A stretch of DNA of 64,000 bases. Origin: Candidatus Bipolaricaulota bacterium (GTDB lineage: Bacteria; Bipolaricaulota; Bipolaricaulia; UBA7950; UBA9294). The stretch is from NCBI GenBank assembly GCA_028278555.1, contig JANQEA010000035.1, positions 152,089 through 216,088 of the forward strand, written 5' to 3'. The translations under genes and the position numbers were made by a program. Below the pieces are notes generated by a model. That model did not search any database and had not been told where the DNA came from. It saw only the letters and a list, made by a program, of their open reading frames with translations. Positions 1 through 64,000 of this stretch are shown piece after piece (positions within the stretch are counted from its first letter, which is position 1; the number at the start of each line of letters is the position of its first letter).

Positions 1-109
1 CGAATTCCTCGCCTTCCGGGCCGGCGAGGAAGACGAATCCCTCCTCGTCTATCGCTCCGACTTCTTCCCCGACGGGATCGAGATCGCCAGCGTCACCTCC
101 CTCCGCTAG
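1..109 (+). CDS. 3' end of an unidentified protein-coding gene (partial, continues upstream of the window)
   Basis: Open frame from base 2 (EFLAFRAGEEDESLLVYRSDFFPDGIEIASVTSLR*) ends at TAG 107-109. Codon usage resembles the neighbours and a hairpin follows. Too short to assign a function. Confidence 0.35.
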   Translation, partial: EFLAFRAGEEDESLLVYRSDFFPDGIEIASVTSLR

Positions 110-114
110 CCTGC

Positions 115-140
115 GTGCTGCTACGCAGCACTCTCCTTGT
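115..140 (+). terminator. Putative intrinsic terminator after the partial upstream gene
   Basis: GTGCTGC(115-121)-TAC-GCAGCAC(125-131) forms a 7-bp stem, followed by the pyrimidine/T-rich tract tctccttgt. Confidence 0.3.
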
Positions 141-191
141 CGCACAGATCGACACTCGGTAGCCTTCCCCTAGCAGTTCGAAAGGGATGGG

Positions 192-1100
192 ATGCTCATC
201 ATGCGAAGCGGATTCCGTCGAGCGATCGTTCTTGCGTTCACGCTCGCCTGTGCCCTTCCGATCGCGGGGTCGGAGACCGAGTTGGCCCCTCTTCGCATCG
301 GCATCTTCGCCGACCTCCACGCGCACGACACAAACTCGCCGCTCGACGACTTCGTCCTGGCGAACTGGGCCGAGCGGCTGCAGGCCTGCGTCGACGCGAT
401 GAACGCCTGGCCGGCCGATCTGATGATCCAGATGGGTGATTTCGTCAACGGCCGGTTCGTCCTCGGGGCGGAGTTCGGCGATCCGGAACGGATCCCCGCG
501 ATCCTCGAGGCGGCCGAGGCGGTCTACGCCGGGTTCGACGGCCCGCGGCATCACGTCCTCGGCAACCACGACGTCGAGGACCTGACCAAGGCCGAGTTCC
601 TCGAGCGGGTCAACGTCGACGCGACGTCCTACTCGTTCGACGCCGGCGCCTACCACTTCGTCGTTCTCGACGCGCAGTACCGCCCGGACGGGACCGATCG
701 GGAGAACGAGTTCTGGTTCATGCAGGGCTACGTCCCGCCACCCCTCCTCGAATGGCTCCGCGACGACCTCGCTGCGACCGACCGGCCGACAATCGTCTGC
801 GTGCATCAGCGGCTCGATCTCGACTTCGAGATCCGCCACGGTGGACCGGAGATCGCCAACCATACCGAGGTCCGCGACGTCCTCGTCGAGGCGGGGAACG
901 TCATCTGCGTCTTCCACGGACACGACCACTGGGGCGGCTACTCGGAGATCGACGGGATCCACTACGTCACGTTCAACGCGCTCCTCGACATGTCGTGGGG
1001 AAAGCCACACACGTGGGCTTTCGTCACCCTCGATCCGGCAGCACGGACGATCACCGTCGAAGGCGCCGGCGAGCAGCCGAACCTGATGCTCGACTACTAG
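192..1100 (+). CDS. Secreted metallophosphoesterase (calcineurin-like phosphoesterase family)
   Basis: N-terminal signal-like segment (AIVLAFTLACALPIAG). Ordered metallophosphoesterase motifs are present: DLHAHD, GDFV, GNHD, VHQ and HGHDH. Confidence 0.85.
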   Translation: MLIMRSGFRRAIVLAFTLACALPIAGSETELAPLRIGIFADLHAHDTNSPLDDFVLANWAERLQACVDAMNAWPADLMIQMGDFVNGRFVLGAEFGDPERIPAILEAAEAVYAGFDGPRHHVLGNHDVEDLTKAEFLERVNVDATSYSFDAGAYHFVVLDAQYRPDGTDRENEFWFMQGYVPPPLLEWLRDDLAATDRPTIVCVHQRLDLDFEIRHGGPEIANHTEVRDVLVEAGNVICVFHGHDHWGGYSEIDGIHYVTFNALLDMSWGKPHTWAFVTLDPAARTITVEGAGEQPNLMLDY

Positions 1101-1111
1101 GAGGTCCCTTG

Positions 1112-2101
1112 ATGAAGGCGTTCGTCACAGGCGGAACCGGGTTCCTGGGAGCCAACGTCGTCCGCGATCTGCTCGAACGGAACATCGGCGTCCGCGCCCT
1201 CTGCCGGCCGACGCCGTCGCGCGGAAACCTCGAGGGCCTCGACGTCGAGATCGTCGAGGGGGATCTTCGTGATGTGCAGTCGCTCCGCCGCGGGATGGCC
1301 GGCTGCGAGCTCGTCTTCCACGTCGGCGCCCTCTACTCGTTCTGGGTCCGACCTCCCGGTCTGATCTACGAGGTCAACGTCGATGGAACGCGGAACGTCT
1401 TCGACGCCGCCCTCGAAGAGGGGATCGCGCGGGTCGTCTACACGAGCTCGGTCGCGGCACTCGGCCTCCGCGACAATGGACATCCGGCCGACGAGACGAC
1501 CGCGACGTCACTCGCCGAGGTCGTCGGCGACTACAAGAAGACGAAGTACCTCGCCGAGCAGATCGCGCTCGAGTACAGCGCGAAGCTCCCGATCGTCATC
1601 GTCAATCCGAGCTTCCCGGTCGGACCGTGGGACGCGAAGCCGACTCCGACCGGCCAGACGATCGTCGACTTCCTCAACCGGAAGATGCCCGCCTACCTCG
1701 ATACCGGGATGAACGTCGTCGACGCCCAGGACGTCGCTCTCGGCCACTGGCTGGCCCTCGAGAAGGGGACGGTCGGCGAACGGTACATCCTCGGTGGCGA
1801 AAACGTGACGATGAAGGGGCTGTTGGATCTGCTCGCCGAGATCACCGGGTTGCCATCACCTAGAATCAGGCTCCCGTACACGCCGATCCTCGCGATGTCC
1901 TACCTAAACGCCGGGTTCTGCAAGCTCTTTCCTCGGATCACCCCGCGGATGACGCCGGAGACGATCCGGATGTCGAGCCACTACATGTACTTCGATCCGA
2001 CCAAGGCCGTCCGAGAGCTCGGTTTCCCGCAGACCCCTGCCAAGGACGCCCTCGCCAAGGCCGTCGACTGGTATGGGGAGAATGGGTACGTGAAGAACTG
2101 A
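1112..2101 (+). CDS. NAD-dependent epimerase/dehydratase (extended SDR; HpnA / dihydroflavonol-reductase-like)
   Basis: ATG at 1112 follows the SD GGAGG at 1101-1105. N-terminus is MKAFVTGGTGFLGANVV (Rossmann GxxGxxG) and a YxxxK motif (YKKTK) is present. The track ORF 752-2101 carries a spurious Arg-rich N-terminal extension. Confidence 0.85.
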   Translation: MKAFVTGGTGFLGANVVRDLLERNIGVRALCRPTPSRGNLEGLDVEIVEGDLRDVQSLRRGMAGCELVFHVGALYSFWVRPPGLIYEVNVDGTRNVFDAALEEGIARVVYTSSVAALGLRDNGHPADETTATSLAEVVGDYKKTKYLAEQIALEYSAKLPIVIVNPSFPVGPWDAKPTPTGQTIVDFLNRKMPAYLDTGMNVVDAQDVALGHWLALEKGTVGERYILGGENVTMKGLLDLLAEITGLPSPRIRLPYTPILAMSYLNAGFCKLFPRITPRMTPETIRMSSHYMYFDPTKAVRELGFPQTPAKDALAKAVDWYGENGYVKN

Positions 2102-2250
2102 GAGGCGGAAGTATTCGACGCGTGGCAGCTGTGAAACATCGACTTTCCACTCTCAGCGCTACGCTCACTCGACTCGCAGCGCCTGGAACACCGTCAGATC
2201 AACACTGTCTCTTCGAGCAGCGGCTTCTTGACTCTGATCGAAAGGATCAA

Positions 2251-3579
2251 CTACGGCAGCTTCTTGAGAATGGCCTTGATCTTCGAATCCAGCTTGTTCT
2301 TGAGAGTAGTGATGTTCGGGTAGAACACCACCGCGAAGTCCTTGATGTCGAAATGGAGCATCGTTCCTTCTCTTGCAGTAAAGATGACTCTCTTGTTGAC
2401 GCCGTGAGTGTATCCGATTTCGTAATAGACATTGGGTCTTTCGTGCGTGAGATCCGCAATGACGAATTGCGCTGAATCTATCGATTCCATGATCTTGTCA
2501 GTTATCTTCTCCGTATCCTCAACATCATCGACCCTGTAGGCCTTCAGATCGTTCTCTTCACATACCTCCTTGATCGCAGCGTGAACATCGTCCAGGCCTG
2601 GATCTTCCTTTGTCATGGCCATGATGATGAACACCTCTCTCGATAGCTGCGGTATCCCCGCACCGGTTTCTGCAGATGCCACAACTCCACCTCCCAATTC
2701 CCGATACAGATTAGCCAGCTTCTCCTGCTCAGCTGCAAGTTGGTGAGGTGTCTTCTTGCTTGAGTGCAAATCCTCGACCAGACTTGCAAGCCGAGCATAG
2801 CTCTGAAGCCATGCCTCTGCGATGAACCCAATCCAACGATTGTGATCCTCCACTTCGTCTACAGCGAGCAGTTCCTCGTAGTACTCAGCTCTGTTTCCCA
2901 GAAAGAAGCGATCGGTACCAATGAGCGTATGGTCGAGTCTGTATCCACCAATGAGCATAGCATAATTCGCTAGTAGACGCGCAACACGCCCGTTTCCATC
3001 TAGAAACGGGTGGATTCGGGCAATCCCGTAGTGCACAACAGCTGAGACTACCACCGGGTTAGCATCGGGATTGGATTTCACCCAGTGCAGCATAGCCTGG
3101 AGAGCAAGCGAAACTGTCTCTGGCTTCGGCGGAGTGTAGAGGATCTTGCGGTCCGGCATTCTGATAACGTAATTCTGTACTTCACGCAGCTTTCCTCCGC
3201 CGCTTCCGGGAGTGAGGCGTCGGTGGGCCTCCTGGATGAGCGGAAGACTGATGGGCGCGTCTTCTGCCGCACAATCCATTAGGTATTCGATCGCCTCTGC
3301 GTAAGCTTGAATCTCGTGTCCAGATACACCAGCATCGGGCGTGCGGATACCCCGGGGGATGCCCAGAGGGGTGTCTATCCCTGTAGCCGATAGGAACTCA
3401 CCAGATTGAAGAATGCTGATAATCTCGTCCCGGTTCTTGGAAATCGACAGTACTGTTTGAACGTAGGTGTAGTGACGCGTGATTCCCTGTAGCTTTGAGA
3501 CTAGATCAGGAGTGTAGCTGAACTCGATGCTGAAACTGTCAGTCATCTTGGACTCTGCGTTTCTCTCAACGACAGACAT
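2251..3579 (-). CDS. Fic-domain protein (predicted AMPylase / NMP-transferase) fused to a C-terminal TIR / nucleoside-2-deoxyribosyltransferase-like Rossmannoid domain
   Basis: The canonical Fic motif HPFLDGNGRVAR lies at aa 190-201 (nt 2977-3012). A coiled linker follows at aa ~270-314. The C-terminal ~125 aa read VFIIMAM...AYRVDDV...FVIADLTHERPNVYYEIGYTHGVNKRVIF...HFDI. This matches the hallmark pattern of TIR-like (COG4271/PF10137-type) and NDT-like domains (beta1 VFIxM, then DLT..PNV..E.G.A.G..K.VI). The start is either ATG 3579 or ATG 3546. Confidence 0.8.
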   Translation of the reverse strand: MSVVERNAESKMTDSFSIEFSYTPDLVSKLQGITRHYTYVQTVLSISKNRDEIISILQSGEFLSATGIDTPLGIPRGIRTPDAGVSGHEIQAYAEAIEYLMDCAAEDAPISLPLIQEAHRRLTPGSGGGKLREVQNYVIRMPDRKILYTPPKPETVSLALQAMLHWVKSNPDANPVVVSAVVHYGIARIHPFLDGNGRVARLLANYAMLIGGYRLDHTLIGTDRFFLGNRAEYYEELLAVDEVEDHNRWIGFIAEAWLQSYARLASLVEDLHSSKKTPHQLAAEQEKLANLYRELGGGVVASAETGAGIPQLSREVFIIMAMTKEDPGLDDVHAAIKEVCEENDLKAYRVDDVEDTEKITDKIMESIDSAQFVIADLTHERPNVYYEIGYTHGVNKRVIFTAREGTMLHFDIKDFAVVFYPNITTLKNKLDSKIKAILKKLP

Positions 3580-3601
3580 GGTGAGACATCAGACACGCCA
3601 T
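3566..3601 (-). CDS. Possible 11-codon upstream ORF (MACLMSHHVCR) overlapping the Fic start codon
   Basis: The only strong SD in the 286-nt gap (GGGAGG at 3607-3612, 5-nt spacer) precedes ATG 3601-3599, not the Fic ATG. The uORF ends at TGA 3568-3566 and spans the ATG at 3579. Speculative. Confidence 0.2.
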   Translation of the reverse strand: MACLMSHHVCR

Positions 3602-3865
3602 TCGAGCCTCCCTTCGCTGAACCCAGACTGCCGCCACATGTTCTGACTCTCTCCCATACCAGATTACCACTGGAACTCGCGCAGTGTAGGTTACCATTGT
3701 GGAGTACGTCGATCAATGCTCCGCCAGCGAGCCAACTTCCCCCCACCTCTTCAGCCTTGCTTGAGAATCGCAATCCCATCTCCCACAGGCCGCAGCGGCC
3801 TCTGAACGGCGCGGCGTATCTCGTACTACTCGTTGATGCCGTGCAGACAGAATGCCGCCTCCAGT

Positions 3866-4309
3866 TCATCTCCTACGGAGCGGGTGCTTCCGCGCCTTCA
3901 GTGTCAGCAGACCGAACGCAATGAGCCCTGCTATTAAGGACGCGATGAATGAGAACTCCAGCTCCGGCCATGGTTTTGCTTCAAGCTGAAGACCACAGAA
4001 CGGAGCAATGAATCCGACGGCGATAGCAGCTGCAATGCCCAGGCTCAAACTCGCCATCGCACGTGTCAGAAGGTCACGCGCAAGCGATCTTCCGATTTGC
4101 AGGGCGGCCAGACCAACCAGTGCGCCAACAAGCAGATCCCAGCTGTCGTAGGTGCCAGGCGCATACTCGACTGCAAGTAACGCAGCTAGAAGGGTAGCTC
4201 CCGCCGCTCCACGGCCGACGGTAGTTTCTTGAGTCGCGTTTCTCACTAGTACTCCTCCTCTCGCGATCCTCTCCCACACGCGCATCGGCATCAATGATTT
4301 CTGAGCCAA
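3866..4309 (-). CDS. Small integral membrane protein (about 4 predicted TM helices), function unknown
   Basis: 147-aa ORF with four hydrophobic stretches (ATLLAALLAVEYA, WDLLVGALVGLAALQIG, LSLGIAAAIAVGFIAPFCGL, FSFIASLIAGLIAFGLLTL) and a basic C-terminal tail. It is on the same strand as, and upstream of, the Fic fusion gene, inside the low-GC stretch. No family was recognised. Confidence 0.5.
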   Translation of the reverse strand: MAQKSLMPMRVWERIARGGVLVRNATQETTVGRGAAGATLLAALLAVEYAPGTYDSWDLLVGALVGLAALQIGRSLARDLLTRAMASLSLGIAAAIAVGFIAPFCGLQLEAKPWPELEFSFIASLIAGLIAFGLLTLKARKHPLRRR

Positions 4310-4375
4310 TCCTGCGGATGAGGACTTGCTCGATCAAGAGCGACTACCATCCCGCTCGGAGCATCCCTGCAAGAT

Positions 4376-4773
4376 TCACTCGAACACGTTGCCAGTGACG
4401 TTCCCTGCGGCATCGGTTTCTAGCAGTCCTTTGGACGAATCCAGGAGTACGAGTTCATTCTCTCACGAGTCGCGAACCACGACGCAACGACCGATCCGGA
4501 TGTCGAACGGTTGGGCAACTGTCGTACCGCCCGCTTCCGTGAAGCAGACAGCGGCCTCGTCGGCGTTCGATACCTTTAGGTCGATCTCGGGCGGCTTGGG
4601 CTCCGTGTGAAGCACGATCTCCGTTTCGTCCTTCCCTAGCGCTAGCCAACCTCATCTTCGGTCCGCCAAAGGAGTTCCAGCCTAAGCTTGTCTCGGTAGA
4701 ACGACAGACCCGATTCGAGGTCGTCCACGGACAGCTGCACACAATCCACCTTCTCGATGAGCGGTTCGGTCAC
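4376..4773 (-). pseudogene. Decayed glyoxalase/bleomycin-resistance/VOC-family gene (frameshift plus in-frame stop)
   Basis: SD GGAGGA plus GTG 4773 opens VTEPLIEKVDCVQLSVDDLESGLSFYRDKLRLELLWRTEDEVG, which hits TAG near 4640. The VOC-like sequence continues in another frame (WLALGKDETEIVLHTEPKPPEIDLKVSNADEAAVCFTEAGGTTVAQPFDIRIGRCVVVRDS). TGA at 4463-4465 then interrupts the DPxGN-type motif, and the frame continues ENELVLLDSSKG... to TGA 4376-4378. Confidence 0.6.
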
Positions 4774-4790
4774 GGTTTCCTCCGGAGTCT

Positions 4791-6170
4791 CTACCTCTTC
4801 AGCGCAGCCTTGACCAGCTGCCGACCTAGATCCCAGAGTCCGCCGCGGAGCTTGTGCGCTTTGTCGAGGGTCGCGTCAATGGCTGAGAGCGCGAAGTCCA
4901 CATCCTCGTCCGAGAGGATCAGCGGCGGGAGGAACTTGATGATGTTCACCCGGTGGCCCGACACCTGGGTGAGGAGCCGGTGGTCGCGCATCAGACCCAT
5001 GACAACGAGCTGGGCGAAGAGCCCGGCCTGCATCGTTTCGAGCGCCTTCCACGCCGCCTTCAGCTTGAGCGACTTCGGTGGCCCGAACTCCATCCCGATC
5101 ATCAGTCCCTTCCCGCGGACGTCGTGGAGCATCTCGTACCGCGACTGCATGTCACGGAGGCCGGCGAGGAGCCGCTCCCCCTGCCGAGCGGCATTCTCGA
5201 TCAGGTTCTCCGACTCCAGCACTTCGAGCGTCGCTAGGCCTGCCCCCATCGCCAGCTCGTTCATCCCGAACGTGTTCGAGTGGACGACGCACCGCTCGAG
5301 TCCGGAGAACGTCTTCTTGTGCAGGTCGCGGCGGATCAGGATCGCGCCGACCGGGATGAACCCGCCGGAGAGGGCCTTCGAGATCGGAACGATGTCCGGT
5401 TCGAGGCCCCAATGCTCGCCGCCGAAGAAGCGGCCGGTCCGGCCGAGTCCGGCCTGGATCTCGTCGACGATGAAGACCGTCCCGTGCTTCCGGCAGAGCC
5501 GCTGCGCCTCGGGGAGGTACTCGTCGTCCGGCATGTAGACGCCCTTTCCCTGGATCGGCTCGGCGATGAACGCGGCCACATCCGCGCGCTCAAGCTCGCG
5601 CTTGAGCGCGTTCAGGTCGTTCAACGGGACGCCCGTGGAGGGAAGGAGCTGTCCGAACCCCTCGCGGAAGTGCGGGCTCCCGTTCACCGAGAGGGCCCCG
5701 AGGGTGAGTCCATGGAACGCGTGATCGATGTAGACGAACCGGTCACGCTTCGTCGCGGCACGGGAGAACTTCAGCGATCCCTCGACCGCTTCGGCCCCGG
5801 AGTTGGTGAAGAAGACAGCGTCGAGCCCAGGGTAGCTACGCTGGGCCCGTTCGGTCAGTCGCTCGGCGAGGAGGCCGGCGAGGAGCGGACAGTCCATCTG
5901 GATCAGGTTTGGCCGATCGAGGTCGAGCAGTTGGTGAAGGGTCTCCTTCAGGACCGGATGGCTCCGGCCGACCTGGTAGACGCCGTAGCCGGAGAGGAAG
6001 TCGAGGTACCGATTCCCACCGTCGTCGTAGAGGTACGCCCCCTCGCCGCGTGTGTAGGCTACGTCGTAGTCGATGATCTGCAGGACCCTCGCCAACGCCG
6101 GATTGACGTGGCGCTTGTGCAATTCGATTTGTTCCCCGAGCCGTTCTTCGATCAGCTTCGCGATCTCCAT
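4791..6170 (-). CDS. Class-III PLP-dependent aminotransferase (acetylornithine/GABA/putrescine aminotransferase family)
   Basis: 459 aa with the family motifs SGAEAVE, DEIQAGLGRTGRFF and SKALSGG (PLP lysine). Confidence 0.9.
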   Translation of the reverse strand: MEIAKLIEERLGEQIELHKRHVNPALARVLQIIDYDVAYTRGEGAYLYDDGGNRYLDFLSGYGVYQVGRSHPVLKETLHQLLDLDRPNLIQMDCPLLAGLLAERLTERAQRSYPGLDAVFFTNSGAEAVEGSLKFSRAATKRDRFVYIDHAFHGLTLGALSVNGSPHFREGFGQLLPSTGVPLNDLNALKRELERADVAAFIAEPIQGKGVYMPDDEYLPEAQRLCRKHGTVFIVDEIQAGLGRTGRFFGGEHWGLEPDIVPISKALSGGFIPVGAILIRRDLHKKTFSGLERCVVHSNTFGMNELAMGAGLATLEVLESENLIENAARQGERLLAGLRDMQSRYEMLHDVRGKGLMIGMEFGPPKSLKLKAAWKALETMQAGLFAQLVVMGLMRDHRLLTQVSGHRVNIIKFLPPLILSDEDVDFALSAIDATLDKAHKLRGGLWDLGRQLVKAALKR

Positions 6171-6239
6171 CCCCCACCTCCGGATCGATCATACCACTGC
6201 CGGCTCGCCCGGGTGCCGCTCGCTGGGTATCCTGACCGC

Positions 6240-7112
6240 GTGTCCGGTTCGAGGGGGTTCGCCATCCGATCGGTCTTCGCTGCAGCGCTCGTGCTGTTGG
6301 CTGTCTCGCTCTTGATCTTCGCCGACGAGCCAGACGCTGAGGCGCTCCTCGCCAAGGCCGACGCGGCCTACGATCGGTGGAGCGAACCGTTCGACTTCGC
6401 CGTCTACGAGATCGCCCTCCGCGAGGCGATCGACCTGTGGGAAGAGGCTCTTCCGCTACTGCCCGACGAGGAGCCGGCAACGCGGATCCGCGTTCTCAAT
6501 CGCCTAGCGCAGGCGTTGTTCGAACTCGCGACGGCGTACCAACCCGAGCCGCGCGATCGAGAGGCGACCTTCGAGCGTGCCCGGGACTTCGGCCTGCAAG
6601 CGCTCGAGCTCGATCCTGCATTCGTCGCGACGCGCGAGGCGGACGGCTTCCGCGCTGCCCTTCGCGCGGCGACCGACGTGAAGACGATCTTCTGGTACGG
6701 GAACACGCTCGGTTCGTGGCTCGACTTCCACCGAATGAAGGCGATCTTCGGCGGCGTTCGTGACGTCGGTGCAGCGTTCGAGCGGTCGATTGAGATCGAC
6801 GAGACCTACGATGGCGGCGGGCCGCACCGAGCGATGGGCATCTTCATCGCCCAGGCCCACTTCCTCGTCGGGAAGAGCCGCGCCGATTCGGTCGTCCACT
6901 TCGAACGGTCGATCGAAATCGATCCGACCTACCTCGAGAACTACGTGAACTACGCCGAGTACTACGCACGAGGGACCGACGACGAGCTGTTCGATCGGCT
7001 GATCGAGACCGTGCTCGCAGCGGCCGAGGATCCGGCGATCGTCGGCGCCCATCCGCTCTACAACCACCTCGCGATCGAACGGGCGCGCGGACTCGCCGCC
7101 AACCGGAAGTAG
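6240..7112 (+). CDS. TatT-family TPR protein (TRAP-transporter TatT component-like), secreted or lipoprotein-like
   Basis: Hydrophobic N-terminus (AIRSVFAAALVLLAVSLLIFA). The C-terminal signature IDETYDGGGPHRAMG...HFERSIEIDP...NYVNYAEYYA is typical of the TatT family. The start is GTG 6240 or GTG 6213. The upstream part of track ORF 5280-7112 is antisense to the aminotransferase and spurious. Confidence 0.6.
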   Translation: MSGSRGFAIRSVFAAALVLLAVSLLIFADEPDAEALLAKADAAYDRWSEPFDFAVYEIALREAIDLWEEALPLLPDEEPATRIRVLNRLAQALFELATAYQPEPRDREATFERARDFGLQALELDPAFVATREADGFRAALRAATDVKTIFWYGNTLGSWLDFHRMKAIFGGVRDVGAAFERSIEIDETYDGGGPHRAMGIFIAQAHFLVGKSRADSVVHFERSIEIDPTYLENYVNYAEYYARGTDDELFDRLIETVLAAAEDPAIVGAHPLYNHLAIERARGLAANRK

Positions 7113-7138
7113 GGCGACCTCGAGCGGAGTCCGCCCGC

Positions 7139-7831
7139 CTATTCAACGCGCCCGAGACGGGTGACGGCTTCGTAGGCGACCATGTAGCTCGCCGCGTGCA
7201 GCGGGCCGAGGAAGAGCGTCCCACTGAGCAGGATGAACAGCTCGATCGCCCAGGGCGGGATGACCGGGGCTTCCGCAATCGCGGAGAGCCCGAAGACGAT
7301 CCCCAGGACGATCGTCGGGAGGATCAGCAACAGGCTGATCCCGAAGAGTGTCCCGCGGTAGCCGGAGGTCAACTCCTTGCTCCGACGCATCGCCTCCCGT
7401 GCCCGGACAGGTGGGCCATGGGGGTTCTGCACCTCCCGATCGAGGACGACGATCGGCGCCCATGAGAACATGAGCGCGAAGACAATCGCCGGGATGACGA
7501 GCAGAACGAACCCGCCAGCGATCGCCAGGATCGTCAGAGTCTGGACGCCGGCGATCGGCGCCCAGTGCCTGAACCCCCGGAAGAGATCACGGAAGGTCGC
7601 GGGCTCGTTGCGCACGGTCTGCAGCGCGAGGAAGTACTGTCCGGCGTAGAGCGGCGCAAGCAGGACGACGTACAGCACCAGATCGAGCCAGACCCACAGA
7701 CCCGAGTCGGGGAGCACGAGGTCGATCGCCTGCTGCACTGCGAGAATGACCAGCCACGCGCCGAGGAGAAGCGGCAGCCGTCGGACGATCACGTCGACAC
7801 CCTCCCGAAGGCAAGACCACACGGAAATCAT
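7139..7831 (-). CDS. Polytopic membrane protein (DUF975 / YciC-like topology)
   Basis: Five to six hydrophobic helices and the motif FRDLFRGFRHW, typical of DUF975-like proteins. ATG 7831 is preceded by the SD AGGGGGG. Confidence 0.6.
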   Translation of the reverse strand: MISVWSCLREGVDVIVRRLPLLLGAWLVILAVQQAIDLVLPDSGLWVWLDLVLYVVLLAPLYAGQYFLALQTVRNEPATFRDLFRGFRHWAPIAGVQTLTILAIAGGFVLLVIPAIVFALMFSWAPIVVLDREVQNPHGPPVRAREAMRRSKELTSGYRGTLFGISLLLILPTIVLGIVFGLSAIAEAPVIPPWAIELFILLSGTLFLGPLHAASYMVAYEAVTRLGRVE

Positions 7832-7902
7832 TGAATCCCCCCTAACGTCAGGAAGTACAACGAGAATAGCGGGGCCACCTGAGGCCGACAAGCGCGCGGC
7901 GG

Positions 7903-8442
7903 CTAGACGAGCCGGAGGCCCATCTCGGGCAGCTCGTCCCTCGTCTTGAAGCCGAGGTTTTCGTACAGGTTCCGTCCATCGCGCGATGCGTGGAGGCTGG
8001 CTGTCGGCACCCCTTCGGATCGGAGGACGGCGAAGACATGTTCCAACAGCGCGCGGGCGATCCCCCGCCGGCGCCAGTCCGGAAGGGTCACGAGGTTCAT
8101 GATATAGCCTTCCTTGCCGACGCGGTTGGACGGACCCGGCGGGATCGAGTGGACGACGAGACCAATGCTACCGACAAGCTCACCATCGCAAGTTCCGGCT
8201 TCATCGGAACTTGCCCCGGGCTTGATGCCGCTCTCGTCGGCATCAAGCGCGACGGCGATCCAGACGCGGAAGACCTCCGTCGGGAGGGTCGCTTCGAAGT
8301 AGGCACAGCAGTCGCCGCGGATCCTCTCCCGGTTCTCCTCGTCGAGGAGGTCCATCGCGTCGAACATCGCCATTCGCAGGTCGACCAGGCGTTCGATCTC
8401 ATCGACGGCCGCCTGCCGGATCGTCCACTCGGGTGACGTCAT
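7903..8442 (-). CDS. GNAT-family N-acetyltransferase
   Basis: 179 aa with the acetyl-CoA-binding motif (WRRRGIARALLEH = Q/RxxGxG/A). It has a 4-nt ATGA overlap with the upstream methyltransferase gene. Confidence 0.85.
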   Translation of the reverse strand: MTSPEWTIRQAAVDEIERLVDLRMAMFDAMDLLDEENRERIRGDCCAYFEATLPTEVFRVWIAVALDADESGIKPGASSDEAGTCDGELVGSIGLVVHSIPPGPSNRVGKEGYIMNLVTLPDWRRRGIARALLEHVFAVLRSEGVPTASLHASRDGRNLYENLGFKTRDELPEMGLRLV

Positions 8443-9140
8443 GGTTTCCTCGCGACGTACAGCCCGCGGCCGGTCAGGCCCTCCGGATCATGCCGGACGT
8501 CGAGTCCGGCGGCGATGAACGCCTCGGTCATCTCCTCGACCGTGTACAGGCCGAGTTCGTGGTGCTCGACGACGTGCTCCGTCTTCTCCGGCGTCCCGAT
8601 CAAGTGATGGAGATCGAAGATCGAAACGTGTCCCTCGACGGCACTCGAGTTGATCCGCGCAATCTTCAGCTCCGGATCGTCGATGAACATGCCGTGAACG
8701 GAGTTTGGCATCCACGCGTCCGGCGTGATCCACGGCTCGATGATCAGCAGGCCGCCCGGAACGAGGTGGTCGGCCATCCGGCCGATCGCACGGTGAAGGT
8801 CGTCGTGAGTCGTCATGTAGCCGATCGAGCTGAACAGGCAGGTGATGACGTCGTAGCGCGTCTCAAGCTCGAACGTCTGCATGTCGGCGGCGTGGTACGT
8901 CAGCTCCGGGCTCCGCTCTCGGGCGATGGCGAGCAGATCCGGCGAAAGATCGAGTCCCTCGGCGTCGAAGTGCGCCTTCAGGTGTTCCAGGTGGAGCCCG
9001 GTCCCGCAGGCGACGTCGAGAAGTCGCCGCCCGCCGGTCTGAAGCTCGGCCTCGACGATCGCGACGACCTTCGCCGCCTCGGCGGCGTAGTCCTTGAATG
9101 CGTAGATCCGATCGTAGTAGCGCGCTGTCTGAGCGAACAT
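8439..9140 (-). CDS. Class I SAM-dependent methyltransferase
   Basis: Motif I LLDVACGTGLH, an N-terminal YYDRIY segment typical of small-molecule/sugar N-methyltransferase-like enzymes, and the SD AAGGGGG before ATG 9140. Confidence 0.85.
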   Translation of the reverse strand: MFAQTARYYDRIYAFKDYAAEAAKVVAIVEAELQTGGRRLLDVACGTGLHLEHLKAHFDAEGLDLSPDLLAIARERSPELTYHAADMQTFELETRYDVITCLFSSIGYMTTHDDLHRAIGRMADHLVPGGLLIIEPWITPDAWMPNSVHGMFIDDPELKIARINSSAVEGHVSIFDLHHLIGTPEKTEHVVEHHELGLYTVEEMTEAFIAAGLDVRHDPEGLTGRGLYVARKP

Positions 9141-9200
9141 CCCGCCCCCTTTGACGATGGATCGTACCGACGCGCCCGCGGGCGATCCAGGGAGGATCGG

Positions 9201-10268
9201 CTATTCGTCGTCGGGCGGGCGATTCACCGGGCGATCGTCCTTCGGCGTCAGATCGCGCGTCCGGCCCTCGTACCAATCGAAGTACTTCAGCGTCCCGGTC
9301 TTCCCCTGCTCGATCAGCTTCCGCTTGTCGGCGCGACTGATCCCGAAGTCGGTCGTCTTGATCTTCAGCGTGTTGATGTAGACGGTCCGATGCCAGTCGT
9401 CGCTGTGGAGGTGCCGGTTGTTCTGCGCGTTCAACAGTGTCTTGATCAACGACCAGCTGTACTCGAACAGGTCGTCGATATCCCGATGAGCCGGCGGCTT
9501 CTCCCGACGGAAGACGGCGATCTCCTGTTCGGTATCGAGTCGGAAGCCGAGCGTCTGCCGGTTGTAGAAGTAGGGATTCCCCTTCGCTTCTTTCCGACGG
9601 TTGATCTTCATGTAGTACGGCGTCTTCCGGAGATGGGTCGCCCGCTCCTTCGACGGAACGTACTTCTGTCGGTCGAACAGCTTCACCGGGTAGTTGTCGA
9701 GCACCCCACCGTCGACGTAGACGTCGCCGCGTCGATTTCGGACGGCGGCGAAGAAGAGCGGGATCGACATCGACATCCGGACCGCCTTGGCGACGCGCAT
9801 GTTCGGCGTCCGCTCGGCCGAGAAGACCTCCTCAAACCCGGTGCTCAGATTCGTTCCGATCAGGTAGAGCCCCCGATGGCCCGTCCGCTTCAGCTGCGCG
9901 AAGGTGACGTCGGCCGGCTGACCTTTCGTCTCGATCCGCTTGCCGATCCACTCCTCGAAGTAGTCCCCCTTGAACCATCCGAACTCGTCGCGGAGCCGAT
10001 CGAAGTTCCGGAGCAGCCCCCATGACTTGTCGAGGAAGTTCCGGAAGTCGAGTTTCAGGAGGATGTCGAGCATCTCCTTCCTCGTGTAGCCGAGCGCGAG
10101 CAAGACCGCGTTGATCGCGCCGGCCGAGGCGCCGCCGACCCGGACAACGTCTTTCAGGATCTTCCTCTCCTCCAGGACTTCCAGGGCTCCAACGTATGCG
10201 ATCCCCTTCACTCCGCCGCCTTCGAACACGAGATTCCGAAACGGGTACTTCACACTCGCCACCTCCAT
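9201..10268 (-). CDS. Patatin-like phospholipase
   Basis: Oxyanion motif FEGGGVKGIAYVG, the nucleophile elbow GASAGA (GxSxG) and a downstream DGG-containing Asp motif (YVDGGV). The start is ambiguous: ATG 10268 or ATG 10292. Confidence 0.85.
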   Translation of the reverse strand: MEVASVKYPFRNLVFEGGGVKGIAYVGALEVLEERKILKDVVRVGGASAGAINAVLLALGYTRKEMLDILLKLDFRNFLDKSWGLLRNFDRLRDEFGWFKGDYFEEWIGKRIETKGQPADVTFAQLKRTGHRGLYLIGTNLSTGFEEVFSAERTPNMRVAKAVRMSMSIPLFFAAVRNRRGDVYVDGGVLDNYPVKLFDRQKYVPSKERATHLRKTPYYMKINRRKEAKGNPYFYNRQTLGFRLDTEQEIAVFRREKPPAHRDIDDLFEYSWSLIKTLLNAQNNRHLHSDDWHRTVYINTLKIKTTDFGISRADKRKLIEQGKTGTLKYFDWYEGRTRDLTPKDDRPVNRPPDDE

Positions 10269-10407
10269 GTGGATCCCGATTCTTGCGCACATCCTAACGG
10301 ATGGTGTTCAAAGGAACGAAACGCGGCCTCGACCACCGTTCGGGCCGGCGCTACACTTGAACCGAGTTCTCAGCCGGAGGAAGGCGGGCGGACGATCCGA
10401 TTTGACG

Positions 10408-11400
10408 ATGGACCGGTACGAACAGATCCCGGAATCGGAGAAGCGCGATCGCTACGAGCGGCTCGCGCGGAAGGCCCTCGCCGCGTACGGGCTGCCCGAC
10501 GTGCGGCTGACCCCGATCGGCACGTCGACGCTTGACGTCTTCGAGGTATCGACGGGCGATCCTTCGAGGCACTACGCACTTCGGATCTGTCCGCCGGAGG
10601 TATCGACCGACCGACTCCAGCGTGAGATCCTCTGGCTGACGGCCCTCCGTCGCGACACGAACCTGTCGGTCCCCGAGCCGATTCTCAGCCTGGACGGTGA
10701 GCTGATCCGGAAGGTGGCTGTCGCGGGGGTTCATGGCTTCCGTCCGTGCATCCTCTTCCGCTGGGTCGAGGGCGAAACCTCCGGCGAGCTGACGCCGGAG
10801 CAGCTCCACGCCGTCGGTCGACTGATGGGACAGCTCCACGCACATGCCGAGACGTTCCGCTGGCCGGAGGAGATCACGCCGCCGCGGCGGAACGCGACGA
10901 TGATGTCCGAGGTTCTCGACGAGGATCTGGTCGCGGCGCACTACGGGCCCGTTCGTCTCGACGTCTTCCGAAAGGCGATCGAGTCGATCGCAACAACGAT
11001 GGGCCGTCTTCGGGACGGGTCGGGCGTCGCCGGCGTGATCCACGGCCGGCTGAACCCACGCCGTCTTCTCTTCGCTGAGGAGGGCGTGGGTGCCGTCGGG
11101 TTTGCGGCCTGCCGATGGGGGTACTACGCCTACGATCTCGCGACGATCCGAAGCCACGTTGCAGGACGGGAGATCGGCGCCGCGCTCGTCGCCGAACTCC
11201 TCAAAGGGTATCGATCGGTCCGCGAACTCCCGCCGGAGGTCGAGCGAGCGATTCCCGCATTCGAGGCGCTTCACTCGATCGACCGAATCCAGAAGGCGCT
11301 ACGACGGCCCGATCGAACAAGTGCGAGCGATCGGAACCTCAAGGGAGAATTCGAGGCGCTCCATCGCGGATGGACGTCCGCGGACCACTTGGAGAGATGA
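10408..11400 (+). CDS. Aminoglycoside-phosphotransferase/CotS-family protein with a degenerate catalytic site (predicted pseudokinase)
   Basis: The fold-typical layout matches the family (…YALRI…, …YAYDLATI…). However, the Brenner motif HGDLxxxN reads HGRLNPRR and the DFxx metal-binding motif reads VGFAAC. Start is ATG 10408. The track ORF from 10111 is antisense overlap. Confidence 0.7.
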   Translation: MDRYEQIPESEKRDRYERLARKALAAYGLPDVRLTPIGTSTLDVFEVSTGDPSRHYALRICPPEVSTDRLQREILWLTALRRDTNLSVPEPILSLDGELIRKVAVAGVHGFRPCILFRWVEGETSGELTPEQLHAVGRLMGQLHAHAETFRWPEEITPPRRNATMMSEVLDEDLVAAHYGPVRLDVFRKAIESIATTMGRLRDGSGVAGVIHGRLNPRRLLFAEEGVGAVGFAACRWGYYAYDLATIRSHVAGREIGAALVAELLKGYRSVRELPPEVERAIPAFEALHSIDRIQKALRRPDRTSASDRNLKGEFEALHRGWTSADHLER

Positions 11401-11451
11401 GGGGGTTGGGTGTGCCGCCCGAAGGCGACACACCCGGGTAGGTGGGTTGAG

Positions 11452-12267
11452 CTAGAAACCCCAAACGGTCGGATCGAACGTCGTCAGGCTGTCCGGCGAG
11501 AAGACCTCATCGGCGATCTCGGCGTCGGGCCGTCGACGCTCGATCAAGGTGATCAGCGTCGAGCTTTCGTCGAGCACATCGGTGCTCAGCATTTCCGCAA
11601 ACGTCAGCATCCCCTCGAACTCGGTCAGGGAGATGACTTCGATCGTCGACGAGAGGTTCCCGAGGTCGTTGTACGACTCGGCCTTCAGCATCAGGAACGC
11701 TTCGGTATCGACCCAGATGATCGAGCGGGGCGTATCGGTGTCGACGCCCTCCTTCGCGACCGATTCGATCACGTAGGCCATCCGCGTCTCCTCGCCGATC
11801 ACCAGCTCCTCCTCACGAAGGATCGTCGCCACGAAGTCGTCCCGGTCGTTCTCGCCACCGAGATCGTCGTACGACATCGAGCTCCCGGCAAAGCTGCCGC
11901 CGCGCTCCTCGTCCGAAACGAGTTCCTTCGGGATGCCGAGGAGCGGAAGGTAGAGCCAGAGGCGCGAGTCGTCGCCGTCATCGATCTCATGGGTCAGGAA
12001 GATCGTCCCGGCCACGTCGGTTGGCTCGATGAAGTAGATGAGCGAGAAGCCGGGCTTCGACAGCATCCCGAACAGGTTGCCTGAAGTCGTCCCGTCGCGG
12101 TACGTGTTGTCGAACCGAAGCGTCCCGATCATGCTCCCTTCGGCCAGCTTGTCGGCTTCCTCTTCCATCCGGTCGAGGATCTCGTCGGCGGTCAACGCCG
12201 CCGCCGCGAATCCCGCCAGAAGCACCATCACTGCCGTGATCGTCCAAACCATCGTCTTCTTGTACAT
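11452..12267 (-). CDS. LolA-like outer-membrane lipoprotein-sorting family protein (secreted)
   Basis: Signal peptide (VWTITAVMVLLAGFAAAALTA) followed by LTADEILDRM..., the typical opening of LolA_like (PF17131-type) proteins. It lies immediately downstream of an MMPL/RND exporter, a recurrent pairing. Confidence 0.75.
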   Translation of the reverse strand: MYKKTMVWTITAVMVLLAGFAAAALTADEILDRMEEEADKLAEGSMIGTLRFDNTYRDGTTSGNLFGMLSKPGFSLIYFIEPTDVAGTIFLTHEIDDGDDSRLWLYLPLLGIPKELVSDEERGGSFAGSSMSYDDLGGENDRDDFVATILREEELVIGEETRMAYVIESVAKEGVDTDTPRSIIWVDTEAFLMLKAESYNDLGNLSSTIEVISLTEFEGMLTFAEMLSTDVLDESSTLITLIERRRPDAEIADEVFSPDSLTTFDPTVWGF

Positions 12268-12313
12268 GTCGTTCCTCCCTAGGTGATCTACCTGAATTCG
12301 TTGATCTCGTTTG

Positions 12314-14611
12314 CTATCGATCGCGCTTCCACGCTGCTCGCGACAGGAACTTCGGTTGCCACTGCACGAGGATCGCCGGGATGATCGAGATCGCCGACAG
12401 GGCGCTCACGCCCATCGTCAGTGCAATCTGCCAGCCGAACGTTCGGATTCCCTTGAACGAGGCGAAGATCAGGATGAAGAACCCGAGCGCAACCGTAAGG
12501 GCGTTGTAGGTAATGCCGCGTCCCGTCGTCTGGATCGTCGCCTGGAGCGATCGCTCGGCATTCCGGTCCTTTCGGTACTCCGCACGGAAGCGGGAGATGA
12601 AGTGGATCGAGTAGTCAACCCCGATGCCGATCGCGACGACCGAGACCATCAGCGTCATGATGTCGAGCGGCTGGCCGGTGTAGGCCATGATCCCCATCGA
12701 GAACGTCACCGTCAGGATCAGCGGAATCGCCGCAATCAGGCCGGCGACGACCGATCCCATCAAGATCATGACGAGCACGGCGACGGCAGAGATCGTCGTT
12801 GCCAGACCGATCAGCTGGCTGTTCTGCATCTGGGTGAACATCCGGTTCATCAGCGTCGTTCCGCCGATCATCCGGACTCTCATGGTTCCATCTGCAGGGA
12901 AGTGCTCGTCGAGGTAGCCTTGCACGAGCTTCGCGAGGCGGGAGACGTTGCCGGATGAGCCCATCTGATACATCCCGGTCACCGTCCCGGCGGAGAAGTC
13001 GCCGACGGCCATGTCGCCGAGTGTCCCACCCTGGAACGTGTACAGAAGCAAGAGCTGCGAGATCATCTCCCGACTCTCGGGGATGACATAGTAGGCCGGA
13101 TCGTCGGCGTTGAACTTCTCGTTCATCTGCCGGACGAGCGTCGTCAACGAGAAGGTCTTTGCGACACCGTTGTCGAGGAGGAACGCCTCCAGATCGAGCA
13201 TCGCGTTCAGCACCACCGGATCCTTCAATCCGTCCCGGCGCCCCGTATCGAACTCGACCATCAGACTCATATCACCGGAGAAGTACTCCGACGTGAAGTC
13301 GAGGATCTGAACCGCCTCGTGCTCCTCGCCGAGGAATTCCTCGTTCGACGTCTCAATTCGCAGACGCGGGATCCCGGCGACCATCACGCCGAAGATGATC
13401 AACGCCACGAGAAGGACCGTCTTCCGGTGTCCGACGATGACCTTTTCGAACGCAATGAGGACGCGCGTCAGTGGCCGGAACCCCTTCTTGCTCAGATCTC
13501 GAACTCTCGGCTTCTTCAGCAGCGAGAAGACGGCCGGAATCATCACGAGCGAGAAGAGCATCGCAGCCAAGACGCCGATTGCCGTGACGATGCCGAAATG
13601 GCGCTGAGGTACGAGGAACGCCGAAAGAAGTGACAGGAAACCGACGGCGGTCGTCAGCGAGGTCATGACCACCGGCGCCTTCATCTCCTGCATCGTGTTG
13701 AAGATCGCTTCGCGCTTCTCGATCCCCTTGGCGATCTCCTCGTTATAGCGGTTCAGGACGTGGATCGCATCGGCAATACCGATCGCCAGGAGGAGGATCG
13801 GCGCGATGAACGACATCGTCGTCATCGGGAAGCCGAGAAGGACCATTGCCCCCATCGCAACGATCACCGACAACAGCACGATCGCAATCGGCAGGAGAAT
13901 CCCGCGGATCGTCACGAACGATGCGAACAGGAGCGCGACCATCACGAGGATCGCCAGCGGAAAGAGGAGCGTCGTGTCGGCTTCCATCTCCTCCGCCATG
14001 ACCGTGTCGAAGTACGCGTCGCCGTAGATGTACAGGGTGTCACCGTCGCCGCGGTTCTCGTCGACGATGGCGACGATGTCCGGCGTGATGCCGTACTCGT
14101 CGGCCCCGACCTCGAGTTCGATGTTGATCAGCGCAGCCTGCCCGGACTCGCTGACAACGCCACCGATCAGGTTCTCATCGGCCATCAGCCGCTCGCGGAA
14201 GATCTCCATGTCTTCCGGTGTCCGCGGCGCGACGCCGTCTGGCGCGGCCTTGCGGACAGAAAGCGCCGTCTCGGTTCCGACAATCGTCTGGGAGTTCAGC
14301 GGCGTGCTGACCGCCTTGACCCCCGGAATCGCCTCGATCCCGTCGGTCATCCGCTCGATCTTTCCGAGCGTCGTCTCGTTGAAGATGCCGCCCTCGTTGA
14401 ACAGCATCACCATGATCCCCCACGACCGGCCGTACCGCTCCTCCGCCTCGTCCATCAGGACGATGATCGGATCGTCATCGGCCATGAACTCGCGGAAGTC
14501 GGTCTCCTGCTCCAGAAACTGGATCGGGTACGCAAGAGCCACGGCTAGCAACAGCGTCGCGGCGATCGTCCAGATTGGATGATCGACCGCAAATCGAATC
14601 AATCGGTTCAT
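12314..14611 (-). CDS. MMPL/RND-superfamily exporter (COG1033-type, two 6-TM bundles)
   Basis: About 765 aa with a duplicated architecture of periplasmic domain plus TM bundle. Start ATG 14611 forms an ATGA overlap with the upstream gene stop (14608-14610). Confidence 0.9.
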   Translation of the reverse strand: MNRLIRFAVDHPIWTIAATLLLAVALAYPIQFLEQETDFREFMADDDPIIVLMDEAEERYGRSWGIMVMLFNEGGIFNETTLGKIERMTDGIEAIPGVKAVSTPLNSQTIVGTETALSVRKAAPDGVAPRTPEDMEIFRERLMADENLIGGVVSESGQAALINIELEVGADEYGITPDIVAIVDENRGDGDTLYIYGDAYFDTVMAEEMEADTTLLFPLAILVMVALLFASFVTIRGILLPIAIVLLSVIVAMGAMVLLGFPMTTMSFIAPILLLAIGIADAIHVLNRYNEEIAKGIEKREAIFNTMQEMKAPVVMTSLTTAVGFLSLLSAFLVPQRHFGIVTAIGVLAAMLFSLVMIPAVFSLLKKPRVRDLSKKGFRPLTRVLIAFEKVIVGHRKTVLLVALIIFGVMVAGIPRLRIETSNEEFLGEEHEAVQILDFTSEYFSGDMSLMVEFDTGRRDGLKDPVVLNAMLDLEAFLLDNGVAKTFSLTTLVRQMNEKFNADDPAYYVIPESREMISQLLLLYTFQGGTLGDMAVGDFSAGTVTGMYQMGSSGNVSRLAKLVQGYLDEHFPADGTMRVRMIGGTTLMNRMFTQMQNSQLIGLATTISAVAVLVMILMGSVVAGLIAAIPLILTVTFSMGIMAYTGQPLDIMTLMVSVVAIGIGVDYSIHFISRFRAEYRKDRNAERSLQATIQTTGRGITYNALTVALGFFILIFASFKGIRTFGWQIALTMGVSALSAISIIPAILVQWQPKFLSRAAWKRDR

Positions 14612-15114
14612 CGGATCCATCCCTTCGTCGAATAGGCGGCCCAGAGCAGGCCGGGCCAAAGGTCTTCGGTCACGTCAATCCCCTCGCCGATCCCGGCAAA
14701 AACCTGCTCGATGATTCCTGCGATTGCGTCGAGCCCGGCAGCCACGCTCGGCGACAGTGCGCTCATCCCGGCGCTGACGATCCATATGTGGCTCGCCGTT
14801 CCGTCGTCCAATCCTCTCGGAAGGATGACGATCAGGTCATACGGCTCCTCGTCCACGCCGGGGAGCCGGTCGGCAAGTGGGTCGTCGTAGCTCGACATCA
14901 CATCGGCGAGCGTGATCCCCACGTCGAACATCCCAACGGAGCGGAGCGCTCCGACCAATCCTGCGACGCGCATCGTCGAGTTGAACGTCTTTGTCTCGTC
15001 GACGACCAGCACCCTGACGAGGGGCGGAGCGTCCTGCGCGAGCCCGCCAAGCGGGATCGCGATCGCGACCATCATCAGCGCAATCAACAGAGCGTGCGAG
15101 CGTTTCGACATCAC
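14608..15114 (-). CDS. Secreted hypothetical protein (signal peptide), operon partner of the MMPL exporter
   Basis: N-terminal signal peptide (ALLIALMMVAIAIPLGGLAQD). It is overlap-coupled to genes on both sides (ATGA at 15111-15114 and 14608-14611). No family was recognised. Confidence 0.55.
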   Translation of the reverse strand: MMSKRSHALLIALMMVAIAIPLGGLAQDAPPLVRVLVVDETKTFNSTMRVAGLVGALRSVGMFDVGITLADVMSSYDDPLADRLPGVDEEPYDLIVILPRGLDDGTASHIWIVSAGMSALSPSVAAGLDAIAGIIEQVFAGIGEGIDVTEDLWPGLLWAAYSTKGWIR

Positions 15115-15617
15115 GAACCTCCTCCGTATTCGGCCATCCGTTCCTTCTTCAGTTCGGGGTATCGAACCTTCCAGCGGTCGGCCAATCGCGGAAGCTCTTC
15201 CTCGACGTAGTCGAAGAAGACCATCATCTCCAATAGTCGCTCTTTCGCCTCGATCGGTTCACCTTCGAGCGCGGCAAGACCGAGGGCCGCCAGTTCCTTG
15301 TGCCGCTGGAGGTGCTCCGTCCGCTGGACGTACATGTCCATCCAGATCCCCGGACGGATGCGATAGTAGTGGCGCCGATGTCCGGGAAGGCTCACCTTCT
15401 CAATCACACTAAGCCGCAGGAGCAGCCGGGTTGCCATGCTGATCGAACCCCGGCTCGCCTGGAGGCGCTCGGCCAGTTCGTCCATCGATAGGTACGGGGG
15501 CACACAAACCTGGAGTGCCCCCAGAACGCGGCCGGCCATGTGCGAGAGGCCATGCTCTTCCATCATGTCACCTGTCATCTCCACAAATCGCCTCTCGGCA
15601 TCGAGGGTCTTCACCAT
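15111..15617 (-). CDS. MarR/GbsR-family winged-helix transcriptional regulator
   Basis: The GbsR-like N-terminus (FVEMTGDMMEEHGLSHMAGRVLGAL) and wHTH segment (SMDELAERLQASRGSISMATRLLLRLSVIEKV) are present. The SD GGAGGA precedes ATG 15617. Confidence 0.75.
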   Translation of the reverse strand: MVKTLDAERRFVEMTGDMMEEHGLSHMAGRVLGALQVCVPPYLSMDELAERLQASRGSISMATRLLLRLSVIEKVSLPGHRRHYYRIRPGIWMDMYVQRTEHLQRHKELAALGLAALEGEPIEAKERLLEMMVFFDYVEEELPRLADRWKVRYPELKKERMAEYGGGS

Positions 15618-15641
15618 GGATCCTCCTTCGAGCAGAGCACT

Positions 15642-15669
15642 ATTCTAATTGTTTTGTCTCTTCAGTCAA
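15642..15669 (-). promoter_or_regulatory. Sigma70-type promoter for the regulator-MMPL-LolA-like operon
   Basis: On the minus strand, TTGACT (15669-15664), a 16-nt spacer and TAGAAT (15647-15642) lie about 25 nt upstream of the SD/ATG, within an AT-rich 115-nt intergenic region. Confidence 0.4.
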
Positions 15670-15732
15670 GTTTGAAACCAGCGAACAGAAAAGGGATTGT
15701 TCACTGCCCGTTATTCACGAAACCTACACATT

Positions 15733-16518
15733 CTAGCGAGGCCGCGCCAGGAAGAGGGTTGCAACTTGGGGCCGATCGATCGACCCGCCGAATCGATCGA
15801 TCGTCGAACGGACGGCCTCCGAGAGGCTCCCGAACGTCGCACGATCGAGGGCGAGATGGTCGGAGTGCGTCCGGAGGAGTCGAAGGTATCGTTCCGTCGC
15901 GTAGGTGGATGTCCACGGGACTCTCACGACGTCTGGCTCGTCGAAGAGGCCCGAGGCGCGGATTTCGCGCAGCGTACGCTCGACCCGATCTTCCAGCGAC
16001 GACCGCCAAGAGGCACGGCCAAGCTGCGGCGCGCATGAGCGATAGACCTCGTCGAGCGCCCGGTAAACCGGTGCATCGGATCCTGGGAAGAGGTTCCAGA
16101 TGAGCGCGAGGTGGCCGGGCGATCGAAGCGCCGCGTGGGCTTTTCGGTAGCCAATCGTCGGTTCGATCCAGTGAAACGCCTGCGCCGAGACGACAAGCTC
16201 GTAGGCGCACGGCTCGACGTCCCAGGTCTCGAAGTCGGCGCAGTCGACGGTCGCATTCGGAAATCGTTCGAGGTTGTGCGCCGCCAGCCGACTCAGTTCT
16301 TCGCCGAGTTCGACCGCGGTGATCGCGTATCCACGCTTCGCCAGGAGGACGGTCAGCTGCCCGGTCCCGCAGCCGATCTCGAGAATCGATCCGCCGCCCG
16401 GGATCCCTGATCGAGCAACCAGCTCGTCGATCAGCTCCACCGGATACCCAGGACGGGCAGCATCGTAGTCGGCTGCAGCCCCGTCAAACAGCCGGCGATC
16501 GCTTCGATTGAACGTCAT
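15733..16518 (-). CDS. Class I SAM-dependent methyltransferase
   Basis: Motif I ILEIGCGTGQLT and a post-I acidic residue (AVELGEEL). 261 aa. Confidence 0.85.
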   Translation of the reverse strand: MTFNRSDRRLFDGAAADYDAARPGYPVELIDELVARSGIPGGGSILEIGCGTGQLTVLLAKRGYAITAVELGEELSRLAAHNLERFPNATVDCADFETWDVEPCAYELVVSAQAFHWIEPTIGYRKAHAALRSPGHLALIWNLFPGSDAPVYRALDEVYRSCAPQLGRASWRSSLEDRVERTLREIRASGLFDEPDVVRVPWTSTYATERYLRLLRTHSDHLALDRATFGSLSEAVRSTIDRFGGSIDRPQVATLFLARPR

Positions 16519-16744
16519 GCCGTGGTCCTCCTGTTCAGGAATCCGGGGATTCTACGCAAGCGGATCGCCTCCGGCGAACCGGACACTCCGATTGCCGGAG
16601 ACGACGCGTTGGGCCCACCGCATCGCAGGTGGAGATCTCTCCCTTCTGCCGTAGACACACGGCGAGTCGGGGGGAGAGACGGACGCGAGACGATTCCGGG
16701 GATGCTCGGACTGTCAGTTCGCACCGTGAAGGAGGAAATCACCA

Positions 16745-17860
16745 ATGGATCCGATCGATGTTCGTGCCAAGTGGGTCGAGCCTCAGGCCGTCACTTCGTC
16801 TCGCTGCTTCGTCAAGGATCAGCACGACGTCCAGGCTGCCATCCGTGAGCTTCGCGAGAAGGCCGGAGCCACAGCGAGCGGGCCACCCGTCTGTCTCTTT
16901 CTGGGGCACGACCCGGAGAAGGGGTTCGAAGTCGAAATCGGCCTTCCGGTGTCCAATGCGGGATCGATCGGTGACCTCGAGATCAAGACGCTTCCCGGCG
17001 ATCACGTCCTCTGGACGCAGCACATCGGTCCGCACACGAAAGCCAACGGCGCGGCCGGGCTCCGCGAAACGGCCGAGCGGATGTGGGGATTCATTGCCGA
17101 GAAGAACCTTCTCGCCGGCGACAACCCGACACGCTACGTCTACCTCGAAGGGGGAGAGACACACGGCGAGCATGCCGAGCGGTACGTCACGGAGATCCAG
17201 ATCTCCTATCACTTCCCGCTCTGGATCGAGTCGCTCGAACGCGGCTTGAAGGAGCAGACCGGTGCCGAGACGGCCGCAGCCGTGACCGCCGGCGCCGATG
17301 CGGTCCGCCACAACTTCGACTCCGAGACACTCCGGTCGTGGGTCCTCGGAACGCTCGATCGCCTCGACGAATCGGTTCCGTCCGAGCGGACACGCGCCTG
17401 TGTCCTCAACGGGTGTGCCCATCGATACCCGAAGATCCAGCTCCTTCGGATGAAGGCGGCCTACGAAGAAGAAGGCGACATCCTCCGGTTCATCGAACGG
17501 CTCAATCGCGACAACGACCTGTTCCCGGCACGAATCTTCTGGAAGGGTGGGGACCCGAAGAACGTCATTTGCATCGAGAAGGTGATCCCTCCGTGGAATC
17601 GGCAGGCGTACGAGAAGGCAACCGATCCGGTTGAGAAGCGATACCTCGGCTGCTTCTGCTCGCTGGTGAAGGAGGTCATCCGCACCGGCGAGGAGCTGTC
17701 GCCGTCGTTCTGTCACTGCTCCGCCGGGTGGTTCGTCCAGATGTGGGAGACGGTTCTCGATCGAACCCCGATCCGCGTCGACATCGTCGAGTCGGTCCTC
17801 CGCGGAGACGACCGCTGCGTCTTCGCCATCCACCTTCCCGAGGAGCTGTTCGCCAAGTAA
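16745..17860 (+). CDS. GyrI-like (SRPBCC/AraC-effector-binding-like) domain fused to a Cys-rich C-terminal domain
   Basis: The N-terminal ~160 aa resemble GyrI-like small-molecule-binding domains. The C-terminal half carries clustered Cys: CVLNGCAH, GCFCSL, FCHCSAGW and GDDRCVFAI. The last resembles the GD..C.F ending of ATC-hydrolase/DUF6144-like domains. Confidence 0.6.
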   Translation: MDPIDVRAKWVEPQAVTSSRCFVKDQHDVQAAIRELREKAGATASGPPVCLFLGHDPEKGFEVEIGLPVSNAGSIGDLEIKTLPGDHVLWTQHIGPHTKANGAAGLRETAERMWGFIAEKNLLAGDNPTRYVYLEGGETHGEHAERYVTEIQISYHFPLWIESLERGLKEQTGAETAAAVTAGADAVRHNFDSETLRSWVLGTLDRLDESVPSERTRACVLNGCAHRYPKIQLLRMKAAYEEEGDILRFIERLNRDNDLFPARIFWKGGDPKNVICIEKVIPPWNRQAYEKATDPVEKRYLGCFCSLVKEVIRTGEELSPSFCHCSAGWFVQMWETVLDRTPIRVDIVESVLRGDDRCVFAIHLPEELFAK

Positions 17861-17866
17861 TGGGTG

Positions 17867-19096
17867 TCAGAACTCCCACTCTTCGGTGCTGAGCGTGAAG
17901 CCGCTGACGTGCTGTGGAATCGGGTCGTACAACAGCGATTCGCCTGTCCGGATCGCGTGCTCGCCGAAGCGATCTCGGATCCGATCGACTGCCTGATTCA
18001 GCCGCTCACGGCGCTGATCCTCTTGCAACAGAGGCCCGGGAAGACCGGCCTTATCCGTAAGGTTGCGAACTGAGACGCCAATCTGCGTGACCTCCTTCGG
18101 TTTCATGGGGATCTTCCGGAAGGCCGCCAGACAGGCTTGATAGATGCTGTCTCGATCATCGGTAGGCGATGCCAGTGTCACTTGTTTCCCGCGATACTCG
18201 GACGTGTCCGCACGAAACCACGCGTGGACTGTCCGCCCGACGTACCCGAGCCTTCGCAGCCGACGCGCAACCAGATCGCACAAGTTCAGAAGAACTCGAA
18301 GAGCACTCTCGATCTCGCGCAAGTCGGGCCGCAGGGTTCGCGAATGGCCGACCGATTTCGCCGCGGCAGGCTCGGTGTACGGAATCACAGGGTTCGGATC
18401 TCGGCCTTCCCCGACGGCCTTGAGGAATCGACCGTACGCCCCGAATTCGCCTTTCAGATAGGCTTCCGACGCCTTCCCCAGCTCGGCTAGGGTTCGGATC
18501 CCCGCTCTCGCCAACCGTGGTTCGATCCGATGCCCGATCCCGCAGAGCTCCCCGACGGACGTTTCGACCAACAGCTCCGGAATCTCCTCGTCGTCCAGGA
18601 AGCCGATCCCATCCGGCTTGTGTCGATATCCGATCAGCTTGGCAAAGGCCTTGCCCGAGGCAATTCCGATCGTCGCCGTGATGTACTCCCCCAGCTCATC
18701 GCGGAAGTCCGCCTTGATCTCACGCGCCATCGGGATCGGTCCCCCGCGGCGAGGCGCCTCCTGCGTGACGTCCATGAAGACCTCATCGACGCTGAAGACC
18801 TCGATCATTGGGGTGTAACGTTCCAGAATGACAAGGAATTCCTTGGTTGTTGAGAGGTAACGTTCGGCGCGGCCGGGAACGAGTACGAGGCTGGGACAGA
18901 GACGCCGCGCTTCCCAGACCGGCATCCCTGCGATCAATCCGTACTTCTTCGCTTCTCGCGATGCCGCGACGATGATCGACTTCTCCGTTGGGCGACCTGT
19001 GACGCCGATCGGTTTGCCCCGCAGGCTCGGATCATGCTGCTGTTCGACGGACGCGAAGTAGGAGTCCATGTCGAGATGCATGATCACACGTCGCAC
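17867..19096 (-). CDS. dinB: DNA polymerase IV (Y-family translesion polymerase)
   Basis: N-terminus is MHLDMDSYFASVEQ, with SVDEVFMDVT and the overall Y-family layout. 409 aa. Confidence 0.9.
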   Translation of the reverse strand: MRRVIMHLDMDSYFASVEQQHDPSLRGKPIGVTGRPTEKSIIVAASREAKKYGLIAGMPVWEARRLCPSLVLVPGRAERYLSTTKEFLVILERYTPMIEVFSVDEVFMDVTQEAPRRGGPIPMAREIKADFRDELGEYITATIGIASGKAFAKLIGYRHKPDGIGFLDDEEIPELLVETSVGELCGIGHRIEPRLARAGIRTLAELGKASEAYLKGEFGAYGRFLKAVGEGRDPNPVIPYTEPAAAKSVGHSRTLRPDLREIESALRVLLNLCDLVARRLRRLGYVGRTVHAWFRADTSEYRGKQVTLASPTDDRDSIYQACLAAFRKIPMKPKEVTQIGVSVRNLTDKAGLPGPLLQEDQRRERLNQAVDRIRDRFGEHAIRTGESLLYDPIPQHVSGFTLSTEEWEF

Positions 19097-19231
19097 AGTG
19101 CCTCCCGATCGCTCCGTATGCCGATGTCTTCTCGCCCCTCATTGCGGCTGATCGACGCCGTCGGGGACGTTTCCCATCCCACAAGAATACCCTCCGCAAT
19201 CGTTGAGGGAATAGCGAGCGCGAAAACGAGT

Positions 19232-19258
19232 GCGGGACGGCGCGATCGGCCGTCCCGC
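19232..19258 (-). terminator. Putative intrinsic terminator downstream of the DUF885 gene
   Basis: GCGGGACGGC / GCCGTCCCGC forms a 10-bp stem directly after the stop at 19270, followed on the minus strand by actcgttttcg. Confidence 0.45.
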
Positions 19259-19269
19259 GTGAGATGATT

Positions 19270-20910
19270 CTAGAGTTCGAGCGCCTGCCGCATCAGGCGC
19301 GGCGGGAGCGATCCTTGCGAGAGGAGGGTGTCGTGCATCTCGCGGAGGCTCGCGTCCGGATGCGCCTTCTTGTAGTCATCGATCAGATCGAGGATCTGGA
19401 GCTTCCCCATCAGATACGACTGGGGCTGCGTCGGCGTCTGCGTGTACCGCCGAACCTCGGCCGTCGCGTTTGCCGGCTCGAGCTGAACCTTCTCGACCAT
19501 GAAGTCGACCGCTTCCTGAACGGTCATTCCGCGGGTGTGAAGCGACACGTCGAGGATGATCCGCGCGGCACGCCAGAGCTGATCGTGAAGGCGTCCCAGC
19601 CGCTGGATCGGCTTGGCGATCCAGCCGAGCTGCTCCATCAGCTCTTCGCAGTAGAAGGCCCATCCCTCGATGAACAGCGTCGCCAGGAACGATCCCATCC
19701 GCCGCGGAATCGTTTCGGCTCGGTTCGCCCAGACGAGCTGCAAGTGATGCCCCGGATACGCCTCGTGGAGAGCGACAACGGGGAGCTTCACGTGGAAGTG
19801 CCCCTTCAGCTTCGCCTCCTTCTCCTCGTCCGACGCATTCGGATCGACCGGGGTGACGACGAAAATCCCATCCTGCTGTTCTTCGAAGATCCCGGCGTTC
19901 TGGTAGGCGGCGTAGGGGATGAGCGGGCGGATGTAGACGGGGGTCTCGATGATCTTGAGCGACTCGTCCTCGGGGATCGTGACGATCTCGTGATCGATCA
20001 CGTATTGCTTCGCACTCTCCATCGCCTCTTCGTACGCCCGGAGGAGTCCTTCGGCCGTCGGATGATCGTTCTTCGCTTCCTCGAGGAGCTCCTCGACCGA
20101 CTTCGTCGGATCGATCTCCTTCGCGACCTCCTCCATCTGCTTCTTGGTCAGCTCGAACTGCTCCCAGCCGACCTCGATCAATCGGTCGGCGTCGTAGTCG
20201 ACCATGTGGTTCTCGCGGAGGATCTCGTCGAAGAGTTCCTTCCCTACGGCGTACTCGCCTTCGGCGTTCGGGAGGACCTCGTCCCGGATGAACGCGACAT
20301 ACGCCTCCACGGCCTTCGCCGCCTCGGCGCCGACGGCGGCGATTTCCTCGGCGAGGTCGGGGGCCGCCTGCTGCGCAAGACCCGGCAGAAGCGCGCTGAA
20401 GAGCATCGGCGCCATCTGACCCTGTTCGAGTGCCGTCTCCGCCCAGACCCGCGGGACTTCGCTCGGTATGAGGACCGCCTTCGCCTCCTCGAGGACTCTC
20501 GGCACTTGGCGCGTCCGCTCGAGGGCCAGCTTCAACCGTTCGGGGAGCGGAGCGAAGTCCTTCATGAGAAGGAGGATCACGCTCCCGGTGGTCGCATCCA
20601 GGTATTGACCCGGGTTCCGGAACTGACCGCGCTGCTTCTCGTAGCCGCGGACGAAGCCTTTGAAGATCTGCGTCATCAGCGTGTGATCGACGACGGCATC
20701 GTTCGGCCAACCCGTTGTCTCCATCGCGCCCAGCTCGGTTAGGATCTCATGAATCTCTCCGTTCTGTGCATCCTGAGCCGCGCGTGTGAAATCGCCGAGT
20801 CGATCGTCGAAGCGATGATCTCCGAGTTGCGTCGCCGCGATCGGATTCAGCTCCATCAGCCGTTCGATCCAGGCGTCGGAGCGGTCGTAGAAGTGCTTCG
20901 GGTCCGTCAC
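19270..20910 (-). CDS. DUF885-family protein (putative metallopeptidase-like)
   Basis: The family signature HEAYPGHHLQ and overall length (546 aa) fit DUF885. The start is GTG with the SD AAGGAGG. Confidence 0.8.
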   Translation of the reverse strand: MTDPKHFYDRSDAWIERLMELNPIAATQLGDHRFDDRLGDFTRAAQDAQNGEIHEILTELGAMETTGWPNDAVVDHTLMTQIFKGFVRGYEKQRGQFRNPGQYLDATTGSVILLLMKDFAPLPERLKLALERTRQVPRVLEEAKAVLIPSEVPRVWAETALEQGQMAPMLFSALLPGLAQQAAPDLAEEIAAVGAEAAKAVEAYVAFIRDEVLPNAEGEYAVGKELFDEILRENHMVDYDADRLIEVGWEQFELTKKQMEEVAKEIDPTKSVEELLEEAKNDHPTAEGLLRAYEEAMESAKQYVIDHEIVTIPEDESLKIIETPVYIRPLIPYAAYQNAGIFEEQQDGIFVVTPVDPNASDEEKEAKLKGHFHVKLPVVALHEAYPGHHLQLVWANRAETIPRRMGSFLATLFIEGWAFYCEELMEQLGWIAKPIQRLGRLHDQLWRAARIILDVSLHTRGMTVQEAVDFMVEKVQLEPANATAEVRRYTQTPTQPQSYLMGKLQILDLIDDYKKAHPDASLREMHDTLLSQGSLPPRLMRQALEL

Positions 20911-20975
20911 GTCCCAACCTCCTTCTGATTCCTCATTTACATCTGTTTGTCGCAGCTCCGAAGCGTTCGGTTCAG

Positions 20976-21533
20976 CTAGACCTGATAACCGCTGATCTCA
21001 TCCTCCGTCGCCTCGACCCCGAGCCCGAGAACGATCCGGTTGACGAAGTTGAAGTAGGCGACAATCAGGGCGATTGAGAGGATGTCTTCATCGGAGAAGC
21101 CCGCTGTGCGGAGGGACTCGATGTCCTCCTCGATGACGTTCTCCGGGGTCTCGGTCAGCTTCTGCGCGTACTCGAGCGCGACCGTCATTTTCGGGCCGAC
21201 GTCGACCGCCTCGCGATCCTCGACGAAGCGGGCGAGACGTTCCGGATCGCGCCAGTAGTGTCCGAGCGCTTCGGCGTGATGGCGGATGCAATACGGACAG
21301 CGATTCGACGTCGAGACGACGACGGCGATCATCTCGCGCTCCTCGCGGGAGAGGTCGGACCGCGAGAACATCGTCGCCAGGTAGAGATCCATGTGCGCCG
21401 TCATCGCCTCCGGCCGAAGGCTGTGGACGGCCATGATGTTCGACAGCTTCCCGCGCTTCCCCTTGACCCTCTCGAACGCAGCGCGTAGTTCGTCGTCCGC
21501 CTCGTCTTCACCGATCACGCGGATCCAGGCCAT
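20976..21533 (-). CDS. Carboxymuconolactone decarboxylase / AhpD-like 'peroxidase-related enzyme'
   Basis: The CPYC redox motif sits in the context SNRCPYCIRHH. The N-terminus MAWIRVIGEDEAD is typical of the TIGR01926-type family. The start was chosen at ATG 21533. Confidence 0.8.
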   Translation of the reverse strand: MAWIRVIGEDEADDELRAAFERVKGKRGKLSNIMAVHSLRPEAMTAHMDLYLATMFSRSDLSREEREMIAVVVSTSNRCPYCIRHHAEALGHYWRDPERLARFVEDREAVDVGPKMTVALEYAQKLTETPENVIEEDIESLRTAGFSDEDILSIALIVAYFNFVNRIVLGLGVEATEDEISGYQV

Positions 21534-21622
21534 CGATGCCTCCTCAGTCTGGCAGAATGGTCCGATCATATCCCGCCTCTTAGTGCGCATCAGCCGCTAT
21601 CGATCTCGCTCGCTCGATAGCC

Positions 21623-21677
21623 TTGACAATCGAATTCCGGAGCGTATACTGCAGAGTACTTTGCGCTGCAAAGTACT
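21623..21677 (+). promoter_or_regulatory. Sigma70-type promoter plus perfect 10-bp inverted repeat (candidate operator) for the membrane-pair/HTH operon
   Basis: TTGACA (21623-21628), a 16-nt spacer and TATACT (21645-21650) are followed by AGTACTTTGC-gct-GCAAAGTACT (21655-21677), which overlaps the expected transcription start. ATG is at 21693. Confidence 0.45.
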
Positions 21678-21692
21678 TGACGGGAGAGAACT

Positions 21693-22352
21693 ATGAACCA
21701 ACTGAGTCTTCGAAACATCGAGCGCAAGAGCTGGCAAAGCACGATGGGCGGCGGGGTGATCGAGATCATGTTCGGGATCATGATGTTCGCCGGCGCGACG
21801 TCGTATCTCGTCTCCGATCTCGGCGCGCCATCCGCTGCGAGCACCGCTACGTTGATCGCCCTTCACGCCGTGGCGCTTCTATTGATGCTTTGGCTGCGGA
21901 AGCGATACGTCCTTCCGCGGGTCGGGCGGGCCGCCTTCTCGGCGAACCGAAAGCGGCGTCTCCATCGCATGCGGATCCTTCTGGGGATTTGCGTCGCGGT
22001 GACGGTCGCGCTCGTCGTGCTGACGGTCCTCGCAACGCGGACCGGGACCTCTCTCCTCGGGCCCGTTTCGGCCGCTCCCGTGGTTGCCGTCGTTGCCGTG
22101 ATCGTTCTCGTGCCGCTCGGCGCGCTCGCGATCTTCCTCGACTACCCTCGATTCCTCCTTCTTGGCGGATTGGTCGTCGGGGCGGAGGCGATCCTCGCGC
22201 TGCTCGACAAGTACGGTTCGCCGCCGTTCGACCGGACACTCGTCTTCGGCTCGATCGGCCTGATCAGTCTGATCCTCGGGTTGGTCATCTTCGCTCGCTT
22301 CCTCCGCCGCGTACCACGACCCGAACACGAGGTGATCGATCATGCCGGCTAG
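21693..22352 (+). CDS. Polytopic membrane protein, paralog 1 (unknown family)
   Basis: 219 aa with about 5-6 TM helices. Its N-terminal amphipathic segment SLRNIERKSWQS resembles LRELERRVWLRT of the next gene. Confidence 0.6.
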   Translation: MNQLSLRNIERKSWQSTMGGGVIEIMFGIMMFAGATSYLVSDLGAPSAASTATLIALHAVALLLMLWLRKRYVLPRVGRAAFSANRKRRLHRMRILLGICVAVTVALVVLTVLATRTGTSLLGPVSAAPVVAVVAVIVLVPLGALAIFLDYPRFLLLGGLVVGAEAILALLDKYGSPPFDRTLVFGSIGLISLILGLVIFARFLRRVPRPEHEVIDHAG

Positions 22353-22971
22353 TCCGGGATTGAGGGAACTCGAGCGGCGCGTCTGGCTGCGGACATTCGA
22401 ACACGGGCTCTGGGACGTCGCCATCGGCCTGCTGTTACTGGCGTTCGGGATCGGCATCCTGACGGAGTTCTACTGGCTCTCCGCCATCATCGTTCCGGTC
22501 AGCCTGCCTGCGATGCGAGACCTTGCCCGACGGGCGATTGTCCCGAGGATCGGGCACGCGACGTTCCGCGGGCGGCGAAAGAGGAGCCTTGTTCACGTTC
22601 AGCTGATCCTGACCGGCCTCGCCGTCGCCGGTGCCGGGATGTTCGCGTTCACGAGCTTCGCGTCACGGGGGACGGCGCCCGACTGGATGCTCTGGATACG
22701 GTCTCACTTCATCGTCGTCATCGGGCTGATCTGGGGCGGGGCACTCGGCGTCGCCGGGTGGACCGTCGATTTTCCCCGTCTCTACGCGTACGGCGCGATC
22801 CTCTTCGGAGCTCTGCTCGCCGTCGACCTCATCCCATCCGGCTACCACCTTGCCCACGCGCTGATCGCCGTCGGCGGACTGATCGCGCTCGTCGGGGCCG
22901 CGCTGTTCATCCGCTTCACCCGTCGGTATCCGCGTCACCCCAAACCGCTCGAAGGAGCGGCCGATGACTGA
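22342..22971 (+). CDS. Polytopic membrane protein, paralog 2 (unknown family)
   Basis: 209 aa with the same topology as, and recognisable similarity to, the preceding gene. It overlaps both neighbours (11 nt and 8 nt). Confidence 0.6.
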   Translation: MPASPGLRELERRVWLRTFEHGLWDVAIGLLLLAFGIGILTEFYWLSAIIVPVSLPAMRDLARRAIVPRIGHATFRGRRKRSLVHVQLILTGLAVAGAGMFAFTSFASRGTAPDWMLWIRSHFIVVIGLIWGGALGVAGWTVDFPRLYAYGAILFGALLAVDLIPSGYHLAHALIAVGGLIALVGAALFIRFTRRYPRHPKPLEGAADD

Positions 22972-23284
22972 GGCGGAGCGCGACGATGCCCGCGGCCTGC
23001 AGATCGACCGCGCGATTCACGAGCCAGCACGCCTGCTGATCACCGCCCACCTCTACGTCGTCGAATCGGCCGACTACGTGTTCCTGATGGGGAACACCGG
23101 CCTGACATGGGGAAACCTCTCGTCGCACCTCTCCAAATTGGAGGCCACCGGCTACGTCGAGATCACCAAGGAGTTCGTCGAGAAGAAACCGCACACGATG
23201 GTCAAGCTGACGGAAGAAGGCCGGACGGCGTTCGACACCTATCGCCGCCAGATGAAGGCCCTGTTCGAGGATCTCCCGGACTGA
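22964..23284 (+). CDS. Winged-helix transcriptional regulator (HTH_34 / PF13601-like)
   Basis: IHEPARLLITAHLY...FVFLMGNTGLTWGNLSSHLSKLEATGYVEITKEFVEKKPHTMVKLTEEGRTAF matches the HTH_34 consensus pattern (hePvRL...GNLs.Hl.kLe.aGYv...K.f.grkP.T...lT..Gr.af). Confidence 0.8.
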   Translation: MTEAERDDARGLQIDRAIHEPARLLITAHLYVVESADYVFLMGNTGLTWGNLSSHLSKLEATGYVEITKEFVEKKPHTMVKLTEEGRTAFDTYRRQMKALFEDLPD

Positions 23285-23316
23285 CAAGCGCAACCACCCG
23301 ATGGAGGAGGTGACCT

Positions 23317-23400
23317 ATGGAAGGAACCACGTGGATCCTGATCGGCCTCGGCGTTCTCGCCGTGATCGGCGCGATTATCCTCCTGTCACAGGCGAAGTAG
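23317..23400 (+). CDS. Candidate 27-aa single-TM micropeptide (MEGTTWILIGLGVLAVIGAIILLSQAK)
   Basis: A strong SD GGAGGAGG (23303-23310) precedes ATG 23317. The ORF has a hydrophobic core and a basic C-terminus and ends at TAG 23398-23400. It is absent from the ORF track because of its size. Confidence 0.35.
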   Translation: MEGTTWILIGLGVLAVIGAIILLSQAK

Positions 23401-23729
23401 AACATCTGGTCCGCCCGGTCGTTCTTCTTACGGCCGGGCATCTGTTTCCTCGACCGGATCGGCAATCCGAGATCGACGGCCAGGCTTCCGGACAGAAGGA
23501 CGGCGTCGATCACCCGGCTGAAGCTACCGGAACGTAAGCTTCACGGAACCGAGGTCGACTCGGACTCTCCAGCCTGTAGCCCCTATCGTGATGTACACAA
23601 CGACGTTCATGTCCCTCCTTGCACATCCAAGCGGTTCTCAGGACTGGCTCGTGAAGGTCGCATGCCGATTGCAGTGTAAGACCCAACCCTAATTCCGCGT
23701 AGCTCGTCTGTTCACATGAATGCTCAGAT

Positions 23730-23759
23730 TTGACATTCACAGAACTTCCATGATATACG
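23730..23759 (+). promoter_or_regulatory. Possible sigma70-type promoter of the glycine-rich protein gene
   Basis: TTGACA (23730-23735) is followed 16-18 nt later by a -10-like gATATAC region (23752-23759), in an AT-rich 380-nt non-coding stretch. Confidence 0.35.
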
Positions 23760-23782
23760 GTCCCTGATTTCGACTATGGGAG

Positions 23783-25789
23783 ATGGTTCAAATGTCGAAA
23801 CTCGGGAAACGCATCTGCGTTGTGTGCGCGATCATCCTTGTGGCAGCTGTTGCTATGACCTGCGTTGCGCAGGAGTACGGAAAGGATAACCCACAAGCGT
23901 GGGGCGGATACCCTGAGGGATACAAGTTTGGTGCTGATGGAACCCAGCCGGATCATCCTGACGGATACGACGGCTGGCCAGCAGACCATCCCAACAATCC
24001 CAACAAGGGCTACGCCGGCAAAGGCGGCAAGGGCGCGGACGCGACTAAAGAAGGCCACGCAGCTGGGAATGGAGGGAAGGGTGGTGCTGGACCAAAGAAT
24101 GATGATGGCCCCCTTAATTCCTGGAACGGCGGCAAAGGCGGAGCCGGCGGAGGCAGCTCAGTTCCGGGAATACGCGGTGGAAATGGCGGCAAAGGCGGCG
24201 ATTCCACACACGGAGCCGGAGGCGATGGCGGCAATGGCGGCGATGGCGGCGAGGACGATGTGACGGTGAAGCACTCCGCCGGCGGTAACGGCGGCAAAGG
24301 CGGAGACAGCGTCAACGGTAACGGCGGCAAGGGCGGAGACGCTGGGAAGGGTAGCGACAGTGCGCCCGGCGGAAACGGCGGCGACGGAGGCACCAGCATT
24401 CATAAGACAGGAGGAGCGGGGGGTGACGGCGGCGACGGCGGCAGCAATGGCGAGGGTGGCAACGGAGGAAGTGGCGGTCACACGAGACATGGGACGGGCG
24501 GACCGGGCGGCAATGGCGGAAACGGCGGCGCGAGCAAGATTCCAGGACAGAAGGGAAAGACGGGAGGTGAGGGCGGCGATGGCGGCAATGGGTATGTCGG
24601 CGGTCCCTGCGACAAGGTAGGTAACGGGGCCGGAGGCAAGGGCGGACAAGGCGGGCAAGGCGGCGCGGGTTACTCTGGCGACGATGAGAACGACGCAACG
24701 GGCGGCGGGGATGGTGGGAAAGGCGGGGCCGGAGGAAATGCCGGAGACGGGGAAGATGCATCCGCGGGCAATGGCGGGGATGGTGGGAAAGGCGGCACAG
24801 CGAACAAGAAACCTGCAATTGGGGGCACTGGCGGGAAGGGTGGCAAGGGCGGCCGCTCTGGGCTCGGCAACAAAGGCGGCACTGGCGGAAAGGGTGGACC
24901 AGGAGGAGATGGACCAGACAAGCATGGCGGAGAAGGCGGGGCTCCTGGTGAAGGCGGAGACTATTCCCCATCTGGCCCCATGAAGCCTGGCAAAGGAGGC
25001 ATGGGTGGCAGCGGCGGAAAGGGAAGCCCCGAAAAAAAGGATCGAAGTCGTGAGAGAGGTGCCTCCGGCTCTTGTGTGAGATACGTCTGCCTTCCCTTCT
25101 CAGGTTTCGGATGGGAACGGGCTTGGACCTCGGACACTGATCGGGCCGAGTGTGTTGGCTTGGGCCTTTGCTGCGTCGGCCTAGATGTGGGCGTCGAAGT
25201 CGTGACAGTCGACCATGCCGGAATGCTGTCCGACATCATAGATCTCACACCACTGCTAGGCTGGTGGAGCAGCGAGTCGTACTCCCCGATGATCGGCGTG
25301 GCCATCACTGCGCTTCTCCCGGAATGCGGAACCGGGCTACCTCTTGTCGACATAGCCTATGGCTCGGCCAGCATCCCTGTGAGTGGTCACGCCGAGTGGA
25401 TCCTCGAAGATTCCGATTATGGACTCGCGGAGATCCAGGGCATCCTTGGCATAACCCGTGCGTCCTTGGGATTCGGGATGCGCATCGGTGCACTCTGCGA
25501 ATGCCCTGTGCTGACACCGTACGTCGACCTCAAAGCGGGAATCGCACAGTCGTGGTTAGAGTTCGAGGATGTCCAATCCGGGATGGATTCGGTAGATCTG
25601 CGGACACTGCTAGAAACTAACACAAGTGCTATCACACAGTACTACGTGCAAGCTTCCATGGGAGCCTCGTTCTCACTCGGTCCACAGCTTGACCTTCGTC
25701 TTGTCGGGACTGGAAGGATCTCGGGGGGAGCGGATCAATCAACCCATTTCGAGTTCGGGGGAAGTCTGTCACTGGGGCTCCGCTTCTAG
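23783..25789 (+). CDS. Secreted glycine-rich repeat protein with a C-terminal beta-barrel-like (OMP/autotransporter-like) domain
   Basis: Signal peptide (KRICVVCAIILVAAVAMTCVAQE). About 340 aa consist of (GGX)n blocks such as GGNGGKGGD. A Cys-rich junction follows. The C-terminal ~240 aa have alternating hydrophobic beta-strand-like patterning and end in ...GGSLSLGLRF with a terminal Phe. Confidence 0.7.
   Translation: MVQMSKLGKRICVVCAIILVAAVAMTCVAQEYGKDNPQAWGGYPEGYKFGADGTQPDHPDGYDGWPADHPNNPNKGYAGKGGKGADATKEGHAAGNGGKGGAGPKNDDGPLNSWNGGKGGAGGGSSVPGIRGGNGGKGGDSTHGAGGDGGNGGDGGEDDVTVKHSAGGNGGKGGDSVNGNGGKGGDAGKGSDSAPGGNGGDGGTSIHKTGGAGGDGGDGGSNGEGGNGGSGGHTRHGTGGPGGNGGNGGASKIPGQKGKTGGEGGDGGNGYVGGPCDKVGNGAGGKGGQGGQGGAGYSGDDENDATGGGDGGKGGAGGNAGDGEDASAGNGGDGGKGGTANKKPAIGGTGGKGGKGGRSGLGNKGGTGGKGGPGGDGPDKHGGEGGAPGEGGDYSPSGPMKPGKGGMGGSGGKGSPEKKDRSRERGASGSCVRYVCLPFSGFGWERAWTSDTDRAECVGLGLCCVGLDVGVEVVTVDHAGMLSDIIDLTPLLGWWSSESYSPMIGVAITALLPECGTGLPLVDIAYGSASIPVSGHAEWILEDSDYGLAEIQGILGITRASLGFGMRIGALCECPVLTPYVDLKAGIAQSWLEFEDVQSGMDSVDLRTLLETNTSAITQYYVQASMGASFSLGPQLDLRLVGTGRISGGADQSTHFEFGGSLSLGLRF
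24005..25034 (+). repeat. Degenerate tandem coding repeats (GGC/GGA-rich, encoding about 14 GGxGGxGG blocks)
   Basis: Recurrent ggcggcaa(a/g)ggcgg(a/c)ga-type units occur throughout. The antisense frames read as Pro-rich pseudo-ORFs. Confidence 0.6.
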
Positions 25790-25976
25790 AGTCTTGAGTT
25801 GGGAGGGTCTCAGAGGTACAGGCACAAGTTCCCGGAAGCCAAGCCTGTGGCTACTGGTGAAGGTGGCCCAGGGCCGATGACGCAATACGCCGGAGGTTCA
25901 GTCATTGCATTCATGATGGGCCACTTGTCTTGGCGGCTGGACTCCCGCCGCCAGAATTCGCGCAACGTGAACTGCG

Positions 25977-26924
25977 CTACTTGTACCGAATTCTCGGATT
26001 GACGGCGGCGTAGAGGATGTCGGCGAGCAGGTTGGCGAAGACAACGCCGATGACGACGACGATCGCGATCGCCTGGAGGAGCGGGAAGTCGCGCCGGTCG
26101 ATCGCGAAGAGGAGCAGCCGGCCGAGCCCCGGGTAGTTGAAGACGTTCTCGATGACGATGATCCCGCCGATCAGCCAGCCGAAGCTGATCGCGATCACCG
26201 TGATCGTCGGGAGGAGGGCGTTCCGCAGAACGTGCTTGAAGACGACGATCCACCTCGGGAGCCCTTTCAAGACGGCCGTCCGCACGTATGGCCGACGCAT
26301 CTGCTCAGCAACCTCGGCGCGGGTCAGCCGCGCGATGTACGCGAGGAGGACGAACGTCGCCGTCAGCGACGGGAGGATGAGGAACGGAAGCGCCTCCCAG
26401 AAGCCGGTCCCCGGCGCGATCGGCGAGCTCGCCGGGAGGAGATCGAGCCGGTGCGCGAGAAGCTCGATCAGCAGGACGCCGGTGACGAACTCGGGGAGAC
26501 CGACAACCGCCAGGCTTCCGAGGCTGATCACGTGATCGGCGATCCCGTGCTCCCGGAGTCCGGCCCAGACGCCGAGGACGACGGAGAGCGGCACGGCGAG
26601 GACGAGGGCGACGACTGCAAGCATCAGCGAATTGCGGAGCCGTTCGACGACAAGCGGTCGAACCGGAAGATCGGTCCCGAATGACGTCCCCCAGTCGCCG
26701 CGGACGAACCGTCCAAGCCACGACCCGTACTGCACGATCGCCGGTCGATTGAGGCCGAGCTCTTCGCGGAGCGCGGCGACCGCTTCCTCGCCGGCTTCGC
26801 GCCCGAGGATCACCCGCGCGACGTCCCCGGGAAGGAACTGTGTCGCCGCGAAGATCAACGCCGACGTCAACAGAAGCGTCAGCAGAAGGAAGCCGAGCCG
26901 CTGGATCAGAAGGCGTCCCATCAT
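25977..26924 (-). CDS. Peptide/nickel-type ABC transporter permease (DppB/OppB-like)
   Basis: 315 aa. The N-terminus LLIQRLGFLLLTLLLTSALIFA and the EAA-loop region (YVRTAVLKGLP) are typical of DppB/OppB. Confidence 0.9.
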   Translation of the reverse strand: MMGRLLIQRLGFLLLTLLLTSALIFAATQFLPGDVARVILGREAGEEAVAALREELGLNRPAIVQYGSWLGRFVRGDWGTSFGTDLPVRPLVVERLRNSLMLAVVALVLAVPLSVVLGVWAGLREHGIADHVISLGSLAVVGLPEFVTGVLLIELLAHRLDLLPASSPIAPGTGFWEALPFLILPSLTATFVLLAYIARLTRAEVAEQMRRPYVRTAVLKGLPRWIVVFKHVLRNALLPTITVIAISFGWLIGGIIVIENVFNYPGLGRLLLFAIDRRDFPLLQAIAIVVVIGVVFANLLADILYAAVNPRIRYK

Positions 26925-29911
26925 GCATCTCCTTCGAAGAGCGGCTTCTGCATCCCCCGGAGCTCCGCGACCGGGATATGGCAGAAGATCGCGTGCCCCG
27001 ATTCATCCTGCTGCCACGGGGGAATCTCCTCGACGCAGATCGGCCCGATCCTTCGCGGACATCGCGTGTGGAATGGGCAGCCGCTCGGCCGATCGATCGG
27101 ACTTGGGATTTCGCCTTCGAGGCGAACTGCTTCCCGACCAGTCCCGCCTCCGATCGTCGGGACCGCTGACAAGAGCGCCTCCGTGTACGGGTGGTACGGC
27201 GGCGCGAAGATCTCCTCAACGCTTCCGATCTCCATCAGCCTTCCCAGATAGAGAACAGCGATGTCGTCGGAGAGATGCGAGACAACGGCCAGATCGTGGG
27301 TGATGAACAGATGTGCGCTGTCCCCGCCCGACTGGAGCTCGTCGAGAAGGTTGAGGATCCGCGCCTGGACCGAGACATCGAGCGACGAGGTCGCTTCGTC
27401 GAACAGAACGAGATCCGGACCGGCGGCAATCGCACGGGCGATCGCGACGCGCTGTTTCTCGCCGCCGGAAAGCTGATCGGGCAGCCGTGACGCGTAGGCC
27501 GCCGAGAGGCCGACGCGATCGAGAAGATCGTTCATCCGCAGGCGGACCTCGCGTCGGCCGACCTCGCCCAATCGGATCAGCGGGCGGACGAGCGTCGCTC
27601 CGACCGACAGATGCGGGTTAAGCGCCTGATCCGGATTCTGAGAGACCGACTGCAGGCGCCGGAGGGTTCCGCGCTTTCGCCCCCGGAGACCCGGGGGAAG
27701 AAGTTCATCGTCGAGGTGGATCGCGCCGGCATGGCGCGGTTCCAAGCCGAGGATCGTTCGGGCGAGCGTCGTCTTCCCGGATCCGCTCTCGCCAACCAGC
27801 CCGAGCGTCCCCCCCTCGTCGATCGACAGACTGACCCGATCGACCGCCCGGACGGCACGGCGCTCCCGGCGGCGGACTACGTCAATCAAGGAGCGGGAAA
27901 TCGGGAAGCTCGCCTCAACGCCCTCCACGCGGAGGACGGTCTTCTGGCGTTTCGTTCGGCGCTCTGGCGCCTCGCCGACGAAATCGGACTCCCAGTCCGC
28001 CTGAGAGATTTCCGCCCAACGATGACAGCGGACCGTGCGTCCGCCGTCGATCGACTCGAGGAGTGGTCGCTCCTCGCAGACCCCCGCCGCCCACGGGCAT
28101 CGCGGGCGGAAGACGCAGCCGATCGGAATCGCGTCGAGCGCCGGGATCGATCCCTCCATCGACGACAGTCGCGCGCCCCGAGCCTCTGCGCGGGGGAGGC
28201 TCGCCAGCAGTCCGGCCGTGTACGGATGGCGCGCGTTCCTCAGGAGCGCATCCGTCGGACCGGCTTCGACAAGCTCCCCGGCGTACAGAACGGCAACGTC
28301 GGTCGCGACACGCGCAATCACCCCGAGATCGTGTGTGATGTAGAGGGTTGACCGGTCTCCCTCCTGAAGAAGGTCGGCGATCAGGTCGAGGATCGTTGCC
28401 TCCGTCGTCACGTCGAGCCCGGTCGTCGGCTCGTCGAAGAGAAGAAGGCGCGGCGATGTCGACAGGCCCATCGCGATCGCCACCCGCTGCTGCATCCCGC
28501 CGGAGAGCTGGTGCGGATACCGGCGGGCAACGCGCTCCGGATCGGCGATCTGCACGCTCCGAAGAAGCTCGGTCGCCGCGCCCCGGGCCTCCTTCCGGAG
28601 CAGCGACCCATGTTGTCGAAGAATCTCAGCGATCTGTTCGCCGACCCGGATCGATGGATTGAGCGAGGCGAGCGGATCCTGCGGAACCAGACCGATCTCG
28701 GCGCCCCGGATGGCGCGCAGCTCGCGGGAAGAGAGCCCGAGCAGATCCTTCCCGTCGAAGCGAATCCCTCCGGCGCGGACCGCCCCGTTCGCCGCCAGGT
28801 ACTGCGCGAAGGCGAGGGCCAACGTCGACTTCCCCGACCCGCTCTCGCCGACCACGCCGAGCGTCTCGCCTAGGCGGAGTTCGAGATCGACGTCGCGGAC
28901 CGCGTCGAGCCATCGACCCTCTTGGAAGTACGAGACGGTCAACTGCTCGATCGACGCAATGGCCTCTCCGTTCTCGGCTGGTAATTCTGAGCCTCTCCCG
29001 GCGGACGTCCGCGCACGGAGGATCCTCCGTCGGGCTCGGGGAGAGAGCGATTCGGTCGTCGGACGAAGGGCTGTCTTCAGTCCGTCGGCGGTCAGATTGA
29101 CGCCGACGACCAGCAGCGAGATCGCTCCGGCCGGGAAGTAGAGCGACCACGGCGCAAGCCGGATGTAAATCCGCGCCTCCTTGACCATCAGGCCCCAATC
29201 CGGGCTCGGCGGCTGGACGCCAACCCCGAGAAAGCCGAGGGATGCTATGAGGAAAATCCCGTACGAGAACCGAAGGGCCGCTTCGACTGACAATGCTGGG
29301 AGGACGGACGGGAGGATCTCGCGAAGGAGGATCCACGGGAGTCGCTCGCCCCGGAGGCGGGCGGCCTCGATGAATCCGAGTGACTTGATCGCCAGGGTCT
29401 CGCTCCGGACGACGCGCGCGACGATCGGCGTGTAAACGACGGCGATCACCGCGAGAACGCTCGCCTGTGACGGACCGACCGTCCCGAGGAGGACGAGCGC
29501 AAGGAGGAGGGCCGGGATCGCGAGGAGGCTGTCAAAGACGCGCATCAACAGCTCGTCGAACAGCCCGCCGACGTATCCTGCGAGGAGCCCGAAGAGCGTC
29601 CCGGCCGTTACCGCAAGGAGGGCACCGAGCCCGGTCAGCGAGAGGATGCTCCGCGCCCCGTAAACGATCCGGCTGAAGACGTCCCGCCCGAGGTGATCGG
29701 TCCCGAACCAGTGCGCCGTCGACGGTGCCTGCCGCGCGTCGGCGTAGATCTGCTCTGTCGGTCCGTACGGCGCGATCCACGGCGCGAGGATCGCAAGAAG
29801 GACGAACAGGCAGACGATGCTCGCCCCGAACGCCGACGACGGTTTCCGATACAGGTCACGCAACACCCTGATCACCGGCCACCGCCCGCGCTTCATCTCA
29901 GAACAGTCCAT
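26921..29911 (-). CDS. Triple-fusion ABC component: DppC-like permease + two ABC ATPase domains (DppD-like and DppF-like)
   Basis: This is a single uninterrupted 996-aa frame. aa 1-~300 form the permease (WFGTDHLGRDVFSR, EAA-like IEAARLRGE). aa ~330-640 form ATPase 1 (GESGSGKST, LSGGMQQR, LLFDEPTT). aa ~690-996 form ATPase 2 (GESGSGKTT, LSGGEKQR, VLFDEATS) with a Cys-containing oligopeptide_C tail. It has an ATGA overlap with the downstream permease. The exact start is uncertain. Confidence 0.85.
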   Translation of the reverse strand: MDCSEMKRGRWPVIRVLRDLYRKPSSAFGASIVCLFVLLAILAPWIAPYGPTEQIYADARQAPSTAHWFGTDHLGRDVFSRIVYGARSILSLTGLGALLAVTAGTLFGLLAGYVGGLFDELLMRVFDSLLAIPALLLALVLLGTVGPSQASVLAVIAVVYTPIVARVVRSETLAIKSLGFIEAARLRGERLPWILLREILPSVLPALSVEAALRFSYGIFLIASLGFLGVGVQPPSPDWGLMVKEARIYIRLAPWSLYFPAGAISLLVVGVNLTADGLKTALRPTTESLSPRARRRILRARTSAGRGSELPAENGEAIASIEQLTVSYFQEGRWLDAVRDVDLELRLGETLGVVGESGSGKSTLALAFAQYLAANGAVRAGGIRFDGKDLLGLSSRELRAIRGAEIGLVPQDPLASLNPSIRVGEQIAEILRQHGSLLRKEARGAATELLRSVQIADPERVARRYPHQLSGGMQQRVAIAMGLSTSPRLLLFDEPTTGLDVTTEATILDLIADLLQEGDRSTLYITHDLGVIARVATDVAVLYAGELVEAGPTDALLRNARHPYTAGLLASLPRAEARGARLSSMEGSIPALDAIPIGCVFRPRCPWAAGVCEERPLLESIDGGRTVRCHRWAEISQADWESDFVGEAPERRTKRQKTVLRVEGVEASFPISRSLIDVVRRRERRAVRAVDRVSLSIDEGGTLGLVGESGSGKTTLARTILGLEPRHAGAIHLDDELLPPGLRGRKRGTLRRLQSVSQNPDQALNPHLSVGATLVRPLIRLGEVGRREVRLRMNDLLDRVGLSAAYASRLPDQLSGGEKQRVAIARAIAAGPDLVLFDEATSSLDVSVQARILNLLDELQSGGDSAHLFITHDLAVVSHLSDDIAVLYLGRLMEIGSVEEIFAPPYHPYTEALLSAVPTIGGGTGREAVRLEGEIPSPIDRPSGCPFHTRCPRRIGPICVEEIPPWQQDESGHAIFCHIPVAELRGMQKPLFEGDA

Positions 29912-30072
29912 ACGGCTCCGATTCGCACGGGGCGAGTATAGAGTCTTACCTTGCTGTGCCGCATTTCAGAAGTGTGAAGGGAGGCCATCGGCCTCCCTTC
30001 GCGGCACTCAGATTCGCAGCTCACCCACACGAGAACAGAGGCCATGCCACTGTTCTCGTCCGCGTCAGGGGG

Positions 30073-31572
30073 CTAGCCCCCTGACGCGAAGACGATGCGG
30101 AAGTCGGTCCTCCCGGGGAACGCCTTCAGCTCGAGGCCGTCGAACCGATCACTGTATGCCGCAACTGCGGCGAAGAAGTAGGGGATGATGACCGGCCCGC
30201 GCTCGATCAAGATCCGCTGGATCTCGGCGTATGCGGCGACACGCTCCGCTTCGTCGAGGGTCGTTCCGGCCGTTGCAGCGAGCCCGTCGAACTCGCTGTC
30301 GCAGAAGCGAGATTCATTCCACGACGCCGCGCACGTCAGCATCGAGTTCATGTAAAACTGCGGGTACGGACGCGATCCCCAGCCGGTGATCCCGAGCTCC
30401 TTGTCCATCCAGTGGTTCTCACCGTAGTAGATGGATTCTGGCTCGACGATCACGTTGACCGTGATCCCGGCTTCGGCCCACTGCTCCTTCAGGACGACCG
30501 CCAGGTCGGGTCGGCCACCGGTGTCCGGGGTGTAGAGATCGATCGTCAGACCGTCCGGGTATCCGGCGCTGGCAAGGAGGGCCTTGGCGGCGAGCGGATC
30601 CCGCGCCGGGATCGGGGTCGATTCATCGTAGTACTCGGCGTAGAGCGGGCCGACCGGGCTATCCCGCCCGACGGCGCCGAGCCCGAGCTGAACGATCTGG
30701 AAGATCGCCTCGCGATCGGTCGCGAGCTTCATCGCCTCGATAACGAGTGGATCGTTCCCCGGTGGAATGTCGGAGCGGAGCCGGACGAGGTCGAATCCGT
30801 TCGTCGGCACGTCGACGGCAACGATTCCCGGCTCACCTTGAAGCGTGAGGAAAAGGGCCGACGACATCCGCCACGCCATGTCGACCTGCCCGCCGCGGAG
30901 CGCGTCGACCGATGCAACCTGATCGCCGAAGAAGATGAACTGCAGGCCGTCGATTCGCGGGAGACCCTCAATGAAGTAGTCCGAATTCGCCCGCATCACG
31001 ATCCGATCTTCCGGACGGTAGTCCTCGACGATGAACGGACCGGTCCCGTTGAATGCCAAGAAGTCGGTCGTCCCTCGCTTAACGATCAACGCGTGGTTGT
31101 CGCTCAGATCGTAGAGGAAGAACGGATTCGGCTCCTTCAGCTGGAACGTCACTTCGTTCGGCCCGGTGACGTCGATCCTGTCGACGTTGGCGTAGACCGA
31201 CTCGGTTGCGAACCCATTCTCCGGATCGCGGAGCCGATCGAAGGTCCAGGCGACGTCGCCAGGGACGAGCGGGCTCCCGTCGTGGAATCGAATCCCTTCC
31301 GTCAGGATGAACGTGTACTCCGTTCCGTCCTCGCTGACGACCCAGGTTGCCGCCAATCGCGGAATGATTCGGCTTCCAGCATCGACATCGACCAGGTAGT
31401 CGTAGACCGCATTTGCTACCGCGACCTCCGCGTCCGAAGAGATCAGCGCCGGATCAACCTGAACGATCGGCTGCATCGCAACGCGGAAGACCGACTCAGC
31501 GAGAGCGGCGCCCTGAATGCTCAGCAGGAGTACCACCGCCAACAGAAAGACTCGGACGATTCCTCTACGCAT
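30073..31572 (-). CDS. ABC transporter substrate-binding protein, family 5 (peptide/nickel)
   Basis: The SD AAGGAGGA precedes ATG 31572. It has a signal peptide (VRVFLLAVVLLLSIQGAALA) and a length and pattern typical of SBP_bac_5. Confidence 0.9.
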   Translation of the reverse strand: MRRGIVRVFLLAVVLLLSIQGAALAESVFRVAMQPIVQVDPALISSDAEVAVANAVYDYLVDVDAGSRIIPRLAATWVVSEDGTEYTFILTEGIRFHDGSPLVPGDVAWTFDRLRDPENGFATESVYANVDRIDVTGPNEVTFQLKEPNPFFLYDLSDNHALIVKRGTTDFLAFNGTGPFIVEDYRPEDRIVMRANSDYFIEGLPRIDGLQFIFFGDQVASVDALRGGQVDMAWRMSSALFLTLQGEPGIVAVDVPTNGFDLVRLRSDIPPGNDPLVIEAMKLATDREAIFQIVQLGLGAVGRDSPVGPLYAEYYDESTPIPARDPLAAKALLASAGYPDGLTIDLYTPDTGGRPDLAVVLKEQWAEAGITVNVIVEPESIYYGENHWMDKELGITGWGSRPYPQFYMNSMLTCAASWNESRFCDSEFDGLAATAGTTLDEAERVAAYAEIQRILIERGPVIIPYFFAAVAAYSDRFDGLELKAFPGRTDFRIVFASGG

Positions 31573-31734
31573 GATGATTCCTCCTTCGATTCTCGACACA
31601 ACGACCCGGTTCAGCGGCCTCGCGCGGCCACTTCGACCAGCCTACCCGAGCCGTGTCGTTCCGATCAAGGTCAGCATCGAACGGTTCCGTCTCGGCTCCG
31701 TTTCCGAGTGCTCTGCGGCGGCTGCCCGGCTAGA

Positions 31735-32673
31735 ATGGCAGAGATCATGTCGGGAAGGACCGCACCACCGCATCGCCACATCTGGAGCGGACTCGCCAGC
31801 GTCTCCAGCGCTGGAGACGAAGCGGTCGGAATCCTCGGGATTCCATTCGACGGCGCATCGAGTTTTCGCCGTGGCTCGGCCGAGGCGCCGGACCGAATCC
31901 GCTCGCTGACGCCGCATTGCGCACCGTTCACCGAGGACGGAGCGCAGCTCGCCGGGCTCCGTCTCCGCGACTACGGGAACGTGGCAGCCAGCCCGTCGTG
32001 GGAACGGTTCGCCAACTCGGTCAGCGAAGCAGCATTGCGTGCACTCGCGCATCGGTTCGCCCTCTTCCTCGGCGGAGATCACTCGGTGACGATCCCACTC
32101 GTTGCCGCGGCCGCAGGTACAGTTTCCGGTCAGCTCGGGATTCTCCACCTCGATGCCCATCTCGATCTGATGGACACGTTCGAAGGATCGCCGTGGTCAC
32201 ACGCCTGCACGGCTCGCCGGGTCCTTGAACTCCCGCAGACCGATCCGTCTCTGATGGTGTTCGTGGGTACCCGGTCGTGGCTCGGCCGGGAGAAGGACCT
32301 CCTCTCAGCTCACCCACAGGTCGGGGTTCATACCGCCCGCGACGTCTTCGTCAACGGCGTCGGTCCGATCGCGGAAGCCGTCTGCCGGCAGCTGGAGAAT
32401 GCAGAAGCCGTCTACGTCACGATCGACATCGATGTGCTCGATCCAGCCTACGCCCCCGGAACGGGGACCCCCGAGGCCGGCGGACTCTCAACCCGCGAGC
32501 TGCTCGAACTCCTTCGGTTCGTCCTTCGAACTCTGCCGGTTCGCGCCCTCGACATCGTCGAGGTCTCCCCGCCGCTCGATCCGTCCGACGTCACGTCGTT
32601 CGCCGCGATCAAGCTGATCTACGAAGCGCTAGGGGCCATCCGGGCGGAACTCGGACAACCTGCAAGCGGCTGA
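31735..32673 (+). CDS. Arginase/agmatinase/formimidoylglutamase-family ureohydrolase
   Basis: The family Mn-binding motifs are present: GGDHSVT, LDAHLD, SIDIDVLDP-type (TIDIDVLDPAYAPGTGTPE) and a downstream D/E. Start is ATG 31735. The upstream track ORF portion is antisense to the SBP gene. Confidence 0.85.
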   Translation: MAEIMSGRTAPPHRHIWSGLASVSSAGDEAVGILGIPFDGASSFRRGSAEAPDRIRSLTPHCAPFTEDGAQLAGLRLRDYGNVAASPSWERFANSVSEAALRALAHRFALFLGGDHSVTIPLVAAAAGTVSGQLGILHLDAHLDLMDTFEGSPWSHACTARRVLELPQTDPSLMVFVGTRSWLGREKDLLSAHPQVGVHTARDVFVNGVGPIAEAVCRQLENAEAVYVTIDIDVLDPAYAPGTGTPEAGGLSTRELLELLRFVLRTLPVRALDIVEVSPPLDPSDVTSFAAIKLIYEALGAIRAELGQPASG

Positions 32674-32674
32674 A

Positions 32675-33040
32675 TCAGGCGGCGCTCGTATCGGACTGCA
32701 TCATCCCGTGGAGATTCCCTTCGGGATCCTTGAAGTACGCCATCCAGCCGACGCCGGGGACGGCCATCTTCGGGAGGACGATCTCTCCGCCGTGCTCCTC
32801 GACCTTCGCGATGTACGCATCGAGATCGGGGACATCGATCGTGTTCGCGACCATCGAGTCTTCGCCCTCGCGGCGGGTGATTCCGCCATCGATCCCGTGC
32901 TCTTCCTCCCCGGTCATGACGAGCCAGTAGTCAATCGGTCCGTCCCATTTCTCGATCCGCCAGCCGAACGTCTTCTCGAAGAAACCGATCACCCGCTCCG
33001 GATCGTCCGCAGGAATCTCGAAATGCACTACGCGTGGCAT
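32675..33040 (-). CDS. VOC-family (glyoxalase/bleomycin resistance) protein, intact
   Basis: 121 aa. HFEIPADDPERVIGFYEK-type N-terminus and a C-terminal YFKDPEGNLHGM motif. Confidence 0.85.
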   Translation of the reverse strand: MPRVVHFEIPADDPERVIGFFEKTFGWRIEKWDGPIDYWLVMTGEEEHGIDGGITRREGEDSMVANTIDVPDLDAYIAKVEEHGGEIVLPKMAVPGVGWMAYFKDPEGNLHGMMQSDTSAA

Positions 33041-33098
33041 GATGCCTCCTTTTCATCCCATCCTGACTCGATCGGTGAGGCCACGCTGAAGATCCGTG

Positions 33099-34535
33099 TC
33101 AGATTCGGTGAACCTTGATGAAGTTCGTCCGTCCTTCGCTTCCGGCCGGAATCCCCCCGGCGACGACGACCATCTCACCCGGTTCCGCCTCGCCGCGCTC
33201 CAGGAGGAGGCTTCTGACCATCTCCAGCATCTCGTCGGTCGAGCCGTACGGCGGGACGAGGATCGGCGTGATCCCCCAGACGAGCGCAAGCTGCCGGAGG
33301 GTCGTCTCTCGCGGCGTGAGTGCGACGATCGGGCGCGTCGGACGCTCTCGCGCGATCTGGCGCGCTGTGTAGCCGCTCCGGGTCGAGGTGACGATCAATG
33401 CCGCGTCGATCTCACGAGCGACACGGACGGTCGCCTTCCCGATCGCGTCGGTGATCGGACGAGATCGATCGGTTCTGTCATCGATGGTCCCCTCGTCGCG
33501 ACAGGAGACCTCTCGCTCAGCGATCGCCGAGATCTCGCGGATCATCGACACGGCCTCGACCGGATGCCGTCCGACGGCCGTCTCGGCCGAGAGCATCACC
33601 GCATCGGAACCGTCGAAGATCGCGTTCGCCACGTCGCTCGCCTCAGCGCGGGTCGGCCTTGGACTCTCGATCATCGACTGGAGCATCTGCGTCGCGGTGA
33701 TCACCGGGATTCCGAGTCGGTTGCAGCGCCGGATGATCTTCTTCTGGAGAACGGGGACCTGCTGAGGCGACGTCTCAACGCCCAGATCGCCGCGGGCGAC
33801 CATCACACCATCGCTGGCGGCGAGGATCGCCGGGAGCCGCTCGATCGCCTCGCGTTTCTCGATCTTGGCGATGATCCCCACATCGATTCCCCCGGGACAC
33901 CCGTCGAGCAGCTCGCGAAGTCCGTTCAAATCGTCGGCGGCTCGGACGAATGACAGCGCGACATAATCGACACCTTGCTCGATGGCGAACCGCGCGTCCG
34001 CGCGATCCTTCACTGTCAACGCGGTGATCCCTGACGTCCCGCTCGGAGCGGCAATCCCCTTCTGCGACGACAGCTCGCCTCCAACAACGATTCGCGCGAT
34101 TAGCGTCTCCGGCCGAACCTCGCGGATCTCGGCCTCGATCAGCCCATCGTCGAGCAGGATCCGATCCCCGACGCACGCGCCGACGATCAGCTCGGGATGC
34201 GGCAACGGGATCGCGTGATCGGTTCCGTCGGATGGTCGCGTCGTGAATGCCACCCAATCACCAGCGTCGAGTCGGAGCGAGTCAACCAGTCGGCCGATCC
34301 TGAGCTTCGGTCCCTGCAGGTCGGCGATCACAGCGACGATCCCCTTCTCCTCGGCTGCGATCTCACGGACGCGCTGGATCGTCTCGGCGTGTGTCTCGTG
34401 CGTTCCATGCGAGAAGTTGACCCGCGCGACGTCCATCCCGGCACGGATCAACCGCCGGATCGCCTCGCGATCGCTCGATGCCGGCCCGAGGGTGCAGACG
34501 ATCTTCGTCTTCGTCTCCGACGCGTGGCTGACCAT
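33099..34535 (-). CDS. pyk: Pyruvate kinase
   Basis: Start is ATG 34535 (MVSHASETKTKIVCTLGPAS). Motifs: NFSHG, the MVARGDLGVE active-site signature and a C-terminal regulatory domain. The track ORF N-terminal 129 aa are spurious. Confidence 0.9.
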   Translation of the reverse strand: MVSHASETKTKIVCTLGPASSDREAIRRLIRAGMDVARVNFSHGTHETHAETIQRVREIAAEEKGIVAVIADLQGPKLRIGRLVDSLRLDAGDWVAFTTRPSDGTDHAIPLPHPELIVGACVGDRILLDDGLIEAEIREVRPETLIARIVVGGELSSQKGIAAPSGTSGITALTVKDRADARFAIEQGVDYVALSFVRAADDLNGLRELLDGCPGGIDVGIIAKIEKREAIERLPAILAASDGVMVARGDLGVETSPQQVPVLQKKIIRRCNRLGIPVITATQMLQSMIESPRPTRAEASDVANAIFDGSDAVMLSAETAVGRHPVEAVSMIREISAIAEREVSCRDEGTIDDRTDRSRPITDAIGKATVRVAREIDAALIVTSTRSGYTARQIARERPTRPIVALTPRETTLRQLALVWGITPILVPPYGSTDEMLEMVRSLLLERGEAEPGEMVVVAGGIPAGSEGRTNFIKVHRI

Positions 34536-34537
34536 CG

Positions 34538-35398
34538 CTAGGCCTCGTCCGCCGGCGAGACGATCCGATACTGCGCGGAGTCCGAGACCGGTCGGAATCC
34601 GATCTGTTGGTAGATCTTGTTCGACGTCGGATTCGCCAGGTCGGCGTAGAGCGTGCAGAACGCCTTCCCTGCGCCGAGCAGCCGCTCGCAGAGGGCTGCG
34701 ACACAGGCCGATGCGTAGCCGTTCCTCCGCTTCTCCGGAGGGGTATAGACCGCGCTGATCGTCGCGGCGTTCTCCGTTCCACGAGAGCTTCCAGCCAGAG
34801 AGGCCGGTCCATCGTGATCCCAGACGACCAGGTTCCCCGACTCCATGAACCGACGGGCGATCCCCTTCGGATCGGAGGGCGGATCTCCCGGGACGGCCTC
34901 GGTCTGGAACCCGACGATCCATTCCGCGATCAGATCGAGCTCCTCGTCAGCCACAGACCGCATCCGGCCGGGTACGCCGCTCGGCGGCTTGACGTCGTAC
35001 AAGGCGTAGATCCGCATCCGTCGTTCGACCTCCAGGCAAGAGCCCGTCCGTTCCGTCCACGCCTCCGCGAATGCCGCGGCGACACCAGCTTCCCCATTCA
35101 GCCCGGGAAGCTCTGGATCGGCTTTCGAGAGGTGCTCGACAAGCGGAACGATCGTGTCGAGGCGGCCTTCCTCGCAATGGAGAATCACCGGGAACGGGGG
35201 CGTCCGGATTGCAGCGGCCACGAGATCGGCGCCGTCCTCGACGCTCACGAAGTACGGTGGATCGCCGCCGTAGGACCGTCCGGCGCGGACGCGATCGGCG
35301 ATCCCGAGGATCAGGTTGTTCTTCGCTTCCTCGACGAGCAGGCGTTCTTCCGTCGCTTCGAGGAACGCCTTCGGGCTCGGATAGGTCGTCAGTTTCAT
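34538..35398 (-). CDS. GNAT-family N-acetyltransferase (two-domain, ~286 aa type)
   Basis: The C-terminal acetyl-CoA motif RRNGYASACVAAL (RxxGxA) is present. The layout matches COG3393-like predicted acetyltransferases. Confidence 0.75.
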   Translation of the reverse strand: MKLTTYPSPKAFLEATEERLLVEEAKNNLILGIADRVRAGRSYGGDPPYFVSVEDGADLVAAAIRTPPFPVILHCEEGRLDTIVPLVEHLSKADPELPGLNGEAGVAAAFAEAWTERTGSCLEVERRMRIYALYDVKPPSGVPGRMRSVADEELDLIAEWIVGFQTEAVPGDPPSDPKGIARRFMESGNLVVWDHDGPASLAGSSRGTENAATISAVYTPPEKRRNGYASACVAALCERLLGAGKAFCTLYADLANPTSNKIYQQIGFRPVSDSAQYRIVSPADEA

Positions 35399-35913
35399 CG
35401 GCTTCCTGTCTCCAGCAAATCGATATACGCTCCGCTCACGCGATCCGCGTTTTCGATGCCGAGTGACTCCAGCAGTCGATCGGCGGTTGCCGCTCCCTCC
35501 TCGGTCGATTCTCCCTCCTCGAGAACGACCTCGAGTTCCATGAACGTGCCGAGGCCCTCGACTTCATCGAGGTGGATTCGCGTTCGGCCGATACGATAGA
35601 GGAACCGACGTTTCACGACCACTCCCCGAACCTCGAGTACCGCCGTGAGCATGCTCAGGAACGTCTCGGGATCGGTCGACCAGACAAGGGCGTACTCCGA
35701 GACCTTTGCGGACGAGTCGTCCGGCCGCTCGTAGTAGATCAGCTCGCACGCGTCCGGCGCGAGAACGCGGAGCTTCAGCCGACCGCGTGGCACGACGAAG
35801 AACGTGTCGTGCTGATCGAGGTTCTCAACCGGAGTCTCAGTCAGCGCTTCGGCGCGTCGGCGGAAGGCGTCGACCTCCCTGACGCGCGCCTTGACCTCAA
35901 CGTTTCTCGCCAT
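35395..35913 (-). CDS. CYTH-domain protein (class IV adenylate cyclase / CyaB-like)
   Basis: The N-terminus MARNVEVKARV is an ExExK-type variant common in CyaB-like proteins. It is 172 aa, with the motif HLDEVEGLGTFMELEV. Confidence 0.8.
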   Translation of the reverse strand: MARNVEVKARVREVDAFRRRAEALTETPVENLDQHDTFFVVPRGRLKLRVLAPDACELIYYERPDDSSAKVSEYALVWSTDPETFLSMLTAVLEVRGVVVKRRFLYRIGRTRIHLDEVEGLGTFMELEVVLEEGESTEEGAATADRLLESLGIENADRVSGAYIDLLETGSR

Positions 35914-36676
35914 CGTTCTCCTCCCACACCTTCAGCTGTCGATCGAGCGCGGCTCGGAGACTCGGATCGATTGGTTCACGATCCGGGTCTTCGCGGCGAT
36001 GGAGCACTCGAGGCCGTTCCTCCCCATAGGGAGTGAAGCGGAGTGCAACGTGCTCCAGATAGAACCGCGCGTTCCCCGGAGGCACCGGGTCGGCGTACAA
36101 CCAATCGTCGACAAGCGGTGCGCCGAGATGCGCCATCGTCGCGCGGATCTGATGATACCGCCCGGTGTGCAGCCGGAGGAGGGCATGCGCTTCGTCCTCA
36201 CGATCGGGTGTTGGTGCAAGCGCCAGGATCTCGGTGACCGCGCGTTTCCCACCGCTTCGAACGACGATCGAACGGCCGCCGCGCGTCCGAAGGTGGACCA
36301 TGTGTACGCCGATCCACCGCTCAGGCCGATCCGACAGCGTTCCATTGACCCGCGCCAAGTAGACCTTCTCCCAGGTGCGATCTCGAAGGCTCTCGTTGTG
36401 GAATCGGATCGCGTCGGCCGACAGCGCAACCACAACGATCCCTCTCGTCACCCGGTCGAGCCGATGCGGAAGCTTCGGAGCGGCATCTCGCGCCGCCGCC
36501 GCCCGGACCCGCGCGATCAGCGAGACGCCCTTCGGATCGCTCGTCAGCTCGGTCGCCATACCGGCCGGCTTGATGACGGTGAGTTCGTGCGGACCCTCGA
36601 AGAGGATCGGCAGCCCGAGCGCGTCCCAACCGACGTTCTCTCCCCCGGCGCTGGCAACAGGCTCCACGCGTTCCAC
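35897..36676 (-). CDS. RluA-family pseudouridine synthase
   Basis: The catalytic motif HRLDRVTRGIVVVA (HRLDxxTSG-like) and downstream KxYxA (KVYLARV) are present. It overlaps the CYTH gene by 17 nt. Confidence 0.85.
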   Translation of the reverse strand: MERVEPVASAGGENVGWDALGLPILFEGPHELTVIKPAGMATELTSDPKGVSLIARVRAAAARDAAPKLPHRLDRVTRGIVVVALSADAIRFHNESLRDRTWEKVYLARVNGTLSDRPERWIGVHMVHLRTRGGRSIVVRSGGKRAVTEILALAPTPDREDEAHALLRLHTGRYHQIRATMAHLGAPLVDDWLYADPVPPGNARFYLEHVALRFTPYGEERPRVLHRREDPDREPIDPSLRAALDRQLKVWEENDGEKR

Positions 36677-37056
36677 CTCCGTCTGCCCGAGAGTCTATCG
36701 CCAGGGACCGAACGCCGAAATGGTTCGACACAAGAAAGCGAGCGCACGAGATCCCGGAGCTTCTCGCACGCTCGCCGGTGGGCGACCTTCGGTTCACGAC
36801 ATCATGGGTACTCTGCATCCTTGAAGGGCCGATGTGCGTGCCGTGATGCGGGTGTGTTCCCGCAAGCTGGCGAAAGGTGAGAGCCCGGGCCGTATTGTGC
36901 AAGGCCCAGGCTCTCGTGACTCCTCAGCGTAGGGCAACCGTAGCTCGAAGGCGTGAACCGACTGTGAACCGTCGGTGTCGTCCGTGTGTCCTGTCCATCA
37001 GCCGCGGCCCAGAGTTCGGAAAGGCTTATCCCAAGGACATTTCGCCGCTTAGGGTC

Positions 37057-37085
37057 TTGACAAGGCCTGGGGACCGGCCTATAGT
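37057..37085 (+). promoter_or_regulatory. Near-consensus sigma70 promoter
   Basis: TTGACA (37057-37062), an exactly 17-nt spacer and TATAGT (37080-37085). Confidence 0.55.
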
Positions 37086-37091
37086 GGCCGC

Positions 37092-37263
37092 GATATGCTA
37101 GAAGCAGGTAGTCCTCGGATGAGCCGGATGGGTTCGAGCGGCGTCTGCTTCTATTGGTTTTGGTACGAGTCCGGCTCCCGCGCTGCACGCTAGCCACGAC
37201 TAGCTAGCAAGAGCAGCGAAGGGGCCGGAAGACGACTGCGGGCAACCGCGGTCTTTTCTTTTT
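37092..37263 (+). ncRNA. Candidate ~170-nt structured RNA (stand-alone sRNA, or riboswitch/attenuator aptamer of the downstream ABC operon), class unknown
   Basis: It starts just downstream of the promoter. Hairpin 1 is 37099-37153 (AGAAGCAG/CTGCTTCT base). A long imperfect hairpin 2 spans 37170-37229 (TCCGGC..GCCGGA, CGCTGC/GCAGCG, GCTAG/CTAGC). The terminator hairpin follows. No protein-like ORF is present. Confidence 0.4.
37236..37263 (+). terminator. Intrinsic terminator inside the leader region
   Basis: CTGCGG-GCAA-CCGCGG (a 6-bp stem including one G-U pair, with a GNRA loop) is followed by TCTTTTCTTTTT. Confidence 0.55.
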
Positions 37264-37304
37264 GCGCGGAGGTGACAGGAAGCAGGAAGCGAGTCGGAAC
37301 AGGC

Positions 37305-37395
37305 CCGCCCGCGAGCGCGCTTGAGAAGCGTTCCCCTCGCGGGCGGACACGGATGGACGATCGGTGCAGATCGTCCGGGTTCGGTCCGAAGGACC
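37305..37395 (+). promoter_or_regulatory. Three further strong hairpins in the 5' UTR of the ABC substrate-binding gene
   Basis: CCGCCCGCGAG/CTCGCGGGCGG (37305-37346, 11 bp), GGACGATC/GATCGTCC (37355-37376, 8 bp) and GGTCC-GAA-GGACC (37383-37395), followed by the SD GGAAGGAG and GTG 37425. Confidence 0.4.
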
Positions 37396-37424
37396 ACCGC
37401 AAGGATAACGCGGAAGGAGACGAA

Positions 37425-38426
37425 GTGAAACGGATCATTGCGGTTGCACTACTAGGACTTGTTGTCCTCAACGTTGGATTCGCGGCGGCGGCAGCCCCGT
37501 TGAAGATCGGGATCTGCAAGATCGTCGAACATCCGGCGCTCGATGCGGTCGAACAGGGAGTCATCGACACCCTGACGGCCGCCGGATATGTCGAAGGAGT
37601 CGATGTCGAGTACCTGATCGCCAGCGCCCAGGGAGACTTCGGCACGGCGATCTCCATCGCGCAGAACTTTCTAGCCCAGAACGTCGATCTCGTCGTCGCC
37701 ATCGCCACACCGACGGCGCAGGCGGCGGTCGAGGTCTTCCGGGGCACGGACACACCGATCATCTACGGCGCCGTGACGGATCCGGTCGGGGCCGAGCTTG
37801 TGCCGAGCGCCACCGACCCGAGCGGGAACGAAAACGTGACCGGGGTCTCTGACATGATCCCCGTCGCGGCGCACCTCCGGCTCCTGAAGGAGCTGTCACC
37901 CGACATCGTCAGGATCGGAATCGTCTACAACCCGGGAGAAGCAAACTCGGCGATCCTAACGGAGATGGCCCTCGCTGCTGCGTCGGACGTCGGTGTCGAG
38001 ATCGTCACGGCGTCGGCCGATTCGACGGCGAACGTCCCGCTCGCCGCCCAGTCGCTGATCGGACGGGTCGACGCGTTCTACGTCACCACGGACAACACGG
38101 TCGTCTCGGCGATCGACTCCGTCCTGGCGGCGTCCGAGGAAGCAAAGGTTCCTTTCCTAATGGCCGATCCGACGAGCCTCGCGCAGGCGACGCTCGCCGC
38201 CGGCTTCGACTACTACGAGCATGGCTTGACCGTCGGGCAGATTGTCTTGGACGTCCTCTCCGGAGTAGGAACCGACGAGATCCCGGTGACGTACCAGCCG
38301 ACCGCCGAGGTTCACCTGAACATCGATGCGGCAGCACGGATCGGGTTCGTCTTCTCACAGGCGGTGCTCGATCAGGCCTCGGCGATCCTGTACGGCGGGA
38401 TCATCTGGGAGAAGAAACAGCCCTAG
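37425..38426 (+). CDS. ABC transporter substrate-binding protein (ABC_sub_bind / COG2984 family)
   Basis: GTG start after the SD GGAAGGAG. It has a signal peptide (IIAVALLGLVVLNVGFAAAA). The mature N-terminus PLKIGICKIVEHPALD is typical of PF04392-type proteins. Confidence 0.85.
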   Translation: MKRIIAVALLGLVVLNVGFAAAAAPLKIGICKIVEHPALDAVEQGVIDTLTAAGYVEGVDVEYLIASAQGDFGTAISIAQNFLAQNVDLVVAIATPTAQAAVEVFRGTDTPIIYGAVTDPVGAELVPSATDPSGNENVTGVSDMIPVAAHLRLLKELSPDIVRIGIVYNPGEANSAILTEMALAAASDVGVEIVTASADSTANVPLAAQSLIGRVDAFYVTTDNTVVSAIDSVLAASEEAKVPFLMADPTSLAQATLAAGFDYYEHGLTVGQIVLDVLSGVGTDEIPVTYQPTAEVHLNIDAAARIGFVFSQAVLDQASAILYGGIIWEKKQP

Positions 38427-38454
38427 TACCGGGGCAAGCAGCGACGGAGGAACG

Positions 38455-39354
38455 ATGGCTGTCCTGTGGATTCACGCGGTCGAACAAGGCCTCGCCTACG
38501 GCATCGCAGCGCTGGGTGTCTTTCTAACCTATCGCGTGCTGAAGTTCCCCGACCTGACGGTCGATGGGAGTTTCGTGACCGGGGCGGCCATCGCTTCCGT
38601 CCTCCTGATCCGATACGGCGTCGACCCGTTCACGGTCCTTCTGGTCGCGTTCGTCGCCGGAGGGATCGCCGGATTGATCACCGGGCTCCTCAACACGCGT
38701 TTGGGGATCACGAACCTCCTCGCCGGCGTGTTGACGATGATCATGCTCTACTCGATCAATCTGCGGATCATGGGACGTCCGAACCTGTCGCTTCTCCGAG
38801 TCTCGACGGCGACGCGGATCGTCGATGCCGCCTGGTCGCCGCTCGGCGCGTTCTCCGTCCTCGCGTTCATCGCGATCCTGACGATTGCGATCAAGTTCCT
38901 TCTCGACGCCTTCCTTCGCACGGAAGTCGGCTTCGCGCTCCGCGCGACCGGCGACAGCGAACGGATGATCACGGCGCAGGGGGTGAATACGAAGACGATG
39001 AAGATCCTTGGATTGGCGCTTTCCAACGGGCTTGTCGCGCTCTCCGGCGCGTTGGTCGCCCAGTACAGCGGCTTCGCCGACGTCGGGATGGGACTCGGGA
39101 CGATCGTCACCGGGCTCGCTGCAGTGATTATCGGTGGAACGCTGATCCGATCGAGTCGCGTCGGATGGATGACCGCCGGCGTTCTCCTCGGTTCGCTCGT
39201 CTACCGGATCGCCGTCATCCTCGCCCTCCGATACGGCTACGTCATCGGGTTCCAGGCGAGCGACTTGAAGCTGATCACGTCGCTTCTCGTCATCCTCGCC
39301 CTCGTTGTCCCGTACCTTCGGGAGCGGCGGATGCGGAAGGTGAGCGCATGCTGA
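38455..39354 (+). CDS. ABC transporter permease (COG4120 family)
   Basis: ATG 38455 follows the SD GGAGG. The N-terminus is QGLAYGIAALGVFLTYRVLKFPDLTVDGSF, with about 8 TM helices. Confidence 0.85.
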   Translation: MAVLWIHAVEQGLAYGIAALGVFLTYRVLKFPDLTVDGSFVTGAAIASVLLIRYGVDPFTVLLVAFVAGGIAGLITGLLNTRLGITNLLAGVLTMIMLYSINLRIMGRPNLSLLRVSTATRIVDAAWSPLGAFSVLAFIAILTIAIKFLLDAFLRTEVGFALRATGDSERMITAQGVNTKTMKILGLALSNGLVALSGALVAQYSGFADVGMGLGTIVTGLAAVIIGGTLIRSSRVGWMTAGVLLGSLVYRIAVILALRYGYVIGFQASDLKLITSLLVILALVVPYLRERRMRKVSAC

Positions 39355-40136
39355 GCCTCGAACGCCTGTCGAAGACTTTCCAGACCGCCGCCGATCGGGT
39401 CGTCGCGATTCGCGAGACCGACCTGCACCTGGAAGAGGGAGACTTCCTGACGATCATCGGATCGAACGGTGCCGGGAAGAGCACGCTCCTCAACCTGATC
39501 GCGGGAAGCTATCCGCCGACCTCCGGGCGGATCGTGCTAAGAGGCGTCGACTTGACCGGTATCCCGGCCCATCGGAGGGCACGGCGGATCGGTCGGATCG
39601 TTCAGGATCCGCTCGCCGGGACGGCCCCTTCGATGACGGTCGCAGAGAACCTTGCCCTGGCGATGAAACGGGGCCGCCGGTCCCTTCGGCTGGCCCTCCC
39701 TCGAAGGCTCCGCCGCCGCTTCCGCGAGCAACTCACCGCCCTGAACGTCGGGTTGGAGGATCGCCTCCGATGCCGGGTCGATCTCCTCTCCGGTGGGGAG
39801 CGCCAGGCCCTCGCCGTCCTGATGGCCACGCTCGTCCCGCCCGAAGTTCTGCTCCTCGACGAGCACACCGCAGCGCTCGATCCGAGCAACGCTGCGATGA
39901 TCGTCCGACTGACGCGATCGTTCGTCGAACGTCTCAATCTGACGACCCTGATGGTCACCCACAACATGGAGCAGGCGATCGACGTCGGAACGCGTCTGAT
40001 CATGATGCACAAGGGGGAGATCATCGAGGAGCTCCACGGGGTGGAGAAGAGCCAGGCGACCGTTCCACAGCTCGTCGACCTCTTCTCGCAGCACCACGTC
40101 GTCGACGACGAGCTTCTCCTCGAACGGGTCGTCTAG
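39348..40136 (+). CDS. ABC transporter ATP-binding protein (COG1101 family)
   Basis: Walker A GSNGAGKST, signature LSGGERQA and Walker B LLLDEHTAALD. The ATG overlaps the permease stop (ATGCTGA). Confidence 0.9.
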   Translation: MLSLERLSKTFQTAADRVVAIRETDLHLEEGDFLTIIGSNGAGKSTLLNLIAGSYPPTSGRIVLRGVDLTGIPAHRRARRIGRIVQDPLAGTAPSMTVAENLALAMKRGRRSLRLALPRRLRRRFREQLTALNVGLEDRLRCRVDLLSGGERQALAVLMATLVPPEVLLLDEHTAALDPSNAAMIVRLTRSFVERLNLTTLMVTHNMEQAIDVGTRLIMMHKGEIIEELHGVEKSQATVPQLVDLFSQHHVVDDELLLERVV

Positions 40137-40819
40137 TCCGACTTCGCCGGCCAACCGACCGGCATGATCGCCAGCGGATCTTCGGTGATCGCGAGATTGA
40201 TCTTCACCGCTTCATCGACGAACGCTCCGACGATCACCGTCCCGAGTCCGTGTGCGCCGGCCTGGAGATAGATGTTCTGGCAGACGTGTCCAACCTCGAT
40301 GTGAACGTAGCGTTCGGTACGATCTCCGTACTTGCCCGCGGTCCGGTCGAAATCGGCTACGATGACGATCATCGCCGGAGCGTCGGCCATCCAAACCTGA
40401 CCGTGCGCGGCAATCGCCACCTCGAATCGCCAATCGCCCTCGCGATGGAATTCGAGCCGGTGCCCGGACGGTTCGTAGCGGTAGATCCCCGGATCGACCC
40501 CATCCACGTTCCCGACGACCACGAAGATCTCGAGCGGGTAGAGCGCTCCGGCCGACGGGGCGGTCCGTCCGCCCCAGACGGACGTAATCCCCTGCGCCGC
40601 CCAAAGGATCTGACCAAGCTCCTCGAGTGAGAGCGGCACGTCCTGGTAGTCGCGGATCGAGCGCCGCGAGGCGAGGGCGCTCTCGACGCTCACTTCCCCG
40701 TCGAACCGCGGCTCCGGAAGATGGACGTCCTCGGCGAACAGGCATACGGAAACGCCGATCAGGAGAAACAAGCAAAACGCAGAACCTATCATCGTCTTCA
40801 CAAGCGGCCTCCCTTGCAT
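40133..40819 (-). CDS. SagB/ThcOx-type nitroreductase-family dehydrogenase with N-terminal signal/anchor
   Basis: RRSIRDYQD...LSLEELGQILWAAQGIT...GRTAPSAGALYPLEIFVV...GIYRY is the SagB-type dehydrogenase-domain pattern. It has a hydrophobic N-terminus (IGSAFCLFLLIGVSVCLFA). Confidence 0.75.
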   Translation of the reverse strand: MQGRPLVKTMIGSAFCLFLLIGVSVCLFAEDVHLPEPRFDGEVSVESALASRRSIRDYQDVPLSLEELGQILWAAQGITSVWGGRTAPSAGALYPLEIFVVVGNVDGVDPGIYRYEPSGHRLEFHREGDWRFEVAIAAHGQVWMADAPAMIVIVADFDRTAGKYGDRTERYVHIEVGHVCQNIYLQAGAHGLGTVIVGAFVDEAVKINLAITEDPLAIMPVGWPAKSD

Positions 40820-40871
40820 TCAGAGACTCGCTACGACACCCACCCAGGGAAGCGTCCTATGCTTCCCCGAC

Positions 40872-40901
40872 GTGATGGCTGCGCCGAAGCGCAGCCATCA
40901 C
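40872..40901 (-). terminator. Perfect 13-bp hairpin at the tldD stop codon (possible terminator/attenuator)
   Basis: GTGATGGCTGCGC-cgaa-GCGCAGCCATCAC. The stop codon lies in one arm and no clear U-tract follows. Confidence 0.3.
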
Positions 40902-42364
40902 GCCTTCATCACTCCGATCTGCACGTTCCGGAACCGGGCCGGCGCCGTCCCGTGGCCGGTATGCGCCCGTTGACCGGGCTGCCCCTTGCCGCAGTTCGCC
41001 GTTCCCCAGACGTTCCAGTGATCGGCATTGCAGACCGCATCGCAGTTGCCCCAGAACTCGGGCGTGATCCCGGTGTAGGTCGCGTTCTTCAGCATCCGCC
41101 CGAGCTTCCCGCTCTTGACCTCATAGGCAAGCTCGGTCCCGAATTGGAAGTTGAGCCGGCGATCGTCGATCGACCAGCTCTTGTTCGTCAGCATGTAGAC
41201 CCCGTCGTCCGTGTCGGCGATCAGGTCGTCGAGCGACCAGTCCCCGGGCATCAGGCTCACGTTGTTCATCCGGATGATCGGCACCCGGTTCCATCCGTCG
41301 GCCCGCATCGTCCCGTTGCTCCGTTCCGGAGCATCCGGGTGGATCGTCCGGAGCTGGCTCGCCGACTCCCGCGAGGTCAGGTACCCGACGAAGACCCCTT
41401 CTCGGACGATGTCGGTCTTCTGACCGGGGACGCCCTCGTCGTCGTAGCCGTAGGTCCCAAGCCCGGTCGGGGTGATCGCATCGGAGACGAGGTTGACGAC
41501 CTCCGAGCCGTAGCGGTACGTCCCGTACTTCTCCGGGGTAAGGAAGCTCGTTCCGGCAAACGCCGCCTCGGTCCCGAAGACCCGATCGAGCTCGATCGGA
41601 TGCCCACACGACTCGTGGACCTGGAGAGCCAGCTGAGGCCCATCGAGGATCAGCGTCGTCGTCGCGCTCGGACACTGCGGCGCCGACAGCAGGGCGACCG
41701 CCTCTTCGGCCGTTTGTCTCGCGTGCCCGGGGAGATCCCACGCACGGATGAACTCGTAGCCGGCCGTTCCCTGATGTCTCCCGAATGAATTCGGGTAGCT
41801 ACGCTGCTGCACTTCTCCCTCGGCGATTGCACGGACGGTGATACCAAGCCCCGACTCGACAATCGTCTGCTCGATGAAGCTCCCCTCGCTGCTGGCGAAC
41901 GTCTTCGTCTCTCGCAGGAATCCCATCGTCCCCTGGGCGATTGCCACGCCGCTGACGGCTCTCGCCTCCTTGTCGGCGGTGAGGAGGACTTCGATCTTCT
42001 CCTCCAGCGAGACCTCGAACGGATCGATCTCGAACGGAGTCCGGTAGGTATCGACGTGGACTTCGGGCGGGCCGAGGTTCACGTCTGCTTCCTTCACCCG
42101 GGCGCTCGCCATTGCGATCTCGACCGCTCGCGCCGCCACCCGGTCGATCTCATCGATCGTCAGCCGGTTGCTCGAGGCGAAACCCCACGCTCCATTGGCG
42201 ATGACCCGGACGCCGAACCCGAAGTCCTCGTCGAGGGTGAGGGTCTGGACGATCCCGTTCTTCACGCCGATATCTTGGTTCTCGCGACGGACGATCCGGA
42301 TGTCTGCATATGTTGCGCCGCCGCTCTGTGCCGTGTCGAGTGCTCGATCGGTGTATTCGCGCAT
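40898..42364 (-). CDS. tldD: TldD metalloprotease subunit
   Basis: 488 aa of the TldD/PmbA fold with the HExxxH motif (HESCGHPIE), which distinguishes TldD. Confidence 0.9.
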   Translation of the reverse strand: MREYTDRALDTAQSGGATYADIRIVRRENQDIGVKNGIVQTLTLDEDFGFGVRVIANGAWGFASSNRLTIDEIDRVAARAVEIAMASARVKEADVNLGPPEVHVDTYRTPFEIDPFEVSLEEKIEVLLTADKEARAVSGVAIAQGTMGFLRETKTFASSEGSFIEQTIVESGLGITVRAIAEGEVQQRSYPNSFGRHQGTAGYEFIRAWDLPGHARQTAEEAVALLSAPQCPSATTTLILDGPQLALQVHESCGHPIELDRVFGTEAAFAGTSFLTPEKYGTYRYGSEVVNLVSDAITPTGLGTYGYDDEGVPGQKTDIVREGVFVGYLTSRESASQLRTIHPDAPERSNGTMRADGWNRVPIIRMNNVSLMPGDWSLDDLIADTDDGVYMLTNKSWSIDDRRLNFQFGTELAYEVKSGKLGRMLKNATYTGITPEFWGNCDAVCNADHWNVWGTANCGKGQPGQRAHTGHGTAPARFRNVQIGVMKA

Positions 42365-42381
42365 TTGGTTTCCCCTCCTCT

Positions 42382-43728
42382 CTAGAAGTCGGTCGTCCCG
42401 GTGAACCGGAACCCACGGATTTTCGCGGCCGGCGCAAACGTCACGATGTTGCCGAATCCCGCCTGGACCGGCTTCGCTTCGCGGCCGAGCGCCTCGACGT
42501 TCTCGAACGCTCCGAGGATGCTCTGCGTGAATCGAAGGTTCTTGAGCGGTTTCGTCACCTTCCCGTTCTCGATCAGGAATGTCCCGTCGCGCGTCATGCC
42601 GGTGAAGATCGTCTTCACCGGGTGGACCGGGTTCGTGTAGTGGAACCGTGTCACCCAGATTCCGCGCTCCGTCGACGCGATCATCTCGTCGATCGACGCC
42701 GACCCCGGAGACATCGCCAAGTGAATCGGGATCGGGCCGAGCGCATTCGGCGCCGCCAGCGCATGGCCGGTCGATGCCTTTCCCTCTTCCCGACCGGCGG
42801 TGAACGAGTCGTAGACGACGCTCCTCGCGATGCCGTTCTCGATCAGCGAGACCTGCTGTCTCGGGACCCCCTCGAAATCGAACGGAAGTGGAAAGCCCCG
42901 AGGGTCGAGGCCATTGTCCCGGATGGTGATTGCGTCGCCGGTGATCGCCTCCCCGAAGCGATCGTTCATGAAGCTCCGCTTCTCCTGAACGGAGAGCGCG
43001 CCGAGGCCGAGATATCCGAGGAAGAAGACCATGTTCGCGACAGCGGACTCTTCGAGGATCACCGTATACTCGCCGGGCTCGATCTTGACCGGATCGGCGC
43101 TCCGAACCGCCTTCTCGACGGCGATCCGGCCGACTTCCGTCGGGTCGAGGCCGGCGACGTCCTGTGCGGCCTCCGAACCATAGCCGGAGCCCGTCTCGCC
43201 CATCACGACGGTCATGACGTTCGCGGTCGTTCCGGCGTGATAGGCGCGGACCCCGAGCGAATTGCCGACGAACAGCTCGTTCGCGCTCGTCGAGAAAGCG
43301 CCCGAGGCCTCGAGGCCGTTCGCCTTCGCCTGCCGGACGATCGAACCGACACCCTCGGCACGCGTTTCGGGCGAGCAGGCGGCCGTCGACTCGACGTAGG
43401 CATTGACCGGTTGAATCGGATTGGGCTCGGGGAGAGATCGAAACTCCGGGTTCTCCTGCTGAAAGCCGGCTGCCGTCTCCGCGTTCCGGACGAGCTCGGT
43501 CAACGCAGCGTCCGTGATGTCGTTCCCCGTCGCCACACCGATCCGCTTTCCGAGGATCGATCGGACGCGCACGTTCACGTCCGTCTCCGCGACATTCTGA
43601 TGGATCGTGTTCATCGCGAACCGCGTCAGCGCTTGATCCTGGGTCGTGACCAGAACCTCCGTCTGATCCGCCGTTGCCGCGCCGAGGACAGCCTCGACAA
43701 TCGTTCTTAGTCGTGCTTCGCCTAGCAC
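42382..43728 (-). CDS. pmbA: PmbA/TldE subunit of the TldD/E protease
   Basis: A TldD/PmbA-family sequence without HExxxH. GTG 43728 is preceded by the SD AAGGGGG. The Arg-rich 48 aa upstream in the track ORF were judged spurious. Confidence 0.85.
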   Translation of the reverse strand: MLGEARLRTIVEAVLGAATADQTEVLVTTQDQALTRFAMNTIHQNVAETDVNVRVRSILGKRIGVATGNDITDAALTELVRNAETAAGFQQENPEFRSLPEPNPIQPVNAYVESTAACSPETRAEGVGSIVRQAKANGLEASGAFSTSANELFVGNSLGVRAYHAGTTANVMTVVMGETGSGYGSEAAQDVAGLDPTEVGRIAVEKAVRSADPVKIEPGEYTVILEESAVANMVFFLGYLGLGALSVQEKRSFMNDRFGEAITGDAITIRDNGLDPRGFPLPFDFEGVPRQQVSLIENGIARSVVYDSFTAGREEGKASTGHALAAPNALGPIPIHLAMSPGSASIDEMIASTERGIWVTRFHYTNPVHPVKTIFTGMTRDGTFLIENGKVTKPLKNLRFTQSILGAFENVEALGREAKPVQAGFGNIVTFAPAAKIRGFRFTGTTDF

Positions 43729-43984
43729 CTTCGCCCCCTTCGTACGGTCGTTGATCGAAGTCCGCTCAGGAGAGTACCGAGCGGCCGGCGTCGCCGCCAG
43801 AGGAGGACGAGAACGAGTCACCGCTCGTTCTCGCGACGTGCGCCCTCGCAGCGTGCATCGCCGATTCGTCATCCGTCATGAGAAGCGAGGCGTTCGGCCA
43901 TCAGCCGATCCAGAGATACGAGCCATTGCTCGTTTCTCTCCCGCGACTCCGAAGGAGTCGCGCACTATACTGACGGCAGTGACC

Positions 43985-44671
43985 ATGGCAACGAAGGTCC
44001 TGGTTGTCGACGACGAACCCTGGGTCGTTCAGGCGGTCCGGAGCTACCTCGAGGAGGCACACTTCGAGGTGATCAGCGCGTACAACGGTGCCGAGGCGTT
44101 GACGCAATTCGACCGGCACGAGCCCGACCTGATCATCCTCGACTGGATGCTTCCCGAGCTCGACGGCCTGTCGGTAGCGCAGCGGATCCGCCACACGTCG
44201 AACGTCCCGATCATCATGCTGACCGCCAAGGTCGACGAAGAGGATCGGATCGCGGGCCTGGAGACCGGCGCCGACGACTACGTTGTCAAGCCGTTCAGCG
44301 CGCGGGAATTGGAGGCCCGCGTTCGTGCCGTCCTCCGTCGTTCGGCCGGTCGGAAGGCACCGATCCTGGAAGTCGGGGATCTGAGGATCGATCAGGCCGA
44401 GCGCCGGGTCTGGATCCGAGGCGAGCCCGTGGAATTGACAGCGATGGAGTTCGACCTCCTCGCGTTCCTGATGACGCATCCCGGGCGCGTCTTCACGCGA
44501 CTCGAACTCCTCGAGGGGGTCCGGGGGGAGACCTACGAGAGCTTCGAGCGCTCGATCGACTCCCACATCAAACGCCTCCGGCAGAAGATCGAGCCGGACC
44601 CGAAGAGCCCTCGGTTCGTCCTGACCGTCTTTGGTGTCGGATACAAGCTCGCCAGGGAGGACGATCAGTGA
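43985..44671 (+). CDS. OmpR/PhoB-family response regulator
   Basis: Receiver domain (VLVVDDEP..., phospho-acceptor DLIILDWMLP, KP motif VVKPF) plus a winged-helix trans_reg_C domain (LTAMEFDLLAFL...VFGVGYKL). Confidence 0.9.
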   Translation: MATKVLVVDDEPWVVQAVRSYLEEAHFEVISAYNGAEALTQFDRHEPDLIILDWMLPELDGLSVAQRIRHTSNVPIIMLTAKVDEEDRIAGLETGADDYVVKPFSARELEARVRAVLRRSAGRKAPILEVGDLRIDQAERRVWIRGEPVELTAMEFDLLAFLMTHPGRVFTRLELLEGVRGETYESFERSIDSHIKRLRQKIEPDPKSPRFVLTVFGVGYKLAREDDQ

Positions 44672-46005
44672 AGCTCTTCCGGAGGATGTCGTTTCAGACG
44701 AAGCTCCTCGCCGCGTTCATCGCGATCATTCTCCTGACGTCCGCCGCCGGGTACCTGTTCATCAATCAATCGGTGAAGCGCGCCTTCTCCGAGTTCGCCA
44801 CGTCGACGTACTCACCGCAGGAGCGGGCCGTCCTCGAGCTCGTCCGCACCTTCTATGAGCGGACCGGGGACCTGGAGTCCGTTCTCGACTTCCTCGGACG
44901 GGGCCGCCGCGAGGTCCCCGTTCTCCTCGCCGATCCGGAGAGAACGGTCGTCTACGCGCCCGACGAGCGATTCGTCGGGCGACGTCTCTCGGTCGACGAA
45001 CTCGCAGAGGGCACCGAGGTCGTTCTGGCGAACGGCGAAGTCTGGACGGTCATCCCCTCCCGGATCGTCCTCGGCCAGGAGATCGTCGAGCGCGGCTTCC
45101 TCTGGACGACCCGTCGAGCACTCTGGCTCGCCGGCTTCGTGGCGATCCTCGTCGCAGTTCTCCTCTCGTTCCTCCTCCTCCGGCAGATCACCCGACCACT
45201 ACGGCGCCTCGACACGGCGACCCGGCAGATCGCTCGCGGGGAATTCTCCGAGCGGGTGTCGATCGAGTCGTCCGACGAGATCGGTCGTCTCGCGCGCTCG
45301 TTCGACGAGATGGCGGAGAGCCTCGAACGGGCCGAGCGAACGAAGAAGCAGATGATCGCCGACGTCTCGCACGAGCTGCGAACGCCGCTTGCTGCGGTTC
45401 GGGGCGCGCTGGAGGGGCTCCGTGACGGACTGATCGAACCGACCTCCGAGACCCTTGCGTCGCTACATGACAAGATTCTGCTGACAACGCGGCTCGTTCG
45501 GGATCTCCATCAGCTGACGCTCGCCGACGCCGGCCGCCTGTCGATTCACCCGGCGCCATGCCGGATCGGTGAGATCGTCGGAACGATCGTCGAGACAATC
45601 GGCGTGCAGCTCGAGGATGCAAACATCCGGCTCGAGAAGCGGACGCCGGACAGTCTTCCGATGCTCATCGTCGATCGGCAGCGGATCGAGCAAGTCTTCC
45701 TCAACCTGCTCGCCAACGCGATCCGCCACACGCCGGAAGGCGGAACGATCTCGATCGAGGCACGCGAGCACACCGAAGGCGTTCTCACCAGCATCTGCGA
45801 CAGCGGGCCCGGCCTGGCGGAAGCCGACTTGGCGCACGTTTTCGACCGGTTCTACCGGGCTGATGACGCGCGGACGAGCGACAGCGGAGCCGGCCTCGGT
45901 CTCTCGATCGCCAAGGCGTTGGTCGACGCGCACGGAGGGCGGATCTGGGCTGAGAACGCGCCGTCCGGCGGCGCTTGCTTCCACGTTCTTCTCCCGACGG
46001 GGTAG
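44668..46005 (+). CDS. Sensor histidine kinase (2 TM, HAMP, HisKA, HATPase_c)
   Basis: H-box SHELRTPL, N-box NLLANAIRHT and G-boxes DSGPGL / GAGLGLSI. It has a GTGA overlap with the regulator gene. Confidence 0.9.
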   Translation: MKLFRRMSFQTKLLAAFIAIILLTSAAGYLFINQSVKRAFSEFATSTYSPQERAVLELVRTFYERTGDLESVLDFLGRGRREVPVLLADPERTVVYAPDERFVGRRLSVDELAEGTEVVLANGEVWTVIPSRIVLGQEIVERGFLWTTRRALWLAGFVAILVAVLLSFLLLRQITRPLRRLDTATRQIARGEFSERVSIESSDEIGRLARSFDEMAESLERAERTKKQMIADVSHELRTPLAAVRGALEGLRDGLIEPTSETLASLHDKILLTTRLVRDLHQLTLADAGRLSIHPAPCRIGEIVGTIVETIGVQLEDANIRLEKRTPDSLPMLIVDRQRIEQVFLNLLANAIRHTPEGGTISIEAREHTEGVLTSICDSGPGLAEADLAHVFDRFYRADDARTSDSGAGLGLSIAKALVDAHGGRIWAENAPSGGACFHVLLPTG

Positions 46006-46034
46006 CCGTCCCCGATTCCCGTTCCGAGAAGAGA

Positions 46035-46062
46035 CGTGCCGCCGTCCGTAGACGACGGCACG
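46035..46062. terminator. Hairpin between convergent genes (bidirectional terminator candidate)
   Basis: CGTGCCGCCGTC-cgta-GACGACGGCACG pairs at 11 of 12 positions, between the kinase stop (46005) and the minus-strand gene stop (46111). Confidence 0.4.
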
Positions 46063-46110
46063 CGCGGGAACTGAACCGGTGGCCCAGAGGGCCGAGACTT
46101 GTCTTGGCTC

Positions 46111-46878
46111 TTAGTCGCTCACTCCTAGCTTCAACTCGAGGACTTCGATCAGCTGTTCGATCCAGTCGAGACCGCGCTGTTTCATGCCGACATGCTGGAA
46201 GCCGCCGCCAAACTGGCTCTGGCCGCCCATCCGGCGCCCCATCATCATCGATCCCCGCATTCCGTGGGCGTCTGGGGACTGCTGCGTTTGGGATGAATCT
46301 CCGAACCGCTGGCGGAACCCTTCGGCCATCTCAGATTGGTTCTCGAATCGTCCCCTGAGCCGTTCGGCGATCTGCTCACGGAGGCTGAACGCGGAACCTT
46401 CGCCCGGCTGGCCGAGCCGTCCGCGGACTCCGACGTCCCGTCCGCCGAGGAAGCCGGGGAAGATCGAATCGAGAAGCTCGCCCTGCTTCGCGGACAGGAT
46501 CTCCTTGATCCGGTCGATCGTTTCAAGCGCATGTTCACGTGCCGCCTCGAGCTGGGGTTCTGTCTCAGCGCGGAACGCCTCCAGGACCGCGTCGAGCTCT
46601 TCCGCCGTCCCGTTGAAAGCGATCATCGCCTCCTCGAGTTCGGCTCGACGGATCTCGAGTGCCTCACGCTCCTCGACGAGGCCGACGAGGAGCCCGTGGA
46701 TCTCCTCCATCTGCTCCGTTGTCAGCTCCATCCGGTTGACGAGGATCAGCAGCGGCAGATGATCCGCCTCCTCGCCTGCTCCGGCCGATTTCATGAGGAC
46801 CTGCGTGCTCGCCGGAATCGCCGCGATCACCGCGAGCAGGACCACCACCGATGCGATCCGCAGTCGTTTTCGCTTCAT
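46111..46878 (-). CDS. Periplasmic CpxP/Spy/ZraP-family protein (LTXXQ motifs) with a Met/Gly/His-rich tail
   Basis: It has a signal peptide, the LTTEQ and LSAKQ motifs in long helical Glu-rich segments, and a C-terminal HGMRGSMMMGRRMGGQSQFGGGFQHVGM tail. Confidence 0.6.
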   Translation of the reverse strand: MKRKRLRIASVVVLLAVIAAIPASTQVLMKSAGAGEEADHLPLLILVNRMELTTEQMEEIHGLLVGLVEEREALEIRRAELEEAMIAFNGTAEELDAVLEAFRAETEPQLEAAREHALETIDRIKEILSAKQGELLDSIFPGFLGGRDVGVRGRLGQPGEGSAFSLREQIAERLRGRFENQSEMAEGFRQRFGDSSQTQQSPDAHGMRGSMMMGRRMGGQSQFGGGFQHVGMKQRGLDWIEQLIEVLELKLGVSD

Positions 46879-47043
46879 CCGTTGTTCCTCCTTTTCCTCA
46901 ACATCGTGGCTCGAACGGTATCGGCCCGCCGTGAACGGGCCCGTCCAAACCTGTGGCAGGACTGTGAAGAGCTGGGCGCTTGAAGCGGAGGAGGAGGCTG
47001 TGACAAACTCGCCTTACGATCCTCAAGCGAGAAGGAGCGAACC

Positions 47044-47334
47044 ATGTCGAGAGTCGGGTGTTTGGTGCTGGTCGTCGTCTTCGCGTTGTCCGGATCCGCG
47101 CTGGCAGCACGGATCGTCTGCACGACGACGATCGTCGGAGACGTCGTCGCGCAGGTCGCCGGAGAGGGCCATTCGCTGACGGTCCTCCTTCCGATCGCCG
47201 CCGACACCGGGAGGCGGATCGTCCTCCTCTACACCGGATCGTTGAGCGGACCGGACGGGCCGGCGCCGACGTACCTCGACAAGATCCGGTTCGACGTCCG
47301 AGCAATCGTCAAGGGGTTGTCGGAGACGCCGTGA
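47044..47334 (+). pseudogene. In-frame internally deleted remnant of a ZnuA/TroA-type metal ABC substrate-binding protein
   Basis: The 96-aa ORF contains a signal peptide and the family N-terminus (RIVCTTTIVGDVVAQVAGEGHSLTVLLP). This joins directly to the family C-terminus (LYTGSLSGPDGPAPTYLDKIRFDVRAIVKGL). The ~200-aa metal-binding core is missing. It has a GTGA overlap with the ATPase gene. Confidence 0.6.
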
Positions 47335-48152
47335 GTCGCCGACGGACGCACGCGGTCCATCTGGCCGATGCCCCGGCCGTCGCCGTTCGCGATCTCTCCG
47401 TTACGCTCGACGGGGAGATCGCGCTGAGCGGAGTCACGTTCGAGCTGGAACCTGGCCGACAGCTCGCCGTCGTCGGTCCGAACGGCGCCGGGAAGACGAC
47501 GCTCCTCCGCGTCCTCGCCGGACTGATTGCCCCGGCAAGCGGCGACGTCCGGATCCACGGCCACGGTCCCTGCGGCCACATCTGCATCGCCTATGTCCCG
47601 CAGAAGAGCGGGATCGACTGGAGATTCCCCGTTACCGTCCGCGACGTCGTGATGATGGGACGGATCCAACGGATCGGCCCGTTCCGCAGGCCGAGCGCGG
47701 ACGACCGACGCGTCGTTCATGACGCGCTCGAAGCGGTCGAGCTTGCTGACCTCGGGAACCGGCAGATCGAGGCCCTCTCCGGCGGTCAGCAGCAGCGGAT
47801 GTTCCTCGCCCGAGCTCTCGCACAGGAGGCAGATGTGATCCTGTTCGACGAACCGCTCGCCGGCCTCGACATCCACTCCCGCGGTGAGATCCTCGGCGTC
47901 ATCGGCCGCCTCCGTGAGCGGAACGTCAGCGCCATCGTGGCGCTTCACGATCTCGGAATCGCCGCCGCGTCGTTCGATCGGGTCCTCCTCCTCCAGCGCC
48001 GTATGATCGGCCACGGCCCGGCCAGCGAGGTCTTCACCGAGGCAAACCTCCGCGAAGCATACGGAACCTGCCTCCACATGACCGATGGACCGTCGGGACC
48101 GTTCGTCATCCACGACACCGCCTGCACCGGAGGCGATGATGAACCTCGTTGA
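47331..48152 (+). CDS. Metal (Zn/Mn)-type ABC transporter ATP-binding protein (ZnuC/TroB-like)
   Basis: Walker A GPNGAGKTT, signature LSGGQQQR and Walker B ILFDEPLAGLD. Start is GTG 47331. Confidence 0.9.
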   Translation: MSRRRTHAVHLADAPAVAVRDLSVTLDGEIALSGVTFELEPGRQLAVVGPNGAGKTTLLRVLAGLIAPASGDVRIHGHGPCGHICIAYVPQKSGIDWRFPVTVRDVVMMGRIQRIGPFRRPSADDRRVVHDALEAVELADLGNRQIEALSGGQQQRMFLARALAQEADVILFDEPLAGLDIHSRGEILGVIGRLRERNVSAIVALHDLGIAAASFDRVLLLQRRMIGHGPASEVFTEANLREAYGTCLHMTDGPSGPFVIHDTACTGGDDEPR

Positions 48153-48999
48153 GCTGATCGTTGAGCCTCTCCGCTATCCGTTCATGATCCGGGGAATCGT
48201 CGCCGCGATGGCCGTCGGAGGTCTCTGCGGGATCGTCGGTTCGTTCGTCGTCCTCCGCGGGATGGCGTTCATGGGCGATGCAATCGCCCATTCGATCCTC
48301 CCCGGCCTCGCCGGGGGCGTCCTCGTCGCGGGACGCGGAGATCGCCGCGCTCTCTTCTGGTGGGCCCTCGGAACAGCGATCCTCGTCGCCCTCGGGATGG
48401 GTTGGATCAGCCAGCGTGGCCGCGTCCGCGAGGACACGGCCATCGGGATCGTCTTCGCCGGGATGTTCGCCCTCGGGATCGCACTCATCTCGACCGTCCG
48501 CGGCTTCGCCGTCGATCTCGTCCACTTCCTGTTCGGAAACGTGCTCGGCGTTGCGACCGTCGATCTCATCCTGATCGGAGCATTCGGCGGTGCTGTCCTC
48601 CTTCTCGTCCTCCTCTTCTACAAGGAGCTGGTCGTCGTCTCATTCGATCCGACCCTCGCGCGAACCCTCCGCCTCCCGACGGCCGCCTACCGATATCTCC
48701 TGTTCGTTCTCGTCGCGATCACCGTCGTGGTATCGCTTCAGACAGTCGGCGTCGGGCTGATGCTCGCCATGTTGATCGTCCCGGCGTCGACTGCGTTCCT
48801 CCTCGTCCGACGCCTGCCGCGGATGATGGCGATCGGAGCCCTTCTCGGCATCCTGTCCGGCGCGATCGGGCTCTATCTTTCCTTTTACTGGAGCGTCGCC
48901 TCCGGCGCGGCGATCGTCCTCGTCTCGATCGGGCTCTTCTTCGTCGCGCTTCTCGTCTCCCCGCACCGCGGACTCCTTGCACGGTTGCGGAAGGGCTGA
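48136..48999 (+). CDS. Metal ABC transporter permease (ZnuB/TroC/D-like, ABC-3 family)
   Basis: ATG 48136 follows the SD GGAGG. YPFMIRGIVAAMAVGGLCGIVGSFVVLRGMAFMGDAIAHSILPG is the hallmark ABC-3 N-terminal region. Confidence 0.9.
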   Translation: MMNLVELIVEPLRYPFMIRGIVAAMAVGGLCGIVGSFVVLRGMAFMGDAIAHSILPGLAGGVLVAGRGDRRALFWWALGTAILVALGMGWISQRGRVREDTAIGIVFAGMFALGIALISTVRGFAVDLVHFLFGNVLGVATVDLILIGAFGGAVLLLVLLFYKELVVVSFDPTLARTLRLPTAAYRYLLFVLVAITVVVSLQTVGVGLMLAMLIVPASTAFLLVRRLPRMMAIGALLGILSGAIGLYLSFYWSVASGAAIVLVSIGLFFVALLVSPHRGLLARLRKG

Positions 49000-49116
49000 C
49001 CAAGCCGTCTCCTCAACCTCACGAGAATCTCACCGATCGGACACTATACGCCCACCCGCACGGTCTACGACTTGGTCGTGATCAACATCAGGGCTTCAGA
49101 ATCGTAGGAGGTTCGT

Positions 49117-49698
49117 ATGAGCAGAAAGGGGCTTCGCGTTGTAGGAGCAGGGGTCGCGATTGCAGCTCTAGGATTCTCGATCTTTTTCGCCGTCGATCTT
49201 CTCTCGGCGCGGCCGGGAATGGCTCAAGAGTCGGAGGAGGGCGAAGCCGCTTCGATTGAGCTCCCGGCGTGGGCCGACTTCGAGCTCGTCGATGCGATCA
49301 CCGGGGAATCGTTCACCATCGCCGATTTCGCCGGGAAGCCGATCCTCGTCGAGAGCTTCGCCGTCTGGTGCTCGATCTGCCTCCGCCAGCAGAAGGAGAT
49401 GGCAAAGCTGATCGAGCTTGAAGGGGAATCGATCGTGCACATCTCGCTCGACACCGACCCGAATGAAGACGACATCGCAGTTCGACTGCACGCAGAGAAG
49501 CACGGGTTCACGTGGCTGTTCGCCGTTGCGCCGGTCGAGATGACGCAGGCGCTGATCGATGCGTTCGGGCTGACGGTGGTCAACGCGCCACGCGCCCCGG
49601 TGATTCTGATCGATGTCGATGGCTCGGCGAGGCTGCTCCGGAACGGCGTGAAGTCGGCGGAGGATCTCCTCGAGGAGATCTCGGGAACCGAGGAATGA
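49117..49698 (+). CDS. TlpA/ResA-like thiol-disulfide oxidoreductase (thioredoxin fold)
   Basis: It has a signal/anchor segment, the CxxC motif WCSIC and a redoxin-like layout. The SD GGAGG precedes the ATG. Confidence 0.8.
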   Translation: MSRKGLRVVGAGVAIAALGFSIFFAVDLLSARPGMAQESEEGEAASIELPAWADFELVDAITGESFTIADFAGKPILVESFAVWCSICLRQQKEMAKLIELEGESIVHISLDTDPNEDDIAVRLHAEKHGFTWLFAVAPVEMTQALIDAFGLTVVNAPRAPVILIDVDGSARLLRNGVKSAEDLLEEISGTEE

Positions 49699-50384
49699 CG
49701 CTCCTCGCCGATCTCGCGGAATCGTTCGTCCTCGGCGTGTTGACGCCGCTTGGTGCAGTCTGCGTCCTCCCTCTCTATCCCGGCTTCCTCGCCTATCTCT
49801 CCAACCGGCTCGCAGGGCGAGAAGCGAAACGGAGCACGATCCTCCTGTTTGCGTTGAACGTGACCGGCGGGGTGGTCGCGTTCATGTTCCTGCTCGGTCT
49901 CGTCTTCACGACGATCCTGCAAGTTTCACTGACCCGCGTGATCGGTGTCATCTCGCCGATTGCGTTCGGCGTCCTGTTCGTCCTCAGCTTCCTCCTTCTC
50001 TTCGACGTCGACATCGGTCGATTTCTCCCGAAAGCGAAGGTCCCGAAGTCGAAGAGCCCGTGGTGGACGGCCTTCCTGTACGGCTTCTTCTTCGGGGCAA
50101 TCGTCGTCCCGTGCAATCCGCTGTTCATCGCCATCTTCTTCACGCGATCGGTCTCCGTCCTCGGGTTCGGGGCGAACCTCCTTCGGTTCCTCGCATTCGG
50201 GATCGGCATCGCCGCTCCGTTGCTCGCTCTCGCCGTCGTTTCGACCGCGGCATCCGGCACGGTGATCCGGTTCCTGACCCGCTACAAGTCGGTCATCAAC
50301 CGGGTCGCCGGTCTGATCATGCTCGGCATTTCGGTCTACTACCTCGTCTTCGTCTTCCGGATCTTCGACACGCTGTTCGGATAA
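49695..50384 (+). CDS. ccdA: CcdA/DsbD-family cytochrome c biogenesis thiol-transfer membrane protein
   Basis: It has 6 TM helices and conserved Cys-Pro contexts (LGAVCVLPLYPGF and VVPCNPLF). It has an ATGA overlap with the TlpA-like gene. Confidence 0.8.
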   Translation: MTLLADLAESFVLGVLTPLGAVCVLPLYPGFLAYLSNRLAGREAKRSTILLFALNVTGGVVAFMFLLGLVFTTILQVSLTRVIGVISPIAFGVLFVLSFLLLFDVDIGRFLPKAKVPKSKSPWWTAFLYGFFFGAIVVPCNPLFIAIFFTRSVSVLGFGANLLRFLAFGIGIAAPLLALAVVSTAASGTVIRFLTRYKSVINRVAGLIMLGISVYYLVFVFRIFDTLFG

Positions 50385-50396
50385 GGAGGGATCCCG

Positions 50397-51416
50397 ATGA
50401 AACACCCTCACAGGAGAAGGCTCTACTTCGGATTGGCGACCGTTGTGGTGGCAGCCGGTCTGGCGATCGGCCTGGCACAGAGCCAGCCAGATTCCACGAC
50501 CGAACCGCACGTCGAGATCGTCAACGGACGTGAGGTCTACGTTACGGAGTCCGGGTTCCGGTACATCGTCCATCCATCGGAAATCCTGAGCGGCGGCCCG
50601 CCGATGGACGGCATCCCGTCGATCGACCGGCCAGTCTACGTTTCGGTCGAAGAGGCCGACGCGTGGATCGAGGACAACGAACTCGTCCTCGCCCTGATCC
50701 ACGGCGACGTCGTTCGCGTCTATCCGCTCCAAATCCTCGTCTGGCACGAGATTGTCAATGACACGATCGGCGGCGATCCGATCCTCGTCACCTACTGCCC
50801 CCTCTGCGGATCCGGGATCGCCTACGAGCGACGGATCGAGGGGGTCGAGGTCGAGTTCGGGACCTCGGGGAAGCTGTACAACTCGAATCTCGTGATGTAC
50901 GACCGGCGGACCGAGACCTACTGGAGTCAGATCGACGGCCTCGCGATCGTCGGCGAGCTAACCGGGATGGAGCTCGTGCCGATCTCGATCGACACGGTCG
51001 TCTGGCGTGACTGGAAGGTCGCGTATCCTAAGTCCGAGGTCCTCAGCCAGGAGACTGGCTTCAGCCGGCCGTACGGACGCGATCCGTACGGGAGCTACTA
51101 CGAGGACAGCTTCATCTGGTTCCCGGTCGCCGGGCGTGACGATCGGATTCACCCGAAGACGGTCATCTTCGGGGTCGAGGTCGATGGTGTCTACGCCGCC
51201 TACCGCGAGTCCGACCTGATCGAGCTTGGATCGATCGAGGACGTGGTCAACGGGATCCCGATCCGGATCGTCCGCGATCCGGCTGGGGTCGTCACGATCA
51301 CCGATCTGAGCACCGGCGAGGCAATCGTCAAGGAACGCGACTTCTGGTTCGCCTGGTACGCGTTCCACCCGGAGACGCTCCTCTACCTGCCTGAGGCTGA
51401 GTCGGACGGCGAGTAG
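50397..51416 (+). CDS. DUF3179-domain secreted protein
   Basis: GGPPMDGIPSIDRP, VYPLQILVWHEIVND and VTYCPLCGSG are characteristic DUF3179 motifs. It has a signal/anchor N-terminus. Confidence 0.8.
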   Translation: MKHPHRRRLYFGLATVVVAAGLAIGLAQSQPDSTTEPHVEIVNGREVYVTESGFRYIVHPSEILSGGPPMDGIPSIDRPVYVSVEEADAWIEDNELVLALIHGDVVRVYPLQILVWHEIVNDTIGGDPILVTYCPLCGSGIAYERRIEGVEVEFGTSGKLYNSNLVMYDRRTETYWSQIDGLAIVGELTGMELVPISIDTVVWRDWKVAYPKSEVLSQETGFSRPYGRDPYGSYYEDSFIWFPVAGRDDRIHPKTVIFGVEVDGVYAAYRESDLIELGSIEDVVNGIPIRIVRDPAGVVTITDLSTGEAIVKERDFWFAWYAFHPETLLYLPEAESDGE

Positions 51417-51510
51417 AAGAGGAAACCCGATCACCTGCGCCCGCATTCGACGATCCATCACATGCAGGTTTTCTTGATCGCGCCTCTGCGTACTGCTACT
51501 GTCTTCGACC

Positions 51511-52389
51511 ATGCGCGTTGAGGTTCGTCCGCTGATCGCCGAGGATCGATCGCGCGTCCTCGAGATCTCCTCACAGATCTGGGAGGGCGACGACTGGGTT
51601 CCGAATGCGATCGACTCGTGGTTCGGCTCTGAGGAAGGCGAAGCAGTCGCCGCCGTTCTCGACGGAAGACTGATCGGCTTCGGTCGTCGCACATGGATCC
51701 TCCCCCGCCACGCTTGGTTCGAGGCGCTCCGATCCGATCCTGCCGCTCGCGGCGTCGGTGCCGGGCGGGCGATCACCGAGCATCTGATCGACGGTGCCCG
51801 GCGTGACGGTGCCGAGGCAATCCATCTGTCGACGTACATCGACAACGAGGCATCGATCCACATCATCGAATCCTGCGGGTTCGAGCGCGTTGCGACCTTC
51901 GCGGCGGTCGAGAAATCGGTCGACGCGAACCCTGAGAATGGGGACTTCGAGACAGGAATCGTCAGTGTATCCCAGGAGGAAACCGCGGAGTTCGTCGACC
52001 GTTCGAACTTCCTCGACCTGGCAAATCGGCGGTTCCCACGGGGGTGGAAGTTCATTCCGTTCGATCTCGATCCGCTCGAGGCCGTCGCGCGACTGGAAAC
52101 GCGGATCGGCATTCGCCGTGGCGGCAGACTCGTTGCCCTCATGTGCCTGCGCCAACCGGTCGGAGAGGCTGATGGAACCGCTCTCAACTTCGCCGACGGG
52201 GAACCGGACGACCTGAGACGGCTGCTCCGCCATGCTCACACCCTCTACCCGAGATGGAAGATCGCGGCAATGGTTCCGAAGGTCGGAAAGGAGGAGGCCG
52301 CCCTCCTCCCGATCCTCAGGGAGTTCGAGTACACCTCGTGGGACGACTACGCTCCGGCCGTCTTCGTCTACGAACTCGACCTTCGCTGA
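51511..52389 (+). CDS. GNAT-family N-acetyltransferase (N-terminal GNAT plus C-terminal extension)
   Basis: RSDPAARGVGAGRAITEHL (R/QxxGxG/A acetyl-CoA motif) in a GNAT-like N-terminal half. Confidence 0.7.
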   Translation: MRVEVRPLIAEDRSRVLEISSQIWEGDDWVPNAIDSWFGSEEGEAVAAVLDGRLIGFGRRTWILPRHAWFEALRSDPAARGVGAGRAITEHLIDGARRDGAEAIHLSTYIDNEASIHIIESCGFERVATFAAVEKSVDANPENGDFETGIVSVSQEETAEFVDRSNFLDLANRRFPRGWKFIPFDLDPLEAVARLETRIGIRRGGRLVALMCLRQPVGEADGTALNFADGEPDDLRRLLRHAHTLYPRWKIAAMVPKVGKEEAALLPILREFEYTSWDDYAPAVFVYELDLR

Positions 52390-52404
52390 CGGATCGTCCC
52401 CCGA

Positions 52405-52451
52405 AGAAGTCATGGCCATGACTTCTCCGACGCGTCTGCGCAGCAGACGCG
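52405..52451 (+). terminator. Two consecutive perfect hairpins after the GNAT gene
   Basis: AGAAGTCATGG/CCATGACTTCT (52405-52426) and CGCGTCTGC-gca-GCAGACGCG (52431-52451). Confidence 0.4.
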
Positions 52452-52484
52452 CAAGCCGCTATGATGTAACCATCGGAGGCAACC

Positions 52485-53261
52485 ATGGGCCCACGTGAAC
52501 TCCCAGAACTGACGCCGAGCGAGCGCGATCGATACGCGCGGCACCTTGTCTTGCCGGCGATTGGCGAGGAGGGGCAGCGGAGACTGAAGGCGGCCCGCGT
52601 CCTCGTCGTCGGACTCGGCGGTCTCGGCAGTTCAATCGTCCTCTACCTCGCAGGGGCCGGCGTCGGGCGGATCGGCGTCATCGATGACGACCGTGTAACC
52701 TTCTCCAATCTCCAGCGACAGATCGTCCACGGAGAGGCGGCCCTCGATCGCCCGAAGGTCGAGAGCGTCGCGGCTCGCCTGGCCGATCTGAATGCCGGCA
52801 TCGTCGTGGAGCCGTTCCCCGAGCGCTTCGACCGGTGTAACGGGCGACGGATCGCCGCGGAGTACGATCTGATCGTCGATGGGACGGACAACTTCGACAC
52901 CCGCTACGCGATCAACGAGGTCTGCCTGACGCTCGGGATCCCCTACGTCTACGGGGCGATCTTCCGCCTCGACGGGCAGCTCAGCCTCCTCTGCACCGAA
53001 GAGGGACCCTGCTACCGATGCCTCTTCCCCGATCCGCCTCCGCCGGGGTCCGTACTGACCGGTGAGGAGGCGGGGATCCTCGGCGCCGTGCCCGGAACGA
53101 TCGGAACGCTGCAGGCGACCGAGGCGATCAAGTGGATCGTCGGGATCGGGCAGCTCCTCGTCGGCCGCCTCCTCGTCTACGACGCGAGCACCATGCGATT
53201 CGAGGAGATCGGAATCGAAAGGAATCCTGCCTGCCCGGCCTGCGGCAGCAGGAACTCCTGA
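52485..53261 (+). CDS. ThiF/MoeB/HesA-family E1-like adenylyltransferase
   Basis: RYARHLVLPAIGEEGQRRL, the nucleotide motif GLGGLGS, DDDRV..SNLQRQ and C-terminal Cys pairs (CYRC ... CPAC). Confidence 0.85.
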   Translation: MGPRELPELTPSERDRYARHLVLPAIGEEGQRRLKAARVLVVGLGGLGSSIVLYLAGAGVGRIGVIDDDRVTFSNLQRQIVHGEAALDRPKVESVAARLADLNAGIVVEPFPERFDRCNGRRIAAEYDLIVDGTDNFDTRYAINEVCLTLGIPYVYGAIFRLDGQLSLLCTEEGPCYRCLFPDPPPPGSVLTGEEAGILGAVPGTIGTLQATEAIKWIVGIGQLLVGRLLVYDASTMRFEEIGIERNPACPACGSRNS

Positions 53262-53277
53262 GCGAGAAAGGACCCCC

Positions 53278-54276
53278 ATGAAGCTACTCATCCTCGGCGG
53301 AACGGTCTATCTCGGGCGTGCGATCGTCGACCGCGCTCTGGCCCTCGGTCATCAAGTCACCCTGTTCCATCGCGGCCAGTCGAATCCAGACCTATTCCCG
53401 GAGGCCGAGCACATTCTCGGCGACCGCGAGCACGATCTCGATCGCCTCTCAGGGAGATCGTTCGATGCCTGTGTCGATACCTGCGGTTACGTCCCGAGGA
53501 TCGTCGGTGCGTCAGTCCGCGCCCTCACCGATGCGGTCGATCGGTATGCGTTCGTCTCGTCATTGTCGGTCTACGGCGATCCGTCCCCCGACGGCACCGC
53601 CGAGGACGGGACGCTTGCGACCATCGACGACCCGACAGTGGAGGAGATCAACGGCGAGACCTACGGCCCGCTGAAAGCACTCTGCGAAGCGGCTGTCCGC
53701 GACGCGTTCGGAGAACGAGCCCTTCTCGTCCGGCCGGGTCTGATCGTCGGACCTCACGATCCGACCGATCGGTTCACCTACTGGCCTTGGCGCGTCGCCC
53801 GTGGCGGCGAGATCCTCGCACCGGGGCGACCGGAGCGAGCAATTCAGCTGATCGATGTTCGAGATCTCGCGGCATGGATCGTCAACCTGCTCGAGATGCA
53901 GCAGTCGGGAGCGTACAACGCCGTCTCCCCTCCCGGGATGATGTCGATGGAGAGCATGCTGTGCGCCTGCCTCGAAGTCGCCGGATCGGATGGAACGCTC
54001 CAGTGGGTCGATGACGCGTTCCTCGTCGACCACGAGGTTGGCGCCTGGATCGAACTTCCGCTCTGGATCCCCGAAGACGAGCCGATCGCCCGCGGGTTCT
54101 TCGCGTTCCGACCGGATCGCGCCGTGTCGAACGGGCTGACCTTCCGACCGATCGAGGAGACCGTCCGAGCGACGCTCCATTGGGCACGCACCCGTCCCGA
54201 CAACCACGAATGGCGCGCCGGCCTGAAACCGGACCGCGAGGACGATCTACTTCGCGCATGGCGAGACGGGCCGTAG
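53278..54276 (+). CDS. NAD(P)-dependent epimerase/reductase (atypical SDR)
   Basis: MKLLILGGTVYLGRAIV (Rossmann). 332 aa. Start is ATG 53278. The upstream part of the track ORF overlaps the ThiF-like gene. Confidence 0.75.
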   Translation: MKLLILGGTVYLGRAIVDRALALGHQVTLFHRGQSNPDLFPEAEHILGDREHDLDRLSGRSFDACVDTCGYVPRIVGASVRALTDAVDRYAFVSSLSVYGDPSPDGTAEDGTLATIDDPTVEEINGETYGPLKALCEAAVRDAFGERALLVRPGLIVGPHDPTDRFTYWPWRVARGGEILAPGRPERAIQLIDVRDLAAWIVNLLEMQQSGAYNAVSPPGMMSMESMLCACLEVAGSDGTLQWVDDAFLVDHEVGAWIELPLWIPEDEPIARGFFAFRPDRAVSNGLTFRPIEETVRATLHWARTRPDNHEWRAGLKPDREDDLLRAWRDGP

Positions 54277-54291
54277 CAGTCCGGGCGACGA

Positions 54292-55866
54292 CTACCGAGC
54301 CGGGATGATGATCTCGATCTTCGCCTCATAGACAACCTGTCGATCGCGATCGACGGCCGCCTGTCTGAGCATGAACTCGATGTCCAAAGCGACGTCCCCG
54401 AAGAACGACTCTTTCCCGTTGGTGATCACGCGAATCGGCGAGGTCAGATCGAACTGCTCCGAGCTGAGGAAGATCGTGTACTGTGCGATATTCCGCGTCG
54501 TTACAGCGATCTCGTTCCCCTTCGCGCTGACGTAGATCGAGCCGGTCAGCTGGTCCCGTCGGTAGACGGAATCAGGCATCGGGACCAGTCCGAGCAGGGT
54601 CACCGAGGTTTCGTCGCGGAGGACCTCGATCTCGATCGGTTCTCCGGGGATCTTCCGCTTGATGACCGCCGCCACTTCCTGATCGGTACGGGCCGCCTGG
54701 CCATCGATCGCGACGATCTCGTCCCCGACCTCGATCCCGATTCGGTGCGCGATCCCGTCCGGTTCGACACCGACAACGACGAACCTCCCGCTGCTCGCCT
54801 CGTACGCGATACTCGCCGCGAGCCGCTTGGCGTCCTCGATCCACTCGAGGTTGATATCCTCGAACCCGGCTCCGCCCCATCGCTCGGCGATCTCATCGAT
54901 CCGAACCCAGTCGCAGCGCCCCGTCTCCGGTTGGGATGTCTCCCACAGAACCTTGGGCCGGTACGGATCCCTCTCCCACTCGGCGAGGAAAACGGTCGTC
55001 CTCGGCCACTCGTAGGGGATCATCAGAAAGAGGTTGTGCGTCGTCGGGTAGATCTCCCACTCAAATCCGACCCCCTGCATCCGCAGTTGGGCGATCAGCG
55101 AACTCTCATGGTTGATCGGGATCCCCTCGTCGTAAAGGCCGTTCGCGGCCAAGATCGGTCGGTTGATCAGGTTGCGAGGGTAGCACGGATACGGTCCGAG
55201 GCTCGGCCCGGAGACCGACCCGTACAAGGGGATGAACCCGGCCCACGGCGTCGGATCGTGGAAGGCCATCCAGTAGCTCCCGTGAGCCCCGGCGGAGAAC
55301 CCTGTGAGGAAGACACGGTTCTCATCGATGTTGCAGAGGTGCTTCACATGCGTGAGCTGTGCGAGGATGTTCTGACGCCCGGCCTCGCTCCACCACGTGG
55401 CATCGCGATCGCCGTGCGGCATGACGACGATGAAGCCGTTCTCCTCCGCCAGCTCTTCCCACATCGCCCGCTTCGGGAGGAACTCCTCGATCGTGTAGGG
55501 TCGCTGATTGACCGCCCCGTGCAGACTGAACAGGGCGGGCGTCGGAAGACTCGGATCGTACGATTCGGGGATGAAGACGTGGTAGACGCGCGTGACGCCG
55601 TCTGAGCAGACCCGATCGAGGATCCGCCAGCCGGTCTCCTCGATCGTGGAATAGGTTCGTCCGCGTCGGAGGCGTGCCGCCAGCTCCTCGCAGCCGGTTC
55701 CAAGGGCGATCAGTCGATCGATCGCTTCGTCGATCGCCGTAGGGGTGTCCGCCGCAAAGAAGGTCTCCATCGCGGCATCGAGTTCGGTCTGTCCGACGAG
55801 GATCGATCCGAGACACAAGAGAAGCAGTCCGACACCGAGGAGCACCTCACCCGATCGTCTGAGCAT
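54292..55866 (-). CDS. Secreted alpha/beta-hydrolase (esterase/PHB-depolymerase-like) with a PDZ domain
   Basis: It has a signal peptide and the nucleophile elbow GFSAGA (GxSxG). A PDZ-like segment VVGVEPDGIAHRIGIEVGDEIVAIDG lies in the C-terminal third. Confidence 0.7.
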   Translation of the reverse strand: MLRRSGEVLLGVGLLLLCLGSILVGQTELDAAMETFFAADTPTAIDEAIDRLIALGTGCEELAARLRRGRTYSTIEETGWRILDRVCSDGVTRVYHVFIPESYDPSLPTPALFSLHGAVNQRPYTIEEFLPKRAMWEELAEENGFIVVMPHGDRDATWWSEAGRQNILAQLTHVKHLCNIDENRVFLTGFSAGAHGSYWMAFHDPTPWAGFIPLYGSVSGPSLGPYPCYPRNLINRPILAANGLYDEGIPINHESSLIAQLRMQGVGFEWEIYPTTHNLFLMIPYEWPRTTVFLAEWERDPYRPKVLWETSQPETGRCDWVRIDEIAERWGGAGFEDINLEWIEDAKRLAASIAYEASSGRFVVVGVEPDGIAHRIGIEVGDEIVAIDGQAARTDQEVAAVIKRKIPGEPIEIEVLRDETSVTLLGLVPMPDSVYRRDQLTGSIYVSAKGNEIAVTTRNIAQYTIFLSSEQFDLTSPIRVITNGKESFFGDVALDIEFMLRQAAVDRDRQVVYEAKIEIIIPAR

Positions 55867-55989
55867 CTCGACTCCGCCTTCCGCCTCGCAGGATTCCCGA
55901 ATTCCCTCCGTCCGTTGTCGGGCGGCGCCCAGTCTAGAGCCCCGAGATGGAGAGAATGTGGAGACCGGCCGTTTCGACCCTTCTTCGGG

Positions 55990-56796
55990 CTATCCGGCCG
56001 ATCGCTCGAGATGCTCCAGTCCTGCCCAAATCCCTTCGGGAATGGAGATCCCGTCCGGCGGGTGGACTTCGAGAACCCCCGTCCCGGCGAACCCGATCCG
56101 GTCGAGCGCGTCGAGGGTGCGCTGCCAATCGATCGTCCCTCCGCCGGGGACGAGATGTTCGTCCTCTTCGCCATGCCCGTCGTGGAGATGGAGATGGACG
56201 AGCTGTCCGGCGTAGCGCTCGATGTAATCGACGATCGGCTCCCGCCCGGCGTCTCGAGAGAGATGCGCATGCCCGACATCGATACAGATCCCGACGTTTG
56301 ACGTCTCGGGGTCGTCGCCGACTTCCTCGAGAACCCGATCGAGTGTCGAGATCGAGTGTCGGACGTTCTCCACCGCCAATCGGACGCCCCGTTCCGCGGC
56401 GTAGCCGGCGATCCGTCGAATCTCAGGTGTATCGATCCGATCGTCCGGATCTTTCAGTCCGAGGCATACGGGATGGAGGACGAGCATCTCTCCGCCGACG
56501 CATGCGGCAAAATCGATCTCTCGCCGAAGGCTGGCCGGATCCCATCTCCAGTAGATTCCCCGAGTATGAACCGTGACGAACGCCGCCGCCCGGCAGGCCT
56601 CCGCAAGCTCGGTGATCTCCGCTTCGTCCGTCTCCGGAGCGTCGAGCGCCTTCGAACCCCAAACCTCGACACCAAGCGCCGGATCGATCGCCAAGATCGC
56701 TCGGACGGCTTCCGAGAGTGACGGCCACTCCCCGGGAGGGCGACGCCCGTAGAATCCCCAGATACTCGCTCCGAGCCGGAACCCGACGTCGGTCAT
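55990..56796 (-). CDS. Sugar-phosphate isomerase/epimerase (xylose isomerase-like TIM barrel)
   Basis: The SD AAGGAGG precedes ATG 56796. AP-endonuclease-2/TIM-barrel family patterns are present (LVLHP, ENV, GICIDVGHAH, HLHDG). Confidence 0.8.
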   Translation of the reverse strand: MTDVGFRLGASIWGFYGRRPPGEWPSLSEAVRAILAIDPALGVEVWGSKALDAPETDEAEITELAEACRAAAFVTVHTRGIYWRWDPASLRREIDFAACVGGEMLVLHPVCLGLKDPDDRIDTPEIRRIAGYAAERGVRLAVENVRHSISTLDRVLEEVGDDPETSNVGICIDVGHAHLSRDAGREPIVDYIERYAGQLVHLHLHDGHGEEDEHLVPGGGTIDWQRTLDALDRIGFAGTGVLEVHPPDGISIPEGIWAGLEHLERSAG

Positions 56797-56812
56797 CGAG
56801 GGGCCTCCTTGG

Positions 56813-58132
56813 CTAGACAGTCTCGATCGTCTCGCGGAACGAGACCCCGAGTTCGGCCAACTCGGCAAGGACCGGCCCGTAGATCTCCGGGATCACCGGG
56901 GTGTGGACCCCCGTCAGCGCGATCTCGCCCTGGAGGATCCTTCGCGCCGCGATCGCGGCCGGCAGCCCGACGAGCCTCGACATCGACGAATCGCCGTTCG
57001 GAATCCCATAGTCGATCATCGTCGAGGTTACCTTTTCCGTCCGGTCCGAATACTCGGCAACGAACTCATGCTGCATAACGAGCATGTCTCGTTCCCCGGA
57101 CGTGTACTCCATCTTCGAGAGCATCCGCGAGGCGACGACGTCGAGGTAGGTCGTGTCCCTTGCCGGGATCGGATCGCTTCCGAGAAGGCCGAGCCATTCG
57201 AAGTCGGTGATGGGTTTGGCGTCGACGGCGATCCCGAGACGGTTCGCCAGATCCGCCTTCAGATCTGTTCCGTCGGAGCCGATCAGGCGCGCGAGCAGCT
57301 CGCCGAACGTCAGCCCGGCGAGATCGTCTCGCTCCGTCTCGTCCAAGAGGCCGAGATCGACGACCGCCTTCAGCGTATCGCACCATTCCGGGTAGCGGAG
57401 CGTCCCTCGGAACATGCTCCGGACCGTCGGGATGTCATAGGTCTCGATGTAGGGGATCGAGTCGCGATTCGGATAGACCTCGAGGTGTCCGAATCCGACG
57501 ATCGGGCAGACCCAGTGGTGAGCGAACAGCTCCGGGCCGGGGACGTCGACAACCTCGCCGTCCTTCAAGAATCGCGCCGGATTCTTCCCCGCGAGGATCA
57601 CCCCGCGTGGCGCCCACGAGAATTTGTAGCCGAACGGGTTGTCGTTCGCGTCGGGCGCGGGGAGCCCTCCGGTGTTCGAGGTGAACGACACGAGCGTTCC
57701 GCCGGACTCCCGAATCCGATCGATGACCTGCATCGCCGACATGTGATCGATTCCCGGATCGACGCCGATCTCGTTCAACAGAAGGACGCCGGCCCCACGC
57801 GCCGCGCTGTCCAAGGCTCGCATCTCGTCTTTCACGTAGGAGGTCGTCACCATCTGCTTCCGGTGCTCGACGCAGAATCGCGCGACGAGTGGGTGGTAGA
57901 CATACGGGAGAAGGCTGATCGATAGATCGTGCTCGGCGATCAGGCGTTCCAGCTCTGTTTCTTCCGTGACGTCGAGCGCCAGCGCCGTGCCGTTCGATGC
58001 GCCGCCGATCAGCCGCTTCGCCTTCTCCACCGTCCGGCTGGCGATGGTGACATGAAACCCTTCCACATCGAGCAGGTAGCGAACGAGCGGACCGGCAACG
58101 AGGCCGGCCCCGAGGACGAGTACGCGCTTCAT
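56813..58132 (-). CDS. Saccharopine dehydrogenase (glutamate-forming type)
   Basis: Start is ATG 58132 (MKRVLVLGAGLVAGPLV, Rossmann). Both Sacchrp_dh_NADP and Sacchrp_dh_C-like regions are present. Confidence 0.85.
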   Translation of the reverse strand: MKRVLVLGAGLVAGPLVRYLLDVEGFHVTIASRTVEKAKRLIGGASNGTALALDVTEETELERLIAEHDLSISLLPYVYHPLVARFCVEHRKQMVTTSYVKDEMRALDSAARGAGVLLLNEIGVDPGIDHMSAMQVIDRIRESGGTLVSFTSNTGGLPAPDANDNPFGYKFSWAPRGVILAGKNPARFLKDGEVVDVPGPELFAHHWVCPIVGFGHLEVYPNRDSIPYIETYDIPTVRSMFRGTLRYPEWCDTLKAVVDLGLLDETERDDLAGLTFGELLARLIGSDGTDLKADLANRLGIAVDAKPITDFEWLGLLGSDPIPARDTTYLDVVASRMLSKMEYTSGERDMLVMQHEFVAEYSDRTEKVTSTMIDYGIPNGDSSMSRLVGLPAAIAARRILQGEIALTGVHTPVIPEIYGPVLAELAELGVSFRETIETV

Positions 58133-58136
58133 CGAT

Positions 58137-59480
58137 TCACTCCTTTGGCGCGGCCGTGCCGGCCGCTTCGAGGTGTTTGCCAATGCCACGATATTCGGGG
58201 GCCAGGTCGCCGCGATGACAGATAACGGCCCGTTTCAGTTCCGGGGGAAGGTCAAGCCCGTCGAACGGCTCGCGATAGTCGGCCGCGGCGATCGCGGGGA
58301 CGAACCCCTTCAGAATCGCGCTGAAGTAGGTCGATGCCTCACGCGGAAGCTCGGTCGGAAGGATCTCGACCGCCATCATCACCGGCCCGGTCCCCTCGAT
58401 TCCCGGACGGATCGATCCGTTCGTTGGATCGTAGACGTAGACAGGATTGTCCGGTTCGGTCCCCTTGACAGTGATCTGGATCGATCCCTCGACGTCGCAA
58501 GAGATGTCGCCGATAACGCGGAGGGTCGGCTGGCCTGCCGCGTAGAGATCTCGGATCGACTCCACCGTCACCAGGCGGGGGTACTTCGGCTCCCAGTAGA
58601 TGCAGTTGACGAGCGCGTGGAGCTTCGACAGATACCGATCGAACGCGCCGCGGTAGCGCTCCGGATGGGCGTAGTACTCCTCCAGATCGAACGGTTTTCC
58701 GTCGACCAGCGGAAGGACCGTATCCTCCTCGCGGAAGACTGTCACGACGACCGGCCGGTTCGGATCAGCCGTCGGACCTTCTGGGGCGAGGAGATCACTC
58801 GGAGGGACGACCGTCGTCGGGAGAAGGTTGAGGATCTCTTGCGCCCCTTTCGAGACGTTCCCGTACCCGGCGACCCCGATCATCAACGGGTCAATCGCCT
58901 CCGGCAGACCTTCCGATGCGATCCGCTCGCCGACGGCGCGGATCGCGCGTTTCGCCTCGTCGAGGTCCGCATACGCCGATGCCTGCCGGATCTCTTCGAG
59001 CGGCGTCGAAATCCCCTCCCAGGCGAGCCGTCGCCCGAGCGTCCAAAGCGTGTCGATCGCTCCGGCCAGGCCGGCGTAGTTGCCGAAGAAGATAAGTCGT
59101 CGCCCGGCTTCGTCGACGATCCTTTCGTAGTCGATGATCGTGCAGCGAAGGTCGAGACACCGCTGGAGCATCGGCATGTTCGCCGGCTGCGCCTTGATCG
59201 TGTGGGAGAAGAAAACGTAGACCGTCTCCGCCTCGAAAGCATCGACGGGGATCTCCTTCAGGCCGATGACGATCGGACACCCTGAGAGTCGATCGACGAC
59301 CTCCAGACCCGCATCGCGGTACTCGGCGTCGCTGAAGGCTCTCTTGGCCGATGACTCAACCGAAAACGCAAGGCCCGTCTCTTCAGTCAGCGCGTGAAGG
59401 TGTTCTGGGGTCAGGGGAACGCGCCGCTCCCACTCGTACATATCCTCGTGTCGAATCCCGATCCGATCGCCCATCCGCAC
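58137..59480 (-). CDS. Lysine-ketoglutarate reductase-like protein (AlaDH/PNT N-domain, LOR/SDH conserved region)
   Basis: IGIRHEDMYEWERRVPLTPEH is the typical LKR N-terminus. It is 447 aa and separated by 4 nt from the saccharopine dehydrogenase gene. Confidence 0.75.
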   Translation of the reverse strand: MRMGDRIGIRHEDMYEWERRVPLTPEHLHALTEETGLAFSVESSAKRAFSDAEYRDAGLEVVDRLSGCPIVIGLKEIPVDAFEAETVYVFFSHTIKAQPANMPMLQRCLDLRCTIIDYERIVDEAGRRLIFFGNYAGLAGAIDTLWTLGRRLAWEGISTPLEEIRQASAYADLDEAKRAIRAVGERIASEGLPEAIDPLMIGVAGYGNVSKGAQEILNLLPTTVVPPSDLLAPEGPTADPNRPVVVTVFREEDTVLPLVDGKPFDLEEYYAHPERYRGAFDRYLSKLHALVNCIYWEPKYPRLVTVESIRDLYAAGQPTLRVIGDISCDVEGSIQITVKGTEPDNPVYVYDPTNGSIRPGIEGTGPVMMAVEILPTELPREASTYFSAILKGFVPAIAAADYREPFDGLDLPPELKRAVICHRGDLAPEYRGIGKHLEAAGTAAPKE

Positions 59481-59594
59481 CGCCCTTCAAACGTGCTTGC
59501 CTGCTCAGGCGCGAAGTATACCGAACCGCCTGAAGAGGGACAAAAGCCCGTCCCTGACAGTGATACCGCCCGTGCGCCGACGACGATGGCTGAC

Positions 59595-60389
59595 CTAGCG
59601 GAGACCCCACCGCTCGAAGGCCCGTTTGCCTTCCCGGGAGAAGAAGAGCCAGCGTTGGATCCCCTCCATGTCGTGGTGGAACGTCTCGCCAGATTCGTCG
59701 AGGAACGCCCGGACCGCCTCGACGAGTTCTCTCGTCTGCTCGGATTCCGGAACCCCTTGCAGACAAACGGCACGAGAGAGGAGATCGTCTGGAACGCCCA
59801 GAAGTCGCAGTTCCTCCTCGCTCCAGTGCTTCGTCGCCGCCCACGAGCCCTTCACGAGGAAGAGGAGCTTGACGAGTGCGTTGAGTGCATCGCCGTAGAG
59901 AAGGCGAAGGTCGAGTGTCGGAGCGGTCTCGACTCGATTCGACGTCTTTCGCGCTCGGCCGAGCCGGTAGAGGAACTCGAGGAAGTGGATTGTCATCCGT
60001 TCCTGCCGAACGTCCTCGGGGAGTTCCGCGAGACGCTCGATGACCGGTCCGATCCGCCCCTCCGGATCGTGAAGGACCACCGCGTGCTGATACGGCTGAT
60101 GGAAGAGGTCGAGCGTCGAGTCGGTCAGCCCGACGAAGTCGGACCAGGGGATCAGATAGAACTCGTAGTCGACGATCGGCCGTTCGCCTTCCGGCGTTCC
60201 CTCCTTGTAGACGAAGACCTGCCGCTCCTCGTCGGGAGTCCGCTCGTAGACGGCGTTCTCGACGATCACCTCGATGTCGTAGTCGGACAGTCCATCCCGA
60301 TACGGGCGTGTCATCGACCCAAGAAGGTAGATCCCAACCACGCCCTCTCTCCCGACGTACGGCTCGATCAGTTCACGCGCTCGCTCCAT
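59595..60389 (-). CDS. Nucleotidyltransferase-domain protein (ANT/DUF4037-like)
   Basis: The SD GGAGG precedes ATG 60389. It has a Pol-beta-type NTase motif (GIYLLGSMTRPYRDGLSDYDIEVIV = GS...D.D). The longer track ORF start would overlap tRNA-Val. Confidence 0.65.
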   Translation of the reverse strand: MERARELIEPYVGREGVVGIYLLGSMTRPYRDGLSDYDIEVIVENAVYERTPDEERQVFVYKEGTPEGERPIVDYEFYLIPWSDFVGLTDSTLDLFHQPYQHAVVLHDPEGRIGPVIERLAELPEDVRQERMTIHFLEFLYRLGRARKTSNRVETAPTLDLRLLYGDALNALVKLLFLVKGSWAATKHWSEEELRLLGVPDDLLSRAVCLQGVPESEQTRELVEAVRAFLDESGETFHHDMEGIQRWLFFSREGKRAFERWGLR

Positions 60390-60440
60390 CGGCAACCTCC
60401 CGATCCCACAAAGATGAAGCCCGCGAGTGGCCTCGCGGGC

Positions 60441-60516
60441 TGGTGGGTGGTACAGGGCTCGAACCTGTGACCTCATGCACGTCAAGCATGCGCTCTCCCA
60501 GCTGAGCTAACCACCC
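60441..60516 (-). tRNA. tRNA-Val (anticodon GAC), CCA encoded
   Basis: The reverse complement GGGTGGTTAGCTCAGCTGGGAGAGCGCATGCTTGACGTGCATGAGGTCACAGGTTCGAGCCCTGTACCACCCACCA folds as a cloverleaf. It has a 7-bp acceptor, a GCTC/GAGC D-stem, a CATGC/GCATG anticodon stem with loop TTGACGT, and an ACAGG/CCTGT T-stem with a TTCGAGC loop. Confidence 0.95.
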
Positions 60517-60527
60517 ATCTCGTGCTC

Positions 60528-60602
60528 TGGAGGCGGCGACCGGATTCGAACCGGTGAATCAGGGATTTGCAGTCCCTTGCCTTACCGCTTGGCTACGCCG
60601 CC
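60528..60602 (-). tRNA. tRNA-Cys (anticodon GCA), CCA encoded
   Basis: The reverse complement GGCGGCGTAGCCAAGCGGTAAGGCAAGGGACTGCAAATCCCTGATTCACCGGTTCGAATCCGGTCGCCGCCTCCA has an AGGGA/TCCCT anticodon stem with loop CTGCAAA, a T-loop TTCGAAT and the discriminator U typical of tRNA-Cys. Confidence 0.95.
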
Positions 60603-60664
60603 GACAGGCCCTCGATTATACGAGACCCGGAAACCCGGATCAATTCACGCTTCCGCTCGGCCGA

Positions 60665-62110
<1,446 letters not shown>

Positions 62111-62122
62111 CTATCCCACGGA

Positions 62123-62974
62123 TCAGGTCGTTCGAAGCGCCTCCGCTCCCCCAATGATGTCAGCGATCTCTCGCGTGATCGCCTGCTGTCTCGCCTTGTT
62201 GTACGCGCGGGTCAACCCCTTCAGCAGATCCTCGGCATTGTCGGTCGCGTTCTTCATCGCTTGGCGGCGGATCGCGTCCTCGCTCGTCTTCGTCTCGAGG
62301 AGCGCCGCGTAGAGCCTCCCCTGCAGGCTCAGCCGAAGCGACACGTCGAGCATCTCGATCACGCTCGGCTCGACGAGCACGTCGTTCAGCACCGACTCTG
62401 TCGTAACCGGCAGGAAGTCCTCCACAACAAGCGTCTGCTTCAGATCGGAGACGAACCGCATGTAGACCAGCACGATCCTCCCGACGCGCCCTCCGAGGTA
62501 GAGATCGATCAGATCCCCGGCCATCCGCCGCGCCGTCTCGGCGGACGGCGGATCGTAGGTGTGCGAGTAGCTGAGGAGCGGCTCGACGCCGCGCCGGGAG
62601 AAGTAGGAGCGCGCCTTCTCGCCGCCGGCAAGCAGCTCCGCTTCCGTGCCCTCCTGGAGCAATTCCTCGCCTTTCCGGTTGATGTCCCCCTTGTAGCGGC
62701 CGCAGAGTCCCCGATCGGAGTTGAGGACCATGACGCCGAGTGCCTCGGATCCGTTCGGCGCCATCAGCGGATGCGGTTCGACGTCCGGGGGAATCCGACC
62801 GATCAGCTGCGCAATGTAGCCATCGAGCTCCTCGAGGTACGGGCGAACCTCGGCGAGGCGTCGCTTCATCCGCGTCACCTTCGTCATCGCGATCGCGTTC
62901 ATCGCACGGGTAATCTGCGCGATGTTCTCGATGTTCCCGATGCGCCCTTTAATCGCCCTGACGTGTTGTGCCAC
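62123..62974 (-). CDS. atpG: F1 ATP synthase gamma subunit
   Basis: The N-terminus IKGRIGNIENIAQITRAMNAIAMTK and C-terminus ITREIADIIGGAEAL are hallmark gamma-subunit helices. Confidence 0.9.
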   Translation of the reverse strand: MAQHVRAIKGRIGNIENIAQITRAMNAIAMTKVTRMKRRLAEVRPYLEELDGYIAQLIGRIPPDVEPHPLMAPNGSEALGVMVLNSDRGLCGRYKGDINRKGEELLQEGTEAELLAGGEKARSYFSRRGVEPLLSYSHTYDPPSAETARRMAGDLIDLYLGGRVGRIVLVYMRFVSDLKQTLVVEDFLPVTTESVLNDVLVEPSVIEMLDVSLRLSLQGRLYAALLETKTSEDAIRRQAMKNATDNAEDLLKGLTRAYNKARQQAITREIADIIGGAEALRTT

Positions 62975-63057
62975 ATCTTCTCCTCTGCTTCATCGACCAG
63001 GAGAACGGCGCTCGTCGCCGTTCTCCACCGTGATCGGCGGTCGGCTTCGACCGTCGA

Positions 63058-64000
63058 TCACGCAAACGTCTTCTTGAACTCGCCGATCGCCTCTTCCAGC
63101 TGCGAGCGGATCTCGTCGGTCATCCGCCGTTCCTCGCGGATCATCGTGAGGATCTCGCCCCGCTCCTCACGGATGAACTTCAGCCACTCCCGTTCGAACC
63201 GACGGACATCAGCGACCTCCACATCGACGACGTGGTTCTCGACCCCGACATAGATCGCGACAATCTGCTCCTCGACAGGCATCGGCTGGTACTGCTCCTG
63301 CTTGAGGATCTCCATCAGACGATCGCCCCGCGCCAGCTGCGCCTTCGACTCGTCGTCGAGGTCGGCCGAGAACTCGGCGAACGCCTCCAGTTCGCGGTAC
63401 TGAGATAGCTCGAGCCGGAGCGGACCGGCGATCTGAGACATCGCCTTGATCTGCGCCTCGCCGCCGACGCGCGACACCGAGAACCCGACATTGATCGCCG
63501 GACGGAATCCCTGGTTGAACAGATCGGTCTCGAGATAGATCTGACCGTCTGTGATGCTGATTACATTCGTCGGGATGTAGGCGGTGATGTCTCCGGCCTT
63601 TGTCTCGATGATCGGGAAGGCTGTCAGCGAGCCTCCGCCCTGCTCGTCGGCGAGGCGGACCGCCCGCTCGAGGAGCCGCGAGTGGGTGTAGAAGATGTCG
63701 CCAGGATAGGCCTCGCGCCCCGGCGGTCGCCGGAGGAGGAGGGAGAGCTCGCGATAAGCAACGGCGTGCTTCGACAAATCGTCGTAGACGATGAACGCAT
63801 CCCGTCCCTGGTAGGTGAAGTACTCGGCCATCGCGCATCCGGCGTAGGGGGCGAGGTACTGCATCGGTGTCGGCGAGTTCGCGTCGGCGACGACGACGAT
63901 CGTGTAGTCCATCGCATCGTACTTGGTCAGGGTGTCGACGATCCGCGCGACCGTCGACGCCTTTTGCCCGATCGCAACGTACACGCAGACAACGTCCTCT
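63058..64000 (-). CDS. atpA: F1 ATP synthase alpha subunit (partial; N-terminus lies beyond the window end)
   Basis: [36 protein letters not shown] and ITDGQI motifs. The frame is open to the window edge. Confidence 0.95.

Follow-up and report, generated by a model that had tools for sequence, protein, structure and literature searches.

Positions 2102–4790 of the window, the 64-kb stretch of DNA analysed here, are very likely a foreign insertion: a horizontally acquired islet of 2,689 bp (GC 0.546) set exactly between two convergent stop codons. To its left lies the plus-strand gene of an hpnA-like NAD-dependent sugar epimerase (1115–2101; GC 0.646, GC3 0.87), and to its right a minus-strand class-III aminotransferase gene (4791–6170; GC 0.65, GC3 0.87). 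Both flanks are core genes, the aminotransferase being one that is frequently lost. The junction between them is very likely a lineage-wide hotspot that has been reused repeatedly, with different cargo in each related MAG. Taken as a whole, the locus is probably best explained as an islet in an integrase-less hotspot with a Fic–DrHyd toxin or abortive-infection protein as its passenger. The transfer event is of an ordinary, textbook kind; the unusual part is the passenger.

The limits of the islet were established by blastn comparison of the window with ten related MAGs, whose HpnA proteins are 64–81% identical to that of the window (about 80% in the nearest relative compared). Homology stops at 2091–2111 and returns at 4791–4798, and the Fic, membrane protein and VOC sequences in between have no DNA or protein (tblastn) match in any of the ten. 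The insert is therefore absent from the syntenic site in the relatives, as is characteristic of genomic islands. An empty site is seen in L004, L007 and L009, where the 3′ end of the aminotransferase gene abuts or overlaps the epimerase stop within the sequence GCTAGC; abutment or overlap of the two genes at their stops is the ancestral arrangement. The left flanking protein scores 433.5 bits against the HpnA model TIGR03466 (cutoff 367.65), which places it in that family, and also matches PF01370; an MMPL/sterol-sensing gene lies 10 kb from it. The right flanking protein matches PF00202 with 298 bits. Its gene is complete in L007 and L009, is reduced to 3′ fragments in L002, L003, L004 and L010, and is mostly lost in six of the ten relatives.

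The base composition of the islet differs from that of its surroundings at every level considered. Its GC content is 0.546 (0.540 for 2102–4375), against 0.637 for the rest of the window. For the entire window the value is 0.633, with a standard deviation of 0.0255 over 1-kb windows, and the minimum of the 64 kb, 0.517 at 2251–3250, lies ∼4.5 standard deviations under the mean. GC3 is 0.58 in the Fic ORF and 0.56 in the membrane protein ORF; it is 0.87 in each flanking gene, ∼0.85 in the adjoining genes and on average 0.78 ± 0.07 in the 52 long ORFs of the window. The raw tetranucleotide distance between 2102–4790 and the contig is 0.477, where 246 windows average 0.196 (sd 0.057), and the top places in this ranking are taken by windows that overlap the islet. 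When tetranucleotide counts are corrected for base composition, the insert is second only to a Gly-repeat gene at ∼23–26 kb. The deviant composition associated with genomic islands is thus found in GC, GC3 and k-mers.

An earlier, sequence-only reading of this DNA had proposed that a tract beginning after the epimerase stop at 2101 was horizontally acquired, and had named comparison with related genomes and GC, GC3 and k-mer profiles as the checks. Both checks came out positive: homology breaks and empty sites mark the tract as an indel, all three profiles deviate from the contig, and the GC3 of the Fic gene equals that of its closest homologue, whose contig has a GC content of 51.6%. The change in base composition and codon choice that was noticed past position 2101 is likewise reproduced by the GC, GC3 and tetranucleotide values, and the estimate of about 50% GC fits the Fic gene (0.516) and is slightly low for the whole insert. 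Two points needed revision. The lower-GC tract was thought to end at 4375; it extends to 4790 and takes in the VOC remnant (GC 0.583). The backbone, read as epimerase–VOC–aminotransferase, is actually epimerase–aminotransferase, with VOC missing from all ten relatives. Because homology is regained only at the aminotransferase stop (4791), the VOC pseudogene is cargo rather than backbone.

Searches for mobility signals agree with the original impression that no integrase, tRNA or repeat is present at the boundaries. There is no integrase ORF in 1–12 kb of the window and no tRNA target within 55 kb of the insert, the nearest tRNA gene lying at 60441. A search of 1700–5300 for direct and inverted repeats gave short imperfect pairs, none of them convincing as a boundary. 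The single exact direct repeat, of 15 nt (1962–1976/4492–4506), was considered and rejected as a boundary; it is significant relative to shuffled sequences, yet when 46 real 3.6-kb stretches of the contig are taken for comparison, 10 contain such a repeat. The classical integrative signature of integrase, tRNA target and flanking direct repeats is therefore absent from this locus.

The same junction holds other genes in the relatives, although assembly errors are possible in some of these slot structures since the relatives are MAGs. The slot of L003 contains HicA (61 bits), a HicB-like gene and DUF3788; that of L007, PDDEXK_3 (91 bits) and a HicB-like gene; that of L010, a 1223-aa protein of CHAT/AAA_16/TPR (CHAT–STAND–TPR) composition; that of L002, a PD-Lambda-3_A-like gene (2.6e-9); and that of L011, DUF3800. 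The GC content of these slots is mostly under that of the host. Pieces of the flanking genes accompany the cargo: a 210-bp 3′ fragment of the aminotransferase gene lies beside the cargo of L007 in addition to the full copy, the insert of L010 is bounded by flank-gene remnants of ∼25 bp at one end and 82 bp at the other, and a 155-bp duplicate of the hpnA 3′ end adjoins the cargo of L003. No such aminotransferase or hpnA 3′ remnant was found inside the insert of the window. The lack of integrase, tRNA and att repeats, together with the duplicated flank-gene fragments that bracket cargo in relatives, points to insertion and turnover without a dedicated integrase, a conclusion to which we give even weight for and against. 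The likely routes are homologous recombination, for which the conserved genes on either side would serve, and illegitimate recombination where the two meet with no gene between them.

Chromosomal hotspots and defence islets that lie between core genes and lack an integrase are known in E. coli and Pseudomonas pangenomes. The present slot resembles them in its fixed core-gene junction, its varying toxin–antitoxin and defence cargo, its deviant composition and its lack of integrase or tRNA. It differs in that the slot is a 0–20-bp junction of two convergent stops, that one of the flanking core genes, the aminotransferase, is repeatedly eroded, and that the hosts are MAGs of uncultured bacteria, with ‘uncultured Thermotogae’ or ‘Candidatus Bipolaricaulia’ as their deposited names.

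The content of the insert agrees with the sequence-only description: a Fic fusion gene and a 147-aa membrane protein ORF, both on the minus strand, with a 286-nt gap between them. The Fic fusion gene (2251–3579; GC 0.516, GC3 0.58) encodes 442 residues and is separated from the epimerase stop by a 149-bp non-coding spacer (2102–2250, GC 0.55) that ends at the stop of the fusion. It is a real gene, because its dN/dS relative to the closest homologue (L082) is 0.08, which indicates strong purifying selection, and because the two have the identical GC3 of 0.58, the homologue residing on a 51.6%-GC contig. Relatives of the gene occur exclusively on contigs of 35–52% GC.

The Fic core (residues 87–279; 2743–3321, minus strand) is SoFic-like. 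It matches PF02661 with 71.1 bits (cutoff 24) and contains the HxFx(D/E)GNGRxxR motif, which together assign the protein to the Fic/Fido AMP-transferases. The catalytic motif HPFLDGNGRVAR (residues 190–201; 2977–3012, minus strand) is intact and invariant across the fusion family and its Fic-only relatives. The best profile match is the PADLOC SoFic model (5.9e-38), which covers the core alone (model positions 91–282 of 361); phmmer aligns the core with SoFic structure 3eqx (5e-14) and Foldseek with Fic structures (E 4e-6). SoFic, the anti-phage Fic AMPylase of Shewanella oneidensis/E. coli (PADLOC PDLC03963; PDB 3eqx, 3zcn), has the same HxFxDGNGRxxR motif and Fic fold and is likewise a single-gene accessory element. 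The likeness is confined to the core: the fusion scores 69.6 bits against the SoFic equivalog NF046030, whose cutoff is 550, and the full-length arrangement of Fic_N, Fic and C-terminal wHTH domains is not present. In contrast to SoFic, the fusion has conserved neither the Fic_N domain at the N terminus nor the inhibitory S-x-x-x-E-G, and carries a TIR/NDT-like module in place of the C-terminal winged-helix domain. Unlike the Fic-only relatives, it has no match to PF13784 or PF11972.

The position of the class-II inhibitory helix is occupied by S-A-T-G-I-D-T (residues 64–70; 3370–3390, minus strand), as judged by alignment. Across the fusion family this site reads S-A/S/Y-T/V-G-I-D-T in place of S-x-x-I-E-G-T/N, and almost all of 45 Fic-only relatives have IEGT or IEGN there. 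By alignment, the (S/T)xxxE(G/N) motif of class I–III autoinhibition is absent, in a region where the model has pLDDT below 50. The sequence suggests that the fusion has lost autoinhibition along with the canonical inhibitory Glu-Gly.

The C-terminal module (residues 312–442; 2254–2646, minus strand) belongs to the NDT/DrHyd superfamily according to its fold and a conserved Glu. Its best fold matches are the metabolic N-glycosidases MilB, DNPH1 and BcmB. Glu387 (codon 2419–2421, minus strand), which we take to be the catalytic residue and nucleophile, is invariant in sets of 109 and 119 homologues, as are D376 and HFD, and the phmmer alignment pairs it with the Glu in the ‘GVGYELG’ segment of DNPH1. 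The module scores 21.6 bits against PF05014, under the cutoff of 28.8; weak matches to this model are found in 99 of the 109 homologues (best 3e-7), and 10 of the 109 match PF10137. A DUF4062/Swarozyc identity was rejected, there being no Pfam match. The closest known systems are the DrHyd/NDT N-glycosidases (DNPH1/Rcl, MilB, BcmB and the nucleoside 2-deoxyribosyltransferases) and the TIR-like NADases (Cap12/PycTIR, ThsB and DUF4062 ‘Swarozyc’), but no curated family claims the module. Its own family is strongly conserved, numbers thousands of proteins and has no dedicated Pfam model; the module is joined there to P-loop kinases (often), RuvB-like ATPases, HEAT repeats or Fic. Around three further C-module proteins, on three long contigs, housekeeping genes predominate rather than defence islands.

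In contrast to these DrHyd/NDT and TIR-like systems, the combination with Fic was found only in a small family, which among billions of sequences has three or four members. In a set of 1.84 billion cluster representatives, the architecture recurs in just two clusters besides that of the window protein: P0002/P0003 (56% identity) and P0004 (80%, truncated). One of the 56% homologues has a ThsB_TIR gene 1.5 kb away. A single-protein scan of metagenome contigs gave no further members, alignment-based scans that covered viral as well as metagenome contigs brought up Fic-only relatives alone, at the 25–38% identity that the fusion shows to any Fic-only protein, and no record in plasmid and phage collections covers at least 80% of the fusion protein.

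The remainder of the insert contains little that can be assigned. The 286-nt non-coding gap (3580–3865, GC 0.58) has no Rfam match, folds no better than shuffled sequences (z = +1.5) and gives sigma-70-like promoter and terminator scans at or below chance. The Rfam search also returned a miRNA match inside the Fic gene (E 0.54), which we regard as chance. The predicted membrane protein ORF (3866–4309, minus strand; 147 aa, GC 0.574) has three clear hydrophobic segments and one weak one by hydropathy, and its GC3 of 0.56 is like that of the Fic gene. A search of 5.8 billion proteins recovered only the protein itself, it belongs to no Pfam or NCBIfam family, and a PADLOC match at 0.039 was dismissed as chance; this orphan may not be a gene. 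The VOC/glyoxalase-family sequence (4376–4773, minus strand; GC 0.583) contains one frameshift and one in-frame TGA, in line with the earlier view that the gene at the right edge is a pseudogene. PF00903 is matched only by a conceptual translation stitched over both lesions (23.7 bits, cutoff 20.6), so the sequence is a pseudogene rather than an intact ORF. Both the membrane ORF and the VOC pseudogene are presumably co-travellers or older debris. As they are the only neighbours of the fusion and no antitoxin family is matched beside it, the gene pair of a type II toxin–antitoxin system is not seen.

A defence or toxin role for the Fic fusion could well be its function; we rate the chances as even. 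SoFic is reported to be a toxic AMPylating defence protein in which the C-terminal domain is regulatory (PMC12249575), and DrHyd/TIR-like modules reportedly serve as NADase effectors of conflict systems (PMC9503650; 10.64898/2026.05.01.722283). The islet would then bring one working passenger gene, whose two-domain product combines a SoFic-type Fic core and its intact AMP-transfer motif, free of the canonical inhibitory Glu-Gly and of the usual C-terminal winged-helix domain, with a module of the type that cleaves N-glycosidic bonds in NAD+ or nucleoside monophosphates. Such a protein would most likely act as a single-gene toxin or abortive-infection module, with the Fic domain AMPylating host or phage proteins. 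The C-module might add an activity of its own that depletes nucleotides or NAD, or might be a nucleotide-responsive regulator that replaces the lost autoinhibition. Weighing against this role are the core-only match to SoFic, the housekeeping surroundings of the three further C-module proteins and the lack of any antitoxin-like partner. A more far-reaching version is speculative and, in our estimation, improbable: the fusion would be a new type of immune protein that is complete in itself and unites two enzymes. Its C-module would either gate, by nucleotide sensing or oligomerisation, a Fic toxin deprived of its inhibitory glutamate or join that toxin as a further effector by destroying nucleotides or NAD, and the C-module family would be a widespread, undescribed class of defence proteins.

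The fusion might instead be an addiction-type or growth-control toxin, for instance one that stabilises the islet, or a regulator of host proteins, with no role against phage and with its C-module in nucleotide metabolism, which we consider rather unlikely. Fic proteins include both toxin–antitoxin toxins and housekeeping regulators, HicAB toxin–antitoxin genes occupy the slot in relatives, and the housekeeping neighbourhoods, frequent kinase partners and metabolic N-glycosidase fold matches of the C-module also fit such a role. Against it are the lack of an adjoining antitoxin candidate, the SoFic defence model as the best profile match, the ThsB_TIR gene beside one homologue and the patchy, singleton distribution, which is typical of conflict genes. 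A separate question is whether the islet arrived in one piece. There is a modest chance that VOC came first and decayed and that the Fic fusion came later, either alone or together with the membrane ORF, making this a layered hotspot rather than one cassette. The VOC sequence (0.583), the gap (0.58) and the membrane ORF (0.574) lie 6–7 GC points above the Fic gene (0.516), VOC is dead while the Fic gene is intact under purifying selection, and relatives have layered slots with flank-gene fragments between cargo genes. However, in the window VOC is not set off by an internal boundary, repeat or flank-gene fragment, and such GC differences also occur between genes of one donor.

The two readings that deny the insertion altogether fare much worse. 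That the tract is ancestral and was lost by the relatives, its composition reflecting relaxed selection or local mutation bias, is very improbable. Deletions are frequent here, as seen in the aminotransferase losses in six of ten relatives, and one cargo gene is a pseudogene; but abutting or overlapping stops in near (L004, L007) and far (L009) relatives would need precise independent deletions, and a gene with a dN/dS of 0.08 nevertheless has the GC3 of its homologue on a 51.6%-GC contig and Fic relatives only on contigs of 35–52% GC. Equally hard to credit, if not more so, is an assembly or binning artefact in which foreign reads entered the contig by a chimeric join. The sequence does come from a metagenome-type assembly, but synteny is conserved on both flanks, each breakpoint coincides exactly with a stop codon, the Fic gene is assigned to one 407,888-bp contig in the protein table, and independent MAGs have insertions at the same junction.

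For annotation of this little-studied uncultured lineage, 2102–4790 should be flagged as accessory, VOC as cargo debris and the epimerase–aminotransferase junction as a variable slot. The slot illustrates integrase-less turnover of defence and toxin genes in a candidate phylum, and the footprints of that turnover, duplicated flank-gene fragments, could be mined across MAGs. If active, the fusion would be a compact system in which to study how a Fic toxin is gated without the classical glutamate, and it would reveal a role for a large family of C-modules that lacks assignment to any curated family.

The DNA between the hpnA-like epimerase gene (HpnA; 1115–2101, +) and the class III aminotransferase gene (4791–6170, −) is an acquired insert. 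Regions surrounding homologues of the epimerase gene were drawn from 185,579 species genomes and the ten closest, all from uncultured MAGs with HpnA identities of 64–81%, were compared. Nucleotide homology to the window breaks at 2091–2111 and returns at 4791–4798 in all ten, and no relative of the Fic fusion gene (2251–3579, −), the membrane ORF (3866–4309, −) or the VOC gene (4376–4773, −) is encoded within 10 kb in any of these loci. In the related locus L009 the epimerase and aminotransferase genes converge, with stops overlapping within the palindrome GCTAGC, and in L004 and L007 the epimerase stop is abutted by an aminotransferase 3′ end. The ancestral order is therefore two convergent genes with no spacer, and the window has 2,689 bases of extra DNA between the two stops. 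That the tract is itself ancestral, or that an assembly artefact placed it here, is in each case very improbable. Nine of the ten relatives are labeled ‘uncultured Thermotogae bacterium’ and one (L005) ‘Candidatus Bipolaricaulia bacterium’; they are mutually syntenic, so these taxonomic labels are inconsistent.

The sequence-only reading had proposed a cassette acquired at 2102–4375 in an epimerase–VOC–aminotransferase backbone. Comparison with the relatives supports acquisition, as an indel at the epimerase/aminotransferase junction, and retains the left edge; the right edge moves from 4375 to 4790. The proposed backbone is not upheld, because the VOC remnant (58.3% GC) lies inside the foreign tract and is absent near the site in the ten relatives. 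Searches for a tRNA, an integrase and convincing terminal repeats all came up empty, in agreement with the earlier impression that none is visible. An exact 15-nt repeat was rejected as a boundary signal, since 10 of 46 control windows of the contig also hold one.

The lower GC and shifted codon choice first seen by eye are confirmed by profiling, in which the tract deviates from the contig in GC, GC3 and tetranucleotide usage. GC is 54.0% for 2102–4375 and 54.6% for 2102–4790, compared with 63.7% for the remainder and 63.3% for the whole window (standard deviation among 1-kb windows, 2.55 points), and 2251–3250 is the lowest-GC 1-kb window in the entire 64 kb (51.7%). GC3 is 0.58 for the Fic ORF and 0.56 for the membrane ORF, versus 0.87 for both flanking genes and 0.78 ± 0.07 across 52 long ORFs of the window. 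The raw tetranucleotide distance between tract and contig is 0.477, versus 0.196 ± 0.057 over 246 windows, and tract-overlapping windows rank highest. After correction for base composition the tract ranks second, behind a glycine-repeat gene near 23–26 kb. That 668-residue ORF (23783–25789, +) matches no Pfam family; its start resembles a signal peptide, and long glycine-rich GGxGG repeats precede a C-terminal part free of repeats. It makes this region the window's strongest composition-corrected outlier and a second GC dip (0.575).

The gene content of the tract is as first described. The VOC gene is a pseudogene, its PF00903 match (23.7 bits) requiring one frameshift and one read-through TGA. 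For the 147-residue membrane ORF, a search of 5.8 billion proteins gave no homologue, and the 286-nt gap (3580–3865) matches no RNA family and shows neither structure nor consensus signals. Elsewhere, 10 kb from the epimerase, 12314–14659 (−) encodes an MMPL/sterol-sensing-domain RND transporter (PF03176, 167 bits; PF12349, 58 bits), which we take to be HpnN-like; the pair is consistent with a hopanoid-related neighbourhood.

The epimerase/aminotransferase junction is a hotspot, and the insert sits at a slot that recurrently receives foreign DNA. The slot holds HicA (61 bits), a HicB-like gene and DUF3788 in L003; a HicB-like gene and a PD-(D/E)XK_3 protein (91 bits) in L007; a 1,223-residue CHAT/STAND-type ATPase/TPR protein in L010; a PD-Lambda-3_A-like protein (2.6e-9) in L002; and a DUF3800 protein in L011. 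Most of these slots have a GC content below that of their own contig. The aminotransferase is cut down to 3′ fragments of 60–288 bp in L002, L003, L004 and L010. Intact copies are limited to L007, L009 and the window itself, and since at least four relatives keep just a 3′ stub, the clade can do without this ‘core’ gene.

Several slots carry recombination footprints. In L007, a 210-bp aminotransferase 3′ fragment beside the epimerase (10984–11200) is followed by cargo and then a complete aminotransferase (12589–13968). In L010, pieces of the aminotransferase 3′ end lie at both ends of the 4-kb insert, ∼25 bp long at one (816–845) and 82 bp at the other (4803–4884), and in L003 the epimerase 3′ end is duplicated (155 bp) within the insert (11538–11690). 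The window's insert contains no such flank-gene fragments. The L007 fragment is 82% identical to its own genome's aminotransferase 3′ end and 83% to that of L003, and is thus not a fresh duplication; it may have come in together with the cargo. These footprints, together with the lack of an integrase or att site, give integrase-independent turnover about an even chance of being the correct description. Exchange would proceed by homologous recombination through the flanking core genes or by illegitimate recombination at the junction, where insertion would disrupt nothing.

The 442-residue fusion protein consists of a Fic core and a C-terminal module. The core matches PF02661 (71 bits), SoFic in PADLOC (5.9e-38, limited to model positions 91–282 of 361) and SoFic 3eqx (phmmer, 5e-14); its fold matches Fic structures, and the catalytic motif HPFLDGNGRVAR is intact. 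The closest Fic-only proteins are 25–38% identical, with Fic_N + Fic (+HTH_13) architecture. Nearly all of these have the canonical inhibitory motif S-x-x-I-E-G-T/N, where the fusion family has S-A-T-G-I-D-T. Autoinhibition has probably been lost in the fusion family, an argument made from sequence because the structure model is unreliable at this site. SoFic's Fic_N, inhibitory motif and wHTH are all missing from the fusion, which falls outside the SoFic equivalog (69.6 bits versus a cutoff of 550).

Residues 312–442 are modeled confidently (pLDDT 90) as a Rossmannoid domain matching DNPH1/Rcl and BcmB in Foldseek (TM 0.70–0.77). Invariant among 119 homologues are Glu387, D376, N383, G389 and an HFD motif; Glu387 aligns opposite the presumably catalytic Glu of the DNPH1 ‘GYELG’ segment. 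By fold and this residue the module belongs to the DrHyd/TIR-like superfamily and to no curated family, reaching no curated Pfam threshold (PF05014, 21.6 bits versus 28.8). It is assigned to the TIR–DrHyd–SLOG class described in PMC9503650. The module (2254–2646) is widespread and highly conserved, and its relatives (P0005–P0120) form a large, tightly conserved family with no dedicated Pfam model. It is usually C-terminal, behind variable domains (guanylate-kinase-like P-loop, RuvB-like AAA+, HEAT repeats, Hcp). The whole fusion query retrieves 2,770 representatives at E <1e-10, mostly through this module. On contig L085 a stand-alone Fic gene (14438–15481, −) lies ∼5 kb from P0014, a kinase-like protein with the module, which may be coincidence.

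The combination of the two domains is very rare. In an exhaustive HMMER search of 1.84 billion representatives, the only other fusions were P0002 (56%) and P0004 (80%, 5′-truncated); scans of plasmids, phages and of viral and metagenome contigs added none. The fusion gene is under purifying selection, with an overall dN/dS of 0.08 against the copy on metagenome contig L082 (Fic part, 0.15; module, 0.03). It shares a GC3 of 0.58 with the L082 copy, and its homologues lie on 35–52%-GC contigs, which points to a donor of lower GC and to limited amelioration. The L082 copy, the closest homologue (77% DNA identity, 5′-truncated), is flanked by two ∼60-bp repeats (1–60 and about 1170–1235; translated ‘RFGRLTRQNRGLSPIVLP’), which suggests that this contig has been rearranged through repeats or carries a small mobile repeat. 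A 56%-identical full-length homologue on the 35%-GC contig L001 (636–1214, −) has a ThsB_TIR gene (PF08937, 65.5 bits) at a distance of 1.5 kb.

The fusion gene is thus intact, conserved and two-domain, and it retains both of its presumed catalytic centres. According to PMC12249575, SoFic is a toxic AMPylase under the control of its C-terminal domain, and NADase effectors in several defence systems include TIR-like and DrHyd modules (PMC9503650; 10.64898/2026.05.01.722283). By analogy, the fusion could work as SoFic does, as a toxin or an abortive-infection system encoded by a single gene, with its module in place of SoFic's C-terminal domain, either as a second effector cleaving nucleotides or NAD or as a regulator making up for the missing inhibitory glutamate. 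We regard the case for a toxin or defence function as evenly balanced; the main alternative, an addiction or metabolic-regulatory role, is possible and distinctly less probable. The transfer event is of the kind known from integrase-less hotspot islets and is in itself routine. The fusion passenger and the footprints at the hotspot are worth noting, short of a strong claim.

Follow-up and report, generated by a model that had tools for sequence, protein, structure and literature searches.

A Fic domain fused to an NDT/TIR-superfamily domain in a variable slot of a Bipolaricaulota genome: a candidate stand-alone conflict protein

Within a window of 64,000 nucleotides (the whole stretch of Candidatus Bipolaricaulota DNA that we analysed), a single gene encodes a Fic domain joined to an NDT/TIR-like domain. 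Judged from its sequence, the N-terminal half of the protein is a SoFic-related Fic AMP-transferase, for which AMPylation is predicted, and the C-terminal domain is a member of the NDT/TIR superfamily. Both parts are known; their combination is extremely rare and apparently undescribed. We infer that the gene was acquired horizontally and that its product probably works alone as a conflict protein, either a toxin or an abortive-infection factor, in a toxin/defence hotspot. The gene and its parts are located in the window as follows.

2251–3579, minus strand: Fic–NDT/TIR-like fusion gene, stop codon 2251–2253 (ORF list, coordinate check, Pfam/PADLOC/NCBIfam scans, orthologue alignment)
3370–3408, minus strand: degenerate inhibitory-helix region QSGEFLSATGIDT, residues 58–70 (alignments, regular-expression search)
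2743–3321, minus strand: Fic (Fido) AMP-transferase domain, SoFic-like, residues 87–279 (PADLOC, Pfam, PDB and Foldseek matches)
2977–3012, minus strand: Fic catalytic motif HPFLDGNGRVAR, residues 190–201 (direct reading)
2644–2742, minus strand: linker, residues 280–312 (in the Fic-half model, a single helix and then a Gly/Ala/Ser-rich stretch of low confidence)
2254–2643, minus strand: C-terminal NDT/TIR-superfamily Rossmannoid domain of 130 amino acids, residues 313–442 (hereafter referred to as the C-domain)
2404–2442, minus strand: signature element ERPNVYYEIGYTH, residues 380–392, which holds the predicted nucleophile E387 (2419–2421)

The open reading frame encodes 442 amino acids, starting with ATG and ending with TAG. 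The first-pass annotation of this DNA had proposed a single polypeptide that fuses Fic with a TIR/NDT-like domain, and the reading frame, the Pfam and PADLOC matches and the coordinate check bear this out. The true start may be M12 (3544–3546), because the orthologues begin at that residue. The GC content of the gene is 51.6%, compared with 63.3% for the whole window.

Residues 87–279 of the fusion protein matched the PADLOC SoFic profile (5.9e-38), and residues 110–207 matched Pfam Fic (PF02661; 1.4e-19, 71.1 bits against a cut-off of 24). Profile matches in the PDB were to SoFic and FICD (5e-14). The two halves of the protein were modelled separately, each model covering one half; Foldseek searches with the Fic-half model retrieved FICD (2e-6) and SoFic (3e-6), both with a probability of 1.00. 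The catalytic motif reported earlier for residues 190–201 was read directly as HPFLDGNGRVAR, which conforms to the HxFx(D/E)GNGRxxR motif of the Fic/Fido superfamily. The core of this motif (H190, P191–N196, R198 and R201) is invariant in 92 aligned Fic proteins, and the catalytic and ATP-binding residues of the Fic half (H190, R198, R201 and Y233/Y234) are all intact.

The canonical inhibitory motif of Fic proteins, (S/T)xxxE(G/N), which the first-pass annotation could not find by eye, proved to be absent throughout all four full-length fusion proteins, both in the alignment and by regular-expression search (0 matches). At the aligned place, most SoFic-like relatives have SSQIEG, of which the ‘EG’ stands opposite a gap in the fusion clade; the clade consensus at this place is Q-[ST]-x-E-x-L-S-x-x-G-I-D-T. 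The ATGIDT segment singled out in the annotation is real and occupies residues 65–70, with G67-I68-D69-T70 invariant in the clade. Non-canonical inhibition by D69 or E61 is possible, in a region that is modelled with low confidence (pLDDT below 50 for residues 61–83). No adjacent small ORF supplying the inhibitory motif was present in the orthologue loci, and a trans-acting antitoxin carrying it was accordingly rejected. Searches by tblastn, tblastx and motif scanning revealed no conserved small ORF or flank common to the window and the orthologue loci. A type II toxin–antitoxin pair, whether of the class I Fic–antitoxin or the SoFic–AS1 kind, was also rejected, there being no conserved small antitoxin gene alongside.

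With the canonical motif lost in the fusion clade, some other control is therefore needed. It could lie in the C-domain if Fic were the sole toxin: the Rossmannoid domain would then be a nucleotide-binding regulator or sensor that replaces both the winged-helix domain of SoFic and the missing Glu of the inhibitory motif. It might, for instance, control access of ATP to the Fic site as long as no nucleotide signal has bound. The motif loss and the lack of a trans-acting antitoxin ORF are in keeping with this arrangement, as is the report that the C-terminal domain of SoFic is needed for toxicity and moves upon ATP binding (PMC12249575). We nevertheless consider it unlikely, on account of properties of the C-domain and of its family.

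The linker stands in place of the wHTH C-terminal domain of SoFic, whose relatives have PF11972/wHTH tails; in the model, residues 278–294 form the helix and residues 296–310 have pLDDT values below 50. The segment that follows reads VFIIMAM...RVDD...FVIADLTHERPNVYYEIGYTHGVNKRVIF...HFDI and includes E387, as had been claimed. PF05014 was the top Pfam family for the C-domain, with 91 of 117 family members matching at E≤1e-3 (best 3e-7); the query itself scored 21.6 bits, under the Pfam cut-off of 28.8. The ‘Effector TIR’ model of PADLOC, built for CBASS, matched every one of the 117 members, with E-values down to 8e-18 (9.5e-13 for the query). Other matches of the query were to PF10137 (E 0.094, below the Pfam cut-off) and to the PADLOC ThsB model (0.011), and the PDB profile E-values for the C-domain were marginal, about 0.01; neither PF13676 nor PF01582 gave a Pfam match.

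The C-domain has an NDT-type flavodoxin-like fold, with a Glu in the nucleophile position, where the helix that follows strand 3 begins, and it conforms to the TIR fold as well. In the alignment this residue, E387 of YYEIG, coincides with the catalytic Glu in GYELG of DNPH1 and in AFELGYA of NDT. Enzymes of the NDT and DNPH1 type have a Gly-rich loop at the first strand; the first-strand motif of the C-domain family is F-I-x-M, which we take to be more TIR-like. N383, E387 and G389 are invariant in the 117 sequences and most of the remaining signature positions nearly so, and the expected catalytic residues (E387, D376, N383 and H409-F410-D411) are invariant or nearly invariant across the family. 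This conservation argues against the Fic half being the only toxin, as does the identity of the top-scoring defence model for the C-domain, a CBASS effector TIR. The PF05014 and Effector TIR matches and the alignment of the Glu, taken together, speak against the C-domain being unrelated to TIR/NDT folds.

The two halves occur together in only 2 clusters among 1.84 billion representatives, and a metagenome scan with the fusion alignment gave no new fusion members among the matches listed, only ordinary Fic proteins of ~30% identity that share the generic IHPFLDGN pattern. The first-pass annotation knew of no described system with this architecture; we likewise found no published description of a Fic–NDT/TIR protein in the literature searched. 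The orthologues are encoded on contigs of 33–39% GC, among genes for a ThsB-TIR (6.1e-18), an AbiV-HEPN (3.3e-22) and a Ppl-like ATPase (2.4e-22); the ThsB gene near one orthologue is on the opposite strand, about 1.5 kb off. The catalytic motifs of both halves are kept at 56% identity between hosts of very different GC, which argues for purifying selection.

In the window, the fusion gene is cargo of a slot that varies among relatives, arranged as follows.

1115–2101, plus strand: epimerase, convergent slot flank
2102–4790, no strand assigned: variable cargo slot, about 2.7 kb, 54.6% GC (flank comparison with relatives)
3866–4309, minus strand: membrane protein of 147 amino acids with about four hydrophobic segments, slot cargo (ORF list; only sub-threshold family matches)
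4440–4790, minus strand: frameshifted glyoxalase/VOC pseudogene, slot cargo (six-frame reading)
4791–6170, minus strand: aminotransferase, convergent slot flank

The lower-GC insert described previously was confirmed: GC is 0.50–0.58 over about 2000–4750, as against 0.64–0.67 in the flanks. The flanking DNA is 77–82% identical to that of relatives, with the identity ending at window positions 2091/2106 and 4791/4799 (stop codons), and the slot contents of the window and the relatives share nothing. The slot is empty in one relative (L176), and six other related loci (L170, L172–L175 and L177) contain varied sets of a TIR_2 protein, HEPN pEK499_p136, HicA and PDDEXK_3. The slot thus has the properties of a defence island or hotspot, namely presence or absence at a fixed site and alternative defence/toxin cargo. 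Against a conflict role stand the genes immediately bordering the slot, which are of the housekeeping kind, and the lack of an integrase in the window. The setting is not that of a conserved core-genome gene: the slot is hypervariable, and the orthologues lie among ThsB, AbiV and Ppl-like ATPase genes.

A small four-TM protein next to the fusion had been cited in support of a conflict system. Such a protein, with about four hydrophobic segments, is indeed encoded there. It has no homologue near the orthologues and was rejected as a system component; not being a conserved partner, it adds no support for a conflict system. As a separate observation, a 15-nt exact direct repeat, conceivably the scar of an insertion, occurs at 1962–1976 and 4492–4506, as seen in only 7 of 2000 shuffles; both copies lie inside reading frames (epimerase and VOC pseudogene), without extended homology. 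Duplicated gene-end fragments are present in the slot of relatives.

The VOC pseudogene, whose repaired translation matched PF00903 (2.9e-5; 24.9 bits, above the cut-off of 20.6), is frameshifted; no RNA elements or sigma-70 signals were found in the slot, where no promoter- or terminator-like signals stand out, and neither of the two possible starts of the fusion gene has a clear Shine-Dalgarno sequence ahead of it. These features, together with the metabolic nature of the related enzymes NDT and DNPH1, would suit a decaying or silent passenger, or a housekeeping enzyme of nucleotide salvage or regulation that carries a Fic domain. We regard both as very improbable, given that the 442-codon frame is intact and that the motifs of both halves have been retained as described above. 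The housekeeping version, moreover, fits poorly with the extreme rarity, horizontal transfer and island context of the fusion, and with its absence from nearly all relatives.

The C-domain family as a whole was sparse but very broad in distribution, occurring in 505 of 185,579 species genomes of bacteria and archaea, whereas viral contigs yielded almost none (3 of 2.9 million). The C-domain is a constant C-terminal module behind interchangeable N-termini: clustering of 191 proteins gave 21 groups, so that its unrelated partners number at least 21. Most of these partners are not toxins: they include HEAT domains, helical domains, P-loop NTPases and Hcp. In those proteins, therefore, the C-domain must be the effector, a further point against a purely regulatory role in the fusion. 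No neighbour gene recurred in 77 genome loci of the family, from which we conclude that C-domain proteins are single-gene modules. Their neighbourhoods often contain strong defence genes, such as Drt8 (4e-155), DrmD (1.8e-274) and GajB (5e-227), and further pAgo (1e-165), MADS and SAVED-TIR; the control for defence enrichment consisted of distal genes inside the same islands, which are not a true background. PADLOC has no system model for the family, only the domain-level similarity to the CBASS effector. A CBASS, Pycsar or Thoeris operon was rejected, as no partner CD-NTase, cyclase or ThsA/ThsB pair was found in the slot or recurred in the 77 loci.

One family member, P0044, combines the C-domain with Hcp (PF05638, 1.6e-22) in the ‘evolved Hcp’ layout that is typical of T6SS cargo. 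Fic domains are also common in secreted effectors (IbpA, Bep and AnkX were among the structural matches), and a small membrane protein is encoded upstream of the fusion gene, at 3866–4309. The fusion could thus be an inter-bacterial or secreted toxin of the polymorphic-toxin or T6SS type, with Fic and the glycosidase acting on a target cell and the membrane protein serving for immunity or export. This seems to us the least probable of the alternatives. The fusion contains neither a trafficking domain nor a repeat region, and its N-terminus does not resemble a signal peptide. Secretion-system genes are not recurrent around members of the family; the membrane protein has no conserved counterpart beside the orthologues, and its gene is upstream, whereas an immunity gene would usually be found downstream. 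Furthermore, the alternative cargo of the slot is of the intracellular toxin–antitoxin or defence type (HicA, HEPN, TIR and PDDEXK).

As a conflict protein, the fusion would probably operate as follows. The C-domain would be the killing module, a putative N-glycosidase that depletes NAD+, as do Cap12/PycTIR and the NDT-like effector of retron-Ec86, or that cleaves a nucleotide, as do DNPH1 and MilB; NAD+, dNMP/NMP and DNA are possible substrates. It would probably have to dimerise or oligomerise to become active. The Fic half, taking the position held by sensor or regulatory domains elsewhere in the family, may provide dimerisation (as in SoFic), recognise the trigger, or AMPylate either a target or its own chain, so acting as a regulator and possibly also as a second effector. 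The predicted outcome is that an infected or stressed cell stops growing. Two effector chemistries in one protein, a pairing raised in the first-pass annotation, are only one reading of this architecture; elsewhere in the family, the domain at the N-terminus is as a rule non-enzymatic or an NTPase.

A more far-reaching proposal, which we put forward as speculative, is that the fusion represents a new class of Fic regulation, in which a Fic domain that lacks the inhibitory Glu and an NDT/TIR N-glycosidase act in cis as a two-enzyme, single-chain immune switch; on this view, the C-domain proteins would make up a single-gene defence family that has yet to be named, and their N-termini a catalogue of phage sensors. 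In one version of the switch, Fic would auto-AMPylate or release the glycosidase domain upon sensing a phage factor; in another, AMPylation would be gated by a nucleotide that the C-domain binds as its product or substrate. If active, the protein would unite in one chain two immune chemistries that have each been well studied, the AMPylation of proteins and the N-glycosidic cleavage of NAD+ or nucleotides, and would show how a Fic enzyme is controlled without the canonical inhibitory glutamate. The C-domain family could be a sizeable uncharacterised set of single-gene defence proteins, its at least 21 N-termini being natural sensor swaps ready for mechanistic study, and the aminotransferase/epimerase slot, a small and cleanly bounded hotspot of integration in Bipolaricaulota, a phylum that has received little study, could be mined for further cargo.

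Among known systems, SoFic is a Fic protein that provides defence on its own (10.1101/2022.05.11.491447) and whose toxicity is controlled by its C-terminal domain and dimerisation (PMC12249575). The fusion belongs to the same Fic subfamily by HMM as this class II Fic AMP-transferase (PDB 3EQX/3ZCN), and the two share the catalytic motif, the conserved ATP-site Tyr and Arg and a single-gene layout in defence islands. However, they are only about 20–36% identical; the fusion scores 69.6 bits against the cut-off of 550 of the SoFic NCBIfam equivalog, and it covers only positions 91–282 of the 361 of the PADLOC SoFic profile, short of a full-length match. It lacks the SxxxEG motif and an AS1-like small downstream gene of the SoFic type, and a linker and NDT/TIR-like domain replace the wHTH domain.

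The C-domain resembles the TIR NADases of the Cap12/PycTIR type (PF10137; CBASS TIR-STING, TIR-SAVED and Pycsar) in its family-wide match to the Effector TIR model and in the Glu-containing element after the third strand. The fusion differs from those systems in that it has neither an accompanying gene for a CD-NTase or cyclase nor a sensor domain of the STING, SAVED or cNMP-binding kind, and the C-domain lies C-terminal to swappable N-termini, with no recurrent neighbour. The NDT superfamily (nucleoside 2-deoxyribosyltransferase, DNPH1/Rcl and MilB/BcmB) is related to it through PF05014, its top family, and through the aligned nucleophile Glu; these enzymes are stand-alone and metabolic, whereas the context of the C-domain family is that of defence islands.

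The NDT-like effector of retron-Ec86 (Eco1), which depletes NAD+ (reviewed in PMC13276650) and to which the C-domain is likened by description, provides a precedent for an NDT-like fold as an abortive-infection NADase. Retron effectors are restrained by RT-msDNA, whereas no RT or ncRNA is found at the fusion gene. NDT domains fused to Abi N-terminal domains have been predicted to be toxins (Anantharaman et al. 2013, PMC3710099). The N-terminal partners in that study are helical domains of the AbiJ-NTD type, and a catalytically intact Fic partner is reported neither there nor in the other papers found. The logic of those Abi-type NDT/TIR proteins is the same as that of the C-domain family: an enzymatic C-terminal toxin placed behind many N-termini in single-gene loci.

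The slot between the convergent epimerase and aminotransferase genes (window 2102–4790) holds three features:

Window 2251–3579, minus strand: Fic–NDT/TIR-like fusion gene, 442 amino acids
Window 3866–4309, minus strand: membrane protein of 147 amino acids, with about four hydrophobic segments
Window 4440–4790, minus strand: glyoxalase/VOC pseudogene, disrupted by stop codons and a frameshift; repaired translation matches PF00903 above the cut-off (2.9e-5)

When re-derived, the fusion gene kept the coordinates read in the first-pass annotation, as did the Fic motif HPFLDGNGRVAR (residues 190–201) and the pattern quoted from the C-terminal segment, in which E387 lies within ...NVYYEIGY.... Because the orthologues begin at the position of M12 in the orthologue alignment, the start codon may be at 3546 instead of 3579.

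The Fic half matched Pfam Fic (1.4e-19) and, over residues 87–279, PADLOC SoFic (5.9e-38), with SoFic and FICD as the closest solved structures (~5e-14). Its predicted structure has a confident core (overall pLDDT 72), which the FICD and SoFic structures match. An alignment of 92 Fic proteins showed that the catalytic and ATP-site residues (H190 to R201, F226, Y233 and Y234) are invariant. The closest sequences from beyond its small clade were class II proteins of SoFic-like type (Fic_N + Fic + wHTH), only ~30–36% identical, and the NCBIfam SoFic equivalog cut-off was far from reached (69.6 vs 550 bits). The Fic half is therefore a relative of SoFic lying outside SoFic proper.

The C-terminal domain (C-domain), predicted alone from a 117-sequence alignment of its family, yielded a confident five-stranded alpha/beta model (pLDDT 89.4, pTM 0.83). 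Fold comparison returned the MilB CMP hydrolase (score, 14.3), nucleoside 2-deoxyribosyltransferases (13.5 and 13.3), TIRAP TIR (13.3), Cap12 TIR-STING (12.4), TIR-SAVED (11.9), SARM1 TIR (11.8) and Rcl/DNPH1 (11.4). The modeled fold is squarely within the NDT/TIR superfamily and favors neither of its two branches. PF05014 matched 91 of the 117 family members, with the window protein itself under the cut-off, and the PADLOC CBASS 'Effector TIR' model matched all 117; the TIR/NDT-like assignment made at first pass is borne out. A C-domain-only profile matched ADLTHERPNVYYEIGYAHA to AEVTQPSLGVGYELGRAVA of DNPH1 and to ADLS...GTAFELGYAAA of Leishmania NDT (E ~0.01, marginal alone but in agreement with the fold), an alignment that puts E387 on the catalytic nucleophile Glu of DNPH1/NDT. 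Within the 117 sequences, F317, M320, D376, N383, E387, G389, F410 and D411 are invariant, and ERPNVYYEIGYAH and H409 nearly so. This conservation resembles that of an active site, not a passive scaffold, and the alignments show that the predicted catalytic residues are kept in both domains.

As suspected at first pass, none of the full-length fusion proteins, four in all, contained [ST]xxxE[GN], the canonical Fic auto-inhibition motif, in a regex scan; SSQIEG was present in nearly all SoFic-like relatives. In a cleaner alignment, the fusion clade shows a gap of two columns where SSQIEG has its 'EG', and has a conserved Q-[ST]-x-E-x-L-S-x-x-G-I-D-T at residues 58–70 instead; the 'ATGIDT' segment singled out earlier is part of this stretch. 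Residues 61–83 were predicted by AlphaFold at pLDDT <50, and the small ORFs neighboring the orthologues encode no inhibitory motif that could act in trans. At the level of the motif, these comparisons show that the canonical brake is lost. A 2012 study by Engel and colleagues reportedly found that loss of the inhibitory Glu de-represses AMPylation in class I–III Fic proteins. A toxin acting through the Fic half only, with the C-domain as its regulator, would be compatible with such a loss; set beside the active site-like conservation of the C-domain, we regard it as unlikely.

When 1.84 billion cluster representatives were searched exhaustively with HMMER, P0002 (56% identity) and P0004 (an 80% fragment) alone carried both halves, all other top matches covering only residues ~300–442. 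Among ~260 retrieved C-domain proteins, the Fic motif occurred only in P0001–P0004 and P0121. The searchable literature yielded no description of a Fic + NDT/TIR fusion; the combination is new to it and extremely rare. A ThsB-type TIR gene (PF08937, 6.1e-18) and an HNH fragment lie ~1.5 kb from the gene for P0003 (locus L001). Downstream of the gene for P0121 (L082) come one unknown gene, then genes for an AbiV-family HEPN (3.3e-22) and a 946-residue Ppl-like ATPase (2.4e-22). The two contigs (33–39% GC) share 91% DNA identity across the fusion gene and are probably two sides of one island. A ~70-bp repeat element lies downstream of the orthologue in L001 (4120–4187) and twice in L082 (1714–1783 and 1956–2022).

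The C-domain itself is widespread: a scan of 185,579 species, one genome each, found 505 relatives, distributed among many phyla of bacteria and several lineages of archaea, and only 3 matches in 2.9 million viral contigs. It is almost always C-terminal, and the N-terminal regions of 191 C-domain proteins formed 21 unrelated clusters, including several uncharacterized domains (65, 28, 16 and 12 members), Walker-A P-loop kinases (23), SLOG-like Rossmannoid domains (12), RuvB-like AAA+ (10), HEAT repeats, Hcp and others, with Fic in only 5. No neighbor gene family recurred across 77 C-domain loci, so these genes are single-gene modules instead of components of CBASS, Pycsar or Thoeris operons. 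Their surroundings contain unmistakable defense genes: close neighbors include Drt8, PDC-M30A, SAVED-TIR, MADS and AriA; a few genes further lie DrmD, GajB, pAgo, viperin and methyltransferases. As this more distant set, planned as a control, sits in the same islands, we claim only the presence of defense genes, not their enrichment. The C-domain is shown to be the constant module of a defense-island family, which appears uncharacterized as a system.

Some genomes carry several paralogues: one Arenicellales chromosome bears three (L065, L066), including an adjacent, convergent pair in L066, and L028 carries two. PADLOC mad8 matched the N-termini of 22 of the 117 family members, and mad2, mad3 and mad8 (MADS) recur in the surrounding islands (L002–L081), hinting at a link with methylation-associated defense systems. 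In P0044 the C-domain is fused to Hcp (T6SS) and in P0348 it is duplicated in tandem, which suggests a portable toxin module. That the window protein is a secreted toxin is very unlikely.

The flanking aminotransferase has named relatives (65–77% identity) only in Candidatus Bipolaricaulota. Seven related loci, with aminotransferases 80–88% identical, keep the flanks (an aminotransferase convergent with an epimerase–metallophosphoesterase pair) and differ in what lies between:

L170: TIR_2 protein (2.6e-24; PADLOC PDC-S66, 2.8e-21) and unknown ORFs
L172: HEPN pEK499_p136 (1.7e-8) and a small ORF
L173: HEPN pEK499_p136, a small ORF and HicA
L174: HicA (1.2e-12), a weak HicB-like ORF and HEPN pEK499_p136
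L175: PDDEXK_3 and small ORFs
L176: empty, the ends of the flanking genes overlapping
L177: PDDEXK_3, HicA and small ORFs

The DNA identity to the window (77–82%) ends at both stop codons (4791/4799 and 2091/2106). The window slot (54.6% GC) shares nothing with the others, and the lower-GC insert remarked on earlier is evident (0.50–0.58 across ~2000–4750 vs 0.64–0.67 on either side). Decayed duplicates of the 3′ ends of the flanking genes, found inside several slots, point to repeated cassette insertion. In this Bipolaricaulota-like lineage the gap acts as an integration hotspot, and the fusion gene is variable cargo of a toxin/defense hotspot, not a conserved gene in a syntenic housekeeping context, the outcome that by the first-pass criterion would have refuted the conflict-module reading. 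With such variability and the retained catalytic residues, an inert or housekeeping gene is highly improbable. The small 4-TM protein whose proximity was cited as support at first pass does exist, upstream on the same strand and with sub-threshold family matches only, but it has no counterpart near the fusion orthologues and is therefore treated as fellow cargo. An exact 15-nt direct repeat, CGATCCGGATGTCGA (window 1962–1976 and 4492–4506), flanks the membrane protein and fusion genes; a repeat of this kind arose in 7 of 2000 shuffles. Each copy falls within a reading frame, with no extended homology, and the repeat may reflect chance or an att-like core. The only tRNAs of the window, a tRNA-Val(GAC) and tRNA-Cys(GCA) pair (60441–60602, minus strand), are far from the fusion gene.

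Domain identities, island contexts and slot variability uphold the initial interpretation of a Fic + TIR/NDT conflict module, and we consider a stand-alone conflict protein with a glycosidase effector reasonably probable. The C-domain would be the effector, an N-glycosidase acting on NAD+ or on a nucleotide. NDT/TIR-superfamily enzymes generally require dimers or filaments. The SoFic dimer forms via the first helix and is required for toxicity (PMC12249575). Given this need for assembly and the dimerization of SoFic, the Fic half could provide assembly and recognition of the trigger; it may also contribute AMPylation, as a second hit or self-regulation. The regulatory C-terminal domain of SoFic is gone in the fusion protein. 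For NAD+ as the target, the retron-Ec86 NDT-like effector (PMC13276650), Cap12 and PycTIR are precedents, whereas DNPH1 and MilB, which act on nucleotides, are the analogues for a nucleotide-cleaving C-domain. The component domains are of known kinds, and so is the design logic: Anantharaman et al. (PMC3710099) noted a constant enzyme with an interchangeable N-terminus among Abi proteins that carry NDT and TIR domains.

What the first reader, a model, noticed from the sequence alone, without database searches (positions are those of the whole stretch)
23783..25789. PGRS-like (GGX)n glycine-repeat passenger fused to a C-terminal beta-barrel-like domain
Seen: a signal peptide, then about 340 aa built of about 14 blocks of GGxGGxGG(x) (for example GGNGGKGGD, GGDGGNGGDGG, GGKGGQGGQGG) separated by 5-12-residue linkers rich in D/K/S/H. 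A junction containing six Cys follows (CVRYVCLPF...ECVGLGLCCVG). The last ~240 aa have alternating-hydrophobicity strands and end ...SLSLGLRF. Established: a C-terminal aromatic residue/Phe beta-signal is typical of BAM-assembled outer-membrane barrels and of autotransporter translocators. GGxGGx repeats are best known from mycobacterial PE_PGRS proteins, and similar triplet glycine repeats form polyglycine-II helix bundles in some phage adhesins and antifreeze proteins. Inference: this looks like a surface-displayed glycine-repeat adhesin, Ca-binding module or decoy on an autotransporter-like anchor. I do not recognise that combination. The gene and its flanks (23400-23780, 25790-25975) also look compositionally different from the core.
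Basis: partly seen in the sequence, partly recalled or inferred. Interest (0 to 1): 0.6.

Follow-up and report, generated by a model that had tools for sequence, protein, structure and literature searches.

The report
Glycine-repeat protein on small membrane barrel
A horizontally acquired gene in an uncultured Acetothermia/Thermotoga-like bacterium joins an undescribed glycine-repeat module, probably a flat polyglycine-II sheet, to a small 8-stranded outer-membrane-type barrel; this is not an autotransporter, and the combination was not found anywhere else.

Summary
ORF 23783..25789 (+) probably starts at the ATG at 23792. It encodes a signal peptide, 18 (GGx)n blocks (0 of 5000 shuffles reach this), a junction with five Cys (not six), and a C-terminal domain ending in Phe. 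An independently assembled contig is 100% identical, so the repeat is not an assembly artefact.

The autotransporter reading is not supported.
- There is no PF03797 hit and no helical linker.
- The barrel family has only two relatives among 1.84 billion representative proteins.

The N-terminal part belongs to an unannotated module family: a conserved 45-aa cap (YPxGYxFGxDG...DGWPxDHPNNP) followed by GGx blocks. Elsewhere this module is fused to dockerin, PT-HINT or large secreted proteins. The best structural hit is a nine-helix polyproline-II antifreeze bundle, but the match is marginal.

The gene sits on a 2.5-kb island (GC3 0.61 against 0.72-0.87 in neighbours) that is replaced by another gene in a related MAG.

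The even-stranded barrel places the glycine domain on the periplasmic side. This suggests an OmpA/OmpM-like anchor or tether rather than a displayed passenger. That step is inferred, not shown.

The parts
23440..25976 (.). 2.5-kb compositional island carrying the gene. It lies between the terminator of the HTH_34 operon and the stop codon of the opp-type permease.
   Evidence: Synteny with the related MAG locus L002 holds for window 22370-23439 and 25974-29860. The stretch between them is replaced in L002 by 1.2 kb carrying a different ORF. Gene GC3 is 0.61 against 0.72-0.87 in neighbours, and flank GC is 0.545/0.594.
23413..23439 (+). Terminator-like hairpin ending the upstream HTH_34 unit. 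It marks the left edge of the island.
   Evidence: 10-bp stem with 8 G-C pairs. Synteny with L002 stops at 23439.
23730..23759 (+). Possible sigma-70-like promoter: TTGACA, N18 containing TG, then TATACG.
   Evidence: Read by eye. The consensus scan did not call it because position 6 of the -10 hexamer is G. Weak.
23778..23782 (+). Shine-Dalgarno-like GGGAG.
   Evidence: It lies 9 nt upstream of ATG 23792 and abuts ATG 23783.
23783..25789 (+). The ORF: 668 aa from the first ATG, probably 665 aa from ATG 23792.
   Evidence: Both halves have homologues elsewhere in this reading frame.
23783..23869 (+). Sec-type signal peptide (aa 1-29). No canonical lipobox.
   Evidence: Sequence inspection. Homologues of both halves also begin with signal peptides.
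23894..24034 (+). Conserved 'cap' of the glycine module (aa 38-84): QAWGGYPEGYKFGADGTQPDHPDGYDGWPADHPNNPNKGYAGKGGKG.
   Evidence: Shared with P0003-P0008 (E 1.6e-10 to 2.4e-4) and with 12 metagenome loci. Invariant Y, Y, G, G, G, D, G, P, H, P, N, P columns in alignment A5. No Pfam or NCBIfam family.
24071..25024 (+). Glycine-repeat tract (aa 97-414): 18 (GGx)2-4 blocks separated by 3-17-aa loops. Predicted polyglycine-II / PPII helix sheet.
   Evidence: The top Foldseek PDB hit is 7jjv_B, a nine-PPII-helix antifreeze protein (E 1.1e-3, prob 1.0). The last ~8 blocks have pLDDT below 50.
25025..25072 (+). Charged linker SPEKKDRSRERGASGS (aa 415-430).
25073..25177 (+). Cys- and aromatic-rich junction (aa 431-465) with five Cys.
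   Evidence: pLDDT below 50 in both models. Only its last ~6 residues align to the barrel homologues.
25178..25786 (+). C-terminal 8-stranded beta-barrel domain (aa 466-668), ending S-L-G-L-R-F.
25992..26017 (.). Right arm of a weak 26-nt inverted repeat (left arm 23447-23472) that brackets the island.
   Evidence: 73% complementary. The arms sit at the synteny breakpoints. This may be chance.

Best explanation
This is a real, horizontally acquired gene for a Sec-exported outer-membrane protein made of two modules.

(1) The C-terminal ~203 aa fold into an 8-stranded OmpA/OmpX/OmpW-class beta-barrel. The barrel is inserted into the toga-type outer membrane of an Acetothermia/Bipolaricaulota-like (or Thermotogae-labelled) host and serves only as an anchor.

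(2) The N-terminal ~385 aa belong to an unannotated domain family: a conserved 45-aa aromatic/Pro/Asp cap followed by (GGx)3-4 blocks. The blocks most likely stack as antiparallel polyglycine-II helices into a flat, two-layered, highly hydrophilic plate, with K/D/N side chains pointing outwards.

An even-stranded BAM-type barrel has both ends in the periplasm, and an 8-stranded barrel has no lumen for a passenger. The glycine plate and the Cys-rich junction are therefore most likely held on the periplasmic face of the outer membrane. That arrangement resembles OmpA in reverse order, or OmpM, where a periplasmic module is tied to a barrel. It points to a binding or tethering role towards the wall or another envelope partner.

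What is shown: the gene, the island, the repeat statistics, the two homologous families, and the modularity.
What is predicted: the barrel fold and the PGII fold.
What is inferred: the membrane location, the orientation and the tether function.
For: Gene and tract:
- ORF and repeat statistics.
- An identical, independently assembled contig.
- Both halves have homologues in this reading frame. The barrel matches P0001 at 7.8e-14 and P0002 at 1.6e-6; these are the only hits among 1.84 billion representatives, and both carry the domain at their own C-termini. The cap plus GGx module matches P0003-P0008 and 12 metagenome loci.

Barrel:
- The AF2 model has 8 long strands.
- The strand connections are 22, 7, 5, 7, 18, 4 and 5 aa. 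With the C-terminus periplasmic, both long connections fall on the extracellular side and all periplasmic turns are 7 aa or shorter.
- The strand faces are amphipathic, with the polar face rich in Gly/Ser, and the chain ends in Phe.

PGII fold:
- Blocks are mostly 9-12 residues, that is 3-4 triplets. This matches the 3-4 triplets per helix described for PGII sandwiches (PMC9436101).
- The two-thirds-Gly pattern fits the double-layer rule (bioRxiv 10.1101/2023.11.25.568672).
- The model has no alpha or beta structure, with pLDDT 60-82 over the first ~10 blocks.
- The top PDB hit is the PPII-bundle antifreeze 7jjv_B.

Host:
- Neighbouring genes are 92-93% identical to 'uncultured Thermotogae' MAGs and 67% identical to a Candidatus Acetothermia MAG.

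Island:
-.
Against: - The models are of modest quality. The barrel model has pLDDT 65 from a 3-sequence alignment, and the other four models score 29-52. The full-length model scores 53, with the last ~8 glycine blocks and the junction below 50.
- The PPII hit is marginal (E 1.1e-3, TM 0.40 on the target).
- No sequence link to any known OMP family was found. Pfam and NCBIfam gave nothing at E<=10. A PDB profile search gave nothing relevant. hhalign against OmpX and OmpA gave probability 1% or less.
- In every other context, the cap plus GGx module sits in proteins that look extracellular (dockerin, PT-HINT, large secreted proteins). That fits a surface role at least as well as a periplasmic one.
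- The taxa of the two barrel homologues are unknown, so I cannot show that they come from diderms.
- No outer-membrane biogenesis gene lies in the window itself.
- The function is entirely inferred.
Confidence: 0.5

Rival explanations
1. One reading: the glycine repeat is a surface-displayed passenger (adhesin or decoy), exported through or alongside its own C-terminal barrel in a type V-like (autotransporter or Hop-like) manner.
For: - The order N-terminal passenger then C-terminal barrel, with a terminal Phe.
- Elsewhere the cap plus GGx module is attached to dockerin, PT-HINT and large secreted proteins, which are typical extracellular contexts.
- The barrel homologues P0001 and P0002 carry ~140-aa N-terminal domains of unknown family, with a DDNxNGKLD loop that I read as possibly Ca-binding. 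That would also suit surface modules.
Against: - The barrel has 8 strands, not 12, and the best matches are OmpA/OmpX/NspA/OmpW/TtoA. An autotransporter barrel (EspP in the BAM-EspP complex 7ye6_P) appears only far down the Foldseek list, at E about 1.
- No PF03797 hit at E<=10.
- No alpha-helical linker is predicted; the junction is short and Cys-rich.
- In P0001 and P0002 the N-domain joins strand 1 through only ~10 residues.
- No N-terminal beta-strand follows the signal peptide, as the interrupted Hop-type barrel would need. That comparison rests on my own knowledge of Coppens et al. 2018.
Confidence: 0.17
2. The glycine tract is not a folded PGII plate. It is an intrinsically disordered, hydrophilic spacer or brush attached to the barrel.
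For: - The last ~8 blocks (mature residues 241-400) have pLDDT below 50.
- Linkers are irregular, 3-17 aa.
- The PPII-bundle hit is marginal.
- The tract has very low hydrophobicity (GRAVY -1.16) and almost no aromatics.
Against: - The triplet register is strictly kept, and block lengths of 9-12 residues far exceed shuffles (0 of 5000).
- A conserved, well-aligned cap precedes the repeats in proteins from organisms with GC of 33% to 74%, which argues for a folding unit.
- pLDDT is 60-82 for the cap and the first ten blocks from only an 8-homologue alignment.
- Known (GGx)n tracts of this kind fold.
Confidence: 0.15
3. The C-terminal domain is a soluble 8-stranded barrel (avidin, YceI, lipocalin or hemophilin-like), and the whole protein is a secreted or periplasmic soluble protein.
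For: - There is no sequence similarity to any OMP family.
- Alternating hydrophobicity alone cannot tell a membrane barrel from a soluble one.
- The taxa of the homologues are unknown, and one homologue sits in a WD40/IS200 context.
Against: - Strands of 12-24 residues are much longer than in avidin-type barrels.
- The polar faces are rich in Gly/Ser/Thr, as in narrow OMP lumens.
- The terminal Phe is conserved in all three family members.
- The pattern of long and short connections fits OMP topology.
Confidence: 0.12
4. It is an artefact: a chimeric or mis-assembled repeat, or a decaying non-functional insert.
For: - Codon usage is foreign.
- The exact protein is not on record in the protein collection.
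- No near-full-length homologue exists.
Against: - An independent Logan contig is 100% identical over 8.5 kb spanning both island junctions.
- The ORF is intact at 2 kb, has an SD at the right distance, and has two independently conserved halves.
- The DNA repeats are too degenerate to collapse in assembly.
Confidence: 0.03

Closest known systems
Small 8-stranded outer-membrane barrels (OmpA N-domain, OmpX, NspA, OmpW, PagL, Thermus TtoA, Legionella porin III)
   Same: - Signal peptide, terminal Phe and short periplasmic turns.
   Different: - No detectable sequence relationship.
- The family has only three known members.
- It carries a large N-terminal extra domain, whereas OmpA carries its extra domain C-terminally.
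Glycine-rich polyproline-II / polyglycine-II helix bundles (springtail antifreeze proteins, phage S16 gp38 tip, ALK/LTK glycine-rich domain, Obg N-domain)
   Same: - GGx triplet blocks of 3-4 turns separated by loops.
- Two-thirds Gly, as expected for a two-layer sheet.
- The top structural hit is 7jjv_B.
   Different: - It is much larger: 18 putative helices against 6-9 in the antifreeze proteins.
- The faces are K/D/N-rich rather than Ala/Thr ice-binding faces.
- A conserved aromatic/Pro/Asp cap is not described for those domains.
- The context is bacterial, secreted and membrane-anchored.
- No sequence homology.
Mycobacterial PE_PGRS (PGRS domain)
   Same: - Long GGx-based repeat predicted as a flat PGII 'sail'.
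- Variable numbers of helices.
- Associated with an outer membrane.
- Can carry other modules (PMC9436101).
   Different: - No PE domain, no GRPLI linker and no ESX signal; it uses a Sec signal peptide instead.
- The repeat lacks the hydrophobic/aromatic edge (aromatics 1.2%) that is proposed to insert into the mycomembrane.
- Anchoring is by a beta-barrel.
- The cap is different and the phylum is different.
OmpM / Thermotoga Omp-alpha + Omp-beta / OmpA-type outer-membrane tethers
   Same: - A periplasm-facing non-barrel module tied to an outer-membrane barrel.
- N-terminal module then C-terminal barrel, as in OmpM.
- The host clade uses such systems.
   Different: - No SLH, coiled-coil or OmpA_C domain.
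- The barrel is 8-stranded, not porin-sized.
- Binding to the cell wall is untested.
- The gene is a strain- or lineage-specific island, not a core envelope gene.
Type Va autotransporters
   Same: The order signal peptide, N-terminal repetitive region, C-terminal barrel ending in Phe.
   Different: - An 8-stranded barrel instead of a 12-stranded one.
- No PF03797.
- No pore-spanning helix.
- No beta-helical passenger.

Membership tests
Type Va autotransporter | C-terminal 12-stranded translocator barrel (Pfam PF03797) | tested here: not met
   [not shown]
Type Va autotransporter | Alpha-helical linker that runs through the barrel pore | tested here: not met
   The 40 residues before strand 1 are predicted unstructured (pLDDT below 50) with no helix. 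In the homologues the linker is about 10 residues.
8-stranded outer-membrane barrel (OmpA/OmpX/OmpW class, MBB superfamily) | Closed 8-stranded antiparallel barrel fold | tested here: met
   [not shown]
8-stranded outer-membrane barrel (OmpA/OmpX/OmpW class, MBB superfamily) | Sequence membership in a curated OMP family (PF13505, PF01389, PF03922 and others) | tested here: not met
   No hits in Pfam or NCBIfam. The PDB profile search was empty. hhalign against OmpX and OmpA gave probability 1% or less.
8-stranded outer-membrane barrel (OmpA/OmpX/OmpW class, MBB superfamily) | Signal peptide, C-terminal aromatic beta-signal, and a host with an outer membrane and BAM | tested here: inconclusive
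   The signal peptide and the terminal Phi-x-F are seen in all three family members. The host's outer membrane is inferred from neighbour-gene similarity to Thermotogae- and Acetothermia-labelled MAGs and from the literature. It is not shown by genes in this window.
8-stranded outer-membrane barrel (OmpA/OmpX/OmpW class, MBB superfamily) | Actual integration in the outer membrane | not testable with these tools
   This needs fractionation and heat-modifiability experiments.
Polyglycine-II / PPII helical bundle domains | Runs of GGx (or GxG) triplets 3-4 turns long, separated by loops, with Gly about two-thirds within the runs | tested here: met
   18 blocks, of which 15 have at least 3 triplets; 0 of 5000 shuffles reach this.
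Polyglycine-II / PPII helical bundle domains | Packed antiparallel PPII helices in the 3D structure | tested here: inconclusive
   The model lacks alpha and beta structure, with pLDDT 60-82 over the first ~10 blocks. The top Foldseek hit is 7jjv_B, but E is only 1.1e-3 and TM 0.40. The last 8 blocks are of low confidence. Coordinates could not be inspected.
PE_PGRS | N-terminal PE domain with ESX secretion signal and GRPLI linker | tested here: not met
   No Pfam PE hit. The N-terminus is a Sec signal peptide followed by the YPxGY...DHPNNP cap.
RTX / HemolysinCabind Ca-binding beta-roll | Tandem GGxGxDxUx nonapeptides with a hydrophobic residue at position 8 | tested here: not met
   GGxGxD occurs 11 times, but only one site has the hydrophobic position. 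No PF00353 hit.
OmpM-like tether | SLH domain (PF00395) fused or adjacent to the barrel | tested here: not met
   No SLH hit in the protein or in its immediate neighbours.
Cap + (GGx)n module family (unnamed; defined here) | Conserved ~45-aa cap [YW]-x-YPxGYxFGxDG-x5-6-G-x-DG[WY]PxDHPxNP, immediately followed by GGx blocks | tested here: met
Twelve further metagenome loci also carry it.

The most novel reading that the evidence does not exclude
The cap + (GGx)n unit is a widespread, so far undescribed, envelope-binding domain built from polyglycine-II helices. In this bacterium it has been fused to an orphan 8-stranded barrel to create a new kind of tether between the outer membrane and the cell wall (or toga), taking the role that SLH plays in OmpM or that OmpA_C plays in OmpA. 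In other bacteria the same module would hold secreted enzymes, dockerin proteins and HINT-toxin precursors at the cell surface.
Probability: 0.15. Interest if true: 0.75.

Novelty: new variant of a known kind. Interest (0 to 1): 0.5.

Why it matters
Folded polyglycine-II bundles are rare. Only a handful of structural classes are known, and none is reported as a modular secreted bacterial domain outside mycobacterial PGRS.

Three points follow from this locus.
- The cap plus GGx module recurs across metagenomes with GC from 33% to 74% and with different partner domains. It could be defined as a new domain family.
- The barrel is an orphan family with only three known members.
- The fusion sits in a toga-bearing, deep-branching lineage whose outer-membrane proteome is almost unknown.

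If the glycine plate proves to be a wall- or surface-binding unit, it would add a new way to attach things to bacterial envelopes. It would also offer a naturally soluble, hydrophilic PGII scaffold for protein design. If not, this remains one more lineage-specific outer-membrane protein on a small genomic island.

Tried and rejected
Family and homology searches:
- Pfam and NCBIfam scans of the whole protein, the C-terminal 243 aa and the cap: no family at E<=10.
- Word-index homology search with the C-terminal domain: nothing. A profile of the three barrels found only the same two proteins.
- PDB sequence searches with the repeat region and with the barrel profile: only chance hits.

Collection scans:
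- Scan of 185,579 species genomes for the barrel: no relative.
- Viral contig scans for the cap module and for the barrel: none. A phage origin is therefore not supported.
- blastn of the island against plasmids: only GGC-rich low-complexity matches.
- Exact-sequence look-ups of the 668-aa and 665-aa proteins: not on record, although the identical DNA is on Logan contig L022.
- The afdb50 fold library was unavailable, so no AlphaFold-DB neighbours could be listed.

Ideas considered and rejected:
- RTX beta-roll, because the hydrophobic position is missing.
- Collagen-like triple helix, because the pattern is GGx rather than GXY and there is no Pfam Collagen hit.
- Lipoprotein, because there is no canonical lipobox.
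- Ice-binding function, because the faces are K/D/N and the host lineage is reported from anaerobic digesters and deep-sea serpentinite systems.
- Paralogues in the window or in related loci: none.
- The reverse-strand ORFs across the repeat (for example 24158..24925) are by-products of the GGC-rich coding strand. Only the + frame has homologues.
Full report
**What is there.**

The window holds an intact ORF at 23783..25789 on the + strand, 668 aa. The only Shine-Dalgarno-like GGGAG (23778-23782) abuts the first ATG and lies 9 nt upstream of the second ATG, at 23792. A public contig with identical DNA was gene-called from that second ATG, giving 665 aa. The real start is therefore probably 23792. 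I keep the 668-aa numbering throughout.

The parts of the protein are as follows:
- a Sec-type signal peptide, aa 1-29;
- a non-repetitive aromatic/Pro/Asp-rich segment, aa 30-95;
- a glycine tract, aa 97-414;
- a charged linker SPEKKDRSRERGASGS;
- a final 203 residues ending GGSLSLGLRF.

The glycine tract has 18 blocks of at least two GGx triplets, and 15 of them have at least three. In 5000 shuffles of the same composition, none reached these counts; the means were 8.1 and 1.6. The x positions are mostly K, D, N and A. Linkers are 3-17 residues. Aromatics make up 1.2% of the tract.

**Is it an artefact?**

At the DNA level the repeats are short (17-43 nt) and only 63-88% identical, so assembly collapse is unlikely. 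A Logan contig assembled from run SRR20820740 is 100% identical to window 19977-28433. That span includes the whole gene and both of its flanks.

**Genomic setting.**

The window is ordinary chromosome. It carries pyruvate kinase, a V/A-ATPase subunit, an Opp-type ABC transporter, DinB, MMPL plus a LolA-like protein, and TldD/PmbA.

The neighbouring permease is 92-93% identical to two MAGs labelled 'uncultured Thermotogae bacterium' and 67% identical to a Candidatus Acetothermia MAG. Window GC is 63%, close to the 64.5% reported for the first cultured Bipolaricaulota strain.

The literature describes this lineage as follows:
- It is Gram-negative with a toga-like outer membrane (bioRxiv 10.1101/2025.11.21.689855).
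- It has split OmpM-like Omp-alpha/Omp-beta proteins (bioRxiv 10.1101/2021.05.31.446380).

Synteny with the related MAG locus L002 holds on both sides: window 22370-23439 and 25974-29860. The 2.5 kb between them is replaced in L002 by 1.2 kb carrying an unrelated secreted ORF on the other strand. The left breakpoint falls exactly at a strong terminator hairpin, 23413-23439.

The gene's GC3 is 0.61, against 0.72-0.87 for eight neighbouring genes. The flanks have GC 0.545 and 0.594.

**The C-terminal domain.**

No Pfam or NCBIfam model matches it at E<=10. A word-index search of 5.8 billion proteins found nothing, and a scan of 185,579 species genomes found nothing.

A full phmmer search of 1.84 billion representative proteins found exactly two relatives: P0001 (376 aa, E 7.8e-14) and P0002 (377 aa, E 1.6e-6). 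Both match at their own C-termini and both end in Phe. Each has a signal peptide and an unrelated ~140-aa N-terminal domain. The barrel is thus a tiny orphan family that carries interchangeable N-terminal domains.

AlphaFold2 with this 3-sequence alignment gave a moderate model: pLDDT 65 and pTM 0.59. The other four models were worse. The model has eight long strands.

Soluble avidin-type barrels scored about 11. Foldseek against viral models also found OMP-like barrels.

Each predicted strand has one aliphatic face and one Gly/Ser/Thr/charged face. The connections between strands are 22, 7, 5, 7, 18, 4 and 5 residues. If the C-terminus is periplasmic, as is established for BAM substrates, both long connections are extracellular and all periplasmic turns are 7 residues or shorter. 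The N-terminus of strand 1 is then periplasmic.

None of this fits an autotransporter translocator, which has 12 strands, a pore-filling helix and PF03797.

**The N-terminal part.**

A search with aa 1-425 found six proteins (E 1.6e-10 to 2.4e-4). They share more than glycine repeats. All have a well-conserved ~45-residue cap, [YW]-x-YPxGYxFGxDG...G-x-DG[WY]PxDHPxNP, directly followed by GGx blocks.

A degenerate-pattern scan of metagenome contigs found 12 further loci, from organisms with GC between 33% and 74%. The module appears in three arrangements:
- right after a signal peptide, followed by an unknown domain and a type I dockerin (L016, L018 and, by eye, P0005-P0008);
- followed by a pretoxin HINT domain (P0004);
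- at the extreme C-terminus of large secreted proteins (P0003; the 1161-aa L010 ORF).

It has no Pfam or NCBIfam family, no PDB sequence relative, and none was found on viral contigs.

The block length of 3-4 triplets and the two-thirds-Gly pattern are those of two-layer polyglycine-II / PPII helix sandwiches (PMC9436101; bioRxiv 10.1101/2023.11.25.568672).

The full-length AF2 model used 9 sequences and reached pLDDT 53. It gives pLDDT 60-82 for the cap and roughly the first ten blocks, with no alpha or beta secondary structure. Its best Foldseek PDB match is the nine-PPII-helix springtail antifreeze protein 7jjv_B (E 1.1e-3, probability 1.0, TM 0.40). The last eight blocks and the junction are of low confidence. 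The PGII fold is therefore likely but not established.

**How it most likely works.**

The protein is exported by Sec. The barrel is inserted into the outer membrane and acts as an anchor. The glycine module folds into a flat, very hydrophilic plate. From 18 helices of about 30 A in two layers, I estimate about 35 x 45 x 10 A.

The barrel is even-stranded and too narrow to pass a chain. The default topology therefore puts the plate and the Cys-rich junction on the periplasmic face. This is the same logic as in OmpM (SLH plus barrel), LptD or BamA (N-terminal periplasmic domains), or OmpA in reverse order.

In other proteins the module sits where cell-surface retention or scaffold modules usually sit. 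From that I infer a binding or tethering role towards an envelope polymer or partner. This last step is inference only.

The extracellular flavour of the module's other contexts keeps the surface-display rival alive (0.17). Two further rivals cannot be excluded with these tools: a disordered spacer (0.15) and a soluble barrel (0.12).

**Comparison with known systems.**

It works like an OmpA/OmpX-class anchor carrying a PGII-bundle domain. It is not a member of any of the following:
- the autotransporter family, because the defining barrel and linker were tested and not met;
- PE_PGRS, because there is no PE domain, export is by Sec, there is no hydrophobic edge, and the cap is different;
- RTX, because only one complete GGxGxDxUx site was found;
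- OmpM, because there is no SLH domain;
- any curated OMP sequence family.

The combination of cap + GGx module with this barrel was not seen in any other sequence examined.

**Verdict.**

This is a new variant of known kinds, made of an undescribed glycine-module family and an orphan small barrel. It is of moderate interest, and the evidence is limited by modest model confidence and by the absence of any functional data.

Noticed in passing
window 2001-4700: A second low-GC stretch (0.52-0.55, against 0.63-0.66 around it) carries a Fic/DOC-domain ORF at 2251..3579 (-). It is probably another acquired island.
   Followed up: no
L002 11182-11991 (+): In a related MAG, the same slot between the HTH_34 unit and the opp permease holds a different, unannotated 251-269-aa ORF. 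It has a signal peptide or lipoprotein-like N-terminus and beta-rich sequence. The slot seems to collect envelope proteins.
   Followed up: partly
window 26921-29911 (-): A single 996-aa ORF fuses an OppC-type permease with two OppD/OppF-type ATPase domains. The same fusion is present in the related MAGs.
   Followed up: no
window 23447-23472 and 25992-26017: An imperfect 26-nt inverted repeat (73% complementary) brackets the island at the synteny breakpoints. The right arm lies inside the 3' end of the permease gene. It could be a relic of insertion or chance.
   Followed up: no
window 23317-23400 (+): A 27-codon ORF encoding a hydrophobic peptide (MEGTTWILIGLGVLAVIGAIILLSQAK) follows the HTH_34 gene and precedes the terminator hairpin at 23413-23439.
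   Followed up: no
L023 1719-2375 (-) and 8165-8562 (+): On a 10-kb IMG contig, the P0001-type barrel gene lies next to an IS200-like Y1 transposase. A HicA/HicB-like pair and WD40 proteins are nearby. A WD40 fragment also flanks P0002 on L009. The barrel family may travel in mobile or variable regions.
   Followed up: partly
L008 1527-1811 and L023 3851-4135: On both contigs of that cluster, a 94-aa ORF directly follows the P0001-type barrel gene. Its function is unknown.
   Followed up: no
window 11452-14659 (-): An MMPL/RND-type transporter (781 aa) is paired with a LolA-like protein (PF17131).
   Followed up: no
P0001 / P0002 N-terminal ~140 aa: The two barrel homologues carry an unannotated N-terminal domain with a DDNxNGKLD loop that looks like a Ca-binding site. 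There is no Pfam hit.
   Followed up: no
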